Made by a program: the position numbers and the translations under genes
The notes under the pieces: model-generated
Databases searched by the model: none
What the model saw: only the letters and a program-made list of their open reading frames with translations
What the model was told of the DNA's origin: nothing
Source of the DNA: Minisyncoccia bacterium
GTDB taxonomy: Bacteria; Patescibacteriota; Patescibacteriia; Magasanikbacterales; UBA922
NCBI GenBank assembly: GCA_042218115.1
Contig: JBDGRJ010000040.1
Coordinates: 1 to 47,576 of the forward strand
Direction of reading: 5' to 3'
Length of the DNA: 47,576 nt
Shown: piece after piece, positions 1-47,576 of the stretch
Layout: each line of letters begins with the position of its first letter
Position numbering within the stretch: the stretch's first letter is position 1

Positions 1-1
1 G

Positions 2-841
2 GAGCGAGCGGTACTTGAGCCGATTTTAGAAAATTACAAGCTGAGTGTTACTCATTTCAATAATTTTTTAAATGTAGCGGAAGGCGGACCAAGAGAGTTT
101 TTGGAAAAAAATTTATTGCGTTTCCCTCAGCCGAAACCAAAACCGGCAAAGTTCGGATCAGCTATGCACTCTGCTCTGGAGAGTTTCTATAGTGAGTACC
201 AAGAGCAAAAGCAGCTGCCTGAGCAAAAGCGGCTACTGGAGCTATTTGAACAAGAGCTGAACAAAGAAGAGCTGGTAAAAGATGAGTTTGAGGATCTATT
301 GGAGAAAGGTAGAGATTCTTTGAGTGTATACTATAAGCAAAAAAAAGAAGAGTTCGATCAGGATCATATTATTGAGTTCAGCTTTCGCAACCAAGGTGTA
401 AAGCTGGATCAGGCTCACTTGAGAGGCAAGATCGACAAGATGGAGCAAATTGATAACGATGAGTACAAAGTTTATGATTTCAAGACCGGAAGTCCTTTGA
501 AAAGCTGGGACGGGAGAAGTAAATACGACAAAATAAAGGCATGGCGGTACAAAAATCAGCTTATATTTTATAAAATTTTAGTAGAAAACTCTCGCAAGTT
601 CGGAGATAAGTTCAATGTGAATACAGGACAGTTGGAATTTTTGGAGCCGAAAGACGGTGAGATCAAAGAACTGAGCTATAATATCAGCACAGAGGATGTA
701 CAGCGTGTATCAAAATTAGCTAATATTGTGTATAATAAAATAAGCAATCTTGATTTTCCCGATATTTCGAGCTATAGTGAAAGTGTATCGGGGATCGAGG
801 AGTTTGAGCGGGATTTATTATCTGAATATATAATTTCTTAA
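2..841 (+). CDS. C-terminal RecB-type PD-(D/E)XK nuclease domain of a helicase-nuclease (5-prime partial, continues upstream of the window)
   Basis: The reading frame is open from nt 2 with no stop before the listed TTG at 101. GKIDKMEQ...YKVYDFKTG and KNQLIFYKIL match the RecB-family nuclease motifs (hxD...(D/E)xK and QxxxY). Confidence 0.6.
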   Translation, partial: ERAVLEPILENYKLSVTHFNNFLNVAEGGPREFLEKNLLRFPQPKPKPAKFGSAMHSALESFYSEYQEQKQLPEQKRLLELFEQELNKEELVKDEFEDLLEKGRDSLSVYYKQKKEEFDQDHIIEFSFRNQGVKLDQAHLRGKIDKMEQIDNDEYKVYDFKTGSPLKSWDGRSKYDKIKAWRYKNQLIFYKILVENSRKFGDKFNVNTGQLEFLEPKDGEIKELSYNISTEDVQRVSKLANIVYNKISNLDFPDISSYSESVSGIEEFERDLLSEYIIS

Positions 842-877
842 GTTATAAGTATTTGAGATTTAATATAAAATTTTTCC

Positions 878-1054
878 ATGCCAGATCATCAAGACAAGGA
901 AGAAAAAATTAAGATTGTTAATGCGATCATTTCAGATTTACATTCTGAGATTTCTGCTATTAGAGAAGCTAGTCATGAACTGAGAAAAGAAATTAAAGAA
1001 GAGATAAACCAAGAAAAAATAGAGAAAGTTAAGGAGCAGATAGAAGAACTATAG
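878..1054 (+). CDS. Small (58 aa) charged coiled-coil-like protein, hypothetical
   Basis: ATG..TAG ORF below the 60-aa cutoff of the ORF track, translated by hand: MPDHQDKEEKIKIVNAIISDLHSEISAIREASHELRKEIKEEINQEKIEKVKEQIEEL. It fills an otherwise empty 310-nt gap and shares the K/E-rich composition of its neighbours. Confidence 0.3.
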   Translation: MPDHQDKEEKIKIVNAIISDLHSEISAIREASHELRKEIKEEINQEKIEKVKEQIEEL

Positions 1055-1154
1055 CTAGTGAATTATTGTAAGAGAAATGATTTTGTAATTTTTAGTTTGG
1101 TGTTAAACGTAGAAAAAAATCTTTATTAAAATAACTTAAATTCATTAAAATTTT

Positions 1155-1502
1155 ATGCCACAAAAAAAACAGACGCAATATGATCCCGAGGAGAACCTAA
1201 GAACTTTTATTTTAAGAATACTAGAAGAATCAGGTCTTAAAGAGTTAACTGAAGAACAAAAGGAGGAGTTTTTGCCTAAATTAGTTGCGCGTGCTGAATA
1301 TAAAATAGGACAAGCGTTAATTCCAAAACTGTCCGAAGGGGCGGCCGAAGAGTTTACTGAACTACAAGAACAAGAAGAGACCGATCCCCAAGTTTGGAAA
1401 GATTTTTGGGAGGAAAATGTTGAGGATTATGACCAAGTAGTAACCGAAGCTTTGGACGATTTTGCAGAAGAGTGTAAAGAGGTATTATCTAAATACGAAT
1501 AA
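1155..1502 (+). CDS. Hypothetical acidic protein (115 aa)
   Basis: Clean ORF on the same strand as the giant gene, ending 10 nt upstream of it. No family recognised. Confidence 0.55.
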   Translation: MPQKKQTQYDPEENLRTFILRILEESGLKELTEEQKEEFLPKLVARAEYKIGQALIPKLSEGAAEEFTELQEQEETDPQVWKDFWEENVEDYDQVVTEALDDFAEECKEVLSKYE

Positions 1503-1511
1503 TATAAGGTT

Positions 1512-4500
1512 ATGTATTCTAAACCCGATATTTATTTCAAAACAACTGGAGGGCCTGATGATGAATATAAAGTCCCTACCCCTGAGAGTCTAGAAGGAGG
1601 AGAGGAGGCTGAAAAAGATGCTGAATCAGGTGGAAATATAGAAGACAGACAAGCAGAAGCATTAGAGGATGCCAGATTGGAGATAGAAGAGGTAAGAAAT
1701 GTTTTAGAAGATTTAAGAGGTACTGCAGAAGAGTCTGAAAGAGTAGGAGAAGAAGAGTTGGATAAATTAGATGATTTAAAAGATGCTGCTGAGGGGGTAA
1801 GAGATAGAGCGGAGCTGGCACAGAGATTCCAAGAAGCAGATGCAGAAGAAAGACGTGAAATTTATAAAAAAATATACCAGAATGTGAAAGATCATTCTAA
1901 AATAAGAAATGAGCTAGGACAAACAGTTGAGTTATTGATACCACCGCCTGAAACCCTAGGATCAAATGAAGTGTCTGATAAGACTGAAAAAGATGAGTGG
2001 GAGGGCGTATCTGGAGAAACTACAGTAGAGACCTTTGATGAAGAAGAGACAATAAAGAGATTAGCAACCTTGTATGATGAAAAAATAGACCAAGAAGAAA
2101 GAGTTGAAGAATTATCGGATCAAAAACAAGAAAAAACTAAAGATAAAAAAGAATTAAATTTTAAAGCCGAGAAACAGAAATTAAAACAACTCGAAGGAAA
2201 AATAGAAGGATTGATAAATGAACTTACAGAACATACCGATAAAAGTACAGATGAAGTGGCAGAGGAAATTGCCGAATATAGTGATGAACTAGAAGATACA
2301 AGTGAGACAGAAGAAGATGAGAAGAGTGCAGAAGAAAGAGATAAAACCCTAGATTTGCCTAGAAGTATAATGAGAGAAGCTATGGTAAATCAGGGAGAAA
2401 GTGAGAAAATAGTAGATGCTTTGGTAGAAGGAAACCCAGACCAAGCTAGAAATATTGTAGAGAATTTATTTGATAATCTCTCGCAAGACCAGCTACAAAG
2501 ATTGGAAGAAGCGCTTGAGGGTCAAGGATGGGAACTAGAAGAATTCCTTGAGAAGTGGGAAGATGAACTTGCGGGTGATGTTGTAGAGATGTATCAACAA
2601 GAAATTAACGACAGGGTCCAAAAAAAGGTACAAGAACAGATGACATGGACGGATAAACTGAGGGCCGGATGGAAAAGCGCAGCTAAAAAGGTGGGCGCTT
2701 ATGGGGGTTCAATGTTTGCAGGAGCTTCCGCTGGTGCTGCGGCAGGTAGCTTATTAGGCCCTATCGGTAGTATAGTTGGTGGAGTAGTAGGTGCTAGATT
2801 TGCGAAAGGTGGTGTCGACACTGTGGCAGAAAAGAGCGGTGTGTTAGAAGAAGGAGAAGATACGAAAAAAGAGAGAGAAGAGTCTGAGATGTATTTAGCT
2901 GAAGTAAAGGGATATTCCGATGAAGCAAAAGAGGAAATAAAATCCGAGATGAAAATAGATATAGACGAGGAAAGGCAAAGAATATTAGCCGATACTATAA
3001 ACCAAAAATTAAGTAAAGCTCCGGAGAAGACAAGACTGGATGAGTGGAAAAATAAGATATTAGATGTCAGAGCAGAAGAGTTGGAAGAGGAAGACCTAGA
3101 AGAAGAGGCAATAAATAAAAAATTAGAAGTTTTGGAACACAAACTAGATAAGCTCATAGAAGCAGAACTTAGAGATGGCAAAACTCTCGTAGAAGCAGCT
3201 GTGGAAAACGGAGCTAACAAACAAGCGGTAGAAGTTCTGGCAGAAGAAAATGCAGGTGATTTACCGGAAGATTTAAAAGATTCAGATGTAGAAAAACACC
3301 TGCAAAGGTTTGGGGTACCCACTACTGCAGGAGCTAGTGCAATGGCTGCAGCTGCGGCTGGTGGACCTGTTGCTGGATATATGGCTTATGGTGGAGGCAA
3401 AGGAGGAGAGCTGGGTATGAGATACGGAGAAAAATTTGATAAAGATAAAGTATCGGAAGAAATGGCAGAGAGAATTGAGGCGGTGCAGAGTGAGGTGATG
3501 GAAAGAATGGACAGATACAATACAGAGGAAGAAATAAAAAGCACCTCTACCGAGAAGTTATCAGATGACCTTGCAAAAATAAAAGGGGCTTTGGATAAAG
3601 GCATTATAGATCAAGAGGTAGTAGATGCTTTTGATACAATAGGAGAAGAAAGGGGGGCAGGCATTAAAGAAAGAGTCCAACAACTGGAAAAAGAGATAAA
3701 TAGAGAATTAAACGGCCGAAAACTAGAAGATTTAGATGATCATTTTAAACAAATAGAAGCAAAAAGTGAAATAAGTGGACAAGAAGATGTAGAATATATT
3801 TTACCTGACGAAGAAAAGAAAAAAAGAAAATATTTAGGCGCAGTAATGGGTGCTGCAGCGGGTGTCGTAGCTGGTAATTTGTTGGGTGATTATGGAGGTT
3901 CATCAGAGCAACCTACAGAACAAGAAAAAGTACCTGAAGAAGCTCAAAGGACTATTGGTGCAGAAGATGTTCACGAAGGCGGAGCTTCATATCCGGGATC
4001 AGGGCCTGCTTCAGCAAAAGGAGAAGTACCTGCTGTGGATCTGGAAGCAGCAGAAGAAACAAGCGAAATTAGAATGGATCCGACTGAGATTGAAGGGGCG
4101 CCTCCTATTGATGTAGCATGGGAGGTTAAGGACCCTAACGGTGTAATAGACGGAATAAAGGGGATTGTAGAAGGTAAAATAAGTCTTGAAGATATGGATG
4201 CTGATACTGTAACTGAGTTTTTAGAAAACAATGATGATTTAAGAGATCAGTATGTTGAAGGATTAAACGAAATATCTGAGAAACATAATATTGAGATAGA
4301 AGATATGAAGGGAGTCGGAGTTGAGGACGGGGATTTTGTTCATAGAGAAATGCAAACACAAGAAATTATGGATGTTTTTGCATCGGTTAAAAGCAATCCG
4401 GAGGAATATCCTGAATTTACTAAGTTTCTTGAAGAGTTAGATAGCCAAACTAGTGGAAGTCCGACCACTCAACCTTCCGCAACAGCAGAACCCACCCCGG

Positions 4501-5603
4501 GCAGTTCAACAGGTAGTGAAGCATCAACTGCGGGATCTACTGGAGGTGGAGCCGAAACTACTGCGCAGGCAGATGAAACAGCGGCTGAACCTACTACGGA
4601 AGATGGAGCGGGCTACACCTCTCCTGAAGGTCCTGCAAGTATGCCGTCAGAAGTTCCTGAAGATACAGTAGAGCCGAGTGGAGGAGATACGGGGGAAGCT
4701 GCGGGGTACACCTCCACGGAAGGGACGGCTTCAATGCCTGAAGAAATTACGGGAAGTGAAGCAGGTGAGAGTGGCAAAGAGTTGGCAGAAGAAGCAGAAA
4801 GGTCCGCTGAAGGGGGGGCTGAAACAGAAGAAGCTGTATTAGAAGAAGAGGGGGTCCCAAAAGAGGCACAATCCTCTGCTCAAGAAGGAGATACAAGGGG
4901 AGTTACTGAGGGTCCACCTCCGTCAGTAGACGAGTCTGCTATTGATGTAGTCGGAGATGACAAGGCCGCAGAAGCAGGAGGAGAAACCATAGAGGCCGAT
5001 AGTGAAACAACAGAAGCTGGAACAGAATCGGCAAGTGAATCAGGAGGTGGTGGTGTTAGTTCAGCTTCAGAAGAAAATTTAGCTGCTGAGGGAGAAGCAG
5101 GAGAAGCTGAAGACGGAGATAGTTCTGAAGCAGAAGAAGCCGAAGCTGCTGCAGAAACAACAAAGGAGATAACCAAAGAGATAGGCGGCAGAGAGGTTAA
5201 TTTTATCGTCGAAGACGGCAAACTCTCTATGATTGATGACCCTGATCATGGTCAAATTTTTCTTGACCAGGAAGGTGATATTAATATCTCTACTTTAATG
5301 GCAGAAGAGACAGGTAAGCCAGCAATGGAAGACTTGGATTGGCTTGAAAACTACAATGAAATATATGAAGAAAGGGGTCTTTCAGGACCGGGGGGAGCTC
5401 AAGAATTTCAGTCTTTTGCTACTAAAGTAAATACTTTGAAAGAAGCATATCACGCTTTAATTGAAAGCAATTTAGACGTAGATGCTTCAGATATTACTCA
5501 AAAGGTGAATTCTGCTTTAGAGTCCCATTTGAAACAGGCTGAGGAAATGTATGGATTAGAAGTTGACAGAAGTGAATTTATACCCGAGGAGCCCAAAACT
5601 TAA
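1512..5603 (+). CDS. Giant hyper-acidic protein (1363 aa) with coiled-coil-like stretches, three Gly/Ala-rich hydrophobic segments and a low-complexity T/S/E/A/G tail
   Basis: Uninterrupted 4.1-kb ORF. The antisense ORFs are S/L/F-rich mirror images of GAA/GAG runs. Hydrophobic Gly-zipper-like segments lie at about nt 2691-2815, 3311-3410 and 3832-3900. No family recognised. Confidence 0.8.
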   Translation: MYSKPDIYFKTTGGPDDEYKVPTPESLEGGEEAEKDAESGGNIEDRQAEALEDARLEIEEVRNVLEDLRGTAEESERVGEEELDKLDDLKDAAEGVRDRAELAQRFQEADAEERREIYKKIYQNVKDHSKIRNELGQTVELLIPPPETLGSNEVSDKTEKDEWEGVSGETTVETFDEEETIKRLATLYDEKIDQEERVEELSDQKQEKTKDKKELNFKAEKQKLKQLEGKIEGLINELTEHTDKSTDEVAEEIAEYSDELEDTSETEEDEKSAEERDKTLDLPRSIMREAMVNQGESEKIVDALVEGNPDQARNIVENLFDNLSQDQLQRLEEALEGQGWELEEFLEKWEDELAGDVVEMYQQEINDRVQKKVQEQMTWTDKLRAGWKSAAKKVGAYGGSMFAGASAGAAAGSLLGPIGSIVGGVVGARFAKGGVDTVAEKSGVLEEGEDTKKEREESEMYLAEVKGYSDEAKEEIKSEMKIDIDEERQRILADTINQKLSKAPEKTRLDEWKNKILDVRAEELEEEDLEEEAINKKLEVLEHKLDKLIEAELRDGKTLVEAAVENGANKQAVEVLAEENAGDLPEDLKDSDVEKHLQRFGVPTTAGASAMAAAAAGGPVAGYMAYGGGKGGELGMRYGEKFDKDKVSEEMAERIEAVQSEVMERMDRYNTEEEIKSTSTEKLSDDLAKIKGALDKGIIDQEVVDAFDTIGEERGAGIKERVQQLEKEINRELNGRKLEDLDDHFKQIEAKSEISGQEDVEYILPDEEKKKRKYLGAVMGAAAGVVAGNLLGDYGGSSEQPTEQEKVPEEAQRTIGAEDVHEGGASYPGSGPASAKGEVPAVDLEAAEETSEIRMDPTEIEGAPPIDVAWEVKDPNGVIDGIKGIVEGKISLEDMDADTVTEFLENNDDLRDQYVEGLNEISEKHNIEIEDMKGVGVEDGDFVHREMQTQEIMDVFASVKSNPEEYPEFTKFLEELDSQTSGSPTTQPSATAEPTPGSSTGSEASTAGSTGGGAETTAQADETAAEPTTEDGAGYTSPEGPASMPSEVPEDTVEPSGGDTGEAAGYTSTEGTASMPEEITGSEAGESGKELAEEAERSAEGGAETEEAVLEEEGVPKEAQSSAQEGDTRGVTEGPPPSVDESAIDVVGDDKAAEAGGETIEADSETTEAGTESASESGGGGVSSASEENLAAEGEAGEAEDGDSSEAEEAEAAAETTKEITKEIGGREVNFIVEDGKLSMIDDPDHGQIFLDQEGDINISTLMAEETGKPAMEDLDWLENYNEIYEERGLSGPGGAQEFQSFATKVNTLKEAYHALIESNLDVDASDITQKVNSALESHLKQAEEMYGLEVDRSEFIPEEPKT

Positions 5604-5629
5604 TTTTTGCTAATATTTTATATCTTAAT

Positions 5630-5658
5630 TTGTAGTCACATATTTTTTTTGCTATAAA
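5630..5658 (+). promoter_or_regulatory. Candidate sigma70 promoter (TTGTAG-17 nt-TATAAA, with TG 1 nt upstream of the -10)
   Basis: Hexamers at 5630-5635 and 5653-5658 with a 17-nt spacer, counted by hand. It sits directly upstream of the anomalous 5.7-6.1 kb segment. Confidence 0.35.
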
Positions 5659-5714
5659 TTAATCACTGTTCATTCACTTTTCCTCGTACTTCTAAAAAAC
5701 CACGGAGGGTTAAA

Positions 5715-6038
5715 GTGCTTTACCCTAATAACCACGGATTGGTTAAAGCTGCTTTTTTTCTTCCCGGACCTCCTTTTGTTACGGCCAGTTATGGTTGGGC
5801 GGATGATCCGGATAGATTGGCATGTCTATTGCATTGGAGGCTTGAGATCATGGGCTTTTCTTATTTCCGTTATAAAAGAAAAGGCACCCCCACTTTCTTT
5901 TTCGACTTTGAAAGAGGTCCTGTCACTGAGGGGGTAGTTGAATTAACTAGAGCTCTTGTAAAAGAGCTCGGCTTTCCAAAGTATGATAAGACTAGAGTAA
6001 CTACAATAAGGAGACTGGAGGCACAGCTTGAAAGGTAA
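5715..6038 (+). CDS. Hypothetical small protein (107 aa, GTG start); coding status uncertain
   Basis: The ORF is preceded by GGAGG 6 nt upstream of the GTG, which is rare in this window. It has its own candidate promoter and a downstream stem-loop (6050-6076). Its amino-acid composition (W/P/G/F/R rich) and GC are unlike the neighbouring genes. No family recognised; an RNA gene cannot be excluded. Confidence 0.35.
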   Translation: MLYPNNHGLVKAAFFLPGPPFVTASYGWADDPDRLACLLHWRLEIMGFSYFRYKRKGTPTFFFDFERGPVTEGVVELTRALVKELGFPKYDKTRVTTIRRLEAQLER

Positions 6039-6100
6039 ACTGGGGATTGGGACCCGCCGGAACGCCCGTCGGGTCCACTCACTTTTATAAAAGATTTAAC

Positions 6101-7228
6101 ATGCCCAATAAGGTTGCACTCGATGCCCGCATGATGAGCTCAAGCTTCGGCATCGGTAGATATATACAACAACTAGTCACACATCTAGAACAAATCTCTC
6201 CAGAAGATATGGAGTTTTTTTTATTTATGAGAGAGAAAAATTGGGACGAGTTTAAACCTGTCCGAGAAAATTTTCATAAAATAAAGACGAATATAGATTG
6301 GTATGGGGTGTCTGAACAACTAAGGATGCCAAAAGTTATTGAAAGAGTTAATCCTGATTTAGTTCATTTTCCTCACTGGAATGTCCCCTTTTTTTATAGT
6401 GGTAATTTTGTGGTGACGATTCATGATCTGATAATGTTTCATTTTCCCAGGCCGGAAGCCACTACTCACGGAAAGATCAAGTACTGGGTTAAAGATAAAA
6501 TTCATAGATTCGTAGTAACAGAAGCGATTGAGAACTCGGAACATATCATCACCCCTTCGAAATTTACCAAAAAAGATATATTGGATAATTTTGATATAGA
6601 AAATGATAAGCTGACGGTTACCTATGAAGCTCCCTTTTTTGGTGAGTCTGAACCGCTGGATTTTTCTCAGCTGCAAACTAAGATTAATATCGAGCAGCCC
6701 TATGTATTTTATGTCGGCTCAGCTTATCCGCATAAAAATTTAAATAACTTAGTTAAGGCATGGAAGAGATTTAAACAAGCAGATAATAATGATTTCAGCT
6801 TGATCCTAGCAGGAAAGGAAGATTATTTTTATGATAGGCTAACTAACTCTAATCTCTTTAAGAGTACACCAGACGTAGAGCATATTGGACAGGTGTCCGA
6901 TGAGCAACTAAAATCTTTATACAAAAATGCAGAGCTTTTTGTCTTTCCTAGTCTGTATGAGGGTTTTGGGCTTCCTCCACTAGAGTCACTTCAATTACAA
7001 ACACCGGTATTAGCTTCGGAAACCAGTTCGGTCCCCGAGGTTCTGGGTGAGGCTGGTATATATACCGACACTGAAGATGTAGAGCAATTTTCTCAAGATA
7101 TACACGCAGCCCTAGAAAAGAAAGAAATGAGACAAGAGTCCTTGCAGCGAGCAGAAGATCAACTGGATCAATACTCATGGAAAAAATTAGCTAAAAAAAC
7201 CTTGAGGGTATATAAAAATAATAGTTAA
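6101..7228 (+). CDS. Glycosyltransferase, GT4 (group 1) family
   Basis: C-terminal E-x7-E region FPSLYEGFGLPPLESL and the typical GT-B layout. I prefer the ATG at 6101 (MPNKVALDARM...) over the listed 6047 start, which would run through an intergenic GC-rich stem-loop. Confidence 0.85.
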   Translation: MPNKVALDARMMSSSFGIGRYIQQLVTHLEQISPEDMEFFLFMREKNWDEFKPVRENFHKIKTNIDWYGVSEQLRMPKVIERVNPDLVHFPHWNVPFFYSGNFVVTIHDLIMFHFPRPEATTHGKIKYWVKDKIHRFVVTEAIENSEHIITPSKFTKKDILDNFDIENDKLTVTYEAPFFGESEPLDFSQLQTKINIEQPYVFYVGSAYPHKNLNNLVKAWKRFKQADNNDFSLILAGKEDYFYDRLTNSNLFKSTPDVEHIGQVSDEQLKSLYKNAELFVFPSLYEGFGLPPLESLQLQTPVLASETSSVPEVLGEAGIYTDTEDVEQFSQDIHAALEKKEMRQESLQRAEDQLDQYSWKKLAKKTLRVYKNNS

Positions 7229-7288
7229 TCCCCGTTGTAATCTTCCTTGGGAAATATGGTACAATAATAAGCAGTAAAATATTTCCCA

Positions 7289-9835
7289 ATGGAGTCAGAA
7301 TCTAAAACTGAGCAAAATCAAAAAAATAGCTCCAAACCAGTCTTTGTAAAGGCTCAAGATACTGAGGCTTCACCTCACATTGTAGATCTAAGAGAGGACG
7401 ATCCTGACTTGGAAGATGTTGGCAGCTTCAGAGAAAAAATGAATCAGGCTAGAGAGAGAAAGACGGTCGATTTTGCAGAGATGGTAAAACAGGCTAATGA
7501 AGACTCAAACCACAAGGAGGAGAATATTAAAATAGATCATGATAACCCTGCTAGCCACCAGCTGAGCCAAGAGACCCGGGAGTTGTCCCAGCAGAAAAAA
7601 GCGGTAAATATTAAGCTGGGACAAGCTAGTTCGGATGACTCTTCGGGTTTGCAATCTATCGCAGCTAAGCTGCCGAGCTCACAGATCAAGGCTGCTATTA
7701 GCGGGGCGGTTAATGCTATAGCTGAAGGCTTTTTCAGTACTGCTTCTGAGGCTGGGCCCGGCTCGGTCGGGTCGAGTTTGAGCGGTGCTGTAGAGAGACA
7801 AAAAGAAGCTCTAAAGACTTTTTGGGCTGATATGACACGACGAAGAGCTTTTGCTACTGTATTATCTCTTATAGCTGTATTATTGCTTCCGTTCCCGGTT
7901 GCTGGCTATTACAATAAAGTAAAACAAGACAGTCGTAGTATAGTGGAAAAATCAACACACGGCTTTTCCGCTTTGAGCAATTCTTCGGCAGCGCTATTTT
8001 CTTCTAATATTAATCAAGCAAAATATAATCTCGCTAGTGCACTGACTGCTTTCGATGAAGCGCAGTCTATGCTCAATAAGGACTATAAAACCGCTATCGA
8101 GATAGCTTCGCTGATTCCTATTATAGGAGACGATATTACGGCTAGAGAAAATCTACTTTCAGCAGGTCACCATTTAGCTTTAGGGAATACCTATTTAGTA
8201 AAGGGTGTATCTGATGCCAAAAATAAAACTGAACTTCCACTCACTGAACGCCTGCAGATAATTGAAAATCACCTCCAGAGCGCTATTCCTCAATATGAGC
8301 AGGCTCTGAGATCATTAGCGGTAGTTTCGAAAGATGAGGTTCCTAAAAAATATGCTGAAGTAAGTCAGGAGTTCAAGGTTTTGTTTGCTGCTATGATAGA
8401 TGATATGCAAGACCTGGTTTCGTTGATCGATACGGCACAGATGATATTCGGCCATCAAAGCTATAAGAAATATTTAGTAGTATTTCAAAATAGCAATGAG
8501 CTAAGACCGCTAGGAGGGTTTGCTGGCAGTTATGCGGTAGTGGAGGTGCAGAAAGGAAAGGTAAGCTGGGATATCCCCTCCGGTGGCAGTTATGATCTTC
8601 AAGGTCAGATGAATTTAAGTCTCAAACCACCTGTTCCTCTGCAGATGGTAAATAGTAAATGGGAGTTTCAAGATGCAAACTATTTTTCTCATCTCCCAGC
8701 CTCGGCTAAAGTAATGGAGGATATGTATACTGAAGCTCGGGGCTCGACTGTAGACGGTGTGATTACTGTAAACTCAGATGTGTTGAAGCGAGTATTGGAT
8801 GTAACCGGTCCGATAAACTTAAGTCAATTTGATGAGCCTATCACTAAAGAAAATGTGCTCAGAAAAGTTCAGAAGTCCGAAGAGGAGGTAAAGAAAAACA
8901 CCGACAAAAAGCCCAAAGCCATACTATCCCCGATAGCAGAAAGACTAATGGATAAGATAAAATCAGGTAAAAATACTGATCTGCTTCATCTGGCGGTTGA
9001 AGCCTATCAGGCCCTGAACCAGAAACAGATTCAGGTATATATGGAGGATGATCAGACTCAAGAAACTCTGCGCTCGTATGGTTGGACCGGAGAAATCTTG
9101 CCCGCCGCACCAAAGCAAGACTATCTGCATCTGGTCCACTCTAATCTGCAAGGACAAAAATCTAATGCTAAGATAAAAGAGAATCTAGAATTAAAAACAA
9201 AAATAAAATCAGACGGTACAGTGATAAATAAGCTCATAATAAATAGAAAACACACGGCGGACCCGGATGATCCTTTGTATGGCTCTACTAATTTTTCACA
9301 TGTACAAGCATTTGTTCCACAAGGAAGTAAGCTTGTAGCTGCAGAAGGTTTTGAGTTTCCGCCCGAGCGTGCATTCCGTGCACCTATCGACAATGCTAAA
9401 ACTCACCCTGTATTGAAGAAGCTAGCTAAAAATGAGCGGTATGATTCGGATACTGGTACCAGGATCAGTCGACAGTTTGGAAAAACAGTGTTTGGCCACT
9501 GGATCATCACTAAGCCCGGCCAATCCAGCAAAGCGTATATTAAATACAAGCTTCCCTTCAAAGTTAAAAGTAAAAAAGAGTTAACCAGCAACTTGCAACG
9601 TTGGAAGCAGGCAATCCTATCAAAGGATAGACAGGACGCTATATCTTACAGTATGTTTTTGCAGAAGCAATCCGGAACAAACTATTCTTTTAATCATGAA
9701 GTAAAACTAAGCTCGAAGTGGCGTCCGTTGTGGAGGTCAAGCGAAGAGGTTCAGTTTGGGGACGGGAAGGTGATGTATAAAAAACCACTTACATCCGATA
9801 CTAAGTACGGATTTTTACTAGAAAGTAGCAATTAA
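7289..9835 (+). CDS. DUF4012 domain-containing membrane protein
   Basis: Disordered N-terminus, one TM (AFATVLSLIAVLLLPFPVAGYY), then the motif NSNELRPLGGFAGSYAVVEV. I recall this motif as characteristic of DUF4012 proteins. Confidence 0.75.
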   Translation: MESESKTEQNQKNSSKPVFVKAQDTEASPHIVDLREDDPDLEDVGSFREKMNQARERKTVDFAEMVKQANEDSNHKEENIKIDHDNPASHQLSQETRELSQQKKAVNIKLGQASSDDSSGLQSIAAKLPSSQIKAAISGAVNAIAEGFFSTASEAGPGSVGSSLSGAVERQKEALKTFWADMTRRRAFATVLSLIAVLLLPFPVAGYYNKVKQDSRSIVEKSTHGFSALSNSSAALFSSNINQAKYNLASALTAFDEAQSMLNKDYKTAIEIASLIPIIGDDITARENLLSAGHHLALGNTYLVKGVSDAKNKTELPLTERLQIIENHLQSAIPQYEQALRSLAVVSKDEVPKKYAEVSQEFKVLFAAMIDDMQDLVSLIDTAQMIFGHQSYKKYLVVFQNSNELRPLGGFAGSYAVVEVQKGKVSWDIPSGGSYDLQGQMNLSLKPPVPLQMVNSKWEFQDANYFSHLPASAKVMEDMYTEARGSTVDGVITVNSDVLKRVLDVTGPINLSQFDEPITKENVLRKVQKSEEEVKKNTDKKPKAILSPIAERLMDKIKSGKNTDLLHLAVEAYQALNQKQIQVYMEDDQTQETLRSYGWTGEILPAAPKQDYLHLVHSNLQGQKSNAKIKENLELKTKIKSDGTVINKLIINRKHTADPDDPLYGSTNFSHVQAFVPQGSKLVAAEGFEFPPERAFRAPIDNAKTHPVLKKLAKNERYDSDTGTRISRQFGKTVFGHWIITKPGQSSKAYIKYKLPFKVKSKKELTSNLQRWKQAILSKDRQDAISYSMFLQKQSGTNYSFNHEVKLSSKWRPLWRSSEEVQFGDGKVMYKKPLTSDTKYGFLLESSN

Positions 9836-9837
9836 TT

Positions 9838-11904
9838 ATGTCAGACCAAGATCAAGAACAACATACTCATTCATTTGAGAAAAAAGAACTTTCTTCACCT
9901 TTCAGTGAAGACGATTCCGAAGAAAGCTCAGGTCAACCCGGCTCTACTGATGAAAAAGACCCAAAACAGCAAAAGGATGACTCTGAAGCTGAGAGAGAAG
10001 ACGGTTCAAAAGAGGAGTCTAAGCCAAAAGAAGTAGAAGAAGAGGACAAAGAAGAGAAAGAAACTAAGAGCGATCGAGTAAAAAATAAAGAAGAGATCGA
10101 CAAGGAGCTTAGAGAGATTTATGAAAACAAGGACGGTGAGGTGCCGGATATGTCTAATTTTAATACAAAAAATTCAAACAGTATGCTTAGAGCATTTACA
10201 ATCTTTTTGTTTTCTTTGCTTTTTCTAGCCGGAGTAGCTTGGCTCGGCTTTTTCTTCTTTCAGCCTCAAGATAGGTTTTCAGAAGATAAAGTCGTCTTCT
10301 CTATAGAATCACCTCAAGAGGTTAAGATAGGAGAAGAGGTGCATTACCGAATCAAGTATCAAAATAGGCAAAATGTTCCCTTATCGAAAGCTAATATAAA
10401 TGTGCGCTACCCTGAAGGCTTCGTCTTTGAACGAGCTGAGCCCGAACCTACAGAGGGTGACAACAGCTGGAAGCTGGGTACCGTAGAAAAGATAAGCGCG
10501 GATTACATAGATATCTACGGCAAACTTTACGGAGATATTAAACAAAAACAATCTCTACGTGCGTTCTTGAACTATACTCCAGCTAATTTCTCTTCCCCGT
10601 TCCAGAAGGTAGCTACTTTTGATACTGAAATATCGAGTTCCCCACTATCTGCGTCTGTTTCCGGCCCTGATAAGCTTGCTGTGGGTGAGAAAGGTGAGTG
10701 GAATATAAATGTCACCTCGAATCAGACTCAGCCGGTTGAAAATTTAAGGGTCCGGATTAAAGCAGGTAACAATTTTCGTTTCACAGATCGAACTCCGGCA
10801 GCGACTAATACCCCAGAAAATATTTGGCAAATTGATAAGCTGAAGGATAAAAAAGAGTTTAGCTTTAGCGGTGTGTTTGAAAGCAAAAAAGAAGATAACA
10901 GAATTAAGCTGGAGGTGTTGGGACAGAAAGAAAAACCTGAAGATGAACTGCAACCGGATAGATATTTGTTTGCTCGATCAGAACAGAAAGTTGCACTCTC
11001 GGAGACAAGCCTGAATTTCAGCTTAGCGATAAACGGAGCTTTAGGTAACTTCTCGGTTCGTCCCGGAGAGGCATTAAATACCACTCTGAAGATAGAAAAT
11101 AATGGTAAAGAGCCGGTAAAAGATGCTGAGGTAAAGATGGTTTTTGATGCTCCGTCAAATGACAGACAAGCTATCTTAGAGCGCAGTATCCTGCACTGGT
11201 CTGAGATTAAAAATGTAGGCACTGAAAATATTGTCGGAGACCAAATCAACGATAACGTTCGTCGGGGCACAATTACTTGGGATACTAACTCCACACCGGA
11301 TCTGTCTGAAATCAAGCCGGGAGAATCAGTAGAGCTGAGCTTTACTTTGCCAGTAAAAAGCAGTGAAATTATCGACCTCACGGAGTTTGATACCTACACC
11401 ACAAAAGCAAAAGCTGATCTAAAATACAAAATCGATGATAAGGTAGAAACCGTATCTACCAATAAGTTTGATATAACTATGAATTCTGATCTAAATATCG
11501 ATGTCACTGATACGGTGACCGAGAACGATGATGGCGAGAAGGTACATAATGTAGCCTGGGTTTTGGATAATAACTTTCACAAGGTCGAAAATGTACGAGT
11601 AGAAGCAGATATATTTGGGGATATAGAATGGAAAGAGGACGCTCTAAACACTACTACCGGGACTGCTAAGTTTGACCAGGAAAATCAGCATCTTACTTGG
11701 AGTATTGATCAGATGCCAGCTAATGCCCAGCCACAGACTCTTAATTTCGCTACTATACTCAAAGAATATGACCCAACTCAGACTAATCTAACTTCGAGGG
11801 TAAAAGTTAAGGCTAGAGATACGAAAACCGGGGAAGAGGTAATAATATCGGGAGATGAGGTGCTGCTTCAAAGTGCTACTTCTACGATTGAGAATACGCC
11901 ATAA
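9838..11904 (+). CDS. Membrane-anchored surface protein (acidic N-terminus, one TM, long beta-rich ectodomain), hypothetical
   Basis: Starts 3 nt after the DUF4012 stop codon. TM segment MLRAFTIFLFSLLFLAGVAWLGFFFF. The repetitive beta-strand-like sequence is reminiscent of Ig/CARDB-type repeats, but no family is assigned. Confidence 0.7.
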   Translation: MSDQDQEQHTHSFEKKELSSPFSEDDSEESSGQPGSTDEKDPKQQKDDSEAEREDGSKEESKPKEVEEEDKEEKETKSDRVKNKEEIDKELREIYENKDGEVPDMSNFNTKNSNSMLRAFTIFLFSLLFLAGVAWLGFFFFQPQDRFSEDKVVFSIESPQEVKIGEEVHYRIKYQNRQNVPLSKANINVRYPEGFVFERAEPEPTEGDNSWKLGTVEKISADYIDIYGKLYGDIKQKQSLRAFLNYTPANFSSPFQKVATFDTEISSSPLSASVSGPDKLAVGEKGEWNINVTSNQTQPVENLRVRIKAGNNFRFTDRTPAATNTPENIWQIDKLKDKKEFSFSGVFESKKEDNRIKLEVLGQKEKPEDELQPDRYLFARSEQKVALSETSLNFSLAINGALGNFSVRPGEALNTTLKIENNGKEPVKDAEVKMVFDAPSNDRQAILERSILHWSEIKNVGTENIVGDQINDNVRRGTITWDTNSTPDLSEIKPGESVELSFTLPVKSSEIIDLTEFDTYTTKAKADLKYKIDDKVETVSTNKFDITMNSDLNIDVTDTVTENDDGEKVHNVAWVLDNNFHKVENVRVEADIFGDIEWKEDALNTTTGTAKFDQENQHLTWSIDQMPANAQPQTLNFATILKEYDPTQTNLTSRVKVKARDTKTGEEVIISGDEVLLQSATSTIENTP

Positions 11905-11948
11905 AAATAAAAAAAAGACCCACCTGAAGTCGGGTTGGGCGGGTCGAG

Positions 11949-12143
11949 TTATCCTCCTTGGTTTTTGTCTTTTCCTTTTTGTTTAAGCCATTTAATGATT
12001 TTTCCGACCCTCTTGATTATTGGATCGGTCACTGGGCTGATGAATTTTATTATAAATTCACTCCATCTTTTTTGTTCCCAAACTTGCCAAGAGCGTACCA
12101 AAAAAAGAACCAACAACGAAGCCAGTATTAAATCAGGGTTCAT
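11949..12143 (-). CDS. Small membrane protein (64 aa from the internal ATG), hypothetical
   Basis: MNPDLILASLLVLFLV... has one TM. Its ATG overlaps the stop of the upstream minus-strand ORF (ATGAACCCTGA). A competing + strand ORF (11935..12213) makes this call weak. Confidence 0.3.
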   Translation of the reverse strand: MNPDLILASLLVLFLVRSWQVWEQKRWSEFIIKFISPVTDPIIKRVGKIIKWLKQKGKDKNQGG

Positions 12144-12375
12144 CCTGTTCCTCCAGAAAGTTGGGGTTTTTGAACTGGTTTTCATGAATCAGCACCGGTG
12201 TTATTACCGGTGATTTGAATGTGAATTGAACAGCTTTCAGTCTTCTGCAAATATATTCACCGAAAATTTTTGCCAACAAAATCATAATCCAGAAGCTGCC
12301 TATCAAAATTATAATTCCAGCCATGAACCAGGACACTTTTAGTTCTCCAAATTTATCGGCTTTTGGTTGAAGCAT
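12133..12375 (-). CDS. Small membrane protein (80 aa), hypothetical
   Basis: One TM (VSWFMAGIIILIGSFWIMILLA). Forms an overlapping pair with 11949..12143. Confidence 0.3.
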   Translation of the reverse strand: MLQPKADKFGELKVSWFMAGIIILIGSFWIMILLAKIFGEYICRRLKAVQFTFKSPVITPVLIHENQFKNPNFLEEQDEP

Positions 12376-12493
12376 GTTTTTGGTCTGATTTGTAGAGAAA
12401 CGAACGGATGAACGCTAAAATTAAACTAAAATTTTTCTATTTTGTCAAGATAGTTGTTATCATTTGTTATTTAAAGCACAAAGTGGGGGTCGT

Positions 12494-13342
12494 TTAAGCA
12501 TAAACGATTAACATCACCCCAATAAAAATTATCAAAGCACCGAAAATTCTTGGTATAAAATTTTTCTCTTTTAAGAATAGTTTGCCCCAAATCACACTAA
12601 ATACTGAGCTAGCTCTTTTAATGGCTAGAACATAAGCTGTAGGTCCTATTGATACAGCATACCACTGAAAAATGGAAGTGAATGCAGATGTGAGCCCAAC
12701 ATTTACTACTTTTTGGAAACTTTCTTTTATTTTTACTTTTTTAAACATAATTACAATGAAAAGAATTATGCTGATCAGACTATAAACCACAAACACAAAC
12801 CCAAAAGAAGAGGATTTATTCATTCCCACTTTAAAATACACAGAAGAAATCGACCATAAGATAGTCGATAGAATTATCATTAATTGTCCTAAATCTATAT
12901 TGATATTTTTAAAATATCTATCTTTCTTGTTTTTATTCACTACAAAAGTTCCAGAAACAACTAATGCTATTCCAAGGAAACCAATAGTATTTATCTTTTC
13001 TCCTAAAATAAAAAAAGCGGTCAAAGCCACGAATAATGGACTGAAGCTATACAGTGGAGCCAAAGTTGACAAGTCAGAATAATTATTTGCTTGGGTGGTT
13101 AAAATTAATGTAATTAAGTTTATAGAAACTACTATAGCTAAAGCAAGGAGATAATCAGCTTCTGGTGTAAAAATTTGAGAATCCAAAAACAAGGTTGGAA
13201 CTAATGAGATAACGCTGGTAAATAGAGCAACTATAAATGCAATAAAGTATTCATTGCATTCTTTATCTACTTTGTCTTTTATTGCTAATAGCTTAAAACT
13301 ATCAAATAAAGCTGAGCTAATAGATGATAATAGCCAGGTCAT
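12494..13342 (-). CDS. EamA/DMT-family transporter
   Basis: 282 aa with about 10 hydrophobic helices arranged as two similar halves, typical of the drug/metabolite transporter fold. Confidence 0.7.
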   Translation of the reverse strand: MTWLLSSISSALFDSFKLLAIKDKVDKECNEYFIAFIVALFTSVISLVPTLFLDSQIFTPEADYLLALAIVVSINLITLILTTQANNYSDLSTLAPLYSFSPLFVALTAFFILGEKINTIGFLGIALVVSGTFVVNKNKKDRYFKNINIDLGQLMIILSTILWSISSVYFKVGMNKSSSFGFVFVVYSLISIILFIVIMFKKVKIKESFQKVVNVGLTSAFTSIFQWYAVSIGPTAYVLAIKRASSVFSVIWGKLFLKEKNFIPRIFGALIIFIGVMLIVYA

Positions 13343-13494
13343 ATTTTTAATTCTTTTTTAGTTTTTCTAACTTACCAAAAGAACAAGATGTAAGAAAGTT
13401 TTAACAACCAAAAAGGTTCCAAATCTTAACAAAAGGTTTGGGGTTATGAAATTCTTTATTTTTTGCTTTAATTTAGTAGAGAAGTAAGGGTTTG

Positions 13495-13568
13495 TACACC
13501 CGGGAGGACTCAAACCCCCAACCTGCTGGTCCGAAGCCAGCCGCTCTATTCAATTGAGCTACGGGTGT
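13495..13568 (-). tRNA. tRNA-Arg (anticodon TCG)
   Basis: Hand-folded cloverleaf. Acceptor ACACCCG/CGGGTGT, D stem GCTC/GAGC, anticodon stem GCTGG/CCAGC with loop CTTCGGA, T stem GGGGG/CCTCC, discriminator A. No encoded CCA. The D loop (AATTGAATA) lacks GG and the T loop is TTTGAGT. Confidence 0.8.
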
Positions 13569-13645
13569 ATATCTAATTTTTAATTTTCGTAGGCTAAATT
13601 GTAGGAAACAAGAGGGTTTTAGTCAAGCTGTTATCCCGGATTATA

Positions 13646-13987
13646 TTAATTTTTCTCCCAATCTTCTTGTATATCTTCTATCTGATCTTTTATTTCAAAA
13701 AGCTGTGGTTTTTTGACTATTATCTTATACATATTTTCAATAAAGTCGCCTCCTGCATATCCTGCTACTACAGCTAGAGAAAGCGGAAGCTCGGATATAT
13801 CCAGGAATATTTGTGCTGCATCTTGGGCTACCCATGCACTGACATAGCCCACAATTCCTGATAGAATTACCATACCGGAGAAGTAATATGGCCTGATCTC
13901 TACATCTTTATATGAAACTAAATACTTAAAAAGACCTACCCCACCGCGAAGTAGACCACCAAAAAGCCCCATTGTAAAAAAAGCCAT
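13646..13987 (-). CDS. Small membrane protein (113 aa), hypothetical
   Basis: Clean ORF between two tRNA genes, with 2-3 hydrophobic helices containing Gly-rich motifs. Confidence 0.5.
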   Translation of the reverse strand: MAFFTMGLFGGLLRGGVGLFKYLVSYKDVEIRPYYFSGMVILSGIVGYVSAWVAQDAAQIFLDISELPLSLAVVAGYAGGDFIENMYKIIVKKPQLFEIKDQIEDIQEDWEKN

Positions 13988-14073
13988 GGCTGTTAGTTAA
14001 GTATTAAAACTTGGTTTATGGTAACATAAAGTGGAAAAAGTAAAAAAATACTTGTGTGTAGAGTATTTGTTTG

Positions 14074-14146
14074 TGCACCGTGCAGGAATCGAACCTGCGA
14101 CCTTGGGTTTAAGAGACCCCTGCTCTACCGACTGAGCTAACGGTGC
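14074..14146 (-). tRNA. tRNA-Lys (anticodon CTT)
   Basis: Hand-folded cloverleaf. Acceptor GCACCGT/ACGGTGC, D arm GCTC-AGTCGGTA-GAGC, anticodon loop CTCTTAA, T arm GCAGG-TTCGATT-CCTGC, discriminator A. Confidence 0.9.
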
Positions 14147-14150
14147 TTGT

Positions 14151-14912
14151 TTAACCTAATGGATCTGTTGAATCTCTCTCTTTTACTTCTACCTGTGGTC
14201 CGGGCCAGTTCTTTTTTTCTATACCCTTCTCTGCTGCCCGCTCTTGCGCCTCTTGTTTACTGGAGCCCTGTGCTGTGGCTACCTGCTCGTCTTCTAAATA
14301 TACCCCTACTGTGAATGTCTTATTGTGATCGGGTCCTTCTTCTTCTATCACCTCATATGTCGGTGTTATTCCTACTTTATCTTGTGCGGCTTCTTGAAAT
14401 CTGGATTTAGGGTCCATCCATAGTCCTTTCTCCAACACTTCCGGTAGTTTGGAAATTATCCATCTTCTTATAAATTGATCTGCCATATCAAAACCTTGAT
14501 CAATGTATATAGCTCCTATCAGCGCCTCGATCGCATTAGCTAAAATATAGTTTCTGGCTTTGGTGTCACCTTCTTGTTTTTCTCCTTTGGATAAGAAAAG
14601 ATAGGAGTTCATCCCCAGCTCTCTGGCCACCCTTGAGCACATATCAGCATTTACCAGGGCTGCCCGCCAGTTGGTCAGCTCACCCTCCGGGTTTAGGTAA
14701 TTGCGAAATAAATATTCAGTCACTGATAGCTCCAGAACCGCATCCCCTAGAAATTCCAACCTCTCATTGTTTTCAAGGGGAAACTCCCTGCTCTCATTGA
14801 TGTATGATCGGTGTACAAAAGCTTGTACTAAGTGGTTTTTGTTGTCAAAGTCTATACCTATTTTTTCTTCAAATTCCTCGAAGTTTTTCTCTTCGTAAGC
14901 ATCTATAGTCAT
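14151..14912 (-). CDS. rnc: Ribonuclease III
   Basis: RNase III signature ERLEFLGDAVLE, followed by a dsRNA-binding domain (DHNKTFTVGVYL...AQGSSKQEAQERAA). Confidence 0.9.
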   Translation of the reverse strand: MTIDAYEEKNFEEFEEKIGIDFDNKNHLVQAFVHRSYINESREFPLENNERLEFLGDAVLELSVTEYLFRNYLNPEGELTNWRAALVNADMCSRVARELGMNSYLFLSKGEKQEGDTKARNYILANAIEALIGAIYIDQGFDMADQFIRRWIISKLPEVLEKGLWMDPKSRFQEAAQDKVGITPTYEVIEEEGPDHNKTFTVGVYLEDEQVATAQGSSKQEAQERAAEKGIEKKNWPGPQVEVKERDSTDPLG

Positions 14913-14915
14913 GGT

Positions 14916-15344
14916 TTAGTTATTATCTTCTTTCATATCGTTGTAAATTGCACCTAAAATACCGTTTACAAACTTGCCGCTGGATGGGCCGCCGTAGGAT
15001 TTTGCTACCTCGATAGCTTCGTCTATAGCTACTTTCTCCGGTATCTCTTCATTAAACTTGAGCTCATAGAGCCCTACTCGGAGTATATTTCTATCCACTA
15101 TCGACATCTGATCTATATCCCACTTGGTAGAGTACTCTTCCAGCTCTTCATTTATATCATCTATGTGATCTACCACACCTTCTACAGTCTCTCGTATATA
15201 TTCTATATTTTCGTCCAAACCAACACCAAACTCATCTATGGTTTCATCGGTGATAGCCGGCAATGCTGCGGTCGGCTGACCACGAAAATCCCATTGGTAG
15301 AGAGTCTGCATTACTATTGAGCGAGCAAGGTGTCTTTTGGACAT
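14916..15344 (-). CDS. nusB: Transcription antitermination factor NusB
   Basis: [17 protein letters not shown] start, about 140 aa, all-helical, C-terminal FVNGILGAI motif. Lies directly upstream of rnc. Confidence 0.85.
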
Positions 15345-15352
15345 TTTAATTT

Positions 15353-15520
15353 TTAGTCAACTTTTTTACCTTTGTAGTAGCCACAGTTGCTGCAGGCTCT
15401 GTGAGGAAGAGTTTCTTCACTACAGGAGTTGCAGATAATGGTATTTTTTTCTTCCAGTCCGTGATGAGCTCTTCTGGATTTGGTGGCTTTCTTCGGCGTT
15501 TTCTTTTTTGCTACTGACAT
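15353..15520 (-). CDS. rpmF: 50S ribosomal protein L32
   Basis: Hand translation (55 aa): [55 protein letters not shown]. This has the L32 N-terminal basic motif plus a CxxC...CxxC zinc ribbon. It is below the ORF-track cutoff. Confidence 0.8.
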
Positions 15521-15608
15521 ATTTTATTATTATTTTGAGAACTAGATTTATAATTCCAGAGTCATTATATATCAATAGAAGGCAAAAATCAAGCTTGAGA
15601 TTGAATTT

Positions 15609-16612
15609 ATGAAGTTAATCAACTATCATACTACTATGAAAGTAGAAAAATGTAAAAGTAAAGACAACTGGAATAAAAATCTCGATCAGAATTGCTCCCG
15701 GTTTTTGCAGTCCTGGGAGTGGGGGGAGTTTAAGCGAAGTTTGGGTAAAGATGTCTATCGCTTACAGTTGAAGGATAATGGTAAACTGAAAGCACAGGCT
15801 CAGGGTATAAAGCATGAACTGGGCGCAGGTTTTAGCTATCTTTATTTTCCCAGAGTTAAGCCTTCAGCTGTTAAAGCAGAGCTGCTAGAGGAGATCTCCA
15901 ACTTAGCTGATTTTGCTCGGATAGAACCTACGGATGAGATAAGTGATGAGCTGGATTTTAAGGTTCATAGCTCACACAGCCGCCAACCGATATAGAGCCC
16001 GAGCTTTCAGACCTACTGGAGGATATGCACTCCAAGACCCGGTATAATATCCGTCTGGCTGAACGCAAGGGGGTGGAAGTAAAAGAAGATAAAGATCTGG
16101 ATGTGTTCTATAAGCTATACCAAGAGACGGAACAAAGAGGGGACTTCAGCGGGCATAATAGAGGTTATTTTGAAAAGATGCTCCAGCTCGATAATGTCTA
16201 TCAGCTCATTGCATATTATGAGAGCCAGCCTTTAGCCTCAAATATTTTAATAAAGTCAGGCAGAACTATGACTTATCTACATGGCGGCTCTACCAGAGAG
16301 CACAGAGATGTAATGGCCACTTACAGAGTGCAGTGGAAAGGTTTGCAGCTGGCAAAAGATCTAGACTGCTCTTATTATGATTTTTGGGGTTCAGCTCCGG
16401 TCTTTGAAGAGCAGGAAATTGATGATATGTCCGGGTATGATAAATCGTTTGGTAAATGTTGGCCCAAAAAAGATGAGCTTTCGGGTGTTACCCGTTTTAA
16501 GGTAAGGTTTAACCCAGGCCCTGTTTCTTATCCTCAAGCTAAGGATGTGGTGTTTAGCCCGCTGAGTTATCAGATTTATTCTACTGCCAGACAGGTTCGT
16601 AGATTCATGTAA
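15609..16612 (+). pseudogene. FemAB-family peptidoglycan interpeptide-bridge aminoacyltransferase, interrupted by a single frameshift
   Basis: ORF1 carries FLQSWEWGEFK and ORF2 carries KTRYNIRLAERKGV plus the rest of the fold. The two ORFs are in different frames. The ORF2 frame is open from 15971 (LTQPPTDIEPELSDLLEDMHSK) and the ORF1 stop is at 15993-15995, so a 1-nt indel between about 15971 and 15993 restores a protein of about 320 aa. Confidence 0.55.
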
Positions 16613-16623
16613 CCACTAACAAG

Positions 16624-17196
16624 ATGAACTGGAGCGAAAAATTGTTTTTACAAATAAACGAGCAAATCGGAGAGCGAGAGTGGTTTGATAAAATGATGAT
16701 GTTTTGTGCCCATAATCTTTTGTTTGTTCTTGTATTCATAGCCTTTCTTTGGGCTACTACGGTTCTCTCCGAATCCGGGGTAGATCAGCTGAAACGTTTT
16801 TTTAAGATAATTCTTACCGCCGGCGCCTTTAGTTATCTCTTTAGCTGGGCTTGGGCATTGCTGATACCCAAAAAAAGACCGTCAGAAAAATATCCAGAGA
16901 TAAAACAACTGTTGAACCCACTCAGCACTTGGAAGACATTCCCTTCCGACCATACTATTGCTGCTTTTGTGGTTACGCTGAGTGTGGTGCTTATGGGTGC
17001 CCCGATATGGTTCGGAGCTTTTTTGACTTTATTGGCACTTTTGGTGGGAGCTGGCAGAGTCTATGTAGGGGTTCATTACCCAAAAGATATTTTGGGCGGC
17101 ATTTTGGTTGCTTGTGTATTTGTGTTGATTAGCCCTTGGCTTTTAGATAATATTACACAACCGGTATATAAGATATTTAAACAACTATTCTTATGA
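16624..17196 (+). CDS. PAP2-family phosphatase (undecaprenyl-diphosphatase-like)
   Basis: The three PAP2 motifs: KKRPSEK, PSDHT and GRVYVGVHYPKDILGG. About 5 TM helices. Confidence 0.75.
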   Translation: MNWSEKLFLQINEQIGEREWFDKMMMFCAHNLLFVLVFIAFLWATTVLSESGVDQLKRFFKIILTAGAFSYLFSWAWALLIPKKRPSEKYPEIKQLLNPLSTWKTFPSDHTIAAFVVTLSVVLMGAPIWFGAFLTLLALLVGAGRVYVGVHYPKDILGGILVACVFVLISPWLLDNITQPVYKIFKQLFL

Positions 17197-18251
17197 ATAC
17201 TATTATTTTTGCCGGAGGGACAGGACGTAGACTTTGGCCTTTGAGCAGACAAAGCTCACCAAAGCAATTTCAGGTATTCAAGGGCGAAAAGTCCACCTTG
17301 CAAATGGCGGTCGATCGGGTGGAAGATTTTGGGCTGGGAGATGTATATATTTCTACTAATGAAAATTTTACTGGACAGATAAAAGAACAAGTTCCAGAGT
17401 TGCCACAAGAGAATATTTTAGCAGAGCCTGCCAAGAGAGATTTGGCAGCGGCGGTCGGGTTGTCGCTACTGCGGTTAAAACGCAGGGGAGAAGAAGGTAT
17501 CGTGGCGGTATTGTGGGCAGATCATTTTATGAAGAAGCCTGATAACTTCAAACAAGCACTGGAGCACGCCGAGAAGCTGATTGATCAAGACTCGGAAAGG
17601 TTTGTGTTTTTAGCTGAGACTCCCGGCTTCGCTAATGAAAATTTGGGTTGGATCCGCTTGGGCGAGAACATTAAAGATAATGAATACAAGTTTAGAGGGT
17701 GGGAGTACAAGCCGAACAAACCACTGTGCCAGCGTATGTATGAAAGCGGGGAGTGGATGTGGAACCCGGGCTATTTTGTTTTTGATCTAGATTATTGCTT
17801 AGATCTGTATCAACAACATCAGCCCGAGATGTATGAAAAATTACAAGATATGATAGGAGACGAGCAAAAGCTGCAACGAGAATATGAGCAGCTAAAACAA
17901 GACTCTTTTGATAGTGCGATAGTGGAGAAGATAGACAATGACCAGGCTGTAGTATTAAAGGTGGATTTGGGCTGGAGAGATCCGGGCACATTATATGCAT
18001 TAAAAGAGGCGCTTACTGAGAGAAAAGAGGATAATCTCAAGCGAGGCGAGGGAGAAGTGGTAGTTAAACATACTAAAGACAGCTTGGTTTACAATGAAGA
18101 GGAAGACAAGCTCGCCGCTACTCTCGGTCTGGAAGGTACGGTGGTAGTGAATACAGAAGATGTTTTATTTGTTTGCTCAAAAGAAAAAATAAAAAAAATA
18201 AAACCTCTACTTAAAGAACTAGATCAGGAGGGTTTGAGTGACTATCTTTAA
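17193..18251 (+). CDS. Sugar-1-phosphate nucleotidyltransferase (mannose-1-phosphate guanylyltransferase-like)
   Basis: N-terminal IIFAGGTGRRLWPLSRQSSPKQF motif. ATGA start/stop overlap with the PAP2 gene. Confidence 0.75.
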   Translation: MNTIIFAGGTGRRLWPLSRQSSPKQFQVFKGEKSTLQMAVDRVEDFGLGDVYISTNENFTGQIKEQVPELPQENILAEPAKRDLAAAVGLSLLRLKRRGEEGIVAVLWADHFMKKPDNFKQALEHAEKLIDQDSERFVFLAETPGFANENLGWIRLGENIKDNEYKFRGWEYKPNKPLCQRMYESGEWMWNPGYFVFDLDYCLDLYQQHQPEMYEKLQDMIGDEQKLQREYEQLKQDSFDSAIVEKIDNDQAVVLKVDLGWRDPGTLYALKEALTERKEDNLKRGEGEVVVKHTKDSLVYNEEEDKLAATLGLEGTVVVNTEDVLFVCSKEKIKKIKPLLKELDQEGLSDYL

Positions 18252-18253
18252 GC

Positions 18254-19300
18254 TTGAGTTATATGGATTTTGTTAAAACTATAGTTTCAATTTTCGTTTT
18301 TATCTCAGTGTTAGGTGGTTGGTTCATCTATTCTGAGATTTATTCAGCTCAGGCTCAGTATGAGCAGGCAGTTACTTTTGAGATTCAAGAGGATGAGAGC
18401 ATAAAAGAAATATCTAAAAAGCTAGAAAAAAAGGGGGTAATAAGAAGTCGCTGGTTGTTTGAGAAATATCTGACTTTTAGAGGGTTGGATACTAAAGTCC
18501 GGCCTGGAAACTTTAAGGTCCAGCCTCCGATCACTTTGGCTAGAGTGGCTGAAGCCCTAAAGAGGCCGGAGAATAATCAGATGAAGATTACTATTATACC
18601 CGGCTGGGATTTACACAAGCTTGCGGATTATTTTGAGAGTAAGAATATTATTCGTTCTCAAGACCAGCTCTATAAAATTACCGGAAAACCAGCACAAAAA
18701 ACAGATAATACTTATGTGGATATTTTTGACAAACCTCCGACATTACTAAAAAGCAAGCCACGCGGTGTAAATTTGGAAGGGTATCTCCGACCTGATACAT
18801 ATAAAATATATAAGGACAGCTCCATAGAAGAGATCATAAAAAAACTGATCCGAGCCCGATCTGAGCAATTCACCGATGATATGTATTCTCAGGTTAAGCA
18901 GAAAGGTAGGACTATCCATGAAGTGCTTACTGTGGCCAGTATGCTAGAGCGGGAGGTGCAGACAAAAACAGACAAAAAGAAGGTAGCGGATATCTTGTGG
19001 CGGAGATTAGAAGCGGGCTGGCAGCTGCAGATGGACTCGACAGTACACTATATTCACGGTGAAGCTGATACAAAATTTACTACGGACAAGCAAAGAAGCT
19101 CCTCTAATCCCTATAACACGTATGAATACACTGGTTTACCGCCTGGGCCGATTTCAATCCCAAGCTTGGAGTCAATTCAGGCAGCTATCGAGCCTACGGA
19201 GAACGATTATTGGTATTTCTTAACTGATTCTGAGAATAGGGTTCATTATGCTAAAAATCTGCGTCAGCATAATATAAATGTGGAGAGGTACATTAAATAA
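18254..19300 (+). CDS. mltG: Endolytic murein transglycosylase MltG (YceG family)
   Basis: N-terminal TM, LEGYLRPDTYKI, ASMLEREV and NPYNTYEYTGLPPGPISIPSLESIQAAIEP motifs. The listed start is TTG; the ATG at 18263 is an alternative. Confidence 0.85.
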   Translation: MSYMDFVKTIVSIFVFISVLGGWFIYSEIYSAQAQYEQAVTFEIQEDESIKEISKKLEKKGVIRSRWLFEKYLTFRGLDTKVRPGNFKVQPPITLARVAEALKRPENNQMKITIIPGWDLHKLADYFESKNIIRSQDQLYKITGKPAQKTDNTYVDIFDKPPTLLKSKPRGVNLEGYLRPDTYKIYKDSSIEEIIKKLIRARSEQFTDDMYSQVKQKGRTIHEVLTVASMLEREVQTKTDKKKVADILWRRLEAGWQLQMDSTVHYIHGEADTKFTTDKQRSSSNPYNTYEYTGLPPGPISIPSLESIQAAIEPTENDYWYFLTDSENRVHYAKNLRQHNINVERYIK

Positions 19301-19307
19301 ATTTTTG

Positions 19308-20132
19308 ATGAGACAAGAATATAACAAAACAAATATTGTCCTAATTTTGATAACTTCTTTTTTTGTTTTAGCTACTGCTGCCGCTTGGTATTTATTGGAA
19401 ACTACACACAAAAAAGAAAAAAATACGCATTCAATCAAACCGACTACTCATGAAATGGCTAGCACCTCTAGTCTGCAAAATGGCGGCGATCGTAAAGCTG
19501 CTACCAGCACTAAGCAGAATGAAAAAGGGGGCCAGAAAACAGATTTAGATAAAACTAGCACAAAAAAGAGCTTGCCTAAAGAATATAACTTGGCTGTCCC
19601 TTTTACTCCACAAGCTCCGACTGCAGACTGGGGTCAACCCTGGCAGGATGCTTGTGAGGAGGCGGGTGTATTGATGCTAGATGCATATTATAAAAACTAT
19701 GACTTAAGTCCTATTTTTGCTGAAGATGAGATTAAAAAAATGGTGAGCTGGGAAGAAAATGAGAAGGGGTGGGGCGACAGCATAGAGATTGGAAAAATCG
19801 CTGATTTAGCTGAATATTATACCGGAAGGAAGGCTAGGATTATTAAAAACCCAACTGTAAACCAGATTAAGCGGCAAATAGCTTCGGGCAGTCCAGTACT
19901 GGTGGTAGCTTATGGCAAAGACATTCCGAACCCCTACTATAGCGGTGACGGACCGCTTTATCATGTATTAATAATAAAAGGATACAACCAGACCGAGTTT
20001 ATCACGAATGATCCTGGTACTAAAAGAGGTGAGAATTTCAAGTATAAGTATCAAGATTTAATGAGCGTAATCCACGATTGGAACGATGGAGATGTAAAAC
20101 AGGGGGAAAGTAGGGTTTTGGTACTAGATTGA
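19308..20132 (+). CDS. Peptidase C39-like (YvpB-type) secreted or membrane-anchored protein
   Basis: TM after the start, then VPFTPQAPTADWGQPWQDACEEAGVLM, as I recall for the C39_2 family. I prefer the ATG at 19308 because it is downstream of the mltG stop. Confidence 0.6.
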   Translation: MRQEYNKTNIVLILITSFFVLATAAAWYLLETTHKKEKNTHSIKPTTHEMASTSSLQNGGDRKAATSTKQNEKGGQKTDLDKTSTKKSLPKEYNLAVPFTPQAPTADWGQPWQDACEEAGVLMLDAYYKNYDLSPIFAEDEIKKMVSWEENEKGWGDSIEIGKIADLAEYYTGRKARIIKNPTVNQIKRQIASGSPVLVVAYGKDIPNPYYSGDGPLYHVLIIKGYNQTEFITNDPGTKRGENFKYKYQDLMSVIHDWNDGDVKQGESRVLVLD

Positions 20133-20133
20133 T

Positions 20134-20161
20134 TTGGTTTCAATTATTATTTTGTTATAAT
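20134..20161 (+). promoter_or_regulatory. Candidate sigma70 promoter (TTGGTT-16 nt-TATAAT)
   Basis: Hexamers counted by hand upstream of the 20190 ORF. Confidence 0.3.
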
Positions 20162-20189
20162 TAAAACAGTTAATAATTAATAAACCAAG

Positions 20190-22088
20190 ATGCAGACACA
20201 GGATTTTCTATCTAAAAGTACTATTAAAGCTTACTTGCTCTCAACGGCATTGCTTGCACTTCTTGCATTTTCACTTACAGCTGCTCCCACCCAAGCTAAA
20301 CAAGTTGAGAAAACAATAAAGGTTCCCTCTAAAGCAAATATCTGGCTAGCAGGTCGAGATAAGGTACCTGAAATGCCTAAGGGCGGAGGGGAGATACCTC
20401 CTCATATTGATGTAGAAAATACGGAACAAGTAACTATCTCTTCTATCAGCGGTACTGTTAACTTCGGTAATGGAAAGACTAAAGAACCGGATGGAGCTAG
20501 CTGGTCTAATTATACTGCGCCTAATTACAAAGGTATAGCAGGGTTTAAAGCCGATATGAATCTACCATTGGTGGGTGTATTTATCAGTGACAAAACACCA
20601 CAAAAGCCAGCGCCTTCTAGGTTGAATTTTGTCGATAATATAAACTTTAAGAGTCTATCCCCTAAAAAGAAGCAGATCTTCTTTGTCGGTGACGGAAAAA
20701 CAGAAGACGGAACAGTGCAAAAGTTTAATGTACCCGAGGGAGCAACGAGAATGTACCTGGGGGTAGCTGATTTTTGGAAAGGCGAGGTAGGTTATTATGG
20801 ATCTAATACCGGCGCATATACTGTAAATCTAAATGAAGAAGAAAAACAACAAGAGACACAAAAACCAGACCAAAAAACAGAGCAACCTACGACTCAGCAA
20901 GCAACAGAAATACCGGAAGACTACGAGCTTCTTGATGATTACAGAAGATATGAGCAGATAAACTGGTCCAATGTTCCAAAAGGAAATGTTTATGAAGACT
21001 TTTCTGGCAATAGAGACTTTCCTCCCGGCACATTGCTTAAGTTTGAGGGGGCAAGTTCAGTTTACATAGTAAATGACAGAGGAAGAATAGTACCTTTCCC
21101 TAGAAGCGAGGTCTTCCATACTTACTTCCCGGACTTTTCTAGGGTTAATGAACTACCGGCGAACTCAGGTAAGTACTTCCGAAGAGGGGAGAAGCAGCCT
21201 TTGGCGGTAAATTATCGCCCAGGAAGTTATCTAGTAACACACAGCCTTACTAATAAGGTCTATGTAGTAGCAGCTGGTGGTGTATTAAGAGAGGTGCCCA
21301 ACCCCCAGGCAGCTCAAGCTTTATATGGAGATGATTGGCTCAGTCATGTTCGAGATGTGAGCCGAGTCTACTGGAGAAACTATCAGAAAGGACCTAAGCT
21401 GGACGGGGCTGAGTTGTTCGAAGGAGTAGTAGTTACTACACCTTCTGATCCAAGCTTTTATTACATGGAAGATGGTAGGCTAAAAAAGATTACGGGAAAC
21501 ATACCAGAAAATATCTCTGATCAGTCATTAACTATCTCAGACAGTCTCTTCAATAGATACCCCAAATCAGATCAAACAATAAGTGCTTGGAGAATCCTGG
21601 GTAGAATATTTGGTAATGTAGAAGAGAATTCTTCCGACAACACAATCAACCTGAATGAGCAAGAACAAACAAGCCAAAATAATGACAACACAGATTCTAA
21701 CGGTAATGCAAATCTAACCGCTTGCAGTGAACCGACAACCTGTCCTGCTCCAAACAACTCTAAGCCCCCTCAAATCACTTGCTTTAAGCCGAAAGAGGTA
21801 TCCTACACAAAGGATGAAGCTACATTTGATTTATACGGTAAGTACCTGAAAAATGAGAATAAACCACCTAGCCATGTATCCTGGCGCTATGAAGCTTCGG
21901 ACTTTGCTGCTTGGATTGTAGATGAGGTGCAGACTAAGTCCAATTGTAGCGCAACTGTGACTTTGCCAATCGGAGATAAGGCCAACAGAGCCGGACAAAA
22001 GTTCGAGTTCTCCTATGTGAGAGAAGAAGCACAGAACGAGGACGGCGAAGGCTTGCATAGTAGTTGGCAGGTATTTAGCACAAAGTAA
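20190..22088 (+). CDS. Secreted protein with a signal peptide, an N-terminal beta-sandwich (lectin-like) region and VY-x-I...G repeat modules, hypothetical
   Basis: Signal peptide LLSTALLALLAFSLTAAPTQA. The central repeats resemble the C-terminal region of the 2138-aa protein. No family assigned. Confidence 0.7.
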   Translation: MQTQDFLSKSTIKAYLLSTALLALLAFSLTAAPTQAKQVEKTIKVPSKANIWLAGRDKVPEMPKGGGEIPPHIDVENTEQVTISSISGTVNFGNGKTKEPDGASWSNYTAPNYKGIAGFKADMNLPLVGVFISDKTPQKPAPSRLNFVDNINFKSLSPKKKQIFFVGDGKTEDGTVQKFNVPEGATRMYLGVADFWKGEVGYYGSNTGAYTVNLNEEEKQQETQKPDQKTEQPTTQQATEIPEDYELLDDYRRYEQINWSNVPKGNVYEDFSGNRDFPPGTLLKFEGASSVYIVNDRGRIVPFPRSEVFHTYFPDFSRVNELPANSGKYFRRGEKQPLAVNYRPGSYLVTHSLTNKVYVVAAGGVLREVPNPQAAQALYGDDWLSHVRDVSRVYWRNYQKGPKLDGAELFEGVVVTTPSDPSFYYMEDGRLKKITGNIPENISDQSLTISDSLFNRYPKSDQTISAWRILGRIFGNVEENSSDNTINLNEQEQTSQNNDNTDSNGNANLTACSEPTTCPAPNNSKPPQITCFKPKEVSYTKDEATFDLYGKYLKNENKPPSHVSWRYEASDFAAWIVDEVQTKSNCSATVTLPIGDKANRAGQKFEFSYVREEAQNEDGEGLHSSWQVFSTK

Positions 22089-22110
22089 TATTCAAGGTTT
22101 TTCAAAATAG

Positions 22111-22138
22111 AGCCCCGCGAATAAGCGGGGCTTTTTTT
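22111..22138 (+). terminator. Rho-independent terminator
   Basis: AGCCCCGC-GAATAA-GCGGGGCT followed by a run of 7 T. Confidence 0.8.
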
Positions 22139-22224
22139 ATTATGTTTTTGCTGATATAATTTAGCAGCAATAATAGAATATCATCGATTACAAACAACAC
22201 TTAAACGAACAACAATATAAGGTA

Positions 22225-24180
22225 GTGACTGAGGGTGATGGTAGATGTTTAGTTCTAGCTGGCGCCGGCTCAGGCAAGACCAGAACTGTGACTTACCGAA
22301 CTGCTTATCTACTGGATCAAGGGGTAAAACCATCCGAGATTCTATTGGTAACTTTTACGAACAAGGCGGCAGATGAGATGGTAGAGAGAGTACGCCAACT
22401 TACTGATCTAAGACGGGATTTACCTTGGGCTGGTACTTTCCATTCTATTGCATATAAAATTCTGCGTGAATACGGGAATAAACTCGGTTATGAGGATAAT
22501 TTTACGGTTTTAGATAGTAGTGATTCGGAAAAGCTAATAAAGCGAGTTTTGGATCAACTTAATATAGATCAAGGCAAGGATAGCTTTCCAAAAGCGAGCA
22601 CTATCCAATCCATTATTAGTTTTGCCCGCAACTCAAAGGATACTATTGAGAATGTTATGGATCTAAAGTATCAGAAATACCTTGATCATGTAGATACTAT
22701 CGAACATTTAGCAGAAGAATATTCTCAGAGAAAGCAAAAAGCTAATGCTATGGATTTTGATGATTTGCTTGTAAATTTATCGCGCTTATTAAAGAACAAT
22801 GAGGACCTAAAGAAAAAATTTTCCAAACAGTTTAAGTATGTTTTAGCTGACGAATACCAGGACACAAATCAGCTTCAAGATGAGATTTTGAAACTGTTTT
22901 CCGAACATCATGGAAATCTGTTGGTGGTGGGTGATGATGCGCAGAGTATTTATTCTTTTCGTGCTGCTGATATAAGTAATATACTGGAGTTTGAGGATGA
23001 GTTTGAAAATACAAAAATATTTAAATTAGAAACCAATTACCGTTCCACGCCCAAGATATTGGAGCTGGCAAATGAAACCATTAAGAATAACACAAACCAG
23101 CACGAAAAAGAACTAACAAGTACAAAGGAGACTACCTCCGAACCAAAGATTGAAGAACTGTCCAATCGTCGTAGAGAGGCGGAGTATATAGCTGATGAGA
23201 TGGAGAGACTTGAATCAAACGGGGTAGGATATAGTGAGATGGCATCACTGTTTCGAGCTTCACATCACTCACAGGCTTTGGAGATGGAGCTGAATCAGCG
23301 CGGCATCCCCTATGAGTTTAGAGGGGGAATGAGATTTTTTGAACGAGCCCACATCAAAGATACTCTTGCCTATTTGCGAGCTCTTGTTAACCCAAAAGAC
23401 ACTACAGCTTGGGACCGAGTTCTGACTCAACATACCGGCATAGGTCCCAAGACATCTGCTAAGATCATTAACAGAATTCAAAGCTTAGACACTCTTAGTA
23501 AGCTTGAGGATGTAAAATCAGGGCTGAACTCTAGAGCACAGGAAGGGTGGAATAGCTTTTTTTCTATCTGGAGTGAGATCGCAGCTGACAAAGAGGAGGG
23601 TCCGGCTGAGTTGATTAAAGCCCTCAAAGATTCTCGCTATAAAAATATACTCAAACAGGAGTATGAAAATCACAAAGAGAGACTTAAAGACATAAAGCAG
23701 CTTGCTTCGACCGCCTTTTCTATTGTAGACTCGGATGACTCTCCACAAGAACAACTACAACAATTTTTAGCTGAGGCTTCACTACAGCAGAAGTATGAAG
23801 CGGATGAGTCTGAGGATAAGGCTGTATTGTCTACAATACACCAGGCCAAAGGTTTGGAGTGGAGCTCGGTGTTTATTATGAATTTAGCCAAAAGACAGTT
23901 CCCCAACGAGCGTGCTCTAGATAAGCCCAGCGGACTCGAAGAAGAGAGAAGGCTATTCTATGTAGCGCTCACCAGAGCTAAAGAGCATCTGTATCTTACT
24001 TATCCACTTAGCTCAGTAACTTCAAATAGAAAATTTCAAAAGCCAAGTCAGTTTATCAAAGAGGTAGAACATTTAATTGAAGACGAGCAAGCAGAACAAA
24101 TAGAAGCTAATGGTGGGTATACTTATGAACTAGAAGAAGATTCTAACGGTGGTTTCTTAAGTGATATAGATGAACTTTAA
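22225..24180 (+). CDS. UvrD/PcrA/Rep-family ATP-dependent DNA helicase
   Basis: Motifs LVLAGAGSGKT, VLADEYQDTN, TNYRS, STIHQAKGLEW and YVALTRAK. The conserved N-terminal LNxxQ motif (LNEQQYKVV) lies upstream of the listed GTG in the same open frame, which starts at 22177. The true start is therefore probably upstream and non-canonical. Confidence 0.85.
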   Translation: MTEGDGRCLVLAGAGSGKTRTVTYRTAYLLDQGVKPSEILLVTFTNKAADEMVERVRQLTDLRRDLPWAGTFHSIAYKILREYGNKLGYEDNFTVLDSSDSEKLIKRVLDQLNIDQGKDSFPKASTIQSIISFARNSKDTIENVMDLKYQKYLDHVDTIEHLAEEYSQRKQKANAMDFDDLLVNLSRLLKNNEDLKKKFSKQFKYVLADEYQDTNQLQDEILKLFSEHHGNLLVVGDDAQSIYSFRAADISNILEFEDEFENTKIFKLETNYRSTPKILELANETIKNNTNQHEKELTSTKETTSEPKIEELSNRRREAEYIADEMERLESNGVGYSEMASLFRASHHSQALEMELNQRGIPYEFRGGMRFFERAHIKDTLAYLRALVNPKDTTAWDRVLTQHTGIGPKTSAKIINRIQSLDTLSKLEDVKSGLNSRAQEGWNSFFSIWSEIAADKEEGPAELIKALKDSRYKNILKQEYENHKERLKDIKQLASTAFSIVDSDDSPQEQLQQFLAEASLQQKYEADESEDKAVLSTIHQAKGLEWSSVFIMNLAKRQFPNERALDKPSGLEEERRLFYVALTRAKEHLYLTYPLSSVTSNRKFQKPSQFIKEVEHLIEDEQAEQIEANGGYTYELEEDSNGGFLSDIDEL

Positions 24181-24201
24181 ATTTATTTTTCAGTTTAGAT
24201 A

Positions 24202-24230
24202 TTGACTCAAAGAAGAAATTAGACTATAAT
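24202..24230 (+). promoter_or_regulatory. Candidate sigma70 promoter (TTGACT-17 nt-TATAAT) for ndk
   Basis: Hexamers at 24202-24207 and 24225-24230, 28 nt upstream of the ndk ATG. Confidence 0.5.
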
Positions 24231-24258
24231 TACCCTGAATTATTCTTAAACTATCACC

Positions 24259-24747
24259 ATGGAGTTTGAAAATTTTGAAGGCGTGAATGAAAAGACCCTA
24301 GTTCTTATCAAGCCAGATGGGGTTCAACGTGGCTTGGTGGGAGAGGTAATTAAGAGATTAGAAAAGAAGGGCTTGAAGATTGTTGGGCTTAAGTTTATGG
24401 AGCTTGATGAGGAGCTGCTCCGAGATCATTACTCCCATCATGTAGATAAAGATTTTTATGCTGGTCTCGAAGAGTTTATGCAGTCCTCTCCTGTAGTAGC
24501 GCTTTGTGTTGAGGGTCAAAACGCAATCTCCGCGGTTCGTCTAATCACCGGCGACACCCATGGAGGAGAAGCGAATGCGGGCACTATCCGAGGTGACTTG
24601 GCTATGGGTGTGTGCAATGTCGTCCATTGTTCGGACTCAGTAGAAAATGCAAAAGCTGAGATCGATAGGTTTTTCAACAAAGATGAGCTTTACGACTACG
24701 ACAAGACAGAATATCTACATGTATATATGGAGGACGAACGTGAATAA
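24259..24747 (+). CDS. ndk: Nucleoside diphosphate kinase
   Basis: TLVLIKPDGVQRGLVGEVI N-terminus and active-site NVVHCSDS (usually NxxHGSDS). Confidence 0.9.
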   Translation: MEFENFEGVNEKTLVLIKPDGVQRGLVGEVIKRLEKKGLKIVGLKFMELDEELLRDHYSHHVDKDFYAGLEEFMQSSPVVALCVEGQNAISAVRLITGDTHGGEANAGTIRGDLAMGVCNVVHCSDSVENAKAEIDRFFNKDELYDYDKTEYLHVYMEDERE

Positions 24748-24784
24748 TTTGACCCTCTAAGAAAGACGTAGTACAATACATACA

Positions 24785-24966
24785 CCTGTCCTACAGGAGG
24801 AGAAAACCATGTCCGACACCCAATAAATAGGGGGCTTATATCGGCTTGGCCCGGCGGTTCGTCCGTAGGTCAAGTTCTGCGGCCACCCACTATACCATTC
24901 AGGGACATTAGGTTAATCCCCTGAGGGCAGGTATAAAGCGGCTCGCAGATTGCTGCGAGCTGTTTT
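24785..24966 (+). promoter_or_regulatory. Structured GC-rich leader: 5-codon mini-ORF with a strong SD, alternative antiterminator/terminator helices, terminator at 24941-24966
   Basis: AGGAGG (24795-24800) is followed 8 nt later by ATG TCC GAC ACC CAA TAA (24809-24826). The terminator is GCTCGCAG-ATTG-CTGCGAGC plus TGTTTT. Nucleotides 24876-24884 (TCTGCGGCC) can instead pair with 24940-24949, giving 9 bp with one bulge. The class is not identified. Confidence 0.4.
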
Positions 24967-24997
24967 AAATCAAAATCAAAATTAAAAAAGAATAACA

Positions 24998-25441
24998 ATG
25001 AAAAAGCGATCTCATTATCCGTCATTGATGGTTGTTACCAGCAAAGAGGAGGTTAAGTGGTATAAAGTATTTAGAGATAGAGTAGAAAAGCTAGAGGAGA
25101 AGAATACTGAAGAGTGGGATCTATCGGACAAAGAAGGTCATTTTGAAAAAAGAGGTCACGGAGAAGCTTTGGGCACTGCCGGAGTGGATATAGAGAATGC
25201 TGAAGAGAGAAGAATTATTGAAAAACACACGAAAAAAGTAGCTGAGAAAACCAAAGAGCTTTGGGATAGTAATTTTAAACATCTTATGATAGCAGTACCC
25301 GAATATCTTAAAAATGTAGTTGAGAACAGAATAGAAAAAGCTCTAAATAGACAAGAGTATAAGTACATAAAAGGAAACTTTACTCATGCAGATAAAGATA
25401 AGCTATTAGAGCTGGCACAGGATAGCTTGAAGGTGGTATAG
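24998..25441 (+). CDS. Hypothetical protein resembling the host-attachment / bacterial eRF1-like (baeRF) family
   Basis: The 147-aa layout (N-terminal beta region, a central G-rich loop, then ...KKVAEKTKELWDSNFKHLMIAVPEYLKNVVENRIEKAL...KGNFTHADKDKLLE) matches my recollection of the PF10116-type pattern. This is not verified. Confidence 0.45.
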   Translation: MKKRSHYPSLMVVTSKEEVKWYKVFRDRVEKLEEKNTEEWDLSDKEGHFEKRGHGEALGTAGVDIENAEERRIIEKHTKKVAEKTKELWDSNFKHLMIAVPEYLKNVVENRIEKALNRQEYKYIKGNFTHADKDKLLELAQDSLKVV

Positions 25442-25449
25442 AGCAAGAT

Positions 25450-25478
25450 TTGACAGGGTAAGCAAATATAGCTAATAT
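25450..25478 (+). promoter_or_regulatory. Candidate sigma70 promoter (TTGACA-17 nt-TAATAT) of module 1
   Basis: Hexamers at 25450-25455 and 25473-25478. The leader ORF ATG is about 17 nt from the predicted transcription start site. Confidence 0.5.
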
Positions 25479-25501
25479 ATACTTAAGTTCAAATAAATAT
25501 C

Positions 25502-25609
25502 ATGCATAAGAGCTTCCGCTTTGAAAATTCAATGCTCGTGAGTATTGTGCTTATTATTATCCTCGCCAGCCGAGGCGGAGCTCTTCTAGTACCTGAACGA
25601 GCCAGGTAA
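25502..25609 (+). CDS. Leader peptide ORF 1 (35 aa, Ile/Val/Leu-rich)
   Basis: MHKSFRFENSMLVSIVLIIILASRGGALLVPERAR, translated by hand. 9 of 11 consecutive residues (LVSIVLIIILA) are branched-chain. It overlaps attenuator helices 1 and 2. Confidence 0.45.
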   Translation: MHKSFRFENSMLVSIVLIIILASRGGALLVPERAR

Positions 25610-25632
25610 CACGAACCAAAAAACAAAGAAGA

Positions 25633-25657
25633 GCCCGCCGGAGACGGCGGGCTTTTT
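25633..25657 (+). terminator. Rho-independent terminator (attenuator) of module 1
   Basis: GCCCGCCG-GAGA-CGGCGGGC followed by TTTTT. It lies between the promoter/leader and the ATP-grasp gene. Confidence 0.75.
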
Positions 25658-25873
25658 AAATTTAACAGTCTTTACAAAAGAAACAAAAAATGATAAGTTC
25701 ATATCATTTCTCATCCGGATTAGCTTTTTAAAGGGTTAACCTGGCTGAGAAAGCCATAGCTCTTTAGATCTTTACATATCGGTGTGTAAACCACTCTTGC
25801 CATCCGAGAAGCTGTTTGGCTTTTGGGGTGGCAAGAGTGTGTTAATTGAATTCTCACGGAAGAGGAAAATACG

Positions 25874-27070
25874 ATGAGAGTCTTGATTCATTCGATGATG
25901 ATGTATGTCCACCTCTTGCAGGGGGAGGTGGACGAGCTGAAGAATTATTCGGGGCGCGCCCTGCTCGCCCCGCGGTCTTACGGTGCCGTCGTCTACGACA
26001 CCGAGACTGCTCGCAGGTATGCCAGGTACCTGCGAAATCTTGAGCTTGGGCCGGAGAAGGTTTGGTTCGTGGAGCAGAAGGGCAAGACCCTATTTCACGC
26101 GCTGAACCAATCCGGCACCCTCCAGAAGGTCCTGAAAGCCGCCGACTCGATCGCCCCGTTCGTCTCGTGGGAGAAGACGAACCAATTCCGCGAGGAATGG
26201 GGGCTCGATCATGGTCGGTGGTACGGCCAGGACCGTGAGGACCACGTAAGTCTGGAGAACAAGGCGCAACTTCGCCGACGTTTTCCGGATTCGTGGTTCT
26301 CAGAATACGAGATCTTCCCGGCTGGAGATATCAGCGGAATCCAGGAGTACGGATTTCGCTTGATGGCAAAGTACGGGAAGATCCTAGTCCGGCATCCGAA
26401 GAAGGCATCGGGTGTCGGGCTCCGATTCCTGGAGGACTCGGAGGAGCTCCACTCCTCCAAGCTCATCGAGTTTCTCCAAGGCTTTGCCGGTGAGGAGTTG
26501 CTCGTCGAGCAGTTCTTCTCCGGGGCCGAGGAGTACTCGATAACCTGGGAAAGGGGGCTTGGTGGAGAGCCCCGACAGCTCTACTGGTCGGGACAATTCA
26601 TCAAGTCCGGCGTGCATCAGGGCAACTTGATTGCCTCGCCGGAGACCCTCCTCCCCGAGGAGGCCCAGGGAGCGATCGAGGAGATCGAGGCCGCCACCCG
26701 CGAGATCGTGTCAAACCACGACTCGCCGGGCCGGTACGGTTTTGACCTTCTCATCCGACCCAACGGAGAGTGGGTCGTAATCGAGTGTAACTGCCGATAT
26801 GGGGGGAGCGCCTATCCCGCCTTCGTTCGAGAGAACGTAGGGGAGGATCGTTGTGTCATCATGCACAACGTCTATCCCGAAACGGCGGAGAGCTTCGAGG
26901 AGGTCCACGAAGCCTTCGAGGAGCTCGGGCTCGACTACGACCCCTCGAGCCGAGAGGGTGCGCTCGTTGGCAACCCCTTCGCCCTTCCGGCGAAATGTGC
27001 CGCGGTGATCGTGGCCAATAAGCCGGACGAGGTGAAAGGGATGCTCAAGCGCATCCAAAATAATCTCTAA
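25874..27070 (+). CDS. ATP-grasp superfamily ligase, high-GC paralog (398 aa)
   Basis: ILVRHPKKASGVG (Lys plus Gly-rich loop), LVEQF and the Mg-binding-like ECNCRYGG. It aligns over its full length with the 28150..29337 product. GC is about 57-68% in two lines I counted. Confidence 0.8.
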   Translation: MRVLIHSMMMYVHLLQGEVDELKNYSGRALLAPRSYGAVVYDTETARRYARYLRNLELGPEKVWFVEQKGKTLFHALNQSGTLQKVLKAADSIAPFVSWEKTNQFREEWGLDHGRWYGQDREDHVSLENKAQLRRRFPDSWFSEYEIFPAGDISGIQEYGFRLMAKYGKILVRHPKKASGVGLRFLEDSEELHSSKLIEFLQGFAGEELLVEQFFSGAEEYSITWERGLGGEPRQLYWSGQFIKSGVHQGNLIASPETLLPEEAQGAIEEIEAATREIVSNHDSPGRYGFDLLIRPNGEWVVIECNCRYGGSAYPAFVRENVGEDRCVIMHNVYPETAESFEEVHEAFEELGLDYDPSSREGALVGNPFALPAKCAAVIVANKPDEVKGMLKRIQNNL

Positions 27071-27178
27071 CTCTACTGACGAAGGAGGTCGACCCGCTAC
27101 CTGGCAGCGTGGTCGGAACCTCTTTGTGTAGACAAGTTGTTTGTCTATACAAACAGGGTTAAATATTAATCAATCAAA

Positions 27179-27910
27179 ATGGAGACTAATGAAAGAATTT
27201 TGGTTGTTCAGTTTCGTACTGACGATTCTGAAGACCATGAGCAAAAATGTTTTCATGAAGACTACAATGATCTTAGTGTAGATCTTCACTTTGAGAGTGC
27301 TATTAGTGGGGATTTAGAAAATTGTCGTTTAGATGATTATCACGGGGTAATTTTAGGAGGAAGTGGCGAGTATTATTTGACTGAAGGTGCAGGTAAGGGT
27401 AGCTGGAGGCAGGATGCATTTGAGTTTATAAATAAAACCTTAAATAAAGAGAAGCCTACTTTGGGTATTTGCTTTGGGTCTCAGCTGCTAGCTCTACACC
27501 AGGGTGGCAAGCTTGTCAGTGATGAAAAGTATCACGAATCAGGATCTTACCAAGTAGATTTAACAAAAGAGGCAGAAGATTGTGATATTTTTTCCAACAT
27601 GGATCCATCGTTTAATGCTACTATAGCTCACCAGGATACTCACATAGATATGCCTGATAATATCGTTCCTTTAGCAAGCTCGGAGAGAGTCCCCTGTCAG
27701 GCCTTCAAGGTGAAAGATAAGCCAGCTTGGGGTACCCTATTCCACCCGGAGCTAAATGCTGACAGGCTTGATTATAGACTTCGGCTCTACCCGTCTTACG
27801 TAGATAATGAGCATCTGATTGATGAGATTATACAGGACTTTGATGACACATCCTATTCTATCAATATATTACATCACTTCTATCATTATATCGCAGAAAA
27901 TATTGATTAA
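27179..27910 (+). CDS. Class I glutamine amidotransferase-like protein (COG0518/GuaA-type, peptidase C26-like fold)
   Basis: Nucleophile elbow LGICFGSQLLA and the His-Glu pair in LFHPELN. Confidence 0.85.
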   Translation: METNERILVVQFRTDDSEDHEQKCFHEDYNDLSVDLHFESAISGDLENCRLDDYHGVILGGSGEYYLTEGAGKGSWRQDAFEFINKTLNKEKPTLGICFGSQLLALHQGGKLVSDEKYHESGSYQVDLTKEAEDCDIFSNMDPSFNATIAHQDTHIDMPDNIVPLASSERVPCQAFKVKDKPAWGTLFHPELNADRLDYRLRLYPSYVDNEHLIDEIIQDFDDTSYSINILHHFYHYIAENID

Positions 27911-27927
27911 GATTTTATGAATGTGAA

Positions 27928-27956
27928 CTTGACTACACCTCGTCGCTGTTCTATAA
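27928..27956 (+). promoter_or_regulatory. Candidate sigma70 promoter (TTGACT-17 nt-TATAAT) of module 2
   Basis: Hexamers at 27928-27933 and 27951-27956. The leader ORF ATG is about 15 nt from the predicted transcription start site. Confidence 0.5.
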
Positions 27957-27977
27957 TATTTCTGTAATTATAGCATT

Positions 27978-28064
27978 TATGAATAAATTCAATTTCCTAA
28001 ATAACCAGTTTCTATTTCTGTTTATGATGCCCGCTTGGTCGCGGCGGCGCTCCTGTAATGGCTA
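27978..28064 (+). CDS. Leader peptide ORF 2 (28 aa, Phe/Leu-rich, ends in SRRRSCNG)
   Basis: MNKFNFLNNQFLFLFMMPAWSRRRSCNG, translated by hand, with 5 Phe and 3 Leu in residues 4-15. It shares the M-x-K-(x)-F-x-F-x-N start, a hydrophobic core and an SR motif with leader ORF 1. Confidence 0.45.
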
Positions 28065-28088
28065 GTTGAATTTTTTCAGCCAGTAAAG

Positions 28089-28112
28089 AGCCCGCCGGAG
28101 ACGGCGGGCTTT
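28089..28112 (+). terminator. Rho-independent terminator (attenuator) of module 2
   Basis: The same GCCCGCCG-GAGA-CGGCGGGC hairpin followed by TTTT. It is 37 nt upstream of the ATP-grasp ATG. Confidence 0.75.
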
Positions 28113-28149
28113 TGCTATTAATTTTAGTTACTTAATTATTGCTTACAAC

Positions 28150-29337
28150 ATGAAGACCCACATACATGATTTGAGCTTGTTTGTAACTTTTCTCAAAGGG
28201 TACATTTCCGGGGTAGAGGATTATGTAGCCAGGGCACTCTTATCTCCAGAGGGGGCCGTGGTCTTTGATGATTATGACGTGGATAATTATGTAGAATATC
28301 TGCGAGATATAAATGTAGGTCCCAAGAAAGTTTGGTCGGTAGAGTCTACCGGGGATACTCTATTTCACGCTTTAGATCAAAGTAATCAGCTGGATGAGGT
28401 ACTTGAGCAAAGTGATGTAATAGTGCCGTTCGTATCTTGGGAATATACCAATAAATTTAAAGACAAATGGGGCCTGAAAGACAGTCAGTGGAAGACTCAA
28501 CCCCCCGAAGTTCACCAAAAGCTAGAAAATAAGACTCACTTAAGAGAGATAGGAAAAGAGGAGTGGTTTACAGACTATACTACCTGTAGAGACAAAGAGT
28601 TAGTGGAGGTGGGTCAAGAAATGCTCAGAGAGTACGAGAATATTTTAGTACGTCATCCTAAAAAAGCTAGTGGTGTGGGCGCAGAACAGATAGGAGACCC
28701 GAATTATTTTCAGTCCCAAGACTTTGATCAGTTTGTAGAAGAACATTCTGATGATAACCACTTTTTAGTTGAGGAGTTTTATGAGAAAGGGGAGGAGTTT
28801 AGCATTATCTGGGATGTATCAGCAGAGGGTGAGCCCAAACTTCAATTTTGGACCAGGCAATATATTAATGATTGTGTACATCAGGGTAATATGGTGGCCG
28901 ATGTTGAAGTTGTATTCCCTTGGGAGGCTGAAACAACTATTAGTGAGATAAAAGATGCTACTCGTAGAATAATTGAGGAGTACCCATACTTTGGGCGTAT
29001 AGGTTTTGATTTGAAGGTTTCGCCTTCCGGTGAGTGGAAAATATTGGAGTGTAATTGCAGATACGGTGGGTCTTCTTATCCAGGGTTTACTAGAGAGCAA
29101 GTGGGGGAGGATCGTTGTGTGTTAATGCATAACATTCACCCTAGGCTAGATAATTTTCAGCAGGTACACCAAGCTTTTGTGGAGGCAGATGTAGATTACT
29201 CAAAGGAAGATAGAATAGGCGCTTTTGTAGCCAACCCATTTTGCCTGCCGGACAAGTGTGCTGCTATGATCGTAGCAGAAAACCCCGATGAGGCGGAGCA
29301 GATTCTATCTACTATCTTGGATAAAGTCGATAAATAA
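28150..29337 (+). CDS. ATP-grasp superfamily ligase, low-GC paralog (395 aa)
   Basis: ILVRHPKKASGVG, LVEEF, ECNCRYGGSSYPGF and GEDRCVLMHN. It is collinear with the 25874..27070 product. Confidence 0.8.
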   Translation: MKTHIHDLSLFVTFLKGYISGVEDYVARALLSPEGAVVFDDYDVDNYVEYLRDINVGPKKVWSVESTGDTLFHALDQSNQLDEVLEQSDVIVPFVSWEYTNKFKDKWGLKDSQWKTQPPEVHQKLENKTHLREIGKEEWFTDYTTCRDKELVEVGQEMLREYENILVRHPKKASGVGAEQIGDPNYFQSQDFDQFVEEHSDDNHFLVEEFYEKGEEFSIIWDVSAEGEPKLQFWTRQYINDCVHQGNMVADVEVVFPWEAETTISEIKDATRRIIEEYPYFGRIGFDLKVSPSGEWKILECNCRYGGSSYPGFTREQVGEDRCVLMHNIHPRLDNFQQVHQAFVEADVDYSKEDRIGAFVANPFCLPDKCAAMIVAENPDEAEQILSTILDKVDK

Positions 29338-29344
29338 TTTAACT

Positions 29345-30082
29345 GTGGGCTCGGATATTAATATAACTGTTATACAATACAGAACCGATGAGTCCAGGCT
29401 CCATGAGCAAAGATGTTTTCAAGACCAGTTTTCTAAGCTAGGAGTAGAGTTTGAATTTATAAATGCAATCGAGGAGGATTTGAGCACTGATGTGATAGAG
29501 GATACACACGGGTTAATTTTAGGGGGAAGTACTGAGTTTTCTTTGTCAAAGCTAGATTGGGGTGACCATACTTGGATAGATACAAGTTTTAATATTTTAA
29601 ACGAGTTAACCAACAGGGAGCTTCCTACTTTGGGGATTTGCTTTGGTTATCACTTGATTGCTCTACATCAGGGTGGTAAAATCACCAATGAAGATAAATA
29701 TCACCAAAGTGGATCTTTTCAGTTAAGTCTATCTCAGCATAAGCATAAATGTGATATTTTCTCTAATCTTCCAGAAGAGTTTTACGCTCAGCTAGGACAT
29801 GTAGACACCCCTGTTGATTTGCCCGAAAACGGCTTGTCATTAGCCTCTTCTAATGAAGTACCTCATCAGGCTTTCAAGGTAGAAGATAGGCCCGTATGGG
29901 GGGTGTTATTTCATCCTGAGCTTAACAAACAAAGAGCCAAAGAGAGATTGGCTATGTTTCTCGATTGTGAGGTAGGCAGCGAAGAGTTCAATCAGGAGGT
30001 GAAAAAACTGGAGAGTAGCCCTGAATCCCAACGGGTTATTCACGAATTTATTAAGTTTACTAATAGAAAGTGTCATGAATAA
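29345..30082 (+). CDS. Class I glutamine amidotransferase-like protein, paralog 2
   Basis: LGICFGYHLIA and LFHPELN. I prefer the GTG at 29345 (VGSDINITVIQYRTDE...) because it aligns with the start of paralog 1 and avoids overlap with the ATP-grasp gene. Confidence 0.8.
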   Translation: MGSDINITVIQYRTDESRLHEQRCFQDQFSKLGVEFEFINAIEEDLSTDVIEDTHGLILGGSTEFSLSKLDWGDHTWIDTSFNILNELTNRELPTLGICFGYHLIALHQGGKITNEDKYHQSGSFQLSLSQHKHKCDIFSNLPEEFYAQLGHVDTPVDLPENGLSLASSNEVPHQAFKVEDRPVWGVLFHPELNKQRAKERLAMFLDCEVGSEEFNQEVKKLESSPESQRVIHEFIKFTNRKCHE

Positions 30083-31010
30083 AGTGCTTTTATTTTACAA
30101 ATATGTGGATATAGAAGACCCTCAGCAAGTCACCGAAAGGCACAAGGAGGTGTGCAAAGCTTTGCAGCTTAAAGGGAGAATACTGATAAGTGACAATGGT
30201 ATTAATGGAACAGTTGGTGCAGATCCCGATCTAGTAGATAAATATAAGGAGTATATCGAGCAACATAAACTATTTGAAGGAACGGATTTTAAAGAAAGTG
30301 AGTCTCGTAAAACCCCTTTTTCTGATTTGTCTGTGAAGGTTAAGGATGAGCTGGTTACCACCGATGCTGATGAGGATTATAATATCTGCGATAGAGCTCA
30401 ACACATAAAACCGAAAACCTTGCACTTATGGATGCAGCAAGAACAAGATAATCTGGTCTTGTTGGATATGAGAAATGATTATGAGTGGAGGATCGGTCGG
30501 TTTAAGGGGGCGGTTAGGCCACCTATGAAGTATTTTCGTGATTTGAAGGACAATCTGGACTTTTATGAGCAGTTCAAAGACAACAAAATTGTTCTGTTTT
30601 GTACCGGTGGTATTAGATGTGAGCCCGCTTCAGCGATGTTGATCGAACACGGTTTTGACCCAGATAATTTATATCAACTGGAAGGAGGCATCATGAAGTA
30701 CGTTGATAAATATGGGTCAGACGGGTTTTATATCGGAGATTGTTTCGTATTTGATGACCGGGTTAGCATTGAGGTGGATGATAATGTATTAGCTAAGTGT
30801 GATATTTGTGGGGGGGAGTGTAATCAATACAGAAACTGTGCAAACAAGAAGTGCAACAAATTATTCATAGGTTGTAGTGATTGTATGGAAGAGCTTGAAA
30901 ATAGCTGCTCCGAGGGCTGCTATGAGTTTATTCAAAACCCGGACAATAAAAGACCAGAAGCTTCAAATCATCACCCTATTCATAGAAATAAAGGAGTAGC
31001 TACAAATTAG
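30075..31010 (+). CDS. trhO: Rhodanese-domain tRNA uridine(34) hydroxylase TrhO (YceA/UPF0176 family)
   Basis: VLLFYKYVDIEDPQ...LKGRILISDNGINGTVG N-terminal domain, rhodanese loop CTGGIRCE and a Cys-rich C-terminal tail. The ATG overlaps the amidotransferase stop (ATGAATAA). Confidence 0.8.
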   Translation: MNKVLLFYKYVDIEDPQQVTERHKEVCKALQLKGRILISDNGINGTVGADPDLVDKYKEYIEQHKLFEGTDFKESESRKTPFSDLSVKVKDELVTTDADEDYNICDRAQHIKPKTLHLWMQQEQDNLVLLDMRNDYEWRIGRFKGAVRPPMKYFRDLKDNLDFYEQFKDNKIVLFCTGGIRCEPASAMLIEHGFDPDNLYQLEGGIMKYVDKYGSDGFYIGDCFVFDDRVSIEVDDNVLAKCDICGGECNQYRNCANKKCNKLFIGCSDCMEELENSCSEGCYEFIQNPDNKRPEASNHHPIHRNKGVATN

Positions 31011-31099
31011 CTGGGCTTTTTGAGGTATGTTATTATTAATATGGAGCTTTAACAATGTTTTTTTAGTTCAAATTCAGCGTAACTTTTAATCAAAAATTT

Positions 31100-31540
31100 A
31101 TGCAGCTTTCCAGTCCAGCTTTTAATCATGAAGGAGAGATTCCTCCTAAATATACTTGTGACGGAGAGGATATAAATCCTCGCTTAAAGATAGACAATAT
31201 TCCCGACCGGGCTAAATCTCTAGCTTTGATTGTAGATGACCCGGATGCTCCCGGTGGAACTTTTACTCACTGGACAATGTGGAACATAGATACTGATATT
31301 GAGAGCATAGAAGAAGATAGTGTACCCGAGGGAGCTATTCAGGGGGGTACCGATTTCGGAGATACAGGCTACGGCGGCCCCTGTCCTCCTTCTGGAACTC
31401 ATAGATACTTCTTTAAGTTATATGCCTTAGGGGAAGAGGTAAATCTAAACTCCGGAGCTAGTAAATCAGATTTGGAGAGTGCTATCAAAGAGAGGGTGGT
31501 TGACTCAGCTGAGCTAATGGGTCAGTACAGCCGAGAATAA
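31100..31540 (+). CDS. YbhB/YbcL-family PEBP (Raf kinase inhibitor-like) protein
   Basis: SPAFNHEGEIPPKYTCDGEDINPRL, LIVDDPDAPGGTFTHW and GPCPPSGTHRYFFKLYAL. Confidence 0.85.
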   Translation: MQLSSPAFNHEGEIPPKYTCDGEDINPRLKIDNIPDRAKSLALIVDDPDAPGGTFTHWTMWNIDTDIESIEEDSVPEGAIQGGTDFGDTGYGGPCPPSGTHRYFFKLYALGEEVNLNSGASKSDLESAIKERVVDSAELMGQYSRE

Positions 31541-31560
31541 ATGAGTAGTAATGAAAAAAC

Positions 31561-31588
31561 AAAAACCCCGCCAGTTGGCGGGGTTTTT
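31561..31588. terminator. Bidirectional rho-independent terminator between convergent genes
   Basis: AAAAA-CCCCGCC-AGTT-GGCGGGG-TTTTT. Confidence 0.8.
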
Positions 31589-31608
31589 GTAGTTGAGAGA
31601 CTCTTTGC

Positions 31609-31764
31609 TTATTTACCTTTCTTTTTTATACATTGAGTGCAGAGTTTTTTACCGTGCCATTTTTGCAGGTTTGGTTTTTGTCGTCTTATAGTTTTGTTGT
31701 TAGCATCACTTCTATGTGCTGCCTTTTTGGACCCTTTTCCGCATTCTTCACATCTTCTGGCCAT
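31609..31764 (-). CDS. rpmB: 50S ribosomal protein L28
   Basis: Hand translation (51 aa): MARRCEECGKGSKKAAHRSDANNKTIRRQKPNLQKWHGKKLCTQCIKKKGK. It has the L28 N-terminal motif and is below the ORF-track cutoff. Confidence 0.8.
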   Translation of the reverse strand: MARRCEECGKGSKKAAHRSDANNKTIRRQKPNLQKWHGKKLCTQCIKKKGK

Positions 31765-31770
31765 AATATG

Positions 31771-31799
31771 TTGATTATTTTGTAGATTATTTTTATACT
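31771..31799 (+). promoter_or_regulatory. Candidate sigma70 promoter (TTGATT-17 nt-TATACT)
   Basis: Hexamers at 31771-31776 and 31794-31799, upstream of the M50 protease gene. Confidence 0.4.
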
Positions 31800-31843
31800 C
31801 TAAGCAGTCGAATTATACATTTTTTTATCTTAATTGTCAATAG

Positions 31844-32464
31844 ATGAATTTTGTACCACTTTTGTTTTACTTCATTATCATTATCCCTTCTGCCATTATT
31901 CATGAATATATGCACGGCTGGATGGCCGATCAGCTTGGGGACCCTACGGCCAAGCATAGAGGCCGCCTTACTTTAGATCCTAGAGCTCATATTGATCCAT
32001 TGGGTACACTGTTGATGCCGCTTTTTTTGTTTTTTATAAGCGGTGGTTCTTTTCTATTTGCTTATGCCAAGCCTGTTCCTATAAATTACTATAATCTGGA
32101 TGATCAGAAGTGGGGTCCGATGTGGGTAGCTTTGGCTGGACCCTTATCTAACTTCGCTTTAGCTGCTATTTTCGGGTTAATGATACAGATATTACCGGCT
32201 GGTATGCTGGTGATTCAGTTCTTGTTGATTATAGTGTATGCAAATGTATTGCTGGGAGTATTTAATATGGTGCCGATACCTCCTTTGGACGGATCGAAGG
32301 TGTTATTTGCTTTGCTGCCTTCTTCTTATCAGGAGATCAAAGTGAAGCTGCAGAGATATAAGTTTATTATTCTGATCATATTCTTATTCTTTGGTTTTCA
32401 GCTGATAATGCCCATAATCCGCTATCTTACTAAGCTATTCACCGGCGGCATGACCTTATTTTAG
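31844..32464 (+). CDS. Site-2 protease family (peptidase M50) membrane metalloprotease
   Basis: HEYMHGW (HExxH) in the first TM region, a second-ligand region NMVPIPPLDGSK, and a polytopic membrane layout. Confidence 0.75.
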   Translation: MNFVPLLFYFIIIIPSAIIHEYMHGWMADQLGDPTAKHRGRLTLDPRAHIDPLGTLLMPLFLFFISGGSFLFAYAKPVPINYYNLDDQKWGPMWVALAGPLSNFALAAIFGLMIQILPAGMLVIQFLLIIVYANVLLGVFNMVPIPPLDGSKVLFALLPSSYQEIKVKLQRYKFIILIIFLFFGFQLIMPIIRYLTKLFTGGMTLF

Positions 32465-32469
32465 CCTTC

Positions 32470-32498
32470 TTGACATGAAGTCCCAATTTTTTTATAAT
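32470..32498 (+). promoter_or_regulatory. Candidate sigma70 promoter (TTGACA-17 nt-TATAAT) of the rpsL-rpsG-fusA operon
   Basis: Perfect consensus hexamers at 32470-32475 and 32493-32498. Confidence 0.55.
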
Positions 32499-32528
32499 TA
32501 CTCCGCTAGTTAAATAATCACTCAATTC

Positions 32529-32945
32529 ATGCCGACAATAAATCAGCTTGTACGAAAAGGAAGAGATCGAGGTAAAAAGAAATCCGAATCACCTGACTTA
32601 CAATATACATATAATGATCTAGCCCGAGAGAAGAACCAGCTCGATGAAGGAGCTCCGCTAAAGCGTGGAGTTTGTACTGAGGTATATACTCGAGCACCGA
32701 AGAAGCCGAACTCTGCTTTGAGAAAAGTTGCCAAAGTCAGACTCTCTAATGGGGCAAGGATCATTGCCTATATTCCCGGAGAAGGCCACAACCTCCAAGA
32801 ACACTCTATTGTATTAGTAAAAGGTGGTGGCGTGAAAGACTGCCCGGGAGTAAACTATACAGTAGTTCGTGGCGTTTATGATACTGAAGGTGTCGAAGGA
32901 AGAAAGACCAGTAGATCGCTATACGGAACCAAGAAACCAGATTAA
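32529..32945 (+). CDS. rpsL: 30S ribosomal protein S12 (with an insertion of about 15 aa)
   Basis: [12 protein letters not shown]..., [16 protein letters not shown] and [10 protein letters not shown]. There is extra sequence [16 protein letters not shown] before the conserved KRGVC. Confidence 0.95.
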
Positions 32946-32955
32946 TAAATAATAT

Positions 32956-33432
32956 ATGTCCAAACCACTACAGGCCGGAGAGGTAGATCCGGATCCAAAA
33001 TATGATAATGAAAGGCTTGCGAAGTTTATTAATTATGTGATGCAAGAAGGCAAAAAGCAGCTTGCTAGAGAGGTAGTTTATGATGCGATTGAGCTTTTGG
33101 CTGAAGATAAAGAAGGTAAACCACTAGAGTTGTGGCAGCAAGCAGTAGAAAATGTAGCTCCGCACATGGAGGTTAGATCTCGTAGAGTAGGAGGTGCAAA
33201 TTATAATATTCCGATAACAGTAGCCGGAGATAGAAGATATGCACTTTCTTTCCGTTGGATTATAAATGCAGCTAAAGATAGAAGTGAAGAAAATATGAAA
33301 AAAAGATTAGCAGCAGAGCTGAATGCAGCTCTGGATGAGGAAGGTGCTGCTATCAAAAGAAGGGAAGAGGTGCACAGAATGGCTGAAGCCAACAAGGCTT
33401 TTGCTCACTTTGCTAAGTTTATCAAAACCTAA
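32956..33432 (+). CDS. rpsG: 30S ribosomal protein S7
   Basis: Position between rpsL and fusA. PDPKYDNERLAKFINYVMQEGKK and VEVRSRRVGGANYNIP motifs. Confidence 0.95.
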   Translation: MSKPLQAGEVDPDPKYDNERLAKFINYVMQEGKKQLAREVVYDAIELLAEDKEGKPLELWQQAVENVAPHMEVRSRRVGGANYNIPITVAGDRRYALSFRWIINAAKDRSEENMKKRLAAELNAALDEEGAAIKRREEVHRMAEANKAFAHFAKFIKT

Positions 33433-33505
33433 TTACTTGTGGTCTTCTAAATTAGAAGCAAAGTAATTAGCCTATTTTTATTTTACTTACTCTAACTAAC
33501 TACTA

Positions 33506-35623
33506 ATGGCACGAGAATATCCACTAGATCAAATTCGAAATATAGGTATAATGGCCCACATCGATGCTGGGAAAACGACTGCTACTGAACGTATTTTGTA
33601 CTATACCGGCCGCAAACACAAGATAGGTGAAACACATGATGGTGATGCTGATATGGACTGGATGGACCAAGAGAAAGAGCGTGGCATCACTATAACTTCT
33701 GCAGCTACGACTTGTTTTTGGGAGGATAATAGAATTAATATTATTGATACTCCCGGCCACGTTGACTTTACTGTAGAAGTTGAGAGATCGCTTCGTGTTT
33801 TAGATGGTTCGATTGCTATCTTTGATGCTTCTGCTGGGGTAGAGCCTCAGTCCGAGACAGTTTGGAGACAGGCTGATAAGTATGAGGTTCCTCGTTTTTG
33901 CTTTGCCAATAAGATGGATAAAACCGGTGCTGATTTTCAGATGACTTTAGACTCAATCGAAGAAAGGCTGACTGACGAAGCATATGCAATACAAATCCCA
34001 TGGGGTACCGAAGATGATCATAAGGGTGTGATCGATCTAATAGAAGAGAAGGCCTACACCTTTGAGGGTGATCACGGGGAAGAGGTAGTAGAACACGAGA
34101 TTCCAGATGAGTATGAGGGCCAAGTCGAGGAGTACAGAGGAAAGATGATGGAGAAAGTAGCAGAAGCGAGCGAAGAGATGATGGAAAAATATTTAAACGA
34201 TGAAGAGATAACTACAGACGAGATAAAAGATGCTATTAGAACTCTCGTGTTAGATGACGATATGTACCCGGTACTATGCGGATCGGCATTACATAATATC
34301 GGGATCCAACCTATGTTGGATGCTGTGGTAGATTATCTTCCTTCACCGAAGGATATACCGGCCAAGGAGGCTGAGCTAGTCGATACCGATGTAGAGGAGG
34401 AAGATACGGTAAAGGTGCATGCTGATGATGATGAACCCTTTGCAGCTTTGGCCTTTAAAGTAGCTACCGATCCTTATGTAGGAAAGCTGGTTTTCTTTAG
34501 AGTATATTCAGGGACCCTTGAGTCGGGAAGCTATGTGATCAATACTAATACCGGAGAAAAAGAGCGTATAAGCAGGATGGTACGTATGCATGCCAACAAG
34601 AGAGAGGAGGTAGATAAAGTACATGCCGGAGAGATTGCTGCTGCTGTTGGTTTGGATGATACTGCTACTGGAGATACTATTTGTTCAGAAGACAGAGAGC
34701 TCGTGTTGGAAAATATCACCTTCCCCGACCCGGTGATATCTGTAGCTATTGAGCCGGAAAGTAAAAAAGATCAAGAAAAAATGGGAACTGCTCTTCAAAA
34801 ACTGTCCGAAGAGGATCCAACTTTTGAGATCAGCAAAGATGAAGACACTTTACAAACAATTATATCAGGAATGGGTGAGCTTCACTTGGAAGTTATCCTC
34901 AAAAGAATGCAAGAAGAATTTGATGTCAATGCTGACATAGGTGAACCACAAGTAGCTTACAAAGAAACCATAAAAAGCAGAGCCAAAGGAGAGGGTGAAT
35001 ACATAAAACAATCCGGCGGTCGAGGTCAGTATGGTCATTGTTTGATTGAGATCGAACCATTGGATGTAGAAGAGGAAGAGGGTATTGAGGAAGAGGATGT
35101 GGAAGATGGCTATCTATTTGTGGATGATATTAAAGGTGGAGTCATACCTAGAGAATTTATCCCCTCGGTTAAAGAGGGTATTAAGGAGGCTATGGATAGA
35201 GGGGTTGTGGGTGGATATCCAATGGTCGATGTAAAAGCCAGATGTTATGATGGTAGCTTCCACGAGGTAGACTCATCCGAGGTGGCCTTTAAGATGGCTG
35301 CTGATAAAGCCTTTAAAAAAGCAGTAAAAGATGCGGACCCGGTGATGCTTGAACCGATTATGAAAGTAGAGGTTATTACCCCTGAAGATAATATGGGAGA
35401 TGTAATAGGTGATATAAACTCCAAACGTGGCAAAATCTTGGAGATGGGCGAACGAGGGAAGTCTAAAGTTGTTCGTGCGATGGTGCCTTTAGCTGAGATG
35501 TTTGGATATGCTACCGAGCTTAGGTCTATGACCCAGGGCCGAGGTGACTACACTATGGAGTTTGAGGAGTATCAAGAAGTTCCCAAGAATGTAGAGAGAG
35601 AAATTACAGGTGAAAGTAAATAA
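33506..35623 (+). CDS. fusA: Elongation factor G
   Basis: [30 protein letters not shown] and GELHLEV, 705 aa. Confidence 0.95.
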
Positions 35624-35659
35624 TTACTTAAAAGGTTTCATCTAAATTTTGTTAAAAGA

Positions 35660-35683
35660 CCCCGCCTACCAGGCGGGGATTTT
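35660..35683 (+). terminator. Rho-independent terminator after fusA
   Basis: CCCCGCC-TACCA-GGCGGGG followed by ATTTT. Confidence 0.7.
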
Positions 35684-35724
35684 GCTTGTAAAAAGCTTCT
35701 TTTTGCTATATACTGCCGATACAT

Positions 35725-36630
35725 ATGTCGGACTATAAATTATCACAACTAGATGAGCTCGAGGCTGAAAGTATTCATATCATTCGTGAAGCTGTTGCCG
35801 AGTCTGAAAACCCGGTGTTGCTCTCATCTCTGGGAAAAGACTCATCCGTCTTACTGCATCTTGCAAGCAAAGCTTTTGCTCCTGGAGATATACCCTTTCC
35901 GCTACTGCATGTTGATACCGGTTTTTTATTTAAGGAAATGATCGAGTTTAGAGACTATATCGAAGATGAATACGATGTGGAGGTATTGGTGCAGCAAAAC
36001 ACAGAAGACAGAGCTCAGCAACTAGAGGCGGAGGATGCGCACAGTGAGGAGTACATTTATCTAAAAAAGACAAAACCACTCTTAAATGCTCTCGAAAAGC
36101 ATGAGTTCGATTGTGCTTTTGGTGGTGCTCGTAGAGACGAGGAGAAGTCTCGAGCAAAGGAGAGAATTTTTTCAATCCGCTCGGAACATGGAGTATGGGA
36201 CCCGAAAGATCAGCGTCCGGAGCTGTGGCATCTATACAATGCAAAGCTTGCAGATCAGCAGAATATGCGTGTTTTTCCACTCTCAAACTGGACGGAGCTG
36301 GATGTGTGGCAATATATAAAAAGAGAACAGCTAAAGGTAGTGCCGCTATATTATGCCAAAGAGAGAAAGGTGGTTGAACGGGATGGTATGATCTTGAGTG
36401 TAGATGAGTTTGTCGAACCTAAACAGGAAGAGCAAGTAAAAAAAGAAATGGTGCGCTACCGAACTCTGGGTTGTTCACCTTCTACGGGTGCTGTCTATTC
36501 TGATGCCGAAACTGTTGAGGAAGTAATTCAAGAATTGAAGCAGTCCAATAAGTCCGAGCGCTCCAACAGAGCCATCGATGACAACTCAGAAAGTGCTATG
36601 GAAGACAAAAAGAAAGAAGGTTATTTTTAG
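35725..36630 (+). CDS. cysD: Sulfate adenylyltransferase subunit 2
   Basis: LDELEAESIHIIREAV and the PP-loop region SLGKDSSVLLHLA. About 300 aa, directly upstream of cysN. Confidence 0.9.
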   Translation: MSDYKLSQLDELEAESIHIIREAVAESENPVLLSSLGKDSSVLLHLASKAFAPGDIPFPLLHVDTGFLFKEMIEFRDYIEDEYDVEVLVQQNTEDRAQQLEAEDAHSEEYIYLKKTKPLLNALEKHEFDCAFGGARRDEEKSRAKERIFSIRSEHGVWDPKDQRPELWHLYNAKLADQQNMRVFPLSNWTELDVWQYIKREQLKVVPLYYAKERKVVERDGMILSVDEFVEPKQEEQVKKEMVRYRTLGCSPSTGAVYSDAETVEEVIQELKQSNKSERSNRAIDDNSESAMEDKKKEGYF

Positions 36631-36675
36631 TATCATTTATTTTTTATTTAGTCTATTTGCCAAAAGAAGTACCAC

Positions 36676-38478
36676 ATGCCGGAGACCAATAAAACACAAC
36701 TGATAAGATTGGTAGCAGCTGGTAGTGTAGATGATGGGAAATCTACTCTGATCGGTCGGTTACTCTATGACACTGACTCAGTATCTAAAGATCAAATCAA
36801 AGCTGCCAGAGAGGCAAGTGATCGTAGAGGAGAAGAAGAGATAGATCTGTCTTTGTTGACAGACGGTCTTGCAGCCGAGAGGGAGCAGGGTATAACTATT
36901 GATGTAGCTTATCGTTATTTTTCCCTGCCGGAGCGAAGATTCATTATTGCCGATGTTCCCGGCCACGAACAATATACTCGTAATATGGTGACCGGTGCAT
37001 CCACTGCAGATATAGGCTTATTGTTGGTTGATGCCAGCCAGGGGCTGACAAAACAATCCAAGAGACACTTATCCATTGCCTCACTTCTAGGTATACCGCA
37101 TATAGTAATGGTGGTAAATAAAATGGACTTAGTTGGCTATAGTGAGAATGAATTTAATGATATAAAGGAAGAGATTACAGGCTTTGTAGCTAAGTTAAAT
37201 ATACAAGACTTACAGTATATTCCAGTATCTGCTCTTGAAGGTGATATGGTAGTTAAGCGAGGAGAAAATATGGATTGGTACAATGGTCCTACAGTGTTAA
37301 GTTATCTACAAAACATTGCGGTAACTCCCGACAGGAATCTGGTGGATTTCCGGCTTCCGGTCCAGTATGTGCTAAACAATGACAAAGGAAGAGGTTACTC
37401 TGGTCGGATCGCTAGCGGTAGTATCAAGCAAGGGGAGGAGATTATAGTTTTGCCTTCAGAAAAAAAGAGTAAAATCGAACATATTACAGTTGCGGGCGAA
37501 CAAAGAGAAAAAGCCCAAACACCGGAGTCCGCTGCTATTTACCTTGAAGATGAGCTGGATATCTCCAGAGGTGATATGATCTCTAGAGTAGGCAACCAAC
37601 CTATAGAAGCTCAGAGGTTTCAAGCCCAGCTGTGCTGGATGAATGAAGATGAGCTTGAGCCGGACAAAACTTATATACTAAAACACAGCAGCAATACCAC
37701 CCGCTGTGAGGTTGATCTGCAATATAAATTAAATATAGATTCGCTTCATAGAGAAGAGGCGGATAGTTTAAGGCTAAACGAGATAGGAAAGGTATCTGTG
37801 ACTACACACCAACAAATTATGTTGGACCCTTATGAGAAGAACCGCAATACAGGCAATTTTATCTTAATCGATGGTCAAACTAAAAACACTGTTGCAGGTG
37901 GAATGATAATTCAGCCGATAGAGGGTGGTACAAGAGATAAACTAAATTTGAATCAATCAGCTACTCTTTGGTTTACAGGCCTCTCCGGGGCAGGCAAAAG
38001 TACCATTGCAAATAAGCTTAAAGAAAAATTAGAAGAGTATGGTATTAACTCTCAGCGTTTAGATGGGGACATATTGAGAGACTCTATCTGTAGTGATCTC
38101 GGATTTAGTGAAGAAGATCGGAGAGAAAATATAAAACGGGCAAGCTTTGTAGCCAAACTTTTGAGTCAAAATGGAGTATTGACTTTAGCTAGTTTCATCA
38201 CCCCCTACAAGGATCAAAGAGAAAGATTGAGACAGAAGATAGGGGATAAATTTATAGAAGTATTTGTCGATGCTCCGCTTGAGGTATGTGAGGAACGTGA
38301 TGTAAAGGGGTTGTACCAGAAGGCTAAGGAGGGTGAGATAGAAAACTTTACCGGCATTTCTCATCCTTACGAAGAACCTGAAAACCCGGATATACATTTA
38401 AAGACGGATCAGCAAGAACTTGATGGTTGTGTAAATAAAATATTAGAGTATTTGGAGGAAAATAATTACTTAAAATAA
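36676..38478 (+). CDS. cysNC: Bifunctional sulfate adenylyltransferase subunit 1 / adenylylsulfate (APS) kinase
   Basis: GTPase motifs GSVDDGKSTLIGRLL, DVPGHEQY and NKMD, then the APS-kinase P-loop FTGLSGAGKSTIA in the C-terminal ~180 aa. Confidence 0.9.
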   Translation: MPETNKTQLIRLVAAGSVDDGKSTLIGRLLYDTDSVSKDQIKAAREASDRRGEEEIDLSLLTDGLAAEREQGITIDVAYRYFSLPERRFIIADVPGHEQYTRNMVTGASTADIGLLLVDASQGLTKQSKRHLSIASLLGIPHIVMVVNKMDLVGYSENEFNDIKEEITGFVAKLNIQDLQYIPVSALEGDMVVKRGENMDWYNGPTVLSYLQNIAVTPDRNLVDFRLPVQYVLNNDKGRGYSGRIASGSIKQGEEIIVLPSEKKSKIEHITVAGEQREKAQTPESAAIYLEDELDISRGDMISRVGNQPIEAQRFQAQLCWMNEDELEPDKTYILKHSSNTTRCEVDLQYKLNIDSLHREEADSLRLNEIGKVSVTTHQQIMLDPYEKNRNTGNFILIDGQTKNTVAGGMIIQPIEGGTRDKLNLNQSATLWFTGLSGAGKSTIANKLKEKLEEYGINSQRLDGDILRDSICSDLGFSEEDRRENIKRASFVAKLLSQNGVLTLASFITPYKDQRERLRQKIGDKFIEVFVDAPLEVCEERDVKGLYQKAKEGEIENFTGISHPYEEPENPDIHLKTDQQELDGCVNKILEYLEENNYLK

Positions 38479-38489
38479 TCTAATTTTCA

Positions 38490-39302
38490 ATGAGCGAATA
38501 CAAACAAGAGTTGAAAGCAGTCAAATCCGCTGTCAAACAAGCAGGCGAAGCTGCGATGGAATATTATGGAGAAGATTTAGACCCCGATACTCACTACAAA
38601 GCGGACGATAGCCCGGTAACCAAGGCAGATCTTGCCGCCCAAAAAGCTCTGGAGAAGAAGCTTGATCAGTTCGGATACGGAATGTTGTCTGAGGAGAGAG
38701 CAGATGATAAGACAAGACTCAAAAAAGATGAGGTTTGGGTCATAGACCCACTCGATGGTACGAAAGATTTCTTGCAACAGACCGGTGATTTTTCGATCAT
38801 GGTTGCCCTTGCTGTAGAGGGGCAGATAAAGTTAGGGGCTGTTTATGTACCGGCCGAAGAAAAGCTTTATTTTGCACAGGAAAATGAGGGTGCATTTGTA
38901 CAACACTCGGACCAAGACCCTATCCCCATCAGCGTATCTATAGAGGATAGGCCACAGGATATGAAAATGTTAGTTAGCCGCAATCACCTATTAGAGCCGG
39001 AACAAAAAGCCGCAGAAAAACTGGGTATAGGAGAGATGATTCCATGCGGCAGTGCCGGTCTGAAGATCTCAAAAATCGCGGCAGGAGAGGCTCATATTTA
39101 TATAAACAGCTCTTCTAAGACTGATGAGTGGGATATTGCTGCAGGAGATATTATTCTCTCAGAAGCTGGAGGAGGGTTGACTGATTCGAAAGGGGAAAGT
39201 TTTGAGTATAATAAGAGAAATACAAAAAACGAGCTGGGCTATATTGCTAGTAGCGGAGAAATTCACAACGAGATCATAAAAGAGTTAACAAATCATATAT
39301 AG
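38490..39302 (+). CDS. cysQ: 3-prime(2-prime),5-prime-bisphosphate nucleotidase (CysQ) / inositol monophosphatase family
   Basis: IMPase-family motifs WVIDPLDGTKDF and DEWDIAAG. The CysQ assignment rests on the adjacency to cysDNC. Confidence 0.7.
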   Translation: MSEYKQELKAVKSAVKQAGEAAMEYYGEDLDPDTHYKADDSPVTKADLAAQKALEKKLDQFGYGMLSEERADDKTRLKKDEVWVIDPLDGTKDFLQQTGDFSIMVALAVEGQIKLGAVYVPAEEKLYFAQENEGAFVQHSDQDPIPISVSIEDRPQDMKMLVSRNHLLEPEQKAAEKLGIGEMIPCGSAGLKISKIAAGEAHIYINSSSKTDEWDIAAGDIILSEAGGGLTDSKGESFEYNKRNTKNELGYIASSGEIHNEIIKELTNHI

Positions 39303-39304
39303 CT

Positions 39305-39829
39305 TTAATCCTCTTGGTCATCAGATGGAGGGACATCAAATTCTTCTGTTCTCTTATAACCAGAACCTCTTCTGGTTTCTCCGAGTGGATCGGCATCCGG
39401 GTCTGTTTCAATAGTAGGACCTTGGTTTTCTGATACTGATTTTACTATTTTTTCAACAATATCATTCAATTTATCACAATTGTTATCTAATTCCCCCAGT
39501 GTTTCTTCGTGTTTATCTTTACTTAAAGCTTTACTAACCCCCCTTATAAGTTTACTTTTATCCTTTACTGTATTGAGAGAAAACCTTAAAGCATTAGTGA
39601 TAAAGAAATTTATAATCTCGATAGGTTTTTCTAAAATAGTATCAAAAAAAGCTTCTTCTTGTTCATCTATTATGTCATCTAATGAAATCCCTCTCTTTTC
39701 TGAGATAGTTGATAAAAGACCCCATACATCACCCGGACTTTCTGCTTCAAAGTTTTTCAAAATATTTACCCAGATAGATGTCGTTTCTAGATTTTGATCC
39801 TTTAAATTTGTCAGTCTCTCTCTATCCAA
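39305..39829 (-). CDS. Hypothetical acidic protein (174 aa)
   Basis: Clean minus-strand ORF filling the gap between cysQ and the giant gene. No family recognised. Confidence 0.55.
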   Translation of the reverse strand: MDRERLTNLKDQNLETTSIWVNILKNFEAESPGDVWGLLSTISEKRGISLDDIIDEQEEAFFDTILEKPIEIINFFITNALRFSLNTVKDKSKLIRGVSKALSKDKHEETLGELDNNCDKLNDIVEKIVKSVSENQGPTIETDPDADPLGETRRGSGYKRTEEFDVPPSDDQED

Positions 39830-39911
39830 ACTGATAGCTAAACGTGGTTCTAATACTAATAGATTTTTAATACCTTTAAGTGCAGTTTAAACTTATCAGC
39901 CTAATTATTTA

Positions 39912-42900
39912 ATGAAATTTACTTTCTTATCTAAATCTTCTCTGAGCAGAGTTTTAGCTCTTTCGGGTTTTTTCGTTGTTTTTTCTTTTCTTTTTGTGTC
40001 TTTCACTACTTCCGCAAGTGCTGCTACTATTGAGTGGGATGGCGGTGGTTCAGATGACAACTGGGATACTTCTGCAAATTGGTCTCCTGATGGTGCCCCT
40101 ACAGAATCAGACAGTGTCGTGGTTTCTGGTACGGTAAGTAATAAGAACATAGATATTAATACTACAGTTGATGTAAGTTCATTTACTGTTACTAACACCT
40201 ATAGTGGCACCATAACTGTAACCAATACACAGCCGGGAATTACAGTTTCTACTACTGATTTTGATGTAGATAGCTCTAATGCGGAGGTTGACTTTAATAC
40301 TTCTACAGTTGATCTCCAGGACTTTAGAATTAAAAGTGGTACCGTTAGCTCTACTCAGAACAATCTTAATATTGAGGGTATCTTAGATATTACTGGAGGC
40401 ACTTTTGATCATAATAATGGAACTACTACATTTGATACATATACCGGCCCTCTTACATCGACTACTATAAAAACAAATGGTGAATCATTTAATAATGTGG
40501 TTTTTGATGACCAAGACCCTTTAAATACTCAAGGTTGGAAGTTTAAAGATCCGGTCAATGTTTCCGGCACCTTCAAGATCGTTGATGGTGCTCCTGATTT
40601 AAATGGACAAAATCTAAAATTTGAGTCCTCTAACAACAAATTTGAAAACCAAGATATTTTCGGATTGAATGGAGGTGAGACATTAACTAATTTTACACCT
40701 GATACTGATTCTGGTACTACTACTTTTCAGGGGGCAACTTTAACCCAGACCTATACAATCGATAGCTCAATTGATGCTTTCCACAACCTCAAATTTAATG
40801 ATGTACAAGACCAGGACGACACATGGAATCTTTCTACAGATATATCTGTTTCGGGTAAGTTATTAATAAATCAAGGAATACTTTCCTCTAATAATAACAA
40901 CATCACTGTATCTTCCTCATGGGAGAATACGGGCGGAAGCTCAGCCACCTTTAATGAAGGAAATGATAAAGTAATTTTTGACGGAACTGGAAGCGATACA
41001 AATAATATTCAAGAACCGGGTAGTTTCAGTAAATTGACTCTTGACAGCGCAGCAAATGATACTTGGCAAATAAACTCAGGTGATGATTTATCCGTAACTA
41101 GCACTTTTAATTTAGATGGCGGCACTCTCGATCTGACTACTGGAGCTACTTCTACTTTTGCAAATTACAGCCAATCTGGTGGCACATTTAAAGGTGGTAG
41201 TGGAAATGTGGATATTAATGCGGGGAGTAGTTTTACACCTGGAGGAAACTTCACTGCACCTAGTGGCAAACTAGAACTGGCACCGCAGACAGTTGATTTT
41301 AGTAGTCTTAGTAGCTTTAATAATAACGGAGGAACAATTGAGCTAGACAATACTAGCAATAAACAAACCTTAATACCTGCCGGCTCAACCTCATTTGCAA
41401 ACTTTACTGTCAGTAGCACGGGGCAAACAACGGAGATAGCAACTAATAACTTAGGAGTGACAGGAACTTTAAAGATTAGTAAGGGTACTTTGGATGTTGC
41501 AACAAATAATATAGACACAACAGTGTCCGGAAGCTGGAAAAATACCGGCGGCAGCTTCAATGAAGGCAACCAGAAAGTCACTTTTGATGGTACTTCTGGA
41601 GGGCCGTACGATATTAATGAACCGGGTACCTTTAGTTCGATAGTCATTGATGGTTCTGGGGTGGAGTGGGATGCTACTACAAATAGAGTAAAAGCTACAG
41701 GTACCTTGGACGTAAAAGGGGGCACTTATGATGGTAACGGGCAAAATACATTAGTCTCTAGCACACTTACTATATCGGGGGGTACTTTTACAGGGGGAAC
41801 CGGCAAGGTAAATTTGGACAGTAATTTATCACAGACAGGAGGGACCTTAAATGCACCTTCCGGCGGCTTTAACGTAGCAGGAGATTGGAGTACTACAGGG
41901 GGTTCCTTTTCAGCAAACCTGGATACTGTGACTTTGGATGCTCAAAGTGGTGGGCCTCACAGCATAGATCTGGGTAGTGCCTCTTTTCATAATTTAACCA
42001 TTGATGATGGGGGCAATGGCCAAGAGTTTGATGTTTCTAATAATACCTTAGATGTCAATGGTGACTTAACTCTTAATAGTGGAACTTTAGATTCAAATAG
42101 TCAGAATATAGAAGTAGAGGCAGGATGGGACACTTCCAATGGTACATTTAAAGAAGGGTCTCAGAAAGTAGTTTTTGATGGTACCGGAGGTGGCACACCG
42201 AATATAAATGAATCCGGTTCATTTCATACTTTAGAGTTTAATGGTGGAAGTGGAACGGAGTGGGATGCAACTTCAGATTTCGATGTAGACAATACTTTAG
42301 AGATAAAGTCTGGCTCACAAACTTTTGATGCTTCCGGTCAAAAAATAGGGGTCACCAGCACTGTTACTCTGAATGGCGGCACATATAAAGCAGGCTCAAG
42401 CAAACAAACTTTTGCTGGTGGCCTGACGATCAGTGGTGGTACACTCAAAGGTGGAAGCAGTGGAGATATAGATATTGATGGAACAGTGGATTTAAGCAGC
42501 GGTAGCGGATCTTTTGTAGCTCCCGGAGCTACTGTAACTGTTTCCGGAACCTGGAAAAATGGTAGTGATATTTTTGATGAAGATACAAATATACCTAATA
42601 CGGTAAAATTTGATGATTCAAATAGCGCTGGACCAGATTATGACATAAATGAAAGTGGTGCTTTTCATAATCTTACTCTTGCTGGAAGCGAAACATATAA
42701 CATTAAGACCAATAACTTAACTACTGATAATAATTTGACTATTAGCGGTGGAACTCTAGATGCAGCCACTAATAATAAAGATATCACCGTAAAAGGTGAT
42801 TGGAATAGAACAAGCGGGGACTTCAAAGAGGGTACTCAGAAAGTAACCTTCAACAATGGGTCTACTGACCAAAAGATAAAAAGCAGTGAAACATTTAGTA

Positions 42901-45900
42901 AGTTAGTACTGGATAATAGTGGTTATGTAGTAGAGGACACAAGTAACAATGGCATTACTGCTGCTACTACTACTGTAAAATCAAACACCACCTTCAAACC
43001 TGCTGATGCTTCCACCTTTACCGGGCTATTTACTAATAGCGGCACCTTACAGCCCAAAAGCTCAGCTAATGTAAATGTGCAAGCAGACTTTGATAATGAT
43101 GGTACTTTTAATGCTAATGGAGGAACGGTGACCTTTAATGGTGCAAATACTCAGAATGTAAATATAGGTGGTAGTGCTTTCAATAATGTGACTATTGATG
43201 GAAATACAGTTCAGATAGCAACAAACACCTTAGACATTGATGGTAACTTGAAAATACAAAATTCAGGAGGTAGTCTTGATGCAAATACCAATAATCTTAA
43301 TGTACAGCTAGCTGGAGACTGGAATGGTGACTCAAATGATGGTAGTGATTTCGATGAAGGCTCCGGCTCGGAGAAAGTAACTTTTGACGGAAGCTCCAAC
43401 AAACAAACTATTAAAAATGGAGAAAACTTCAATGAGCTGTTGATTGATAATACTAATTCTTCGCCTGTTGTTAGCTCAACAAAGAATATAACTTCAGCCA
43501 GTACTACAGTGAAGAATGGTACTTTCCAGCCTTATGATGATTCTGACTTTAACGGCGACGTGACCATAAATAGTGGTGCGACTTTAGAGGCTTTGAGCAC
43601 TACTACTTTGACTGTATCGGGAACGTGGAAGAACTCGGGTACCTTCACATCCAACTCCGGCACTACTACTTTTGATGGAGTCTCAAATCAGAAGTTGACC
43701 GCAGGAGGGTCTGCTTTTAATAATCTGTTTGTTACCAGCAGTGGTAGTGTGGTTCCGCAAGATAAGCTAGATGTAGCCAGTGACCTAAAAGTTACGACTA
43801 GCTCTACCCTAGACTTAACCAATGATAATAATGTCACTACTACGGGAGATGTCATTATCAGAGGTGATGGTTCAGTTTCAAAAGGCAACGGGCTGTGGGA
43901 ATTCGATGGTTCCGGCACTAATACCCTAGAAGCAAATGGTGATAATCTGGGTGAGATAAAAATAGACGGCTCGTCAAAGACTGTACAGCTTGCCAATACA
44001 TCTGCTCAGGTAACGACTGCTACTATAAAGGGAGATGATGAACTGGACTTAAACGGGCAGGATCTTACTGTAGATAATGATGTTGTAAATGATAATGTAT
44101 TTAAGCTGCACGGAGACGAGAGTGTGACTATAAACGGCAGTTATGATAATGATAGCGGTACGACCACTTTTGATGGCGCTGTGAGCGCAACTATACCTTC
44201 TAGCTTAACCAGTGTAAACCATATAAGGTTTAACAATGGCAGTGGAACCTGGACATTACCGAGTAAATTAGATACGGAAGGGGATGTATCCATAGATGCG
44301 GGTACACTCGATGTCGACTCAAGTAATGATTATAAAATAAACATAGCAGGAGACTGGGATAGCTCAGGTGGTACTTTTGAGTATCGGAATGGTACGGTTG
44401 AATTTGATGCGACAGGCAGCGCTACACAAACAATAAAAGGGTCTGAATTCAACAATTTAACCAAGACTGTATCTAGTACACAAACCTTTGAATTAACTAC
44501 TTCCGCTACTACAACTGTTCATAATACCACGACCCTAAAGGGTGAGTCCGGCAATCAACTAAAACTCAGAAGCGACAATGCGGGAAACAAAGCTAACTTT
44601 GCCGTAGATAAACTTAAGCAGGACTTGGATTATGTAGACATTCAGGATGTAGATGCTTCAGTGAGCAATACTCTCTATTGTGTAAATGGATGTACTGATA
44701 GCGGTAACAATAGTAATGTTGTGTTCAATGTGAATGTAAGCTTTGCCAAATCTTCCGATAGTGGCGGAGAAAGTCAGTCTAAAAGCTTCAAATTGGAGCT
44801 GTCTGAGCCTTACTTTGTGGAGGATGTCAATATAGATTATATTGATACCCCCGTTACTGCTTCAGATAGTGATTATAGCATGGACACCTCTACAGTGACT
44901 ATTGCAGCTGGGAACAAAAGCACTACTACAAAAAAGCTAAACCCGGTCAATGACTCAATAGAGGAAAATGATGAAACGATAGATATCTCTATTAGCAGTA
45001 CTTCTCCGGGTTACACAGACTTAACCACTACAACTCCTGACATCTTGACTTATACTATTACTAAAAATGACCAAAGCACAAGTGGTGGCTCTTCTTCCGG
45101 AGGTGGAGGATCCTCTTTTGGGGCTAGTGGAGACAGCACTTCAAATGTAAGCAAGACTCAACAAGGAGAAAAAGAGGGGGCGGTTGTGATAAATGGTGGT
45201 GATGAGGTTGCTGATAAAAGAAAAGTAACCATAGAATTTAATGTTGCTAATGCTGAAAAGGTTGCCCTATCGGAAGATAGAGATTTTGTCGGTGTCAGTT
45301 ATGCTGACTTTCCTTCTAATAATAAAGCGAGCTTTATGCTTTCAGAAGGTGCGGGTGAGAAAACTGTCTATGCTAAGCTTCGAGATTCAGAAGGCTCCAG
45401 TAAGGTCGAATCTGATAGCATAATTTATTCTCCTGATGGAAAAAAGGTTGAGCTAGAACCAGAACAACCAAAGAAAGAGGAAAAAGTAATATCGGACGAG
45501 CTCAAATCAGGTCAAGCTTACACCTACCCAGGAACAAATGCTGTTTATTATATAACCCAAGAAGGCACGAAAAGACCATTTAAGAACCCTGATGTTTTCT
45601 TCACATACTTCGATTCCTGGGGAGATGTAGAAGTAGCAGATCGAGATGATCTGATAGGCGTACCTGATGATGACTTGGGCTTTATGCCTTGGGGGCCAAA
45701 GAAAGAGTTTAAGTCCGGTTCTATGATTAAGACTGTTGATGATCCTAAAGTATATTTGATTATTAATGATAAAAGGTATTGGATTGAAAATGGACAGATA
45801 TTTAAAGAACTTGGTTATGAGTGGAGTATGATCACTGACGTCGACCCTAGAGTAATGGATAAGTTTGAGTTGGGTGAGTCTATAGACTATACCGACCACC

Positions 45901-46328
45901 ATCCACCTTATTCTCTCATTAAATACCCAGATAGTAGTAAAGTATATAGATTAGAGCCTAATGAAGATGGCGAACTCGAGAAGAGACATATTAAAAACCA
46001 AGAAGTCTTTGACCAGCTTGGTTATCGCCTGGACAGAATAATTACCATAGATAAAACTGAGCAGTACCCGACCGGAGAGCCAATAACGACTCAAACTAAT
46101 GACAAAGTACCTTATACTTTCAGCAGATACTTAAAAAGGGGAAGACAAGGTACTGAAGTGCAAAATCTCCAAAAAACCCTAAAGAATCTGGGCTATTTTG
46201 AAGGTGAAGTAAATGGATATTACGGACTTAATACAGTAAATGCTGTAATGGAGTTTCAAGAGGCTAATGGAATGGAAAGAGTAGGTGTCCTAGGACCAAA
46301 AACTAGAGAGACTTTAAACAATATGTAA
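39912..46328 (+). CDS. Giant (2138 aa) surface protein: N-terminal signal/anchor, more than 10 degenerate beta-helix-like repeats, a Calx-beta-like domain, VY-x-I...G repeat modules and a C-terminal peptidoglycan-binding domain
   Basis: Hydrophobic N-terminus LALSGFFVVFSFLFVSFTTSASA. The recurring unit is GGTLD...NN(I/L)x(V)xGxWxNxGGxFxEGxxKVxFDG...I(N)E(S/P)GxFxxLxxD. A Calx-beta-like stretch includes VTIAAGNKSTTTKKLNPVNDSIEENDETIDISI. The C-terminus GTEVQNLQKTLKNLGYFEGEVNGYYGLNTVNAVMEFQEANGMERVGVLGPKT matches PG_binding_1. Confidence 0.85.
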   Translation: MKFTFLSKSSLSRVLALSGFFVVFSFLFVSFTTSASAATIEWDGGGSDDNWDTSANWSPDGAPTESDSVVVSGTVSNKNIDINTTVDVSSFTVTNTYSGTITVTNTQPGITVSTTDFDVDSSNAEVDFNTSTVDLQDFRIKSGTVSSTQNNLNIEGILDITGGTFDHNNGTTTFDTYTGPLTSTTIKTNGESFNNVVFDDQDPLNTQGWKFKDPVNVSGTFKIVDGAPDLNGQNLKFESSNNKFENQDIFGLNGGETLTNFTPDTDSGTTTFQGATLTQTYTIDSSIDAFHNLKFNDVQDQDDTWNLSTDISVSGKLLINQGILSSNNNNITVSSSWENTGGSSATFNEGNDKVIFDGTGSDTNNIQEPGSFSKLTLDSAANDTWQINSGDDLSVTSTFNLDGGTLDLTTGATSTFANYSQSGGTFKGGSGNVDINAGSSFTPGGNFTAPSGKLELAPQTVDFSSLSSFNNNGGTIELDNTSNKQTLIPAGSTSFANFTVSSTGQTTEIATNNLGVTGTLKISKGTLDVATNNIDTTVSGSWKNTGGSFNEGNQKVTFDGTSGGPYDINEPGTFSSIVIDGSGVEWDATTNRVKATGTLDVKGGTYDGNGQNTLVSSTLTISGGTFTGGTGKVNLDSNLSQTGGTLNAPSGGFNVAGDWSTTGGSFSANLDTVTLDAQSGGPHSIDLGSASFHNLTIDDGGNGQEFDVSNNTLDVNGDLTLNSGTLDSNSQNIEVEAGWDTSNGTFKEGSQKVVFDGTGGGTPNINESGSFHTLEFNGGSGTEWDATSDFDVDNTLEIKSGSQTFDASGQKIGVTSTVTLNGGTYKAGSSKQTFAGGLTISGGTLKGGSSGDIDIDGTVDLSSGSGSFVAPGATVTVSGTWKNGSDIFDEDTNIPNTVKFDDSNSAGPDYDINESGAFHNLTLAGSETYNIKTNNLTTDNNLTISGGTLDAATNNKDITVKGDWNRTSGDFKEGTQKVTFNNGSTDQKIKSSETFSKLVLDNSGYVVEDTSNNGITAATTTVKSNTTFKPADASTFTGLFTNSGTLQPKSSANVNVQADFDNDGTFNANGGTVTFNGANTQNVNIGGSAFNNVTIDGNTVQIATNTLDIDGNLKIQNSGGSLDANTNNLNVQLAGDWNGDSNDGSDFDEGSGSEKVTFDGSSNKQTIKNGENFNELLIDNTNSSPVVSSTKNITSASTTVKNGTFQPYDDSDFNGDVTINSGATLEALSTTTLTVSGTWKNSGTFTSNSGTTTFDGVSNQKLTAGGSAFNNLFVTSSGSVVPQDKLDVASDLKVTTSSTLDLTNDNNVTTTGDVIIRGDGSVSKGNGLWEFDGSGTNTLEANGDNLGEIKIDGSSKTVQLANTSAQVTTATIKGDDELDLNGQDLTVDNDVVNDNVFKLHGDESVTINGSYDNDSGTTTFDGAVSATIPSSLTSVNHIRFNNGSGTWTLPSKLDTEGDVSIDAGTLDVDSSNDYKINIAGDWDSSGGTFEYRNGTVEFDATGSATQTIKGSEFNNLTKTVSSTQTFELTTSATTTVHNTTTLKGESGNQLKLRSDNAGNKANFAVDKLKQDLDYVDIQDVDASVSNTLYCVNGCTDSGNNSNVVFNVNVSFAKSSDSGGESQSKSFKLELSEPYFVEDVNIDYIDTPVTASDSDYSMDTSTVTIAAGNKSTTTKKLNPVNDSIEENDETIDISISSTSPGYTDLTTTTPDILTYTITKNDQSTSGGSSSGGGGSSFGASGDSTSNVSKTQQGEKEGAVVINGGDEVADKRKVTIEFNVANAEKVALSEDRDFVGVSYADFPSNNKASFMLSEGAGEKTVYAKLRDSEGSSKVESDSIIYSPDGKKVELEPEQPKKEEKVISDELKSGQAYTYPGTNAVYYITQEGTKRPFKNPDVFFTYFDSWGDVEVADRDDLIGVPDDDLGFMPWGPKKEFKSGSMIKTVDDPKVYLIINDKRYWIENGQIFKELGYEWSMITDVDPRVMDKFELGESIDYTDHHPPYSLIKYPDSSKVYRLEPNEDGELEKRHIKNQEVFDQLGYRLDRIITIDKTEQYPTGEPITTQTNDKVPYTFSRYLKRGRQGTEVQNLQKTLKNLGYFEGEVNGYYGLNTVNAVMEFQEANGMERVGVLGPKTRETLNNM

Positions 46329-46349
46329 AAGAAAATACAGTTGTCAGAT

Positions 46350-46374
46350 CCCCCAGCTGAAGCTGGGGGTTTTT
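46350..46374 (+). terminator. Rho-independent terminator after the giant gene
   Basis: CCCCCAGC-TGAA-GCTGGGGG followed by TTTTT. Confidence 0.8.
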
Positions 46375-46442
46375 AATTTGCAATAGTATGATTAGATGAT
46401 ATGCTTATTAAAGAATAAATATACAGCCACTAAACAATAAGT

Positions 46443-47114
46443 ATGAGATTTAAAGTACTATCAATCTTTCCCCATCTGATTGATTCATATGTAGATGAAA
46501 GTATTATTAAAAGAGCACGAGAAGATGGTATTATTGATATAGATAGCATAGATATTAGAGAGTATACTCAAAATAAGCATAACAAAGTTGATGACAAGCC
46601 TTACGGTGGTGGAGCAGGTATGGTAATGAAGCCTGAACCGATCTATAGAGCACTAGAGGACAACGATTCACTTACTAATCAGAATAATAGACAAGAAAAG
46701 ACAATACTTCTTTCTGCTAAAGGGAATGAATTTGACCAACAGAAAGCAGAAGAGTTGTCTCAGTTGGATCGCATTACATTAATATGTGGTAGATATGAAG
46801 GAGTGGATCAGAGAGTGGCCGATCATATGGTAGATGAGGAGCTATCAATAGGAGGGTATGTTTTGGCTGGAGGTGAACTTCCAGCCTTAGTTGTTTTGGA
46901 GGCGACTTCTAGATTGGTGCCGGGGGTGCTGGGTAACTCTGATTCGCTGGATTTTGAAAGCTATAGCAAACCAGAAGAGAAAAAAGATATAATACAATCT
47001 AGCCACCCTCAATATACTAGACCCCGTGAGTTCAAGGGCTGGGAGGTGCCCGATGTACTTTTAAGTGGTAATCATCAAAAGATAAAGCAATGGAGACAAG
47101 ACCGAAGTGATTAA
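46443..47114 (+). CDS. trmD: tRNA (guanine37-N1)-methyltransferase
   Basis: MRFKVLSIFPHLIDSY..., CGRYEGVDQRV and SIGGYVLAGGELPALV motifs of TrmD. Confidence 0.9.
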   Translation: MRFKVLSIFPHLIDSYVDESIIKRAREDGIIDIDSIDIREYTQNKHNKVDDKPYGGGAGMVMKPEPIYRALEDNDSLTNQNNRQEKTILLSAKGNEFDQQKAEELSQLDRITLICGRYEGVDQRVADHMVDEELSIGGYVLAGGELPALVVLEATSRLVPGVLGNSDSLDFESYSKPEEKKDIIQSSHPQYTRPREFKGWEVPDVLLSGNHQKIKQWRQDRSD

Positions 47115-47242
47115 AGTAATATTAGATACTTTTTCGCAGAGATAGTTGTTTAATATGAGTCTAGAGTTTGGCCAAATTAATGCCTTTAGGCAAATTTATT
47201 CTATTAATATAATTTTGGATAGCTCAAGCTGCTAAAGCAGAC

Positions 47243-47271
47243 TTGACAGTTTTTTTGAAATATCATAAAAT
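47243..47271 (+). promoter_or_regulatory. Candidate sigma70 promoter (TTGACA-17 nt-TAAAAT) upstream of the rRNA operon
   Basis: Hexamers at 47243-47248 and 47266-47271, about 250 nt upstream of the 16S 5-prime end. Confidence 0.45.
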
Positions 47272-47330
47272 AATTGGGCATTACAATTGAGATTATTTCT
47301 CCCAAGCCCCGGTAGGGGAACTGGGAAGAA

Positions 47331-47361
47331 AGAGACCGGAAAATCGGTTTCTTTTTATTTT
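47331..47361 (+). terminator. Terminator-like hairpin inside the rRNA leader
   Basis: AGAGACCG-GAAAAT-CGGTTTCT (8 bp including one G-U) followed by TTTTATTTT. Confidence 0.3.
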
Positions 47362-47518
47362 GAAAGTAACAGTTGAAATACAACAGTACATTACAATTGA
47401 ATATCATCCACACTACGAATGTGGCAAAAGCGCTTCCAACATTTGTTGGAAAGTGCCTCCGACTCTTTGAGTTCATTTTTATGAACTCCCTAGGTTGCAT
47501 TAGCAACCCATACTCTTA

Positions 47519-47576
<58 letters not shown>

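What the first reader, a model, noticed from the sequence alone, without database searches (positions are those of the whole stretch)
25450..31010. Tandem duplicated, attenuator-controlled ATP-grasp ligase + class I amidotransferase modules coupled to trhO: candidate undescribed system
The same five-part unit occurs twice in a row: a near-consensus promoter, a short leader ORF, a rho-independent terminator, an ATP-grasp protein of about 395 aa, and a COG0518-type GATase1 of about 243 aa with an intact Cys/His/Glu triad.
- The two ATP-grasp proteins align over their full length, roughly 40-50% identical by eye (for example ILVRHPKKASGVG, ECNCRYGGS, GEDRCV.MHN, NPF.LP.KCAA.IVA).
- The two GATases also align (LGICFG, AFKV.D.P.WG.LFHPELN).
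- The second GATase overlaps trhO (tRNA U34 hydroxylase) by 8 nt (ATGAATAA), implying co-translation.
- I do not recognise these ATP-grasp proteins as any characterised family. ATP-grasp plus amidotransferase is the chemistry of carbamoyl-phosphate synthetase and other amidoligases, and the C26-like fold can also act as a gamma-glutamyl hydrolase.

Given the amino-acid-biased leaders, three readings are possible, all inference:
- Starvation-induced amino-acid or peptide ligation and salvage, with a different substrate specificity per module.
- Modification of the small leader-encoded peptides.
- A tRNA or protein modification linked to ho5U34.
Basis: partly seen in the sequence, partly recalled or inferred. 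Interest (0 to 1): 0.85.

Follow-up and report, generated by a model that had tools for sequence, protein, structure and literature searches.

The report
Starvation-switched ligase–hydrolase gene pairs
A salt-loving ultra-small bacterium carries two copies of a rare, uncharacterised enzyme pair (an ATP-using ligase plus a glutamine-amidotransferase-like hydrolase), each apparently switched on by shortage of a different set of hydrophobic amino acids, and the first ligase gene is oddly G+C-rich because its whole messenger RNA is folded into conserved hairpins.

Summary
Two promoter, leader ORF, terminator, ATP-grasp, GATase units lie in tandem, and the second GATase overlaps trhO by 8 nt. The ATP-grasp paralogues are 46% identical and the GATases 44%.

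- **Attenuators.** Comparative data back them strongly. Fifteen related leaders share one terminator/antiterminator design, with Ile/Val/Leu runs before AG1-type genes and Phe/Leu/Met runs before AG2-type genes.
- **ATP-grasp family.** It is very rare: 10 clusters in 5.8 billion proteins, one GTDB species, halophilic CPR only. Its fold matches the amino-acid/peptide ligases PGM1, BesA and LdmS.
- **GATase.** It resembles TM1158 and plant gamma-glutamyl peptidase over its full length. It outnumbers the ligase, can carry its own leader, and occurs alone in other CPR. This favours a ligase plus gamma-glutamyl-type hydrolase pair over a CPS-like amidoligase. The chemistry is inferred, not shown.
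- **trhO.** Linkage is conserved only in this narrow clade.

**New point.** AG1 is 59% G+C in a 40% genome, as are its orthologues in four other genomes. Its ORF holds about 369 conserved RNA base pairs with covariation. Why is unexplained.

The parts
25450..25478 (+). Sigma-70-like promoter of module 1 (TTGACA-17-TAATAT)
   Evidence: Found by the scan. Equivalent TTGAC(A/T/G)-17-TA..AT sites lie upstream of the leaders in related loci (read from the sequences).
25502..25609 (+). Leader ORF 1 (35 aa, MHKSFRFENSMLVSIVLIIILASRGGALLVPERAR), with an Ile/Val/Leu control-codon run. Region 2 of the attenuator lies at 25573-25586.
   Evidence: Orthologous leaders in L005, L003, L001 and L010 keep the Ile/Val/Leu run but not the sequence. 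Antiterminator duplex -19.7 kcal/mol against -10.0+-2.4 in shuffles.
25629..25658 (+). Intrinsic terminator 1 (AAGAGCCCGCCGGAGACGGCGGGCTTTTT)
   Evidence: stem -18.4 kcal/mol. The 20-nt stem is identical to terminator 2.
25787..25844 (+). Conserved long hairpin in the AG1 5'UTR. Function unknown; possibly an mRNA 5' stabiliser or a processing or binding site.
   Evidence: Inverted repeat I1. RNAalifold on 4 loci gives 24 pairs, 6 of them with compensatory changes. No Rfam match.
25874..27070 (+). AG1: ATP-grasp ligase paralogue 1 (398 aa). The ORF is 59% G+C (GC3 0.76) and its mRNA carries about 369 conserved base pairs.
27119..27157 (+). Conserved hairpin in the AG1-GAT1 spacer, preceded by a G+C-rich hairpin at about 27090-27125.
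   Evidence: Inverted repeat I2. Alignment of 5 loci shows 9 of 24 pairs with compensatory change.
27179..27910 (+). GAT1: COG0518-type class I GATase-fold protein (243 aa) with a Cys98/His189/Glu191 triad.
27929..27957 (+). Sigma-70-like promoter of module 2 (TTGACT-17-TATAAT)
   Evidence: Conserved in L005.
27979..28065 (+). Leader ORF 2 (28 aa, MNKFNFLNNQFLFLFMMPAWSRRRSCNG), with a Phe/Leu/Met control-codon run. Region 2 lies at 28041-28053, and the stop codon is 10 nt beyond it.
   Evidence: antiterminator -19.3 against -9.5+-2.4. Related leaders in L005, L001, L003, L004, L007 and L008 are all Phe/Leu/Met rich.
28086..28115 (+). Intrinsic terminator 2
28150..29337 (+). AG2: ATP-grasp ligase paralogue 2 (395 aa), with normal composition and no excess RNA structure.
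29345..30082 (+). GAT2: second GATase-fold protein. The likely start is GTG 29345; the longest ATG ORF starts at 29288.
30075..31010 (+). trhO (tRNA U34 hydroxylase). It overlaps GAT2 by 8 nt and has no terminator before it, so it is probably co-transcribed with module 2.
   Evidence: trhO follows the AG2-type module in the window and in five related genomes, L001/L002/L009 being one genome.

Best explanation
These are two paralogous operons, each under leader-peptide attenuation and each induced by amino-acid starvation. They sit in a halophilic CPR bacterium (Paceibacteria MAG).

**Regulation.** Each operon is transcribed from a sigma-70-type promoter into a short leader.
- When charged tRNA is plentiful, the ribosome runs to the leader stop codon, the GCCCGCC...GGCGGGC-U hairpin forms, and transcription ends.
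- When charged tRNA is scarce, the ribosome stalls in the hydrophobic codon run. The relevant tRNAs are Ile/Val/Leu for module 1 and Phe/Leu/Met for module 2.
- The stall leaves the GGCGG(A)GCUCUU segment free to pair with the 5' arm of the terminator (AAGAGCCCGCC). Polymerase then reads into AG-GAT, and in module 2 also into trhO.

**Enzymes.**
- AG is a catalytically intact ATP-grasp carboxylate-amine ligase of the PGM1/BesA/LdmS structural clade.
- GAT is a stand-alone Cys-His-Glu amidohydrolase of the TM1158/GGP1 (gamma-glutamyl peptidase) type.

**Proposed chemistry (inferred).** AG ligates an acidic amino acid, most likely through the glutamate gamma-carboxylate, to a hydrophobic amino acid or a close precursor or analogue. 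GAT cleaves that gamma-glutamyl amide. The pair would thus make and break acidic dipeptides, capturing, retaining or partitioning the scarce hydrophobic amino acid class that each leader senses.

**AG1 mRNA.** AG1 (and the GCS2 ligase in relatives) is additionally encoded as a G+C-rich mRNA folded along the whole ORF and flanked by conserved 5' and 3' hairpins. I infer this protects or meters the message while ribosomes are slowed by starvation.

**Shown:** anatomy, paralogy, conservation of pairing and leaders, folds, RNA structure. **Inferred:** attenuation in vivo, substrates, purpose of the RNA structure.
For: **Attenuators**
- Of 15 leaders in 8 loci tested, 13 gave a terminator with the automatic search. 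Their antiterminator duplexes were 1.3-4.6 sd stronger than shuffles, 12 of 13 beyond 2 sd. Region 2 lies at or near the ORF end.
- Peptide sequences differ but composition tracks the downstream gene. Ile/Val/Leu runs precede AG1-type genes, Phe/Leu/Met runs precede AG2-type genes, a Val run precedes malic enzyme next to ilvCBAD, and aromatic or Phe runs precede GCS2 next to PDT/TyrA.
- Weak Rfam resemblance to the Phe, Thr and Trp leaders.

**AG**
- AF2 model pLDDT 85.9.
- Best PDB folds are a Streptomyces ATP-grasp peptide ligase (8ynd, E 8e-22, TM 0.72), BesA, PGM1 and LdmS, ahead of PurK and biotin carboxylase.
- E300-x-N302-x-R304, D287 and the VRHPKKASG loop are invariant.

**GAT**
- pLDDT 93.8.
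- Full-length matches to TM1158 (TM 0.79) and Arabidopsis gamma-glutamyl peptidase 1 (0.78).
- Pfam Peptidase_C26 passes its cut-off.

**GAT acts on its own**
- Two or three GATs accompany each AG in L003 and L004.
- A leader sits directly before a GAT in L008.
- GAT-GAT and GAT-efp arrangements occur without AG in other CPR.

**Pairing is ancient**
- P0011, about 31% identical to AG2, sits between GCS2 and a homologous GAT.

**Precedents**
- The hmrA-ldmS operon combines a dipeptidase with an ATP-grasp Asp-Met ligase. Its upstream region carries predicted CodY and CymR sites, so it is thought to be derepressed on nutrient limitation (PMC9486568).
- Carboxylate-amine ligases are found next to GAT-like thiol peptidases or gamma-glutamyl cyclotransferases (PMC2588565).

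**RNA structure in AG1**
- Synonymous-shuffle z of -5 to -13 for AG1-type ORFs, against -0.7 to +2.3 for neighbours.
- 186 column-pairs are shared by at least 3 of 4 orthologues, against 5 for the AG2 control.
- 91.8% of cells are paired. 42 pairs covary, against 21.5+-3.4 in shuffles (0/500) and 4-18 when slid.
- G.U pairs far outnumber A.C, so the structure is on the mRNA sense strand.
Against: - No biochemical or expression data exist, and the substrates are guessed from fold neighbours.
- Making a dipeptide from the very amino acid that is scarce looks paradoxical. The same unresolved paradox is noted for LdmS.
- GAT is closest in sequence to true glutaminase subunits (archaeal GuaA subunit A, E 2.5e-31 over residues 75-195). 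AG2 and GAT2 are tightly coupled, 7-13 nt apart. A glutaminase-synthetase complex is therefore not excluded.
- In leader 1 the stop codon lies about 20 nt beyond region 2, which fits the classical model less neatly than leader 2.
- A possible second promoter (TTTACA-17-TAAGTT, about 25669-25697) downstream of terminator 1 could bypass the attenuator.
- The stabilisation idea for the structured ORF does not explain why AG2, which is also starvation-induced, lacks it.
- All relatives come from one narrow, syntenic clade, so conservation of gene order carries limited weight.
Confidence: 0.45

Rival explanations
1. AG and GAT form a two-subunit glutamine-dependent amidoligase, following CPS, CTP-synthase or GMP-synthase logic. 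GAT hydrolyses glutamine and channels ammonia to an acyl-phosphate made by AG, amidating a carboxylate.
For: - The triad and the GICFG nucleophile elbow are intact.
- The best sequence matches are glutaminase subunits of archaeal GMP synthase.
- The AG profile weakly hits the second ATP-grasp domain of CPS1 (E 4e-5).
- AG2-type genes are translationally coupled to a GAT.
- The adjacency persists down to about 31% identity.
Against: - There are more GATs than AGs per locus, and a GAT sits alone behind its own leader.
- The same GAT family occurs with no AG in other CPR.
- L001 and L007 have an AG2-type gene with no GAT after it.
- The AG fold is nearest to ligases that use amino-acid or peptide amines, not ammonia.
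- No product amide is evident that would relieve Ile or Phe shortage.
Confidence: 0.2
2. The short upstream ORFs encode peptide substrates, in a RiPP or PGM1-like peptide ligation. AG modifies or extends them and GAT matures them.
For: AG is structurally PGM1-like, and PGM1 ligates ribosomal peptides. A short ORF precedes every module.
Against: - The peptides share composition, not sequence.
- The only constant stretch (..RGGA..) coincides with RNA stems complementary to the terminator.
- The same leader type precedes malic enzyme and GCS2.
- Each leader is followed by a terminator. This suits regulation, not co-expression with the enzyme.
Confidence: 0.05
3. The enzymes modify the translation apparatus during starvation, for example by RimK-like addition and removal of amino acids on a ribosomal protein, EF-P or a tRNA-linked substrate. 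They would act together with TrhO.
For: - trhO follows the AG2-type module in the window and five related genomes and overlaps GAT2 here.
- The locus lies in a translation-gene neighbourhood of rpmB, rpsL, rpsG and fusA.
- In another CPR lineage a GAT homologue is separated from efp by one nucleotide (GAT ends 7729, efp starts 7731).
Against: - The neighbourhood is conserved synteny, also present in CPR that lack AG and trhO at this site.
- No target protein, tRNA-binding domain or carrier is encoded in the modules.
- The L010 cousin sits beside amino-acid biosynthesis genes instead.
Confidence: 0.1
4. The G+C-rich AG1 is only a recent horizontal acquisition or an assembly chimera, and its 'structure' is a by-product of composition.
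For: The GC step is sharp and ORF-bounded. The codon dialect is foreign. The AG1 slot is filled by divergent homologues in L001 and L010.
Against: - The same anomaly appears at the same locus in four independent assemblies, plus a distant cousin.
- Fourfold sites of neighbouring genes are saturated between the deeper-branching genomes.
- Structure exceeds shuffles that keep protein and codon usage.
- Pairs are conserved and covary.
- No closer homologue exists in 5.8e9 or 1.8e9 protein collections.
Confidence: 0.04

Closest known systems
hmrA-ldmS operon of Staphylococcus aureus (M20D Met-X dipeptidase plus ATP-grasp L-Asp-L-Met ligase)
   Same: An ATP-grasp amino-acid ligase is co-transcribed with a peptide hydrolase. 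It appears to be switched on by amino-acid limitation, and the acceptor is a hydrophobic amino acid. AG gives a weak NCBIfam hit to LdmS, and LdmS is among the top fold matches.
   Different: - The hydrolase is a metallopeptidase, not a GATase-fold thiol enzyme.
- Regulation is inferred from predicted CodY and CymR repressor sites, not leader-peptide attenuation.
- Sequence identity is about 12%, and the LdmS equivalog cut-off is not met (18.9 against 475 bits).
- The physiological role of LdmS is itself unknown.
Gamma-glutamylation ligase/hydrolase pairs (PuuA/PuuD, IpuC/IpuF, AtdA1/AtdA2; BesA; EgtA/EgtC; plant GGP1)
   Same: An ATP-dependent carboxylate-amine ligase is paired with a class-I-GATase-fold (C26-type) gamma-glutamyl amidohydrolase. 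GAT matches GGP1 over its full length, and BesA is a top fold hit for AG. The pairing logic is from my own knowledge and from PMC2588565.
   Different: - In most of those systems the ligase is glutamine-synthetase-like or GCS-like.
- An enzyme that transforms the gamma-glutamylated intermediate sits between the two steps. No such middle enzyme is encoded here.
- None is known to be controlled by amino-acid leader peptides.
Carbamoyl-phosphate synthetase CarA/CarB
   Same: It is the only well-known case of ATP-grasp chemistry fed by a class I GATase. The AG profile gives a weak sequence hit to the CPS1 ATP-grasp domain.
   Different: - CarB has two ATP-grasp units (about 1070 aa) and CarA has an extra N-terminal domain.
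- Stoichiometry is strictly 1:1.
- The AG fold is closer to peptide ligases.
- GAT copy number and independence do not fit.
Enterobacterial leader-peptide attenuators (ilvGMEDA, ilvBN, leu, pheA, pheST, trp)
   Same: Promoter, short ORF with runs of the sensed amino acid, alternative 1:2 / 2:3 / 3:4 pairings, and an intrinsic terminator. Leader 1 resembles the ilvGMEDA leader in composition.
   Different: - Found in Patescibacteria (CPR), where I found no report of such attenuators.
- They control ligase/hydrolase genes rather than classical biosynthetic operons.
- Rfam leader models are not met (19-27 bits against gathering scores of 41-55).
PGM1-type ATP-grasp peptide ligases (pheganomycin; 8ynd/8ynq Streptomyces enzymes)
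   Same: Best overall fold match (TM about 0.7) with the same three-domain arrangement.
   Different: - 13-16% identity.
- Those enzymes sit in actinobacterial secondary-metabolite clusters.
- No amidino or guanidino amino-acid biosynthesis genes are present here.

Membership tests
ATP-grasp superfamily | Three-domain ATP-grasp fold | tested here: met
   AF2 model pLDDT 85.9. 727 PDB matches with E<=1e-3, and all 50 listed are ATP-grasp enzymes.
ATP-grasp superfamily | Mg/ATP-binding residues: the E-x-N(-x-R) motif, an upstream Asp, and a Lys-rich flexible loop | tested here: met
   E300, N302, R304, D287 and R168-H169-P170-K171 are invariant in 11 sequences. Their roles are assigned by analogy.
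ATP-grasp superfamily | Passes a curated Pfam ATP-grasp model | tested here: not met
   AG1 scores 19 bits on R2K_3 (cut-off 26.3) and 16.9 on ATP-grasp_3 (cut-off 23.2). AG2 has no hit.
LdmS (L-Asp-L-Met ligase, NF047900) | Equivalog score cut-off | tested here: not met
   18.9 bits against 475.
Carbamoyl-phosphate synthetase type glutamine-dependent ATP-grasp synthetase | Duplicated ATP-grasp large subunit and a dedicated 1:1 CarA-type small subunit | tested here: not met
   - AG is a single 395-aa unit.
- GAT scores 28 bits against 307 for CPSase small subunit.
- GAT:AG ratios of 3:2 occur in L003 and L004.
Class I glutamine amidotransferase fold (PF00117) | Pfam gathering score and the Cys-His-Glu triad | tested here: met
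   63.4 and 55.3 bits against 22.8. C98, H189 and E191 are invariant in 30 sequences.
Peptidase C26 / gamma-glutamyl hydrolase (PF07722; GGP1-like) | Profile match and full-length structural similarity | tested here: met
   28.1 and 21.6 bits against 20.5. GGP1 TM 0.78 and TM1158 TM 0.79.
Peptidase C26 / gamma-glutamyl hydrolase (PF07722; GGP1-like) | Hydrolysis of gamma-glutamyl amides other than glutamine | not testable with these tools
   Needs an enzyme assay.
Leader-peptide transcription attenuator | Short ORF with a run of codons for the sensed amino acid(s), conserved in kind among relatives | tested here: met
   15 leaders, with composition tracking the downstream gene.
Leader-peptide transcription attenuator | Intrinsic terminator between leader and gene, plus a mutually exclusive antiterminator overlapping the end of the ORF | tested here: met
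   13 of 15 leaders gave a terminator. Antiterminator z ranged from -1.3 to -4.6, with 12 of 13 beyond -2. A 1:2 pairing appears in the MFE fold of leader 1.
Leader-peptide transcription attenuator | Read-through increases when the cognate charged tRNA is scarce | not testable with these tools
   Needs reporter assays or transcriptomics.
Rfam leader families (Phe_leader, Thr_leader, Trp_leader) | Gathering score | tested here: not met
   19-27 bits against gathering scores of 41-55.
TrhO (tRNA U34 hydroxylase) | NCBIfam equivalog cut-off and the UPF0176_N + rhodanese + Rhodanese_C architecture | tested here: met
   238.3 bits against 170. All three Pfam domains are present.
RiPP / graspetide-type system | Precursor peptide with a conserved core next to the ATP-grasp enzyme | tested here: not met
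   Leader peptides lack a conserved core. Their conservation is at the RNA level.

The most novel reading that the evidence does not exclude
Halophilic CPR bacteria may run a previously undescribed provisioning system for hydrophobic amino acids.
- Leader-peptide attenuators tuned to Ile/Val/Leu, Phe/Leu/Met or aromatic residues switch on dedicated carboxylate-amine ligases (a new ATP-grasp family and a short GCS2) together with GATase-fold gamma-glutamyl hydrolases.
- These genes sit beside the keto-acid-forming ends of the branched-chain and aromatic pathways, with no aminotransferase in the cluster.
- The key ligase messages are encoded as whole-ORF structured, G+C-rich RNAs. That would be a dedicated device to keep or meter a message while ribosomes starve.
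Probability: 0.3. Interest if true: 0.85.

Novelty: new variant of a known kind. Interest (0 to 1): 0.72.

Why it matters
CPR/Patescibacteria are thought to depend on hosts for amino acids, and their regulation is almost unknown.

- **Sensing.** This is comparative evidence that a CPR lineage uses classical ribosome-mediated attenuation to sense individual classes of hydrophobic amino acids.
- **Enzymes.** What it switches on is not a textbook pathway. It is a rare ligase/hydrolase pair whose chemistry is unknown, which points to an unrecognised way of handling scarce amino acids. The same puzzle is raised by LdmS in Staphylococcus.
- **RNA structure.** Separately, AG1 is a protein-coding gene kept at 54-60% G+C in 37-42% genomes because about 60% of its bases are locked in conserved, covarying mRNA helices. 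This is a clear natural example of strong RNA-level selection across a whole bacterial ORF, and it gives a concrete system in which to test what such structure is for.

Tried and rejected
- **Exact-protein look-ups.** Look-ups of AG2 and P0006 found nothing on record.
- **Broad alignment for locus search.** Alignment A2 was too diverse to search with.
- **GTDB scan.** The species-representative scan found only one genome.
- **JGI metagenome scans.** The protein pattern gave no true hit. The attenuator DNA motif returned only chance matches in G+C-rich contigs.
- **Rfam.** The gathering search found only two tRNAs. The relaxed search gave only sub-threshold leader-like and spurious hits.
- **Literature.** The Iyer 2009 amidoligase paper is not held. 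Searches found no report of leader-peptide attenuation in CPR and no direct precedent for whole-ORF structure.
- **Aminotransferase replacement.** I considered AG+GAT as a PLP-free substitute. The ilv and phe/tyr clusters in L004 and L010 lack a transaminase, and the leader sets mirror the IlvE and TyrB substrate ranges. I rejected it because ATP-grasp plus glutaminase chemistry provides no reduction step.
- **Cognate amino-acid avoidance in AG1.** Ile+Leu+Val is 20.5% in AG1 against 20.7% in AG2, so there is no avoidance.
- **Starvation-robust isoacceptor codons.** The leader uses the same Leu and Ile codon families as AG1, so this does not explain the codon dialect.
- **Integron cassette.** A GTTRRRY-like site after AG1 is not conserved in relatives.

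Full report
**Source.** The window is an entire 47,576-bp contig of a MAG that NCBI names Candidatus Paceibacteria bacterium (locus tags ABEJ02_). Its gene content is typical of CPR. It carries uvrD, ndk, rnc, nusB, a FemAB-like gene, rpsL-rpsG-fusA, cysD/cysNC/cysQ-like genes and two giant ORFs without domains. No amino-acid biosynthesis genes are present.

**Checking the observation.**
- AG1 (25874-27070) and AG2 (28150-29337) are 46% identical end to end, E 2e-133.
- GAT1 (27179-27910) and GAT2 are 44% identical, E 4e-74.
- The two terminator stems are an identical 20-mer found nowhere else in the window, with 0 expected in shuffles.
- trhO passes the NCBIfam TrhO cut-off. Its ATG overlaps the GAT2 stop in ATGAATAA.
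- The GAT2 start is most likely GTG 29345, by comparison with orthologues, rather than ATG 29288.

**How rare the ATP-grasp family is, and where it occurs.**
- A search of 5.8 billion protein clusters found 10.
- An exhaustive HMMER profile search of 1.84 billion representatives found one representative for the family proper. It also found 312 distant cousins of 430-520 aa.
- Among 185,579 GTDB species, one genome carries it: a Magasanikbacteria MAG labelled DAL-Ass.
- Pfam and NCBIfam hits are far below threshold.

**Related loci.** The related contigs L001-L008 share the backbone uvrD-ndk-hyp-[modules]-trhO-PEBP-rpmB-M50-rpsL-rpsG-fusA, so they form one syntenic clade. Within it the modules are plastic:
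- L005 mirrors the window.
- L003 has GCS2 | AG-GAT-GAT | AG-GAT-trhO.
- L004 has ilvC-ilvB-ilvA-ilvD-ridA | malic enzyme | AG-GAT | AAA | GAT-AG-GAT-trhO.
- L001 has a divergent 467-aa AG (hhalign probability 98.8%) followed by GAT | AG-trhO.
- L008 has GAT-AG | GAT.

A cousin about 31% identical to AG2 (P0011, locus L010) again lies directly upstream of a homologous GAT. It is preceded by prephenate dehydratase, TyrA and GCS2. The AG-GAT pairing therefore long pre-dates the duplication seen in the window.

**Leaders.**
- Every module in every locus is preceded by a TTGAC(A/T/G)-17-TA..AT promoter, a 19-35 codon ORF and a G+C-rich hairpin with a U-run.
- The peptides differ in sequence but not in kind.
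- Before AG1-type genes the run is Ile-dominated with Val and Leu, for example LVSIVLIIIL, LVGILLIIIL, LVIIVIIMLV, FIKIIEILLVIL and VSIMLVVL.
- Before AG2-type genes or their GATs it is Phe/Leu/Met, for example FLFLFMM, FLFLFVM, LFVFVLFLVL, FMYLML, FFLFLLL, LFLFLLF and FMFSLLFML.
- Before malic enzyme, next to the ilv genes, it is SSSVVVQVV.
- Before GCS2 it is FSFFSLF or FTFTYFFGFW.
- The one constant peptide stretch (..S/L-R-G-G-A..) is encoded by CGAGGCGG(A/U)GCUCUU. This is complementary to AAGAGCCCGCC, the 5' arm of the terminator.
- In 13 of 15 cases the automatic search found the terminator. The antiterminator duplex was 1.3-4.6 sd more stable than shuffles, 12 of 13 beyond 2 sd, and it ended at or just before the leader stop.
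- The MFE fold of leader 1 also shows an upstream 1:2 pairing, AAGAGCUUCCGC with GGCGGAGCUCUU.
- This is the classical four-segment attenuator. I found no report of it in CPR.
- In vivo function is inferred.

**What the proteins are.**
- *AG2 fold.* The model (pLDDT 85.9) matches a Streptomyces ATP-grasp peptide ligase (8ynd), the gamma-glutamyl ligase BesA, PGM1 and LdmS better than it matches PurK or biotin carboxylases. The Mg/ATP motifs are invariant.
- *GAT1 fold.* The model (pLDDT 93.8) has an invariant Cys-His-Glu triad. Over its full length it resembles TM1158 and Arabidopsis gamma-glutamyl peptidase 1. Archaeal GuaA subunit A matches only the core.
- *Independence of GAT.* In CPR outside this clade the same GAT family occurs as GAT-GAT or GAT-efp, with no AG and no leader.
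- *Reading.* Taken with the excess of GATs over AGs and a GAT with its own leader (L008), this points to GAT as an enzyme in its own right, most plausibly a gamma-glutamyl-type amidohydrolase, rather than an obligate glutaminase subunit. The glutaminase reading is kept as the main rival at 0.2.

**Closest characterised analogue.** This is the staphylococcal hmrA-ldmS operon. It pairs a dipeptidase with an ATP-grasp Asp-Met ligase, and its upstream region carries predicted CodY and CymR sites. Its authors call the ligase activity paradoxical (PMC9486568). Aravind's group noted carboxylate-amine ligases next to GAT-like thiol peptidases or gamma-glutamyl cyclotransferases (PMC2588565).

**Working model.**
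- Each AG ligates Glu or Asp to the class of hydrophobic amino acid its leader senses, and GAT cleaves the product.
- Together they would form a capture, retention or partition cycle.
- The leader classes (I/V/L against F/L/M) mirror the substrate ranges of IlvE and TyrB.
- The modules sit beside transaminase-less ilv and phe/tyr clusters in L004 and L010.
- I could not find ATP-grasp chemistry that would replace a transaminase, so I leave this as an unexplained coincidence.

**The unexpected feature.**
- *Composition.* AG1 is 59% G+C (GC3 0.76) in a 40% genome, with ORF-exact boundaries. Its orthologues in L003, L004 and L005, and the cousin in L010, show the same anomaly: GC 0.54-0.60 and GC3 0.60-0.76. 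Neighbouring genes have GC3 of 0.16-0.40. The codon dialect is wholly different, favouring CTC, ATC, GTC, GCC, TCG, CCG, AAG and GAG.
- *Not a relic.* Fourfold sites of flanking genes are near saturation between the deeper-branching genomes, at 21-35% identity. Passive retention of a foreign composition is therefore unlikely.
- *Excess structure.* Compared with shuffles that keep the protein and its codon usage, AG1-type ORFs are far more structured. The z-scores are -7.8 (window), -13.4, -5.2, -5.1 and -5.2. AG2, GAT1 and trhO give +2.3, -0.7 and +0.4. The GCS2 genes of L003 and L010 are also G+C-raised and structured, at z -5.5 and -3.2. Ten other genes are not.
- *Conservation of pairs.* Independently folded orthologues share 186 aligned base pairs in at least 3 of 4 sequences. 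The figure is 5 for AG2 orthologues of similar divergence.
- *Covariation.* RNAalifold gives 369 pairs at -375 kcal/mol, against -103 for AG2. On that structure 91.8% of cells pair. 42 pairs show changes on both sides, against 21.5+-3.4 in shuffles (0/500) and 4-18 in slid controls.
- *Strand.* G.U pairs (36-80 per sequence) greatly outnumber A.C (8-14), and the sense strand folds better than the antisense. The structure therefore belongs to the mRNA.
- *Initiation region.* The first ~56 nt of the ORF are unpaired in the consensus.
- *Flanking hairpins.* The block is bracketed by a conserved 5'UTR hairpin (25787-25844; 6 covarying pairs in 4 sequences). A conserved spacer hairpin follows at 27119-27157 (9 covarying pairs in 5 sequences). 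Neither matches Rfam.
- *Possible purpose.* I propose protection from RNases or Rho, or metering of translation, while ribosomes stall. This is inference, and it does not explain why AG2 lacks the feature.

**trhO.** It follows the AG2-type module in the window and in five related genomes and has no terminator before it here, so it is probably co-regulated. The linkage is confined to one syntenic clade, and nothing connects the enzymes chemically to ho5U34. A speculative link remains untested: AG1's C-ending codons might depend on wobble-modified tRNAs.

**Verdict.**
- The system is a new variant built from known kinds of parts. These are a leader-peptide attenuator, an ATP-grasp ligase and a GATase-fold hydrolase, here in a lineage and combination not described before.
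- It comes with a striking, unexplained whole-ORF RNA structure.

Noticed in passing
window 25874-27070 (also L003 8001-9170, L004 8001-9215, L005 2925-4121, L010 7001-8329): The AG1-type ATP-grasp ORF is a sharp G+C island (0.54-0.60 against 0.37-0.42). Its mRNA is folded into about 369 conserved, covarying base pairs. The paralogue AG2 and all neighbours are ordinary.
   Followed up: yes
L003 6700-7491 and L010 5453-6274: Short GCS2-family ligase genes (263-273 aa) sit just upstream of the AG1-type gene behind Phe- or aromatic-rich leaders. They are also G+C-raised and over-structured (z -5.5 and -3.2). The window has no GCS2.
   Followed up: partly
L004 1-7623 and L010 3854-5233: Unusually for CPR, relatives carry ilvC-ilvB-ilvA-ilvD-ridA (plus a Val-leader-controlled malic enzyme) or prephenate dehydratase plus TyrA next to the modules. 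No aminotransferase lies in either cluster.
   Followed up: partly
window 25669-25697: A possible second promoter (TTTACA-17-TAAGTT) lies downstream of terminator 1. It is conserved in L005 and L001 and could bypass the attenuator.
   Followed up: no
window 24998-25441: A conserved 147-aa protein of unknown function lies immediately upstream of module 1 in all relatives. The L003 orthologue has weak precomputed hits to Host_attach and baeRF_family12 (eRF1-like). The window copy has no significant Pfam hit.
   Followed up: no
L011 7001-8294 (also L012, L013); L014/L015 7001-8456: In other CPR the same GAT family lies one nucleotide upstream of efp, or forms a GAT-GAT tandem upstream of uvrD. 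In both cases there is no ATP-grasp partner and no leader.
   Followed up: partly
window 35725-39302: A sulfate-activation set is present in a CPR genome and conserved in L001 and L007. It comprises a PAPS-reductase-family (CysD-like) gene, a CysN/APS-kinase fusion and a CysQ-like phosphatase.
   Followed up: no
window 31812-31840 (-) and 32470-32498 (+): Perfect 12/12 consensus promoters (TTGACA-17-TATAAT) lie in front of rpmB (minus strand, 31609-31764) and rpsL. Promoter-like sites are about twice as frequent in 24000-32600 as in shuffles.
   Followed up: no
window 1512-5603 and 39912-46328: Two giant ORFs of 1363 and 2138 aa. The first has no Pfam hit at E<=1e-5; the second was not scanned.
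   Followed up: no
L010 1181-1990 (-) and 6600-6830: Further G+C-rich, over-structured stretches lie in an AT-rich contig: a 269-codon ORF with z -4.6, and a 0.59-GC segment in the 5'UTR of the AG gene. It is unclear whether either is coding.
   Followed up: no

Follow-up and report, generated by a model that had tools for sequence, protein, structure and literature searches.

Why should a short reading frame rich in branched-chain amino-acid codons, followed by an intrinsic terminator, stand in front of an ATP-grasp gene in a member of the Patescibacteria? The question is raised by the window analysed here, a stretch of 47,576 nucleotides from a Minisyncoccia bacterium. An earlier note on this DNA had read the element as an attenuator with alternative 1:2, 2:3 and 3:4 helices and a branched-chain-rich leader peptide. 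Our comparative tests support this architecture, and we regard ribosome-mediated (leader-peptide) attenuation of transcription, responding to how much charged Ile/Val(/Leu) tRNA is available, as the likely function of the element.

The leader ORF of this first module (25502–25609, + strand) comprises 35 codons, encodes MHKSFRFENSMLVSIVLIIILASRGGALLVPERAR and lies upstream of the structural genes on the same strand. It is not preceded by a Shine-Dalgarno (SD) motif, which is normal here because an SD-like motif is present in only 2 of the 34 genes of the window and missing from the other 32. The branched-chain-rich character described earlier was confirmed: nine Ile, Val or Leu codons occur among the ten consecutive codons 12–21 (25535–25564, LVSIVLIIIL), with Ile mostly encoded by ATT. 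Of the 1251 stop-to-stop segments in the window, 6 contain a run of at least nine Ile/Leu/Val in 11 residues. The codon run is thus rare and by itself not decisive, and it is the comparative data that lift it above chance. A promoter was absent from the earlier note and is added here. The predicted site (25450–25478, + strand) is a sigma-70-like consensus match with TTGACA (25450–25455) and TAATAT (25473–25478) separated by 17 nt and 10 of 12 matching positions; the leader ORF starts 24 nt past the −10 hexamer.

The mutually exclusive helices are formed by segments within and behind the ORF, all on the + strand. Region 1 (25508–25520, AAGAGC-T-TCCGCT), the anti-antiterminator strand, pairs with region 2 (25574–25587, GGCGG-A-GCTCTTCT), the 5′ strand of the antiterminator. 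Region 3 (25627–25639, AGAAGAGC-CCGCC) is the partner either of region 2, giving the antiterminator, or of region 4, giving the terminator. The strings previously assigned to regions 1 and 3 were found where they had been placed (AAGAGCTTCCGC at 25508–25519 and GAAGAGCCCGCC at 25628–25639), as was the longer version of region 2 (GGCGGAGCTCTTC at 25574–25586); the shorter version (GCGGAGCTCTT) had been placed one base off and lies at 25575–25585. The intrinsic terminator (25629–25657, + strand) has a stem at 25633–25640/25645–25652, a GAGA loop and a T-run (TTTTT, 25653–25657). Region 3 indeed provides its 5′ arm, and an identical 28-nt copy is located at 28086–28113. Furthermore, a small hairpin of the form CTCG-N5-CGAG (25562–25574, + strand) abuts region 2. 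It is conserved, with 87% pairing across 13 leaders, in which a search for informative covariation of this hairpin gave none, and it may serve as a pause hairpin. A function as anti-antiterminator was ruled out, since it has only one base in common with region 2 and does not covary.

Whether the alternative structures can compete energetically was a comparison that the earlier note had proposed. Folding gave −18.9 kcal/mol for the 1:2 helix (3 of 300 dinucleotide shuffles as good), −24.8 kcal/mol for the 2:3 helix (0 of 300) and −22.8 kcal/mol for the terminator hairpin, which is followed by T5. The minimum-energy fold of the whole leader combines the 1:2 helix with the terminator (−62.1 kcal/mol, z = −5.9), and none of 200 shuffles was equally stable.

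The same design recurs in related genomes. The search for further leaders started from the ATP-grasp protein, all known homologues of which were retrieved, so that the leader sequence played no part in the selection. This revealed 14 distinct elements at loci from approximately six related Patescibacteria genomes, and as some of the sequences are close relatives (the window and locus L124), counts across them are not independent. All 14 are positioned just upstream of genes in coding-strand orientation. Their frame is open throughout, with no frame-0 stop in any of the 14 leaders and, with a single exception, one to five stops in the other frames. An equivalent promoter-like site, predicted from 9–11 of 12 consensus matches, is found 10–28 nt before the start codon in 11 of 13 leaders. 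In most members the spacer between the terminator and the next start codon measures only 18–47 nt and contains no promoter, which implies that expression of the next gene must pass through the terminator. These leaders form a hitherto undescribed family. It occurs in a small salt-lake clade of Patescibacteria, whose nearest named relative is a Ca. Magasanikbacteria MAG. Sequencing runs containing the window sequence are salt-lake DNA metagenomes only.

Conservation of the switch is most evident in the antiterminator. Among 13 leaders, 0–1 of 300 shuffles folded as well as the native 2:3 helix, with one exception at 11 of 300. The 2:3 energies in the family (−14.6 to −25.6 kcal/mol) are comparable to those of the terminators (−13.8 to −23.2 kcal/mol). 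Across the 13 leaders 85% of the alignment cells of the 2:3 helix are paired, in comparison to 40–53% when the strands are slid against each other, and the terminator (3:4) is 94% paired. The covariation that the earlier note had suggested looking for at related loci was detected: six pairs of the 2:3 helix carry compensatory changes, with 15 cells changed on both sides, and none of 500 shuffles reached the observed score in the set of 13. It includes positions beyond the G+C core of the terminator, and within class 1 alone (the six Ile/Val/Leu-rich sequences described below) it is not significant. The 1:2 helix was predicted de novo by RNAalifold on these six class-1 leaders, with compensatory changes at two pairs, and so was the terminator; in five of seven class-2 leaders the 1:2 helix is not significant. 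The region 2 motif CGAGGCGGNGCT is conserved throughout the family and translated in two frames, as RGGA or as SRRxSC (SRRRSC), which indicates that the RNA and not the peptide is conserved.

The leader peptides fall into at least two specificity classes, and the window holds one of each. Ile/Val/Leu-rich leaders (class 1) precede the genes for type-A ATP-grasp proteins, which are always so preceded, and Phe/Leu/Met-rich leaders (class 2) precede the type-B ATP-grasp/GATase genes. Type-A leaders contain 18 Ile, 16 Val, 16 Leu and 5 Phe among 106 residues; in type-B leaders 1 Ile, 5 Val, 28 Leu, 25 Phe and 7 Met were counted among 136 residues. The association between leader codon class and ATP-grasp type is strong (Fisher's test, p = 8e-9), and thus a codon bias at related loci, as envisaged in the earlier note, is present and class-specific. 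The second leader of the window spans 27929–28113 on the + strand. It starts with a predicted promoter-like site (27929–27957, TTGACT-17-TATAAT, 11 of 12 matches), followed by a 28-codon ORF with five Phe codons (27979–28065, MNKFNFLNNQFLFLFMMPAWSRRRSCNG), region 2 (28041–28053, GCGGCGGCGCTCC) and the terminator (28086–28113), which ends 37 nt before the start of ATP-grasp B and leaves no space for a further promoter. Its 2:3 helix has −19.3 kcal/mol, and none of 300 shuffles was as good.

Some members of the family precede other genes. In a relative (L135), a class-1 leader with the same motif and terminator is positioned 18 nt ahead of an ilvE-ilvC-ilvB-ilvA-ilvD-ridA operon. Its peptide is MQQSSRQHNKIVSIIEVVIIKLVTRGGALAMNS, and its helices are well supported (2:3, −25.6 kcal/mol, 0 of 300 shuffles; 1:2, −18.5 kcal/mol, 1 of 300). 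The occurrence of a class-1 leader in front of a true ilv operon would tie the orphan ATP-grasp/GATase pair to branched-chain amino-acid supply. Another class-1 leader of L135 lies 28 nt ahead of a gene for a malic enzyme, and a GCS2-type ligase gene is preceded by a member of the leader family in one genome.

Based on this anatomy, the following course of regulation can be proposed for module 1. The transcript would begin about 16 nt ahead of the leader ORF, and the 35 codons of the latter would be translated. With plentiful Ile-, Val- and Leu-tRNAs, the ribosome would cross region 2 (25574–25587), which would then be occluded, or would re-pair with region 1 once the ribosome has passed; region 3 would be free to pair with region 4, the terminator would form and RNA polymerase would halt at about 25657. 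If these tRNAs are scarce, the ribosome would stall within codons 12–20 and region 1 would be unable to hold region 2, which would pair with region 3 once the latter has been made (13 bp, −24.8 kcal/mol). The 2:3 helix would block the terminator, and transcription would proceed towards the ATP-grasp A and GATase genes.

In a masking simulation, 12–13 bp of the 2:3 helix stayed free with the ribosomal P site on codons 1–20, and a ribosome on codons 23–31 blocked the helix. Across the family, a ribosome stalled on any of 75–90% of the regulatory codons would stay clear of region 2. When the ribosome occupies the last sense codon, it overlaps region 2 in 12 of the 14 leaders, and in all leaders the stop codon is no more than 19 nt before or 21 nt after the end of this region. 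In the module 1 leader of the window and in one L124 leader (L124_1) it is located 21 nt beyond region 2; in the former, the terminating ribosome falls 4 nt short of this region. As a ribosome at the stop codon leaves region 2 uncovered in these two leaders, their repression would depend on re-formation of the 1:2 helix or on timing. Attenuation of the pyrBI type, in which the ribosome physically blocks the terminator, was rejected because the ORF ends 19–34 nt before the terminator 5′ arm.

Comparison with known systems revealed likeness in principle and differences in detail. Leader-peptide attenuation is textbook knowledge in Proteobacteria and is known from some Gram-positive bacteria. The enterobacterial leaders of ilvGMEDA (ilvL), ilvBN (ivbL) and leu (leuL) share with the present family a promoter-proximal mini-ORF of approximately 28–35 codons with a dense Ile/Val/Leu run, three helices (1:2, 2:3 and 3:4) that exclude one another, with an intrinsic terminator at the end, and the control of branched-chain amino-acid genes, which here is suggested by L135. 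In contrast to these systems, the leaders described here show no detectable sequence homology to them and come from another phylum, the Patescibacteria, in which SD motifs are not used; what follows the window leader is not a set of ilv genes but an orphan ATP-grasp/GATase pair, and the stop codon of this leader follows region 2 rather than lying between regions 1 and 2. The ilvL peptide (…VVVIIIPPCGAALGRGKA) resembles …LIIILASRGGALL of the leader described here, a likeness that probably arose by convergence, given that the G+C-rich region 2 is translated. The pheA (Phe_leader, RF01859) and pheST (pheM) leaders of Enterobacteria follow the same Phe/Leu-codon logic as the module 2 leader and class 2 in general, but their target genes differ. 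PGM1/PGM2 (pheganomycin) and other ATP-grasp systems with ribosomal peptide substrates share the small ORF adjoining a ligase of PGM1-like fold; here, however, it is not the peptide sequence but the terminator/antiterminator switch that is conserved. Outside Proteobacteria, the same principle occurs ahead of ilv operons, as in L135: control by leader peptides is reported for the actinobacterial ilvB leader (PMC1262725), the uORF of Corynebacterium ilvB-II (PMC10272879), a Leu-rich attenuator peptide controlling ilv genes in S. aureus (PMC5794164) and Listeria ilv (PMC5864092). These leaders differ from the present ones in sequence, structure and phylum, and none is reported, in title or abstract, to control ATP-grasp/GATase genes.

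Database searches did not assign the element to a described family. At the gathering threshold, Rfam returned two tRNAs and no leader family for the whole window, and a search of 25400–25900 at E-values up to 10 gave sub-threshold, terminator-driven matches only. The best + strand scores were those of Phe_leader (23.1 bits against a gathering value of 55, driven mainly by the terminator), Thr_leader (RF00506; 19.8 against 55) and His_leader (RF00514; 15.7 against 49); neither these three nor Trp_leader (RF00513) scored at or above gathering in the leader region. A G+C-rich DNA pattern scanned against genome contigs found chance matches in high-GC genomes only and none below 50% GC, a stricter pattern found no match in metagenome contigs, and six chance matches on high-GC contigs were obtained from viral contigs. 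Our literature search on attenuators in Patescibacteria/CPR found no report.

Could the small ORF instead be a stand-alone gene for a hydrophobic peptide, either a precursor or substrate of the ATP-grasp enzyme or a membrane or toxin-like peptide, with the hairpin as an ordinary leaky terminator that sets the peptide-to-enzyme stoichiometry? The solved folds closest to the ATP-grasp protein are PGM1-type ligases, which act on ribosomal peptides, followed by BesA and L-amino-acid ligases, and the peptide class co-varies with the ATP-grasp type as would be expected for precursor/enzyme pairs. However, a comparison with graspetide and PGM1 precursors revealed no motif conserved at the peptide level and no core of Thr/Ser plus Asp/Glu or Lys. 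Translation of the region 2 motif in two frames leaves the C-terminal peptide sequence unconserved, and between the window and L124 leaders identity is 84% for DNA and drops to 72% for protein, with mostly non-synonymous changes that keep hydrophobicity. A basic N-terminus followed by a hydrophobic stretch is in line with a type I toxin or small membrane peptide, but the uninterrupted stretches of 10–13 residues are short of a membrane helix, for which about 18–20 are needed. Each leader has its own predicted promoter and terminator, as a separate gene might; a plain terminator would nevertheless have no need for a coding region complementary to its 5′ arm with compensatory changes, and the same leaders precede the ilv operon, the malic enzyme and the GCS2-type ligase, none of which modifies peptides. 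We consider this explanation unlikely.

Still less probable is a riboregulator independent of translation, i.e. a switch set by a protein, metabolite or tRNA, or a 170-nt transcript acting in trans, with an incidental ORF. The discrete promoter-to-terminator unit with its very stable fold, the lack of an SD motif and the conserved CTCG-N5-CGAG hairpin without an assigned role would agree with such an RNA. However, AT-rich DNA such as this contains many stops, and an incidental ORF would hardly be kept open in all 14 members, nor would a constant short spacing between promoter and start codon be expected, or a stop codon always close to the end of region 2. Upstream of region 2 only the codon composition is conserved, unlike in an aptamer, and Rfam families, T-boxes and riboswitches all scored below threshold. 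A T-box or riboswitch was specifically rejected, as no conserved aptamer-like region is present 5′ of region 2. We assign an equally low probability to an attenuator that responds not to specific amino acids but to the overall capacity for translation or to some other stress, for instance compounds that target ribosomes or the membrane targeting of the hydrophobic nascent chain. Hydrophobic peptides with a basic N-terminus do resemble signal-anchor sequences, and no role in amino-acid synthesis has been established for the regulated enzymes, but this reading is opposed by the two sharply distinct codon classes (Ile/Val versus Phe), each with one gene type, and by the position of the Ile/Val class directly ahead of ilvECBAD. 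A chance ORF without regulatory function beside the terminator of the upstream gene (24998–25441) is barely conceivable. The frequency of similar runs in the window demonstrates that the run alone can arise by chance, whereas all comparative evidence, together with the element's own predicted promoter, stands against it.

If leader-peptide attenuation is accepted as the preferred reading, the regulated gene in module 1 is presumably the type-A ATP-grasp gene (25874–27070, + strand), which is L-amino-acid/peptide-ligase-like and would be under leader control. It is followed by its partner (27179–27910, +), a class-I glutamine-amidotransferase-like gene with visible GICFG and HPE catalytic motifs. 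Module 2 comprises the type-B ATP-grasp gene (28150–29337, +), the product of which is 46% identical to type A and has an AlphaFold model with a mean pLDDT of 86 (nearest solved folds: PGM1-like peptide ligases, BesA and LdmS), and a second GATase-like partner (29288–30082, +). The spacer between the module 1 terminator and the start of ATP-grasp A measures 217 nt and contains a further conserved hairpin and a possible second promoter (TTTACA-17-TAAGTT, 25671–25699), which L124 and L001 also have. Some or most of the ATP-grasp A expression may thus not depend on the leader.

The ATP-grasp family is extremely rare, with 10 clusters among 5.8 billion proteins. A profile search for further homologues gave back the same 10 proteins, in an exhaustive HMMER search the next relatives followed only after a wide gap (699 versus 183 bits), and the profile had no confirmed relatives in metagenome contigs. 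The ATP-grasp A gene has a G+C content of 60%, an anomaly shared by the orthologues in four diverged genomes, which makes recent horizontal transfer an unlikely source. Type-A genes also show gene-specific GC3 recoding (Ile as ATC, Val as GTC).

We know of no link between these ATP-grasp/GATase enzymes and Ile/Val metabolism. The earlier note had not expected an attenuator in front of what it called a non-biosynthetic ATP-grasp gene, and this surprise can be turned around: the leader suggests that the ATP-grasp/GATase pair is part of an Ile/Val regulon and would serve Ile/Val supply. More tentatively, it is possible that the leaders define an amino-acid-starvation regulon in this Patescibacteria clade, including two paralogous orphan modules of L-amino-acid/peptide-ligase-like ATP-grasp and class-I amidotransferase/gamma-glutamyl-hydrolase-like genes and, in one genome, the GCS2-type ligase. 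If the codon classes report the substrate class, the type-A module would serve Ile/Val supply and the type-B module Phe/Leu/Met supply. Such organisms are generally regarded as amino-acid auxotrophs, and the supply route would be an undescribed one, e.g. via dipeptide or gamma-glutamyl intermediates. It may further be speculated that GC3 recoding of the type-A genes could allow the responder to be translated while the ATT- and GTG/GTA-rich sensor stalls.

Leader-peptide attenuation in Patescibacteria/CPR would be a new occurrence of this mechanism. A reduced lineage without SD motifs appears to couple transcription and translation tightly enough for it, seemingly with at least two amino-acid specificities. 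In its codon content a leader would carry an intrinsic label of the signal that governs the downstream genes, by which the orphan ATP-grasp family and its GATase partner become testable candidates for Ile/Val and Phe/Leu acquisition, and the same leader-codon logic could help to annotate other unknown CPR genes.

The intergenic region at 25442-25873, between a gene for a 147-aa protein of unknown function and the ATP-grasp gene, contains a sigma-70-like promoter matching the consensus (TTGACA-17-TAATAT, 25450-25478), a 35-codon leader ORF (25502-25609) encoding MHKSFRFENSMLVSIVLIIILASRGGALLVPERAR and a strong predicted intrinsic terminator (stem 25633-25640/25645-25652, T-run 25653-25657). The earlier note had described a branched-chain-rich ORF embedded in a 1:2 / 2:3 / 3:4 attenuator; in this scheme 1:2 is the anti-antiterminator, 2:3 the antiterminator and 3:4 the terminator. 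This anatomy is confirmed, since all three complementarities are present where the note placed them (one short string is shifted by one base), few or no shuffled sequences reach the 1:2 and 2:3 duplex energies, and the whole leader, when folded without constraints, forms the 1:2 helix and the terminator (−62.1 kcal/mol, z = −5.9). The duplexes were calculated at −18.9 kcal/mol for 1:2 (3 of 300 dinucleotide shuffles as good), −24.8 kcal/mol for 2:3 (0 of 300) and −22.8 kcal/mol for the terminator.

The 28-nt terminator sequence is repeated at 28086-28113, downstream of a promoter-like site (27929-27957, 11/12 consensus matches) and a 28-codon ORF (27979-28065) encoding MNKFNFLNNQFLFLFMMPAWSRRRSCNG; a second ATP-grasp gene begins just 37 nt past it. 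The window thereby holds two modules, each composed of a leader, an ATP-grasp gene and a class-I GATase-like gene, with proteins that are 46% and 44% identical between the modules.

The ATP-grasp family is extremely rare, with 10 clusters among 5.8 billion proteins. A profile search yielded no homologues beyond these clusters, and exhaustive HMMER searching placed the next relative at 183 bits versus 699 bits. The only source with a name is a Ca. Magasanikbacteria MAG; a salt-lake metagenome contains the sequence of the window itself. For comparison we used the contigs encoding these homologues, which represent an unbiased sample for tests of the leader because the enzyme, not the leader, led to them. 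Gene order is shared across the loci (UvrD, NDK, 147-aa protein, modules, rhodanese, PBP, L28, M50, S12, S7, EF-G). Module architecture varies, with GATase-ATP-grasp-GATase or two tandem GATases in some genomes (L004 9548-12262, L126 3-2785, L003 7290-10829); in L126 a leader is placed between the ATP-grasp and the GATase gene.

The same leader arrangement precedes every module in every locus, giving 14 distinct instances. A promoter comes first, then an ORF of 19-35 codons with CTCG-N5-CGAGGCGG(N)GCT inside it; the stop codon is followed, after 19-34 nt, by a terminator with the layout AGCCCGCC-loop-GGCGGGCTTTTT. When both strands of all loci were searched with a relaxed pattern, this design was recovered at the 14 leader sites only, always on the coding strand. 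All 14 leaders have an open frame, while the other two frames nearly always contain stops. Promoter-like sites matching 9-11 of 12 positions lie 10-28 nt before the start codon in 11/13 leaders; for the other two, the −35 region falls outside the sequence extract. No SD motif was found in the leader ORFs, and an SD-like motif (GGAG/GAGG/AGGA within 20 nt of the start) occurs in just 2 of the 34 predicted window genes. The organism is therefore evidently not reliant on SD motifs, and its translation initiation seems to be largely SD-independent.

Without exception, the terminator 5' arm finds its best partner in the GGCGG(N)GCT motif within the ORF, +59 to +95 from the start codon. The resulting 2:3 duplex is matched by 0-1 of 300 shuffles in 12/13 leaders and by 11 of 300 in the remaining one. 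In the 13-sequence alignment the helix is 85% paired, versus 40-53% with the partner slid by 1-3 columns. The alignment also revealed covariation, namely six pairs with 15 cells changed on both sides, a level reached by 0/500 shuffles. As several of the co-varying positions fall immediately beyond the terminator's G+C core, the terminator itself does not explain them. Furthermore, the motif is translated as R-G-G-A in 10 leaders and as S/P-R-R-x in 4, hence the constraint acts on nucleotides and not on the peptide. Judged by these comparisons, the antiterminator is the conserved core of the leader and is kept as RNA. The 1:2 helix is significant in the module 1 leader and in the Ile/Val/Leu-rich leaders (class 1), six of which led RNAalifold to predict it de novo with compensatory changes. 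It lacks significance in 5/7 Phe/Leu/Met-rich leaders (class 2), where a short local hairpin beside region 2 may serve as a substitute. For the CTCG/CGAG hairpin, the sequence is conserved, yet informative covariation is absent.

The codon content of the leaders follows the downstream gene. Leaders before type-A ATP-grasp genes (window, L124, L001, L003 and L004) contain 18 Ile, 16 Val, 16 Leu, 5 Phe and 2 Met in 106 residues, whereas those before type-B ATP-grasp/GATase genes contain 1 Ile, 5 Val, 28 Leu, 25 Phe and 7 Met in 136 residues (Ile+Val versus Phe, Fisher's exact p = 8e-9, somewhat inflated by close relatives). In L135, an extended version of the L004 contig from a related member of Patescibacteria, a class-1 leader (MQQSSRQHNKIVSIIEVVIIKLVTRGGALAMNS, 847-1043) carrying the family motif and terminator ends 18 nt before ilvE-ilvC-ilvB-ilvA-ilvD-ridA (1057-8232); its 2:3 duplex reaches −25.6 kcal/mol (0/300 shuffles) and its 1:2 duplex −18.5 kcal/mol (1/300). 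The part of the contig analysed showed neither leu genes nor ilvN. Some members of the clade therefore retain Ile/Val biosynthesis, and the position of this leader directly before the ilv genes suggests that an Ile/Val-rich leader of the family controls bona fide Ile/Val biosynthesis genes. No other single piece of evidence speaks as strongly for Ile/Val sensing by the module 1 leader of the window. L135 has a second class-1 leader (VVVQVVNLV), which ends 28 nt upstream of a malic enzyme gene; the type-A ATP-grasp and its GATase come next. A third leader in L003 (4477-4594, MKKATNRQNFSFFSLFCTE) is Phe/Ser-rich, its run being FSFFSLF, and lies upstream of a GCS2/YbdK-type carboxylate-amine ligase gene (4700-5491); its terminator is divergent (GAGCACCGC…GCGGTGCTC) and region 2 has co-varied to match (AGCGGTTGCT).

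In a masking simulation of the module 1 leader, placing the ribosomal P site on codons 1-20, which take in the first nine of the ten run codons, left 12-13 bp of 2:3 free, counted before region 4 is made. At codon 21, the tenth run codon, 9 bp remained, and at codons 23-31 none of 2:3 was able to form. The terminator is the thermodynamic winner whenever region 4 is present; kinetics must therefore settle the outcome, just as for classical attenuators. In the family as a whole, 75-90% of the regulatory codons are placed such that a ribosome stalled there would stay short of region 2, and in 12/14 leaders a ribosome that has reached the final sense codon would overlap region 2. The exceptions are the window's module 1 leader and its L124 orthologue, where it stops 4 nt short; repression there would proceed via re-formation of 1:2 or via timing.

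The PGM1-like fold of the ATP-grasp suggests another reading, in which the leader ORF would encode a precursor peptide for this enzyme. We disfavour this reading, as region 2 is read in two frames, the hydrophobic stretch is short and the peptide changes fast and mostly non-synonymously (window versus L124: 84% DNA, 72% protein identity); moreover, family leaders also precede ilv, malic-enzyme and GCS2 genes. A translation-independent riboregulator or sRNA is likewise disfavoured by the frame open in every leader, the start and stop codon positions and the absence of an aptamer-like conserved region. The two codon classes argue against a general sensor of translation stress, and the comparative data exclude a chance ORF. 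Ribosome-mediated attenuation remains the preferred reading.

As for the presumed target enzymes, the predicted structure of the ATP-grasp (mean pLDDT 86) most resembles PGM1-type peptide ligases, the gamma-glutamyl ligase BesA and the Asp-Met ligase LdmS/SAOUHSC_02373; at the sequence level there is only a weak match to carbamoyl-phosphate synthetase ATP-grasp domains. Its partner, a class-I GATase carrying the Cys and His-Pro-Glu motifs, is closest to GuaA-type subunits and also matches gamma-glutamyl peptidases. Together, the GCS2-type ligase, the BesA-like fold and the C26-like GATases hint at gamma-glutamyl chemistry in the regulon. The leader codons predict roles tied to Ile/Val for type A and to Phe/Leu/Met for type B. 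In the window, the type-A ATP-grasp gene (25874-27070) alone is G+C-rich (59% GC, 76% GC3), and the type-A genes of three relatives (L124 2925-4121, L003 6001-7170, L004 6001-7215) have 54-60% GC and 60-76% GC3, against 16-40% GC3 in the neighbours and 37-41% GC in the genomes. Codons are shifted to Ile ATC (15/18), Val GTC, Leu CTN and Arg CGN; leader codons, by contrast, are mostly ATT and GTG/GTA. Recent horizontal transfer is unlikely because diverged orthologues share the anomaly, which is absent from the L001 orthologue. It may be speculated that selection for a gene that can still be translated when Ile/Val-tRNAs are scarce lies behind this codon shift.

The module 1 terminator and the ATP-grasp start are 217 nt apart, and this spacer weakens the link between leader and gene. 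In module 2 and most relatives the spacer is just 18-47 nt, and read-through is therefore the sole evident transcript source. Directly after the module 1 terminator, a promoter-like site (TTTACA-17-TAAGTT, 25671-25699), with equivalents in L124 (TTTACA-17-TAAATT) and L001 (TTTACA-17-TAAGTT), could allow leader-independent transcription of ATP-grasp A. Further downstream are a 21-bp hairpin (ACTCTTGCC…GGCAAGAGT, 25787-25844) with seven compensatory pairs among five genomes and a small helix (TTCTCA/TGAGAG, 25851-25880) enclosing the start codon and the purine-rich GGAAGAGGA, one of the two SD-like motifs in the window. This second conserved element has no Rfam match and may exert separate translational or transcriptional control, so that ATP-grasp A may be under additional, leader-independent control.

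Elsewhere in the window, about 180 nt of G+C-rich intergenic sequence that seems to be structured (24785-24965) lie between ndk and the 147-aa gene, with a promoter-like site (24749-24777) and a terminator-like hairpin (24941-24960; equivalents at L001 2681-2700 and L124 1987-2006). An Rfam search with E up to 1 returned nothing for this stretch, possibly a small RNA or leader of a kind not described before. Beyond the PBP-family gene, a perfect palindromic hairpin of 14 bp (ACAAAAACCCCGCCA…TGGCGGGGTTTTTGT, 31559-31590) lies between A- and T-runs and resembles a bidirectional terminator.

As far as its sequence tells, the window's element would work like the enterobacterial ilv/leu/phe attenuators, and likewise like the published ilv leader peptides of Actinobacteria, Corynebacterium, Staphylococcus and Listeria (PMC1262725, PMC10272879, PMC5794164, PMC5864092). 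It does not belong to an Rfam leader family (best plus-strand score 23 bits versus a gathering score of 55), and we found no literature linking leader peptides or attenuators with Patescibacteria/CPR; we therefore regard it as a new instance of known attenuation. Its interest lies in the phylum, in the at least two specificity classes and in the functional label that it attaches to an orphan enzyme pair.

Follow-up and report, generated by a model that had tools for sequence, protein, structure and literature searches.

The gene lig1 forms a single-gene island of GC-rich DNA in the AT-rich genome of a Minisyncoccia bacterium (Patescibacteriota), and is probably, though by no means certainly, the product of lateral replacement, precise to the CDS, within a GC-rich family of alleles that Patescibacteria exchange among themselves and whose source is unsampled. 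The block is real and recurs across assemblies, its history is at odds with that of its flanks, its alleles are mosaic, and its composition is moving from GC towards AT. In the proposed mechanism, lig1 would occupy a replaceable ‘first-ligase slot’ in a conserved two-module locus; the allele family would have entered several salt-lake Patescibacteria that are deeply diverged, and would keep moving between them. Homologous recombination is the likely route, acting inside the gene or bordered by the conserved leader and Shine-Dalgarno (SD) region and the 3′ hairpins, and an exchange so delimited would leave only the CDS with a foreign composition. lig1 would now be off compositional equilibrium in its AT-rich hosts, with synonymous sites decaying from GC to AT at an approximately neutral rate, and its GC-richness may have arisen in some unsampled genome or element that is itself GC-rich. 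The window (the whole 47,576-nt stretch analysed) contains the features listed in Table 1; W denotes this genome, L006 its sister lineage, L018 a genus-mate, and other L-numbers the compared loci.

Table 1. Features of the two-module ligase locus, in window coordinates.
Feature	Position	Strand	Basis
Leader mini-ORF, 35 codons, Ile/Val/Leu-rich, upstream of module 1	25502..25609	+	Sequence; alignable in L006/L007, L004
GC-rich terminator hairpin 3′ of mini-ORF	25629..25656	+	Inverted repeat I5; terminator scan
Leader hairpin (ACTCTTGCC ... GGCAAGAGT), part of the slot, not of lig1	25787..25844	+	Inverted repeat I2
Shine-Dalgarno-like GGAAGAGGA, 7 nt 5′ of lig1 ATG	25858..25866	+	Sequence
lig1, 398-aa ATP-grasp amino-acid/peptide-ligase-like gene, GC 0.59, GC3 0.76	25874..27070	+	ORF, composition, AF2/Foldseek
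GC-rich block	25909..27120	.	Change-point fit, GC 0.600 inside vs 0.390 outside
GC-rich hairpin directly 3′ of lig1 stop, then TTTGTGT	27084..27122	+	Sequence
Small palindrome TAGACAA-n5-TTGTCTA, 3′ edge of slot	27129..27147	+	Conserved in 6/6 loci
GAT1, class-I glutamine amidotransferase/peptidase C26-like partner, native AT-rich	27179..27910	+	Pfam PF00117 2.9e-17; GC3 0.34
lig2, 46%-identical lig1 paralog, native composition	28150..29337	+	Sequence comparison
GAT2, second amidotransferase partner, 44% identical to GAT1	29288..30082	+	Sequence comparison

Sliding GC rises from ~0.39–0.41 to 0.56–0.64 between 25900 and 27100, and a two-change-point likelihood fit (log-likelihood gain 69) places the edges of the block at codon 12 of lig1 and at the post-stop hairpin, not at arbitrary positions. 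An earlier note, made from the sequence alone, had described a sharp jump within the first ~15 codons that ended ~55 nt past the stop codon, and both edges hold: the first 15 codons (25874–25918) are 40% GC, while the 55 nt after the stop (27071–27125) are 60% GC, the block reaching this far because the hairpin sits there. Its counts of ~57% and ~68% GC proved exact (56.7% at 26581–26640 and 68.3% at 26941–27000), and the lower GC it reported for the paralog, the neighbouring genes and the downstream amidotransferase is borne out (lig2 GC 0.419, GC3 0.40; neighbours GC3 0.33–0.44, with GAT1 likewise AT-rich). The GC/GC3 profile that it proposed as a check was computed against the genome (973 kb in 84 contigs, GC 0.396; a MAG estimated at 85% complete). 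Windows of 1200 nt average 0.397 GC (SD 0.041), against 0.596 for the lig1 window (~4.8 SD), and the GC3 of lig1 ranks third among 828 ORFs of at least 100 aa (mean 0.376, SD 0.08; again 4.8 SD). The shift is far beyond ordinary intragenomic variance; lig1 is nevertheless not unique, ~14 ORFs in the genome having a GC3 of at least 0.6.

With an overall GC of 0.591 and GC1/2/3 of 0.62/0.39/0.76, lig1 prefers C over T (0.74) and G over A (0.79), versus 0.34 and 0.39, and Gly, Ala, Arg and Pro make up 27.1% of its residues versus 18.1% in lig2. The shift is a nucleotide-level pressure that has altered amino-acid usage as well. The favoured codons (CTC, GTC, TCG, CGN, GCC and CCG) resemble those of GC-rich genomes, and may also be similar to those of haloarchaea; a codon-preference fingerprint correlates with the other GC-rich ORFs at r = 0.54, a value that is non-discriminating. 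Dual coding over lig1 was considered and rejected: the long overlapping and antisense ORFs do exist, as had been reported, but their positions differ between orthologs and they are therefore spurious.

The order of the locus is conserved as NDK, hyp, leader, (ligase), GATase, leader, lig2, GATase, rhodanese, and the borders of lig1 coincide with conserved native regulatory elements. The leader hairpin is kept in W, L004, L005, L006 and L017, and also ahead of the unrelated-looking ligase of L018; the SD reads GGAGGA or GGAGG in the orthologs and L018, and a hairpin occupies the post-stop position in all orthologous loci, L018 included. The terminator hairpin block of the first module recurs ahead of lig2 (28085–28112), both copies being found by the terminator scan. 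In L018 the slot is filled by an ATP-grasp gene of 24% identity; it follows the same leader hairpin and an SD of GGAGGAGG, and after it comes the same 3′ palindrome, which is kept despite the different ligase. An E-value scan of the leader region with Rfam gave only sub-threshold leader-like matches. No integrase, tRNA or flanking direct or inverted repeat was found at the lig1 junctions (25600–27400), and the only tRNAs in the window lie at 13.5–14.1 kb.

The earlier note had offered an assembly chimera as one explanation, and sharp boundaries in a fragmented MAG would be in keeping with a chimera or a mis-binned GC-rich fragment. However, the GC-rich gene in AT-rich synteny recurs in five other contigs (1.4–99 kb), from four other samples and assemblers, with the junctions reproduced between the same AT-rich elements in L004, L005, L006, L007 and L017. 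W and L006 are colinear across both junctions, at 85–93% identity, and the boundaries fall at codon 12 and the hairpin instead of arbitrarily. An assembly artefact can thus be discounted almost entirely.

Structural modelling (AF2, mean pLDDT 86.3, pTM 0.84) confirmed the predicted three-domain ATP-grasp fold of peptide and amino-acid ligases, the top 20 Foldseek matches in the PDB all being ATP-grasp ligases (E 4e-20 to 3e-15, TM 0.63–0.77). Whole-chain matches include PGM1 (3wvq), a Streptomyces ATP-grasp peptide ligase (8ynd), BesA (8yi6) and LdmS/SAOUHSC_02373 (7r8p), albeit at only 12–17% identity; unlike these, lig1 has a class-I GATase/C26-like protein as its partner and lies behind a leader mini-ORF. 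Profile matches are weak, to LdmS and to the ATP-grasp domains of CPSase and PurK, and none of the curated ATP-grasp models reached its cut-off (Pfam PF14243 19.0 bits, cut-off 26.3; PF02655 16.9, cut-off 23.2; NCBIfam LdmS 18.9, cut-off 475). All 13 lig1 and lig2 sequences compared share K176 (in VRHPKKASG) and E304, N306 and R308 (in ECNCR); from the family pattern, K176 is a candidate nucleotide-binding residue and the Glu-x-Asn pair E304/N306 a candidate Mg-binding site. Together with a dN/dS of 0.09–0.31 between alleles, the fold and the invariant residues suggest a genuine ligase gene that has retained its function. The predicted reaction is ATP-dependent amino-acid or gamma-glutamyl-type ligation, performed with the adjacent amidotransferase/C26-like protein.

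An exhaustive HMMER search of ~15 billion proteins recovered only five lig1 sequences, all in AT-rich CPR contexts. The nearest relative anywhere is the neighbour lig2, at 46% identity, and in the next-closest protein clusters the only named members are Patescibacteria, including Uhrbacteria. The search found no relative closer than lig2 and no donor lineage, and homologs outside the phylum do not come close in rank. When JGI metagenome contigs and IMG/VR were scanned with peptide patterns, no relatives were recovered either. The family thus appears restricted to Patescibacteria, and a high-GC donor in a different phylum finds no support in the searches or the tree. The orthologs (ENA ERZ23491536, SRR28304478, SRR28305195 and SRR18572992/4; 70–77% aa identity) are all GC-rich (GC 0.54–0.60, GC3 0.60–0.76) within AT-rich syntenic flanks; GC3 is 0.76 in W and L005, and 0.60–0.61 in three other copies. 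No fewer than three lineages that are deeply diverged carry a GC-rich lig1 in this position.

Comparison with the flanking genes points to a discordant history for lig1. Between W and L006, lig1 is 77% identical and the flanks 76–91%; between W and the more distant L004, lig1 is 75% identical versus 46–80% for the flanks. Tree paths from W to L006 and to L004 are 0.33 and 0.37 for lig1, compared with 0.145 and ~1.1 for lig2, and the corresponding dN ratio is 0.89 for lig1 versus 0.18 for lig2. The dS of lig1 between W and L006 (0.97) is below that of the flanks (1.7 to >3); for deep pairs dS is measurable only for lig1, the flanking genes being saturated. Composition-corrected excess same-codon identity is 0.15–0.44 in every lig1 pair (z 4–9), while in the flanks it is ~0 in deep pairs and 0.18–0.25 for W–L006; the synonymous signal of GAT1 tracks the genome tree, unlike that of lig1. 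An AU test does not reject a W+L006 clade in the lig1 tree (p-AU 0.28), so no claim of transfer is made from topology, and the discordance resides in branch lengths, synonymous signal and mosaicism.

The mosaicism is clearest between W and L005, whose nucleotide identity is 0.81–0.91 in alignment columns 226–975 and 0.51–0.64 at both ends (max-chi-square 106, permutation p<=0.005). Other allele pairs are uniform along lig1, so the pattern does not reflect constraint. A second mosaic involves W, L006 and L004 (chi-square 39). All comparison sequences are metagenome contigs, and assembly cross-overs inside a conserved gene may account for some apparent mosaicism. The ends of the L005 allele share only 49–57% aa identity with W, yet have a GC3 of 0.71–0.76, and therefore call for a hidden reservoir of diverse alleles or for prolonged maintenance in situ. 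The proposal of the earlier note that the ligase gene alone was replaced, very recently, is accordingly borne out in part: the slot swap in L018, the discordant divergence, the mosaics and the GC-to-AT decay favour replacement, but not as a one-off in this genome, and although the central segment of lig1 is younger than the W–L006 genome split, the alleles differ at dS ~0.7–2.2.

Polarised synonymous changes give the direction of compositional change. Ratios of GC-to-AT over AT-to-GC changes are 14:1 in L004 and 13:4 in L017, and, under a second polarisation, 18:3 in L006, 6:3 in W and 7:5 in L005. In total, 58 changes towards AT and 16 towards GC (78% GC to AT) indicate that lig1 is losing GC, the expected share being 80–85% under the AT-biased mutation of this genome and 50% at equilibrium. 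Decay in W and L005 is weak (13:8 combined) and milder than the neutral expectation. The 5′ part of the L006 allele is down to a GC3 of 0.44. Overall the flux is neither balanced nor biased towards GC, unlike a GC-rich equilibrium held by GC-biased gene conversion (gBGC) or selection. An apparent gain of GC in W came from majority-rule polarisation, which was replaced by the stricter polarisations because it is biased by parallel decay in other lineages.

Like lig1, other GC-rich ORFs tend to carry an SD, in this genome and in a second genus. GGAG or GAGG lies upstream of only ~6% of ORFs genome-wide, and GGAGG is found ahead of 29% of ORFs with a GC3 of at least 0.6, versus ~1% genome-wide. 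In a member of another genus (G018), GGAGG precedes 4/6 such ORFs and 0/41 others, and its 16S 3′ end is the canonical CCTCC, the anti-SD of a family member; no 16S rRNA was found in the present MAG. In a genus-mate (G001, ~218 kb sampled) GC-rich ORFs are scarce and show no enrichment for an SD, so the effect is not universal in the genus. One further GC-rich gene, on contig C69, has a GC3 of 0.72/0.71 in both sister lineages, and on contig C76 the spacers between GC-rich ORFs are only 18–24% GC. lig1, the C69 gene and a gene on C12 (a 597-aa protein for which no sister-lineage ortholog was found) were not found in most relatives, and are thus accessory and patchy.

Several of these observations weigh against lateral replacement. 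No GC-rich source is visible, and since the nearest relatives are lig2 and Patescibacteria proteins, the source would have to be a GC-rich organism or element, not yet sampled, that carries a gene of CPR type; the ends of the L005 allele, though divergent, are GC-rich too, decay is weak in W and L005, the AU test leaves the W+L006 clade standing, and the junctions carry no mobility signature of the kinds sought. In-situ maintenance, in which a native, old paralog of an SD-led, clade-wide class is kept GC-rich by gBGC with recombination or by selection on mRNA or DNA GC, would accommodate the apparent restriction of the family to Patescibacteria, the GC-richness of every allele in AT-rich contexts, the GGAGG association, the steady C69 gene and the AT-rich C76 spacers. 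To our knowledge, the GC3 excess of lig1 (~+0.4, from 0.37 to at least 0.76) is much larger than any reported bacterial gBGC effect. The flux is close to neutral AT-biased expectation and far from 1:1, GC3 has dropped in L006, and the GC-rich ORFs are accessory rather than core. Recombination is seen directly in lig1 and not in its flanks, and a recombination-associated increase in GC3 through gBGC has been documented in bacteria (Lassalle et al. 2015, PMC4450053); as in that work, the recombining gene is the GC-richest of its neighbourhood, but its flux runs from GC to AT. On this evidence in-situ maintenance is judged unlikely.

A one-time and very recent swap confined to this genome, with a high-GC member of another phylum as donor, fits the codon usage, the W allele having the shortest branch and highest GC3, and the central segment being much younger than the W–L006 split. 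Against it stand the same gene in at least three deeply diverged lineages, relatives that are patescibacterial with other phyla nowhere near, and alleles at dS 0.7–2.2; the orthologs appear largely to refute this reading, which is very improbable. Equally little favours vertical descent with translational selection for GC-ending codons, for example for starvation decoding behind a putative leader-peptide attenuator. The Ile/Val/Leu-rich mini-ORF, the strong SD and a sister synonymous divergence lower than that of the flanks would suit it, but the preference for C over T is as strong as that for G over A, even though NNC and NNT codons share one tRNA. Amino-acid composition has also moved to GC-rich codons, lig2 is AT-rich despite its own leader mini-ORF, the dN ratios and mosaics contradict simple vertical descent, and the flux is again GC to AT; the idea is scarcely tenable. 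Lateral replacement and exchange within Patescibacteria shares with xenologous displacement and amelioration an atypical single gene in native flanks, a discordant history and a net GC-to-AT flux; Lawrence and Ochman reportedly modelled such compositional decay of acquired genes. It differs in that the donor cannot be named and the gene family is apparently confined to the phylum of the recipients, and in being CDS-precise between regulatory elements, recurrent in deep lineages and mosaic.

CPR bacteria (Patescibacteria) are usually described as having reduced genomes whose evolution consists chiefly of loss. In the present case one enzyme gene appears to move between deeply diverged CPR lineages into a fixed regulatory slot, on evidence that is internal, the AT-rich paralog and partner genes alongside serving as controls. 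No known host could have produced its composition, which suggests that hypersaline communities hold a GC-rich partner still to be sampled or that an unusually strong GC bias is linked to recombination. More broadly, and tentatively, salt-lake members of this patescibacterial family may harbour, within AT-rich genomes that largely lack SDs, a small GC-rich, SD-led accessory compartment (lig1, surface-protein islands and ORFans) replenished by CDS-precise, cross-lineage homologous exchange, its source being a hidden GC-rich reservoir (a host or element with CPR-type genes) or a recombination-coupled bias that raises GC3 by 0.4. The link between GC-rich genes and SD sequences, in genomes that otherwise ignore the SD, offers a testable handle on translation control. 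For annotation practice, the case shows that sharp GC islands of one gene in MAGs are not necessarily mis-assemblies.

A GC-rich island on another contig of the genome resembles lig1 in having GC-rich CDSs in AT-rich CPR DNA, strong SDs and a narrow distribution. It comprises several unknown or surface-type genes, whereas lig1 is a single enzyme gene beside an AT-rich paralog, so that its history can be tested directly. Rfam scans covering the window and the three other GC-rich islands detected two tRNAs only, and no rRNA; the tRNA repertoire of the 85%-complete MAG comprises 26 tRNAs.

Across lig1, the first of two paralogous ligase genes in the window, GC content jumps abruptly from ~0.40 to 0.56–0.64, and a change-point fit gives 0.600 within the block and 0.390 beyond it. 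With GC1/2/3 of 0.62/0.39/0.76, the gene deviates by 4.8 SD from the whole genome in both 1200-nt window GC and ORF GC3, and ranks third in GC3 among 828 ORFs; its neighbours have GC3 values of 0.33–0.44 and the paralog, lig2, 0.40. Codons 1–15 are AT-rich, and the ~55 nt past the stop codon are GC-rich because a hairpin is formed there. The GC island proposed in the earlier note is therefore real and statistically extreme, its GC counts for two sequence lines were exact on recount, and its GC-rich extension beyond the stop was borne out. The genome itself (973 kb in 84 contigs, 39.6% GC, scored 85% complete) has gene content of the Patescibacteria/CPR type, including DUF4012, YceG and EF-G, and the nearest named homologue is likewise from a Patescibacteria/CPR bacterium.

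The lig1 (398 aa) and lig2 (395 aa) products are 46% identical, and directly after each comes a class-I GATase/peptidase C26-like gene, the two GATases being 44% identical. Neither ligase matched curated sequence models at threshold. An AlphaFold model of lig1 (pLDDT 86) gave whole-chain matches to ATP-grasp peptide/amino-acid ligases (8ynd, PGM1 3wvq, BesA 8yi6 and LdmS 7r8p), K176, E304, N306 and R308 are invariant in the ligase sequences, and dN/dS among lig1 alleles is 0.09–0.31. Together these features point to a functional gene, predicted to encode an ATP-grasp ligase.

Four further lig1 sequences were found in a collection of 5.8 billion protein clusters, on contigs (L004, L005, L017 and the sister lineage L006/L007) from other samples and assemblers that share the order NDK, hypothetical gene, lig1, GATase, lig2, GATase, rhodanese, PBP. 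On each of these contigs lig1 is GC-rich (GC 0.54–0.60, GC3 0.60–0.76) between flanks with GC3 of 0.16–0.43, and the window aligns colinearly with L006 through both junctions, which refutes the assembly chimera that had been offered as one explanation. A one-off import from a donor in a different phylum is not supported. When 1.84 billion representatives were searched exhaustively with a profile, lig1 and lig2 formed one cluster; the score then falls to 182 bits, and the named members of the clusters that come next are from Uhrbacteria and Patescibacteria. Phylogenetically, the lig1 sequences form a clade with 100/100 support and a long stem, which is either sister to those of lig2 or nested beside them. 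Scans of JGI metagenomes and IMG/VR yielded no further relatives of the ligases. Both ligases occur together in this genome alone among the 41 related species genomes; a genus-mate has a lig2 type.

The history of lig1 differs from that of its flanks. L006 is the sister of the window's genome (flanking proteins 76–91% identical, flanking DNA ~79%) and L004 and L005 are distant (flanks 44–80% identical, synonymous sites saturated), whereas the window's lig1 is 77% identical to that of L006 and 75% to that of L004. The corresponding tree paths are 0.33 and 0.37 for lig1, against 0.145 and ~1.1 for lig2, and between the window and L006 lig1 has twice the dN of the flanks and half their dS or less. 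In a composition-corrected test, in which synonymous codons were shuffled per gene and same-codon identity was scored in excess of that expectation, the flanks gave 0.18–0.25 for the sister pair and ~0 in all deep pairs; lig1 gave 0.15–0.44 (z 4–9) in every pair, with its maximum between the window and L005. A topology test alone did not reject grouping the window with L006; the argument is carried by rates, synonymous signal and mosaicism.

This mosaicism is seen between the window and L005, where lig1 DNA identity is 81–91% in alignment columns 226–975 and 51–64% at both ends (protein identity 84% centrally, 57% and 49% at the ends); in the remaining pairs identity is uniform along the gene. 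Informative sites favour L005 at 132 of 166 positions within the segment and L004 at 136 of 179 beyond it (chi-square 106, permutation p ≤ 0.005), and a second mosaic involves the window, L006 and L004. The lig1 alleles therefore recombine between lineages, and the flanking genes carry no such signal, with the caveat that all the sequences come from metagenome contigs.

What can be replaced is the coding sequence, set between conserved native regulatory elements. In a genus-mate (L018, GCA_042218065) the place of lig1 is taken by an ATP-grasp-like protein of ~437 aa that shares only 24% identity with it. Before this gene stand the leader hairpin also seen before lig1, ACTCTTGCC...GGCAAGAGT, and a GGAGGAGG Shine-Dalgarno (SD) sequence; after it come a hairpin and the TAGACAA...TTGTCTA palindrome also found after lig1. 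The lig1 borders lack integrases, tRNAs and flanking repeats. Replacement of the ligase gene alone, as first suggested, is supported in modified form, with mosaic alleles of a GC-rich family being exchanged repeatedly.

Our preferred reading, held somewhat more firmly than an even chance would warrant, is that such a family, shaped in some other setting at GC-rich equilibrium, would have replaced the resident first ligase, been exchanged between lineages by homologous recombination, and now be ameliorating within AT-rich hosts. Polarised synonymous changes total 58 GC→AT and 16 AT→GC, a 78% share near the 80–85% expected under the genome's AT-biased mutation at GC3 0.70–0.75, and far from the 50% of a maintained equilibrium. 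Therefore lig1 is losing GC, strongly in L004 (14 against 1), L017 (13 against 4) and L006 (18 against 3), and weakly in the window (6 against 3) and L005 (7 against 5). This flux contradicts the main rival, that selection or a recombination-linked GC bias keeps the gene GC-rich in situ, which we consider improbable at roughly one chance in four. The rival draws support from a class effect: GGAGG precedes 29% of ORFs with GC3 of at least 0.6 in this genome against ~1% genome-wide, and in G018, another genus of the family, four of the six GC-richest sampled ORFs and none of 41 others have an A-rich leader ending in a perfect GGAGG, with a canonical anti-SD kept in the 16S (3' end ...GGATCACCTCCTTTCT). 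A second GC-rich gene, on contig C69, has also kept its GC3 in both sister lineages (0.72 and 0.71). The preferred reading is weakest in lacking a reservoir: the five copies known all sit in AT-rich CPR DNA, and the L005 allele is GC-rich at its divergent ends too. The shifted amino-acid usage (G+A+R+P make up 27% of lig1 residues against 18% in lig2), and a GC bias acting on C/T and G/A choices alike, speak for a nucleotide-level pressure rather than for codon selection based on tRNAs.

Coordinates of the features discussed (G000, the window's genome)
Feature	Source	Position
lig1, GC-rich ligase	window	25874–27070 (+)
lig2, AT-rich paralog	window	28150–29337 (+)
GC block, change-point borders	window	25909–27120
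Identical GC-rich terminator hairpins	window	25629–25656; 28085–28112
Noncoding, between ndk and a 147-aa gene	window	24754–24953
Extra GCS2-type carboxylate-amine ligase, third GATase	L004	4700–5491; 8014–8736
Extra AAA_14/DUF4143 gene, extra GATase	L005	8181–10330
GC-rich ORFs (contig of the SD-led island)	G000:C12	18700–22700
GC-rich ORFan (L003:1535–2854)	G000:C69	28534–29853
Sister-lineage ORFan orthologue	L029	1138–2406
GC-rich ORFs	G000:C76	5900–12300
GC-rich ORF place	G000:C81	3–746
GC-rich ORF places	G000:C26, C27, C37	
GC-rich block (L033)	G018:C6	28000–37000
TP_methylase and methyltransferase genes (L016)	G000:C16	1800–3564

The ligase locus looks like a hotspot of ligase and amidotransferase gene turnover, judging by the extra genes around the slot in L004 and L005. 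The GC3 of the GCS2-type ligase in L004 is 0.43, that of its flanks 0.25; in L005 lig1 follows an ilv-type operon. The terminator hairpin is shared by the leaders of both ligase modules, which otherwise differ, and may reflect gene conversion between them. The noncoding stretch beside ndk is 94–97% identical to L006, against ~79% in its coding flanks, which suggests strong constraint on an RNA or regulatory element; a search of Rfam returned no significant match for it.

The genome is SD-poor, with GGAG/GAGG upstream of ~6% of ORFs, and holds ~14 ORFs with GC3 of at least 0.6 (mean 0.376), most without a Pfam match and others including an integrase, a sigma-70 region-4 protein and a DEAD-box helicase fragment. 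The C12 island is GC-rich and SD-led and contains no rRNA, and a partial relative lies within a GC-rich block of G018. In the G018 block on contig C6, ~9 kb have 52–63% GC in a 41–45% GC genome. On C76 the spacers between GC-rich ORFs are only 18–24% GC. The C69 ORFan (421–439 aa) is 87% identical between the sister lineages and differs at only 24% of four-fold sites, against 53–66% for ordinary genes compared between these two, so that it too looks younger than its genome or under stronger constraint. On C16, a TP_methylase (diphthine-synthase-like) gene adjoins a TRM5/TYW2-type methyltransferase gene (raised GC3, 0.56–0.58); both types are commoner in archaea, and the DNA may be of archaeal origin or the contig mis-binned.

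Follow-up and report, generated by a model that had tools for sequence, protein, structure and literature searches.

A putative Phe/Leu-responsive leader-peptide attenuator upstream of a rare ATP-grasp/amidotransferase gene pair in a Patescibacteria contig

The leader of module 2, located upstream of an ATP-grasp ligase gene and an amidotransferase gene in contig JBDGRJ010000040.1 (assembly GCA_042218115.1, Minisyncoccia bacterium), is probably a ribosome-mediated transcription attenuator of the leader-peptide kind. Judging from its sequence and from that of its relatives, it would report the supply of charged tRNA-Phe and tRNA-Leu, and we assign this reading a probability of about 0.8. The window referred to below is the whole analysed stretch of DNA, 47,576 nucleotides long. 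It contains a second, paralogous leader, that of module 1, which by its sequence is the same RNA design with Ile/Leu/Val codons replacing Phe/Leu.

Leader-peptide attenuation is a textbook mechanism that is normally attached to amino-acid biosynthesis genes. The mechanism is known; what is new here is the host lineage, an RNA family outside Rfam, the re-tuning between amino-acid classes and a rare enzyme pair as the target. One RNA design appears to have been copied and re-tuned by a swap of codon class on a very rare enzyme family. Since the attenuator would control this ATP-grasp/amidotransferase family, the composition of the leader is a direct, testable hint at the substrates of the enzymes. 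If the attenuation reading holds, reduced Patescibacteria monitor the charging of particular tRNAs. No description of leader-peptide attenuation in the Candidate Phyla Radiation was found in the searched literature.

Layout of the two leaders

The features of both leaders are collected in Table 1. All features listed for module 2 in the initial annotation are present; however, every coordinate given there was one base too low. The count of five Phe and three Leu in residues 4–15 is seen directly in the translation of the ORF (F4, F6, L7, F11, L12, F13, L14 and F15). Phe and Leu alternate, and there is no long run of a single residue, which counts against the attenuation reading.

Table 1. Features of the module 1 and module 2 leaders and of the genes following module 2 (window coordinates).
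Feature	Position	Strand	Basis
Module 1 attenuator (putative), paralogous	25450–25657	+	promoter, ORF, antiterminator, terminator; covariance model 78.7 bits
Module 1 promoter	25450–25478	+	promoter scan
Module 1 leader ORF MHKSFRFENSMLVSIVLIIILASRGGALLVPERAR, Ile/Leu/Val-rich	25502–25609	+	translation
Module 1 antiterminator strand	25574–25587	+	sequence comparison
Module 1 terminator hairpin core, identical to the module 2 core	25631–25653	+	exact match
Module 2 promoter, sigma-70 type, TTGACT-17-TATAAT	27929–27957	+	promoter scan; 11/12 consensus positions matched
Module 2 leader ORF MNKFNFLNNQFLFLFMMPAWSRRRSCNG, 28 codons, TAG stop	27979–28065	+	open reading frame and translation
Putative sensing-codon run, codons 4–15, 5 Phe and 3 Leu	27988–28023	+	translation
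Region 1, GCCCGCT, copy of the terminator 5′ arm; can pair with GGCGGC (28043–28048)	28029–28035	+	sequence reading
Arg codons CGG CGG CGC	28042–28050	+	sequence reading
Antiterminator 5′ strand GGCGG-C-GCTC (GGCGGCGCTC), overlapping the Arg codons	28043–28052	+	pairing and covariation
Antiterminator 3′ strand GAGCCCGCC, flank and terminator 5′ arm	28088–28096	+	pairing and covariation
Intrinsic terminator, stem 28086–28097 : 28102–28113, GAGA loop, UUUU tail	28086–28113	+	terminator scan
ATP-grasp ligase, module-2 clade, putatively regulated gene 1	28150–29337	+	fold like amino-acid/peptide ligases
Class-I glutamine amidotransferase / gamma-glutamyl-peptidase-like, putatively regulated gene 2	29288–30082	+	Pfam GATase 8.6e-15, Peptidase_C26

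The transcript should start near position 27964, which would leave a 5′ UTR of about 15 nt without a Shine-Dalgarno sequence. This is no argument against translation of the leader ORF, because only 2 of the 33 long ORFs/genes in the window carry such a sequence. The short ORF located after the promoter and ahead of the first structural gene is a conserved, putatively translated leader. The ATP-grasp gene starts 37 nt past the terminator, and the promoter scan predicted no plus-strand promoter between the leader promoter and this gene. Thus, a promoter, an ORF without a Shine-Dalgarno sequence, a terminator and a promoterless gene form one unit.

The terminator stem of module 2 consists of 12 pairs, eight of which are G-C, and its G-C core begins 24 nt past the stop codon of the leader. 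Its U-tract has four residues only, which also counts against attenuation. The two antiterminator strands, GGCGGCGCTC and GAGCCCGCC, are complementary with one bulge; the duplex has an energy of −21.2 kcal/mol versus −22.0 kcal/mol for the terminator hairpin.

The 23-nt hairpin core shared by the two modules occurs exactly twice in the window, with zero occurrences expected. Downstream of module 1 lie an ATP-grasp gene paralogous to the one in module 2 (46% identity) and a GATase gene. Both leaders contain the block CG(A/C)GGCGG(A/C)GCTC. The reading frame of this block differs, encoding RGGAL in module 1 and RRRS in module 2; therefore, it is the RNA that is conserved there, not the peptide.

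Conservation, covariation and predicted folding of the leaders

Thirteen leaders from the window and related contigs were compared, about 8–9 of which are independent. The orthologues of the module 2 ORF are L003/L006, L002, L001, L005/L011, L008 and L004/L009. Each of the 13 leaders contains an ORF of 24–35 codons, a pairing strand of the type GGCGGnGCU... and a terminator of the type GCCCGC...GCGGG(C/T), so the Phe/Leu-rich ORF noticed at first in module 2 belongs to a conserved element with a class-specific composition. A TTGAC-type −35 element and a TAnnnT-type −10 element stand in the same place in all 13, as assessed by eye rather than by tool scoring.

The leader ORFs start with ATG (GTG in one case) 60–75 nt upstream of the pairing strand, and their stop codons lie 22–26 nt upstream of the terminator stem in 13/13 leaders. 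The distance from the pairing strand to the terminator varies between 39 and 59 nt, and that from the pairing strand to the stop codon between 12 and 33 nt. Among the spacings measured downstream of the pairing strand, constancy is therefore confined to the one that the reading frame sets, which is hard to explain unless the terminating ribosome matters.

These data bear on the possibility that the unit is a non-coding riboswitch or a small RNA in which the ORF is a chance frame. The promoter and terminator do enclose a unit of about 150 nt, and the most conserved block is the nucleotide sequence CGAGGCGGnGCU, not a peptide. However, the frame is open over the whole of the interval described above in every leader, and the amino-acid class is kept while the nucleotides drift. 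The substitutions of the closest pair favour the third codon position: between W_m2 and its L003 orthologue, 4, 3 and 8 substitutions fall on the first, second and third positions (8/15 third), and the stop is kept. Between W_m1 and L006 the corresponding numbers are 8, 4 and 5, and a third-position bias is not clear. In addition, there is no Rfam match, and no conserved structure resembling a ligand pocket is located upstream of the antiterminator. We consider a riboswitch or small RNA highly improbable.

The leader peptides drift freely in sequence and keep the composition of their amino-acid class. Enrichment in the seven module-2-type leaders is 3.5-fold for Phe (P = 2e-8) and 2-fold for Leu, with Ile and Val depleted; in the five module-1-type leaders counted, Ile, Val and Leu are each enriched about 2-fold and Phe is not enriched. 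The contrast of Phe versus Ile+Val between the two classes is significant (Fisher test, P = 8e-8), in agreement with the early suggestion that the two modules are tuned to different amino acids. It had also been proposed to check whether the bias tracks the ATP-grasp subclades; on a neighbour-joining tree, the leader class (Ile/Leu/Val-rich or Phe/Leu-rich) follows the ATP-grasp clade. By contrast, the motif M-x-K-(x)-F-x-F-x-N, described as common to the two leader peptides, does not extend beyond these two and their closest relatives.

An N-terminus that is polar and in many cases basic (about half of the leaders have M-x-K), a hydrophobic core and, in most leaders, a subsequent basic stretch could also indicate a small hydrophobic membrane peptide or toxin, the RNA structures being incidental. 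However, a hydrophobic stretch of 8–12 residues does not suffice to span a membrane as a helix, the codon class persists although the sequence changes freely, and the class follows the clade of the downstream enzyme. The basic residues come from the pairing strand and change with its reading frame, and a membrane peptide leaves the covariation of the RNA, considered next, unexplained. This makes a peptide of that kind a very improbable product of the locus.

Covariation was analysed in a MAFFT alignment of 12 leaders (alignment A4). The antiterminator helix is 89% paired in this alignment, with compensatory two-sided changes at 6 of its 13 pairs. The observed covariation score was reached by 0/500 shuffles; shuffle statistics overstate independence here, because few leaders, all of one narrow clade, were sampled. 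When the 3′ partner is slid by one to three columns, pairing falls to 38–52%, a shift of a single column already lowering it to about 50%. In the variable flanks, cognate pairing has a mean energy of −11.6 kcal/mol versus −7.0 kcal/mol with the flanks of other leaders (permutation P = 2e-5). The antiterminator suggested in the initial annotation, formed by region 2 and overlapping the 5′ arm of the terminator, is thus borne out by covariation. The terminator helix is 97% paired across the leaders, with a C-G to U-A covariation at one pair. Over the leader set, the antiterminator duplexes (−19 to −28 kcal/mol) and the terminator hairpins (−14 to −22 kcal/mol) are equally stable.

For region 1 the picture is mixed. 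Both strands of the pairing described at first are present, and the pairing appears in the minimum-free-energy fold of the module 2 leader, but no covariation of this hairpin was found across the leaders. The hairpin has the form CTCG..CGAG in most leaders and GCCCGC..GCGGC in module 2, and its sequence is conserved. It is possibly an anti-antiterminator or a pause hairpin.

The similarity of the leaders extends to their detection by a covariance model. A model built from 11 leaders, with the module 2 leader and its nearest orthologue left out, finds positions 28020–28113 of the window at 53 bits (E = 1e-11), and ordinary terminators reach at most 30 bits. On the plus strand, Rfam gave no match, whether the gathering threshold or a limit of E ≤ 1 was applied. 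On the minus strand, Phe_leader (RF01859) gives 26.9 bits versus a threshold of 55 and overlaps only the terminator hairpin of module 1.

The effect of ribosome position was considered with an assumed footprint that, counted from the first base of the A-site codon, extends about 15 nt upstream and 14 nt downstream. With this footprint, the hydrophobic run stops in each leader at the last A-site position at which the pairing strand is still uncovered, and all eight Phe/Leu codons of the module 2 leader (8/8) lie inside the zone permissive for the antiterminator. In silico folding of module 2 with the ribosome-covered nucleotides masked predicts the antiterminator for an A site at codons 1–14 and the terminator from codon 15 to the stop. 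The suggestion that ribosome position selects between the two structures is consistent with this predicted switch and with the 22–26 nt between stop and stem. A like switch is predicted for six other leaders (L006_m1, L004_m1, L003_m2, L002_m2, L005_b and L008). In L005_x, L001_m2 and largely in W_m1, this crude folding model gives the terminator or an unresolved structure at nearly every ribosome position, which counts against the proposed switch.

The free RNA of module 2 folds in silico into the antiterminator, not the terminator. Since the free RNA favours the antiterminator, module 2 may follow a simpler design than the trp attenuator with its four regions: in the folding model, translation through the pairing strand may be what permits termination.

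A default to the antiterminator would also suit a stall triggered by a drug or metabolite acting at the nascent peptide or the ribosome, as in the ermC, tnaC and ABC-F resistance leaders, instead of by a shortage of aminoacyl-tRNA. Those leaders share the architecture seen here, and the genes downstream of module 2 are not amino-acid biosynthesis genes. However, arrest peptides need a specific sequence, and here composition alone is kept, in a class-dependent manner. Moreover, a sister leader precedes, and would control, ilvECBAD, an operon that amino-acid attenuation is classically known to regulate. We regard a drug- or metabolite-triggered stall as unlikely.

The three consecutive, rare Arg codons of module 2, to which attention had been drawn, are indeed there, but they are not conserved, and the corresponding residues in other leaders are RGG, RRC, RRG, RGR or SG. 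Sensing of Arg by these codons was rejected: besides their lack of conservation, a ribosome halted there would occlude the antiterminator strand, which would promote termination. For these two reasons, the Arg codons appear to be a side effect of the G+C richness of the pairing strand.

Proposed mechanism and comparison with known leaders

We propose the following course of events for tRNA-dependent attenuation at module 2. Transcription would begin at the promoter at 27929–27957, and a ribosome would start the 28-codon leader almost immediately. When Phe and Leu are plentiful, the ribosome would reach the TAG stop and cover the GGCGGCGCUC strand. Its front edge would then be about 10 nt before the terminator stem, so that the GCCCGCC/GGCGGGC hairpin could form and RNA polymerase would terminate at 28110–28113. 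When Phe-tRNA or Leu-tRNA is scarce, the ribosome would stall within codons 4–15, leaving GGCGGCGCUC free to pair with GAGCCCGCC. This pairing would remove the 5′ arm of the terminator and lead to readthrough into the ATP-grasp ligase and amidotransferase genes. The sequence elements involved, with their conservation, covariation and geometry, are observed in the leaders; we infer that amino-acid limitation causes the stalling and that readthrough follows.

When the module 2 leader is compared with the leaders of E. coli pheA and pheST (pheL and pheM; RF01859), a short Phe-rich ORF followed by alternative antiterminator and terminator hairpins can be noted in both, and stalling at Phe codons that leads to readthrough is proposed here as well. 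However, the plus strand of module 2 has neither sequence nor covariance-model similarity to these leaders, and Phe occurs in runs in E. coli, whereas it alternates with Leu here. The targets are pheA and pheST in a gammaproteobacterial host in the one case and genes of an ATP-grasp ligase and an amidotransferase in Patescibacteria/CPR in the other.

The E. coli ilvL peptide is MTALLRVISLVVISVVVIIIPPCGAALGRGKA. Like this leader of ilvGMEDA, the module-1-type leaders and the ilv leader of contig L011 have a mixed Ile/Val/Leu run followed by a G+C-rich pairing strand that codes for Gly/Ala/Arg. As with the ilv leaders of E. coli, Corynebacterium and Staphylococcus, the target of the L011 leader is an ilv operon. 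Unlike them, the leaders described here form an independent RNA family, the chassis of which appears to be re-tuned in module 2 to Phe/Leu and to non-biosynthetic genes. The attenuators of the Corynebacterium and Staphylococcus ilv operons are leader-peptide (uORF) attenuators (PMC10272879, PMC5794164).

With the trp attenuator, module 2 shares mutually exclusive antiterminator and terminator structures set, as predicted here, by the position of the ribosome on the leader ORF. It differs in that its untranslated RNA is predicted to favour the antiterminator, in that the hairpin of regions 1 and 2 is short and without covariation support, and in that the 5′ strand of the antiterminator lies inside the ORF, not past the stop.

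Regulated genes and distribution of the family

The structure model of the ATP-grasp ligase has a pLDDT of 86. Its best fold matches in the PDB are 8ynd (a Streptomyces ATP-grasp peptide ligase), BesA (8yi6), PGM1 (3wvq) and LdmS (7r8p), and its sequence matches to LdmS and carbamoyl-phosphate synthetase are weak. BesA is a gamma-glutamyl-amino-acid ligase. The true start of the amidotransferase gene is probably near 29345. The translation contains a GICFG nucleophile motif and an HPE motif; by sequence, the catalytic triad is apparently intact. Among the PDB entries, the sequence relatives of the GATase-1 paralogue are GuaA subunit A and gamma-glutamyl peptidase 1. Neither the ATP-grasp ligase gene nor the GATase gene is a known gene of Phe or Leu biosynthesis, transport or tRNA charging, which counts against a leader that senses these amino acids.

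Other leaders of the same family precede other genes. In the syntenic contig L011, a leader with the Ile/Val-rich peptide MQQSSRQHNKIVSIIEVVIIKLVTRGGALAMNS (81.9 bits) is located directly upstream of ilvE-ilvC-ilvB-ilvA-ilvD-ridA. A second, Val-rich copy stands upstream of a malic enzyme gene in this contig, and a Phe/Leu-rich copy upstream of a GATase, ATP-grasp, GATase group. A third, Phe-rich leader precedes a GCS2 ligase in one relative. Since the left-out model finds the module 2 leader, it belongs to the same RNA family as the leader of a classical branched-chain amino-acid operon.

The position of a small ORF directly upstream of an ATP-grasp enzyme whose best fold matches (8ynd and PGM1) are peptide ligases suggests another explanation, in which the mini-ORF is a precursor or substrate peptide of the graspetide or PGM1 type and the hairpin is a leaky terminator setting the peptide:enzyme ratio. 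Terminators after the precursor gene are common in graspetide-type clusters. However, the orthologous peptides share composition only, with no common residues beyond those encoded by the pairing strand, and the module 2 peptide lacks the Asp, Glu and Thr from which ester or amide cross-links could be made. A graspetide precursor would be expected to combine a conserved core, with Thr/Ser plus Asp/Glu (or Lys) residues for macrocyclisation, with a leader motif recognised by the ligase. The frame in which the conserved nucleotides are translated differs between the two module types, and the leaders upstream of the ilv operon, the malic enzyme gene and the GATase gene have no ATP-grasp gene immediately downstream. 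A precursor peptide also leaves the covarying antiterminator and the fixed spacing from stop to terminator without a role. Such a function is very unlikely.

If the tRNA-dependent attenuator is accepted, a possible, though rather doubtful, extension is that the paralogous pairs of ATP-grasp and amidotransferase genes constitute an unrecognised amino-acid supply system in host-dependent Patescibacteria. Each pair would serve one hydrophobic class (Ile/Val/Leu or Phe/Leu), and a shortage of the corresponding tRNAs would trigger its expression. It is solely the predicted regulation of these genes that suggests a part in supplying hydrophobic amino acids. Were this correct, the enzymes might capture or release these amino acids as amide or gamma-glutamyl conjugates, and the substrate of an enzyme family that otherwise defies annotation could be predicted from the composition of the leader. 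Our low-confidence guess for the function of the pair is that hydrophobic amino acids are salvaged or trapped by way of such conjugates.

The ATP-grasp family is rare. An indexed search of 5.8 billion proteins revealed 10 members, and among 1.84 billion cluster representatives at 50% identity there was a single close member or cluster, the next best match having an E-value of 1e-49. A search of metagenome contigs revealed no further loci of the family. One member is annotated by NCBI as belonging to a Candidatus Magasanikbacteria MAG, and a search of the genome collection gave this MAG only. A DNA pattern scan of metagenome contigs with CGAGGCGGnGCT...GCCCGC...GCGGG gave 120 loci, all of them chance matches in DNA of at least 57% G+C.

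In the contigs that are long enough, the gene order of the window recurs: UvrD, Ndk, a small protein, module 1, module 2, rhodanese, PBP, L28, M50, S12, S7 and EF-G. A search of sequencing runs gave no RNA-seq run with this region and, as the only runs, DNA runs of a salt-lake metagenome study, one of which contains the window sequence; the host is a tiny uncultured salt-lake bacterium.

Genes behind the leaders in related contigs

The leaders of the two paralogous ATP-grasp and class-I glutamine amidotransferase (GATase) modules were compared with those of related contigs, and the features considered are listed in the table. Directly 5' of the ATP-grasp/GATase modules, contig L011, a syntenic relative, carries an insertion in which a complete ilv operon is accompanied by a malic enzyme gene; separate Ile/Val-rich leaders precede the operon and the gene. 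No ilv genes were found at the equivalent position in the window or in the other related contigs examined. In the Candidatus Magasanikbacteria MAG (L001), the ATP-grasp protein encoded behind the module-1 leader is far more divergent (25% identity, hhalign probability of 98.6%). In this MAG, the cassette genes have been exchanged behind a conserved leader.

Two further leaders were detected. The third-type leader of L004 has its own promoter, an antiterminator-like strand located directly 3' of the stop codon, and a different terminator, AGCACCGC-TACA-GCGGTGCT. The Phe/Met/Leu-type leader of L008 is placed such that its putative attenuator would gate the GATase alone.

Features in the window and in related contigs
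Feature	Location	Context
Second conserved element	Window, about 25760-25873; hairpin about 25795-25843	Between module-1 terminator and ATP-grasp-1 start
Candidate structured small RNA, ~190 nt	Window, 24749-24975	Between ndk and 147-aa gene
Module-1 ATP-grasp gene (ATP-grasp-1)	Window, 25874-27070	
Orthologues of the module-1 ATP-grasp gene	L006, 2925-4121; L004, 5001-6170; L011, 10001-11215	
Complete ilvE-ilvC-ilvB-ilvA-ilvD-ridA operon and malic enzyme gene	L011, 894-7833 and 8312-9623	
Distant ATP-grasp protein gene	L001, 3631-4941	Behind module-1 leader
Third leader type, MKKATNRQNFSFFSLFCTE; Phe-rich	L004, 3440-3600	5' of GCS2-family carboxylate-amine ligase gene
Phe/Met/Leu-type leader, MNKYQDYNFMFSLLFMLAGRGGAC	L008, 1901-1975	Between ATP-grasp gene and next GATase gene

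Conserved hairpin element and candidate small RNA near module 1

The second conserved element, which is retained in L006, L004, L001, and L005, consists of a long hairpin, ACTCTTGCC...GGCAAGAGT, with a Shine-Dalgarno sequence on the 3' side. The inner stem of the hairpin covaries from A-U to C-G, as judged by eye. In L005, the element remains with the ATP-grasp gene, although the leader is now located 5' of a malic enzyme gene. The candidate small RNA has its own terminator and its own promoter, TTGACC-17-TACAAT (24749-24777); its rod-like fold is preserved in L001, L004, and L006, with 10 pairs maintained despite two-sided changes. An Rfam search gave no match for either the hairpin element or the candidate small RNA.

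Composition of the module-1 ATP-grasp gene and the window proteome

The G+C content of the module-1 ATP-grasp gene is 59% (GC3 of 0.76), compared with 41% for the genome. The orthologues from three other contigs are also high (54-60%), while all the genes adjoining this gene or its orthologues fall within 31-44%. When the orthologues were compared at four-fold sites, the level of identity was only 52-58%; therefore, a recent transfer was rejected. The Ile, Leu, Val, and Phe codons of the gene show a strong bias towards C-ending forms, which is opposite to the usage of the genome. The gene also has a strong Shine-Dalgarno sequence, a signal nearly absent from the window, where just 2 of the 33 genes possess one. 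The window proteome is clearly acidic, with 7.3% Asp and 9.3% Glu against 7.2% Lys and 3.8% Arg. Both the acidic proteome and the scarcity of Shine-Dalgarno sequences are consistent with a salt-adapted organism originating from the salt-lake source.
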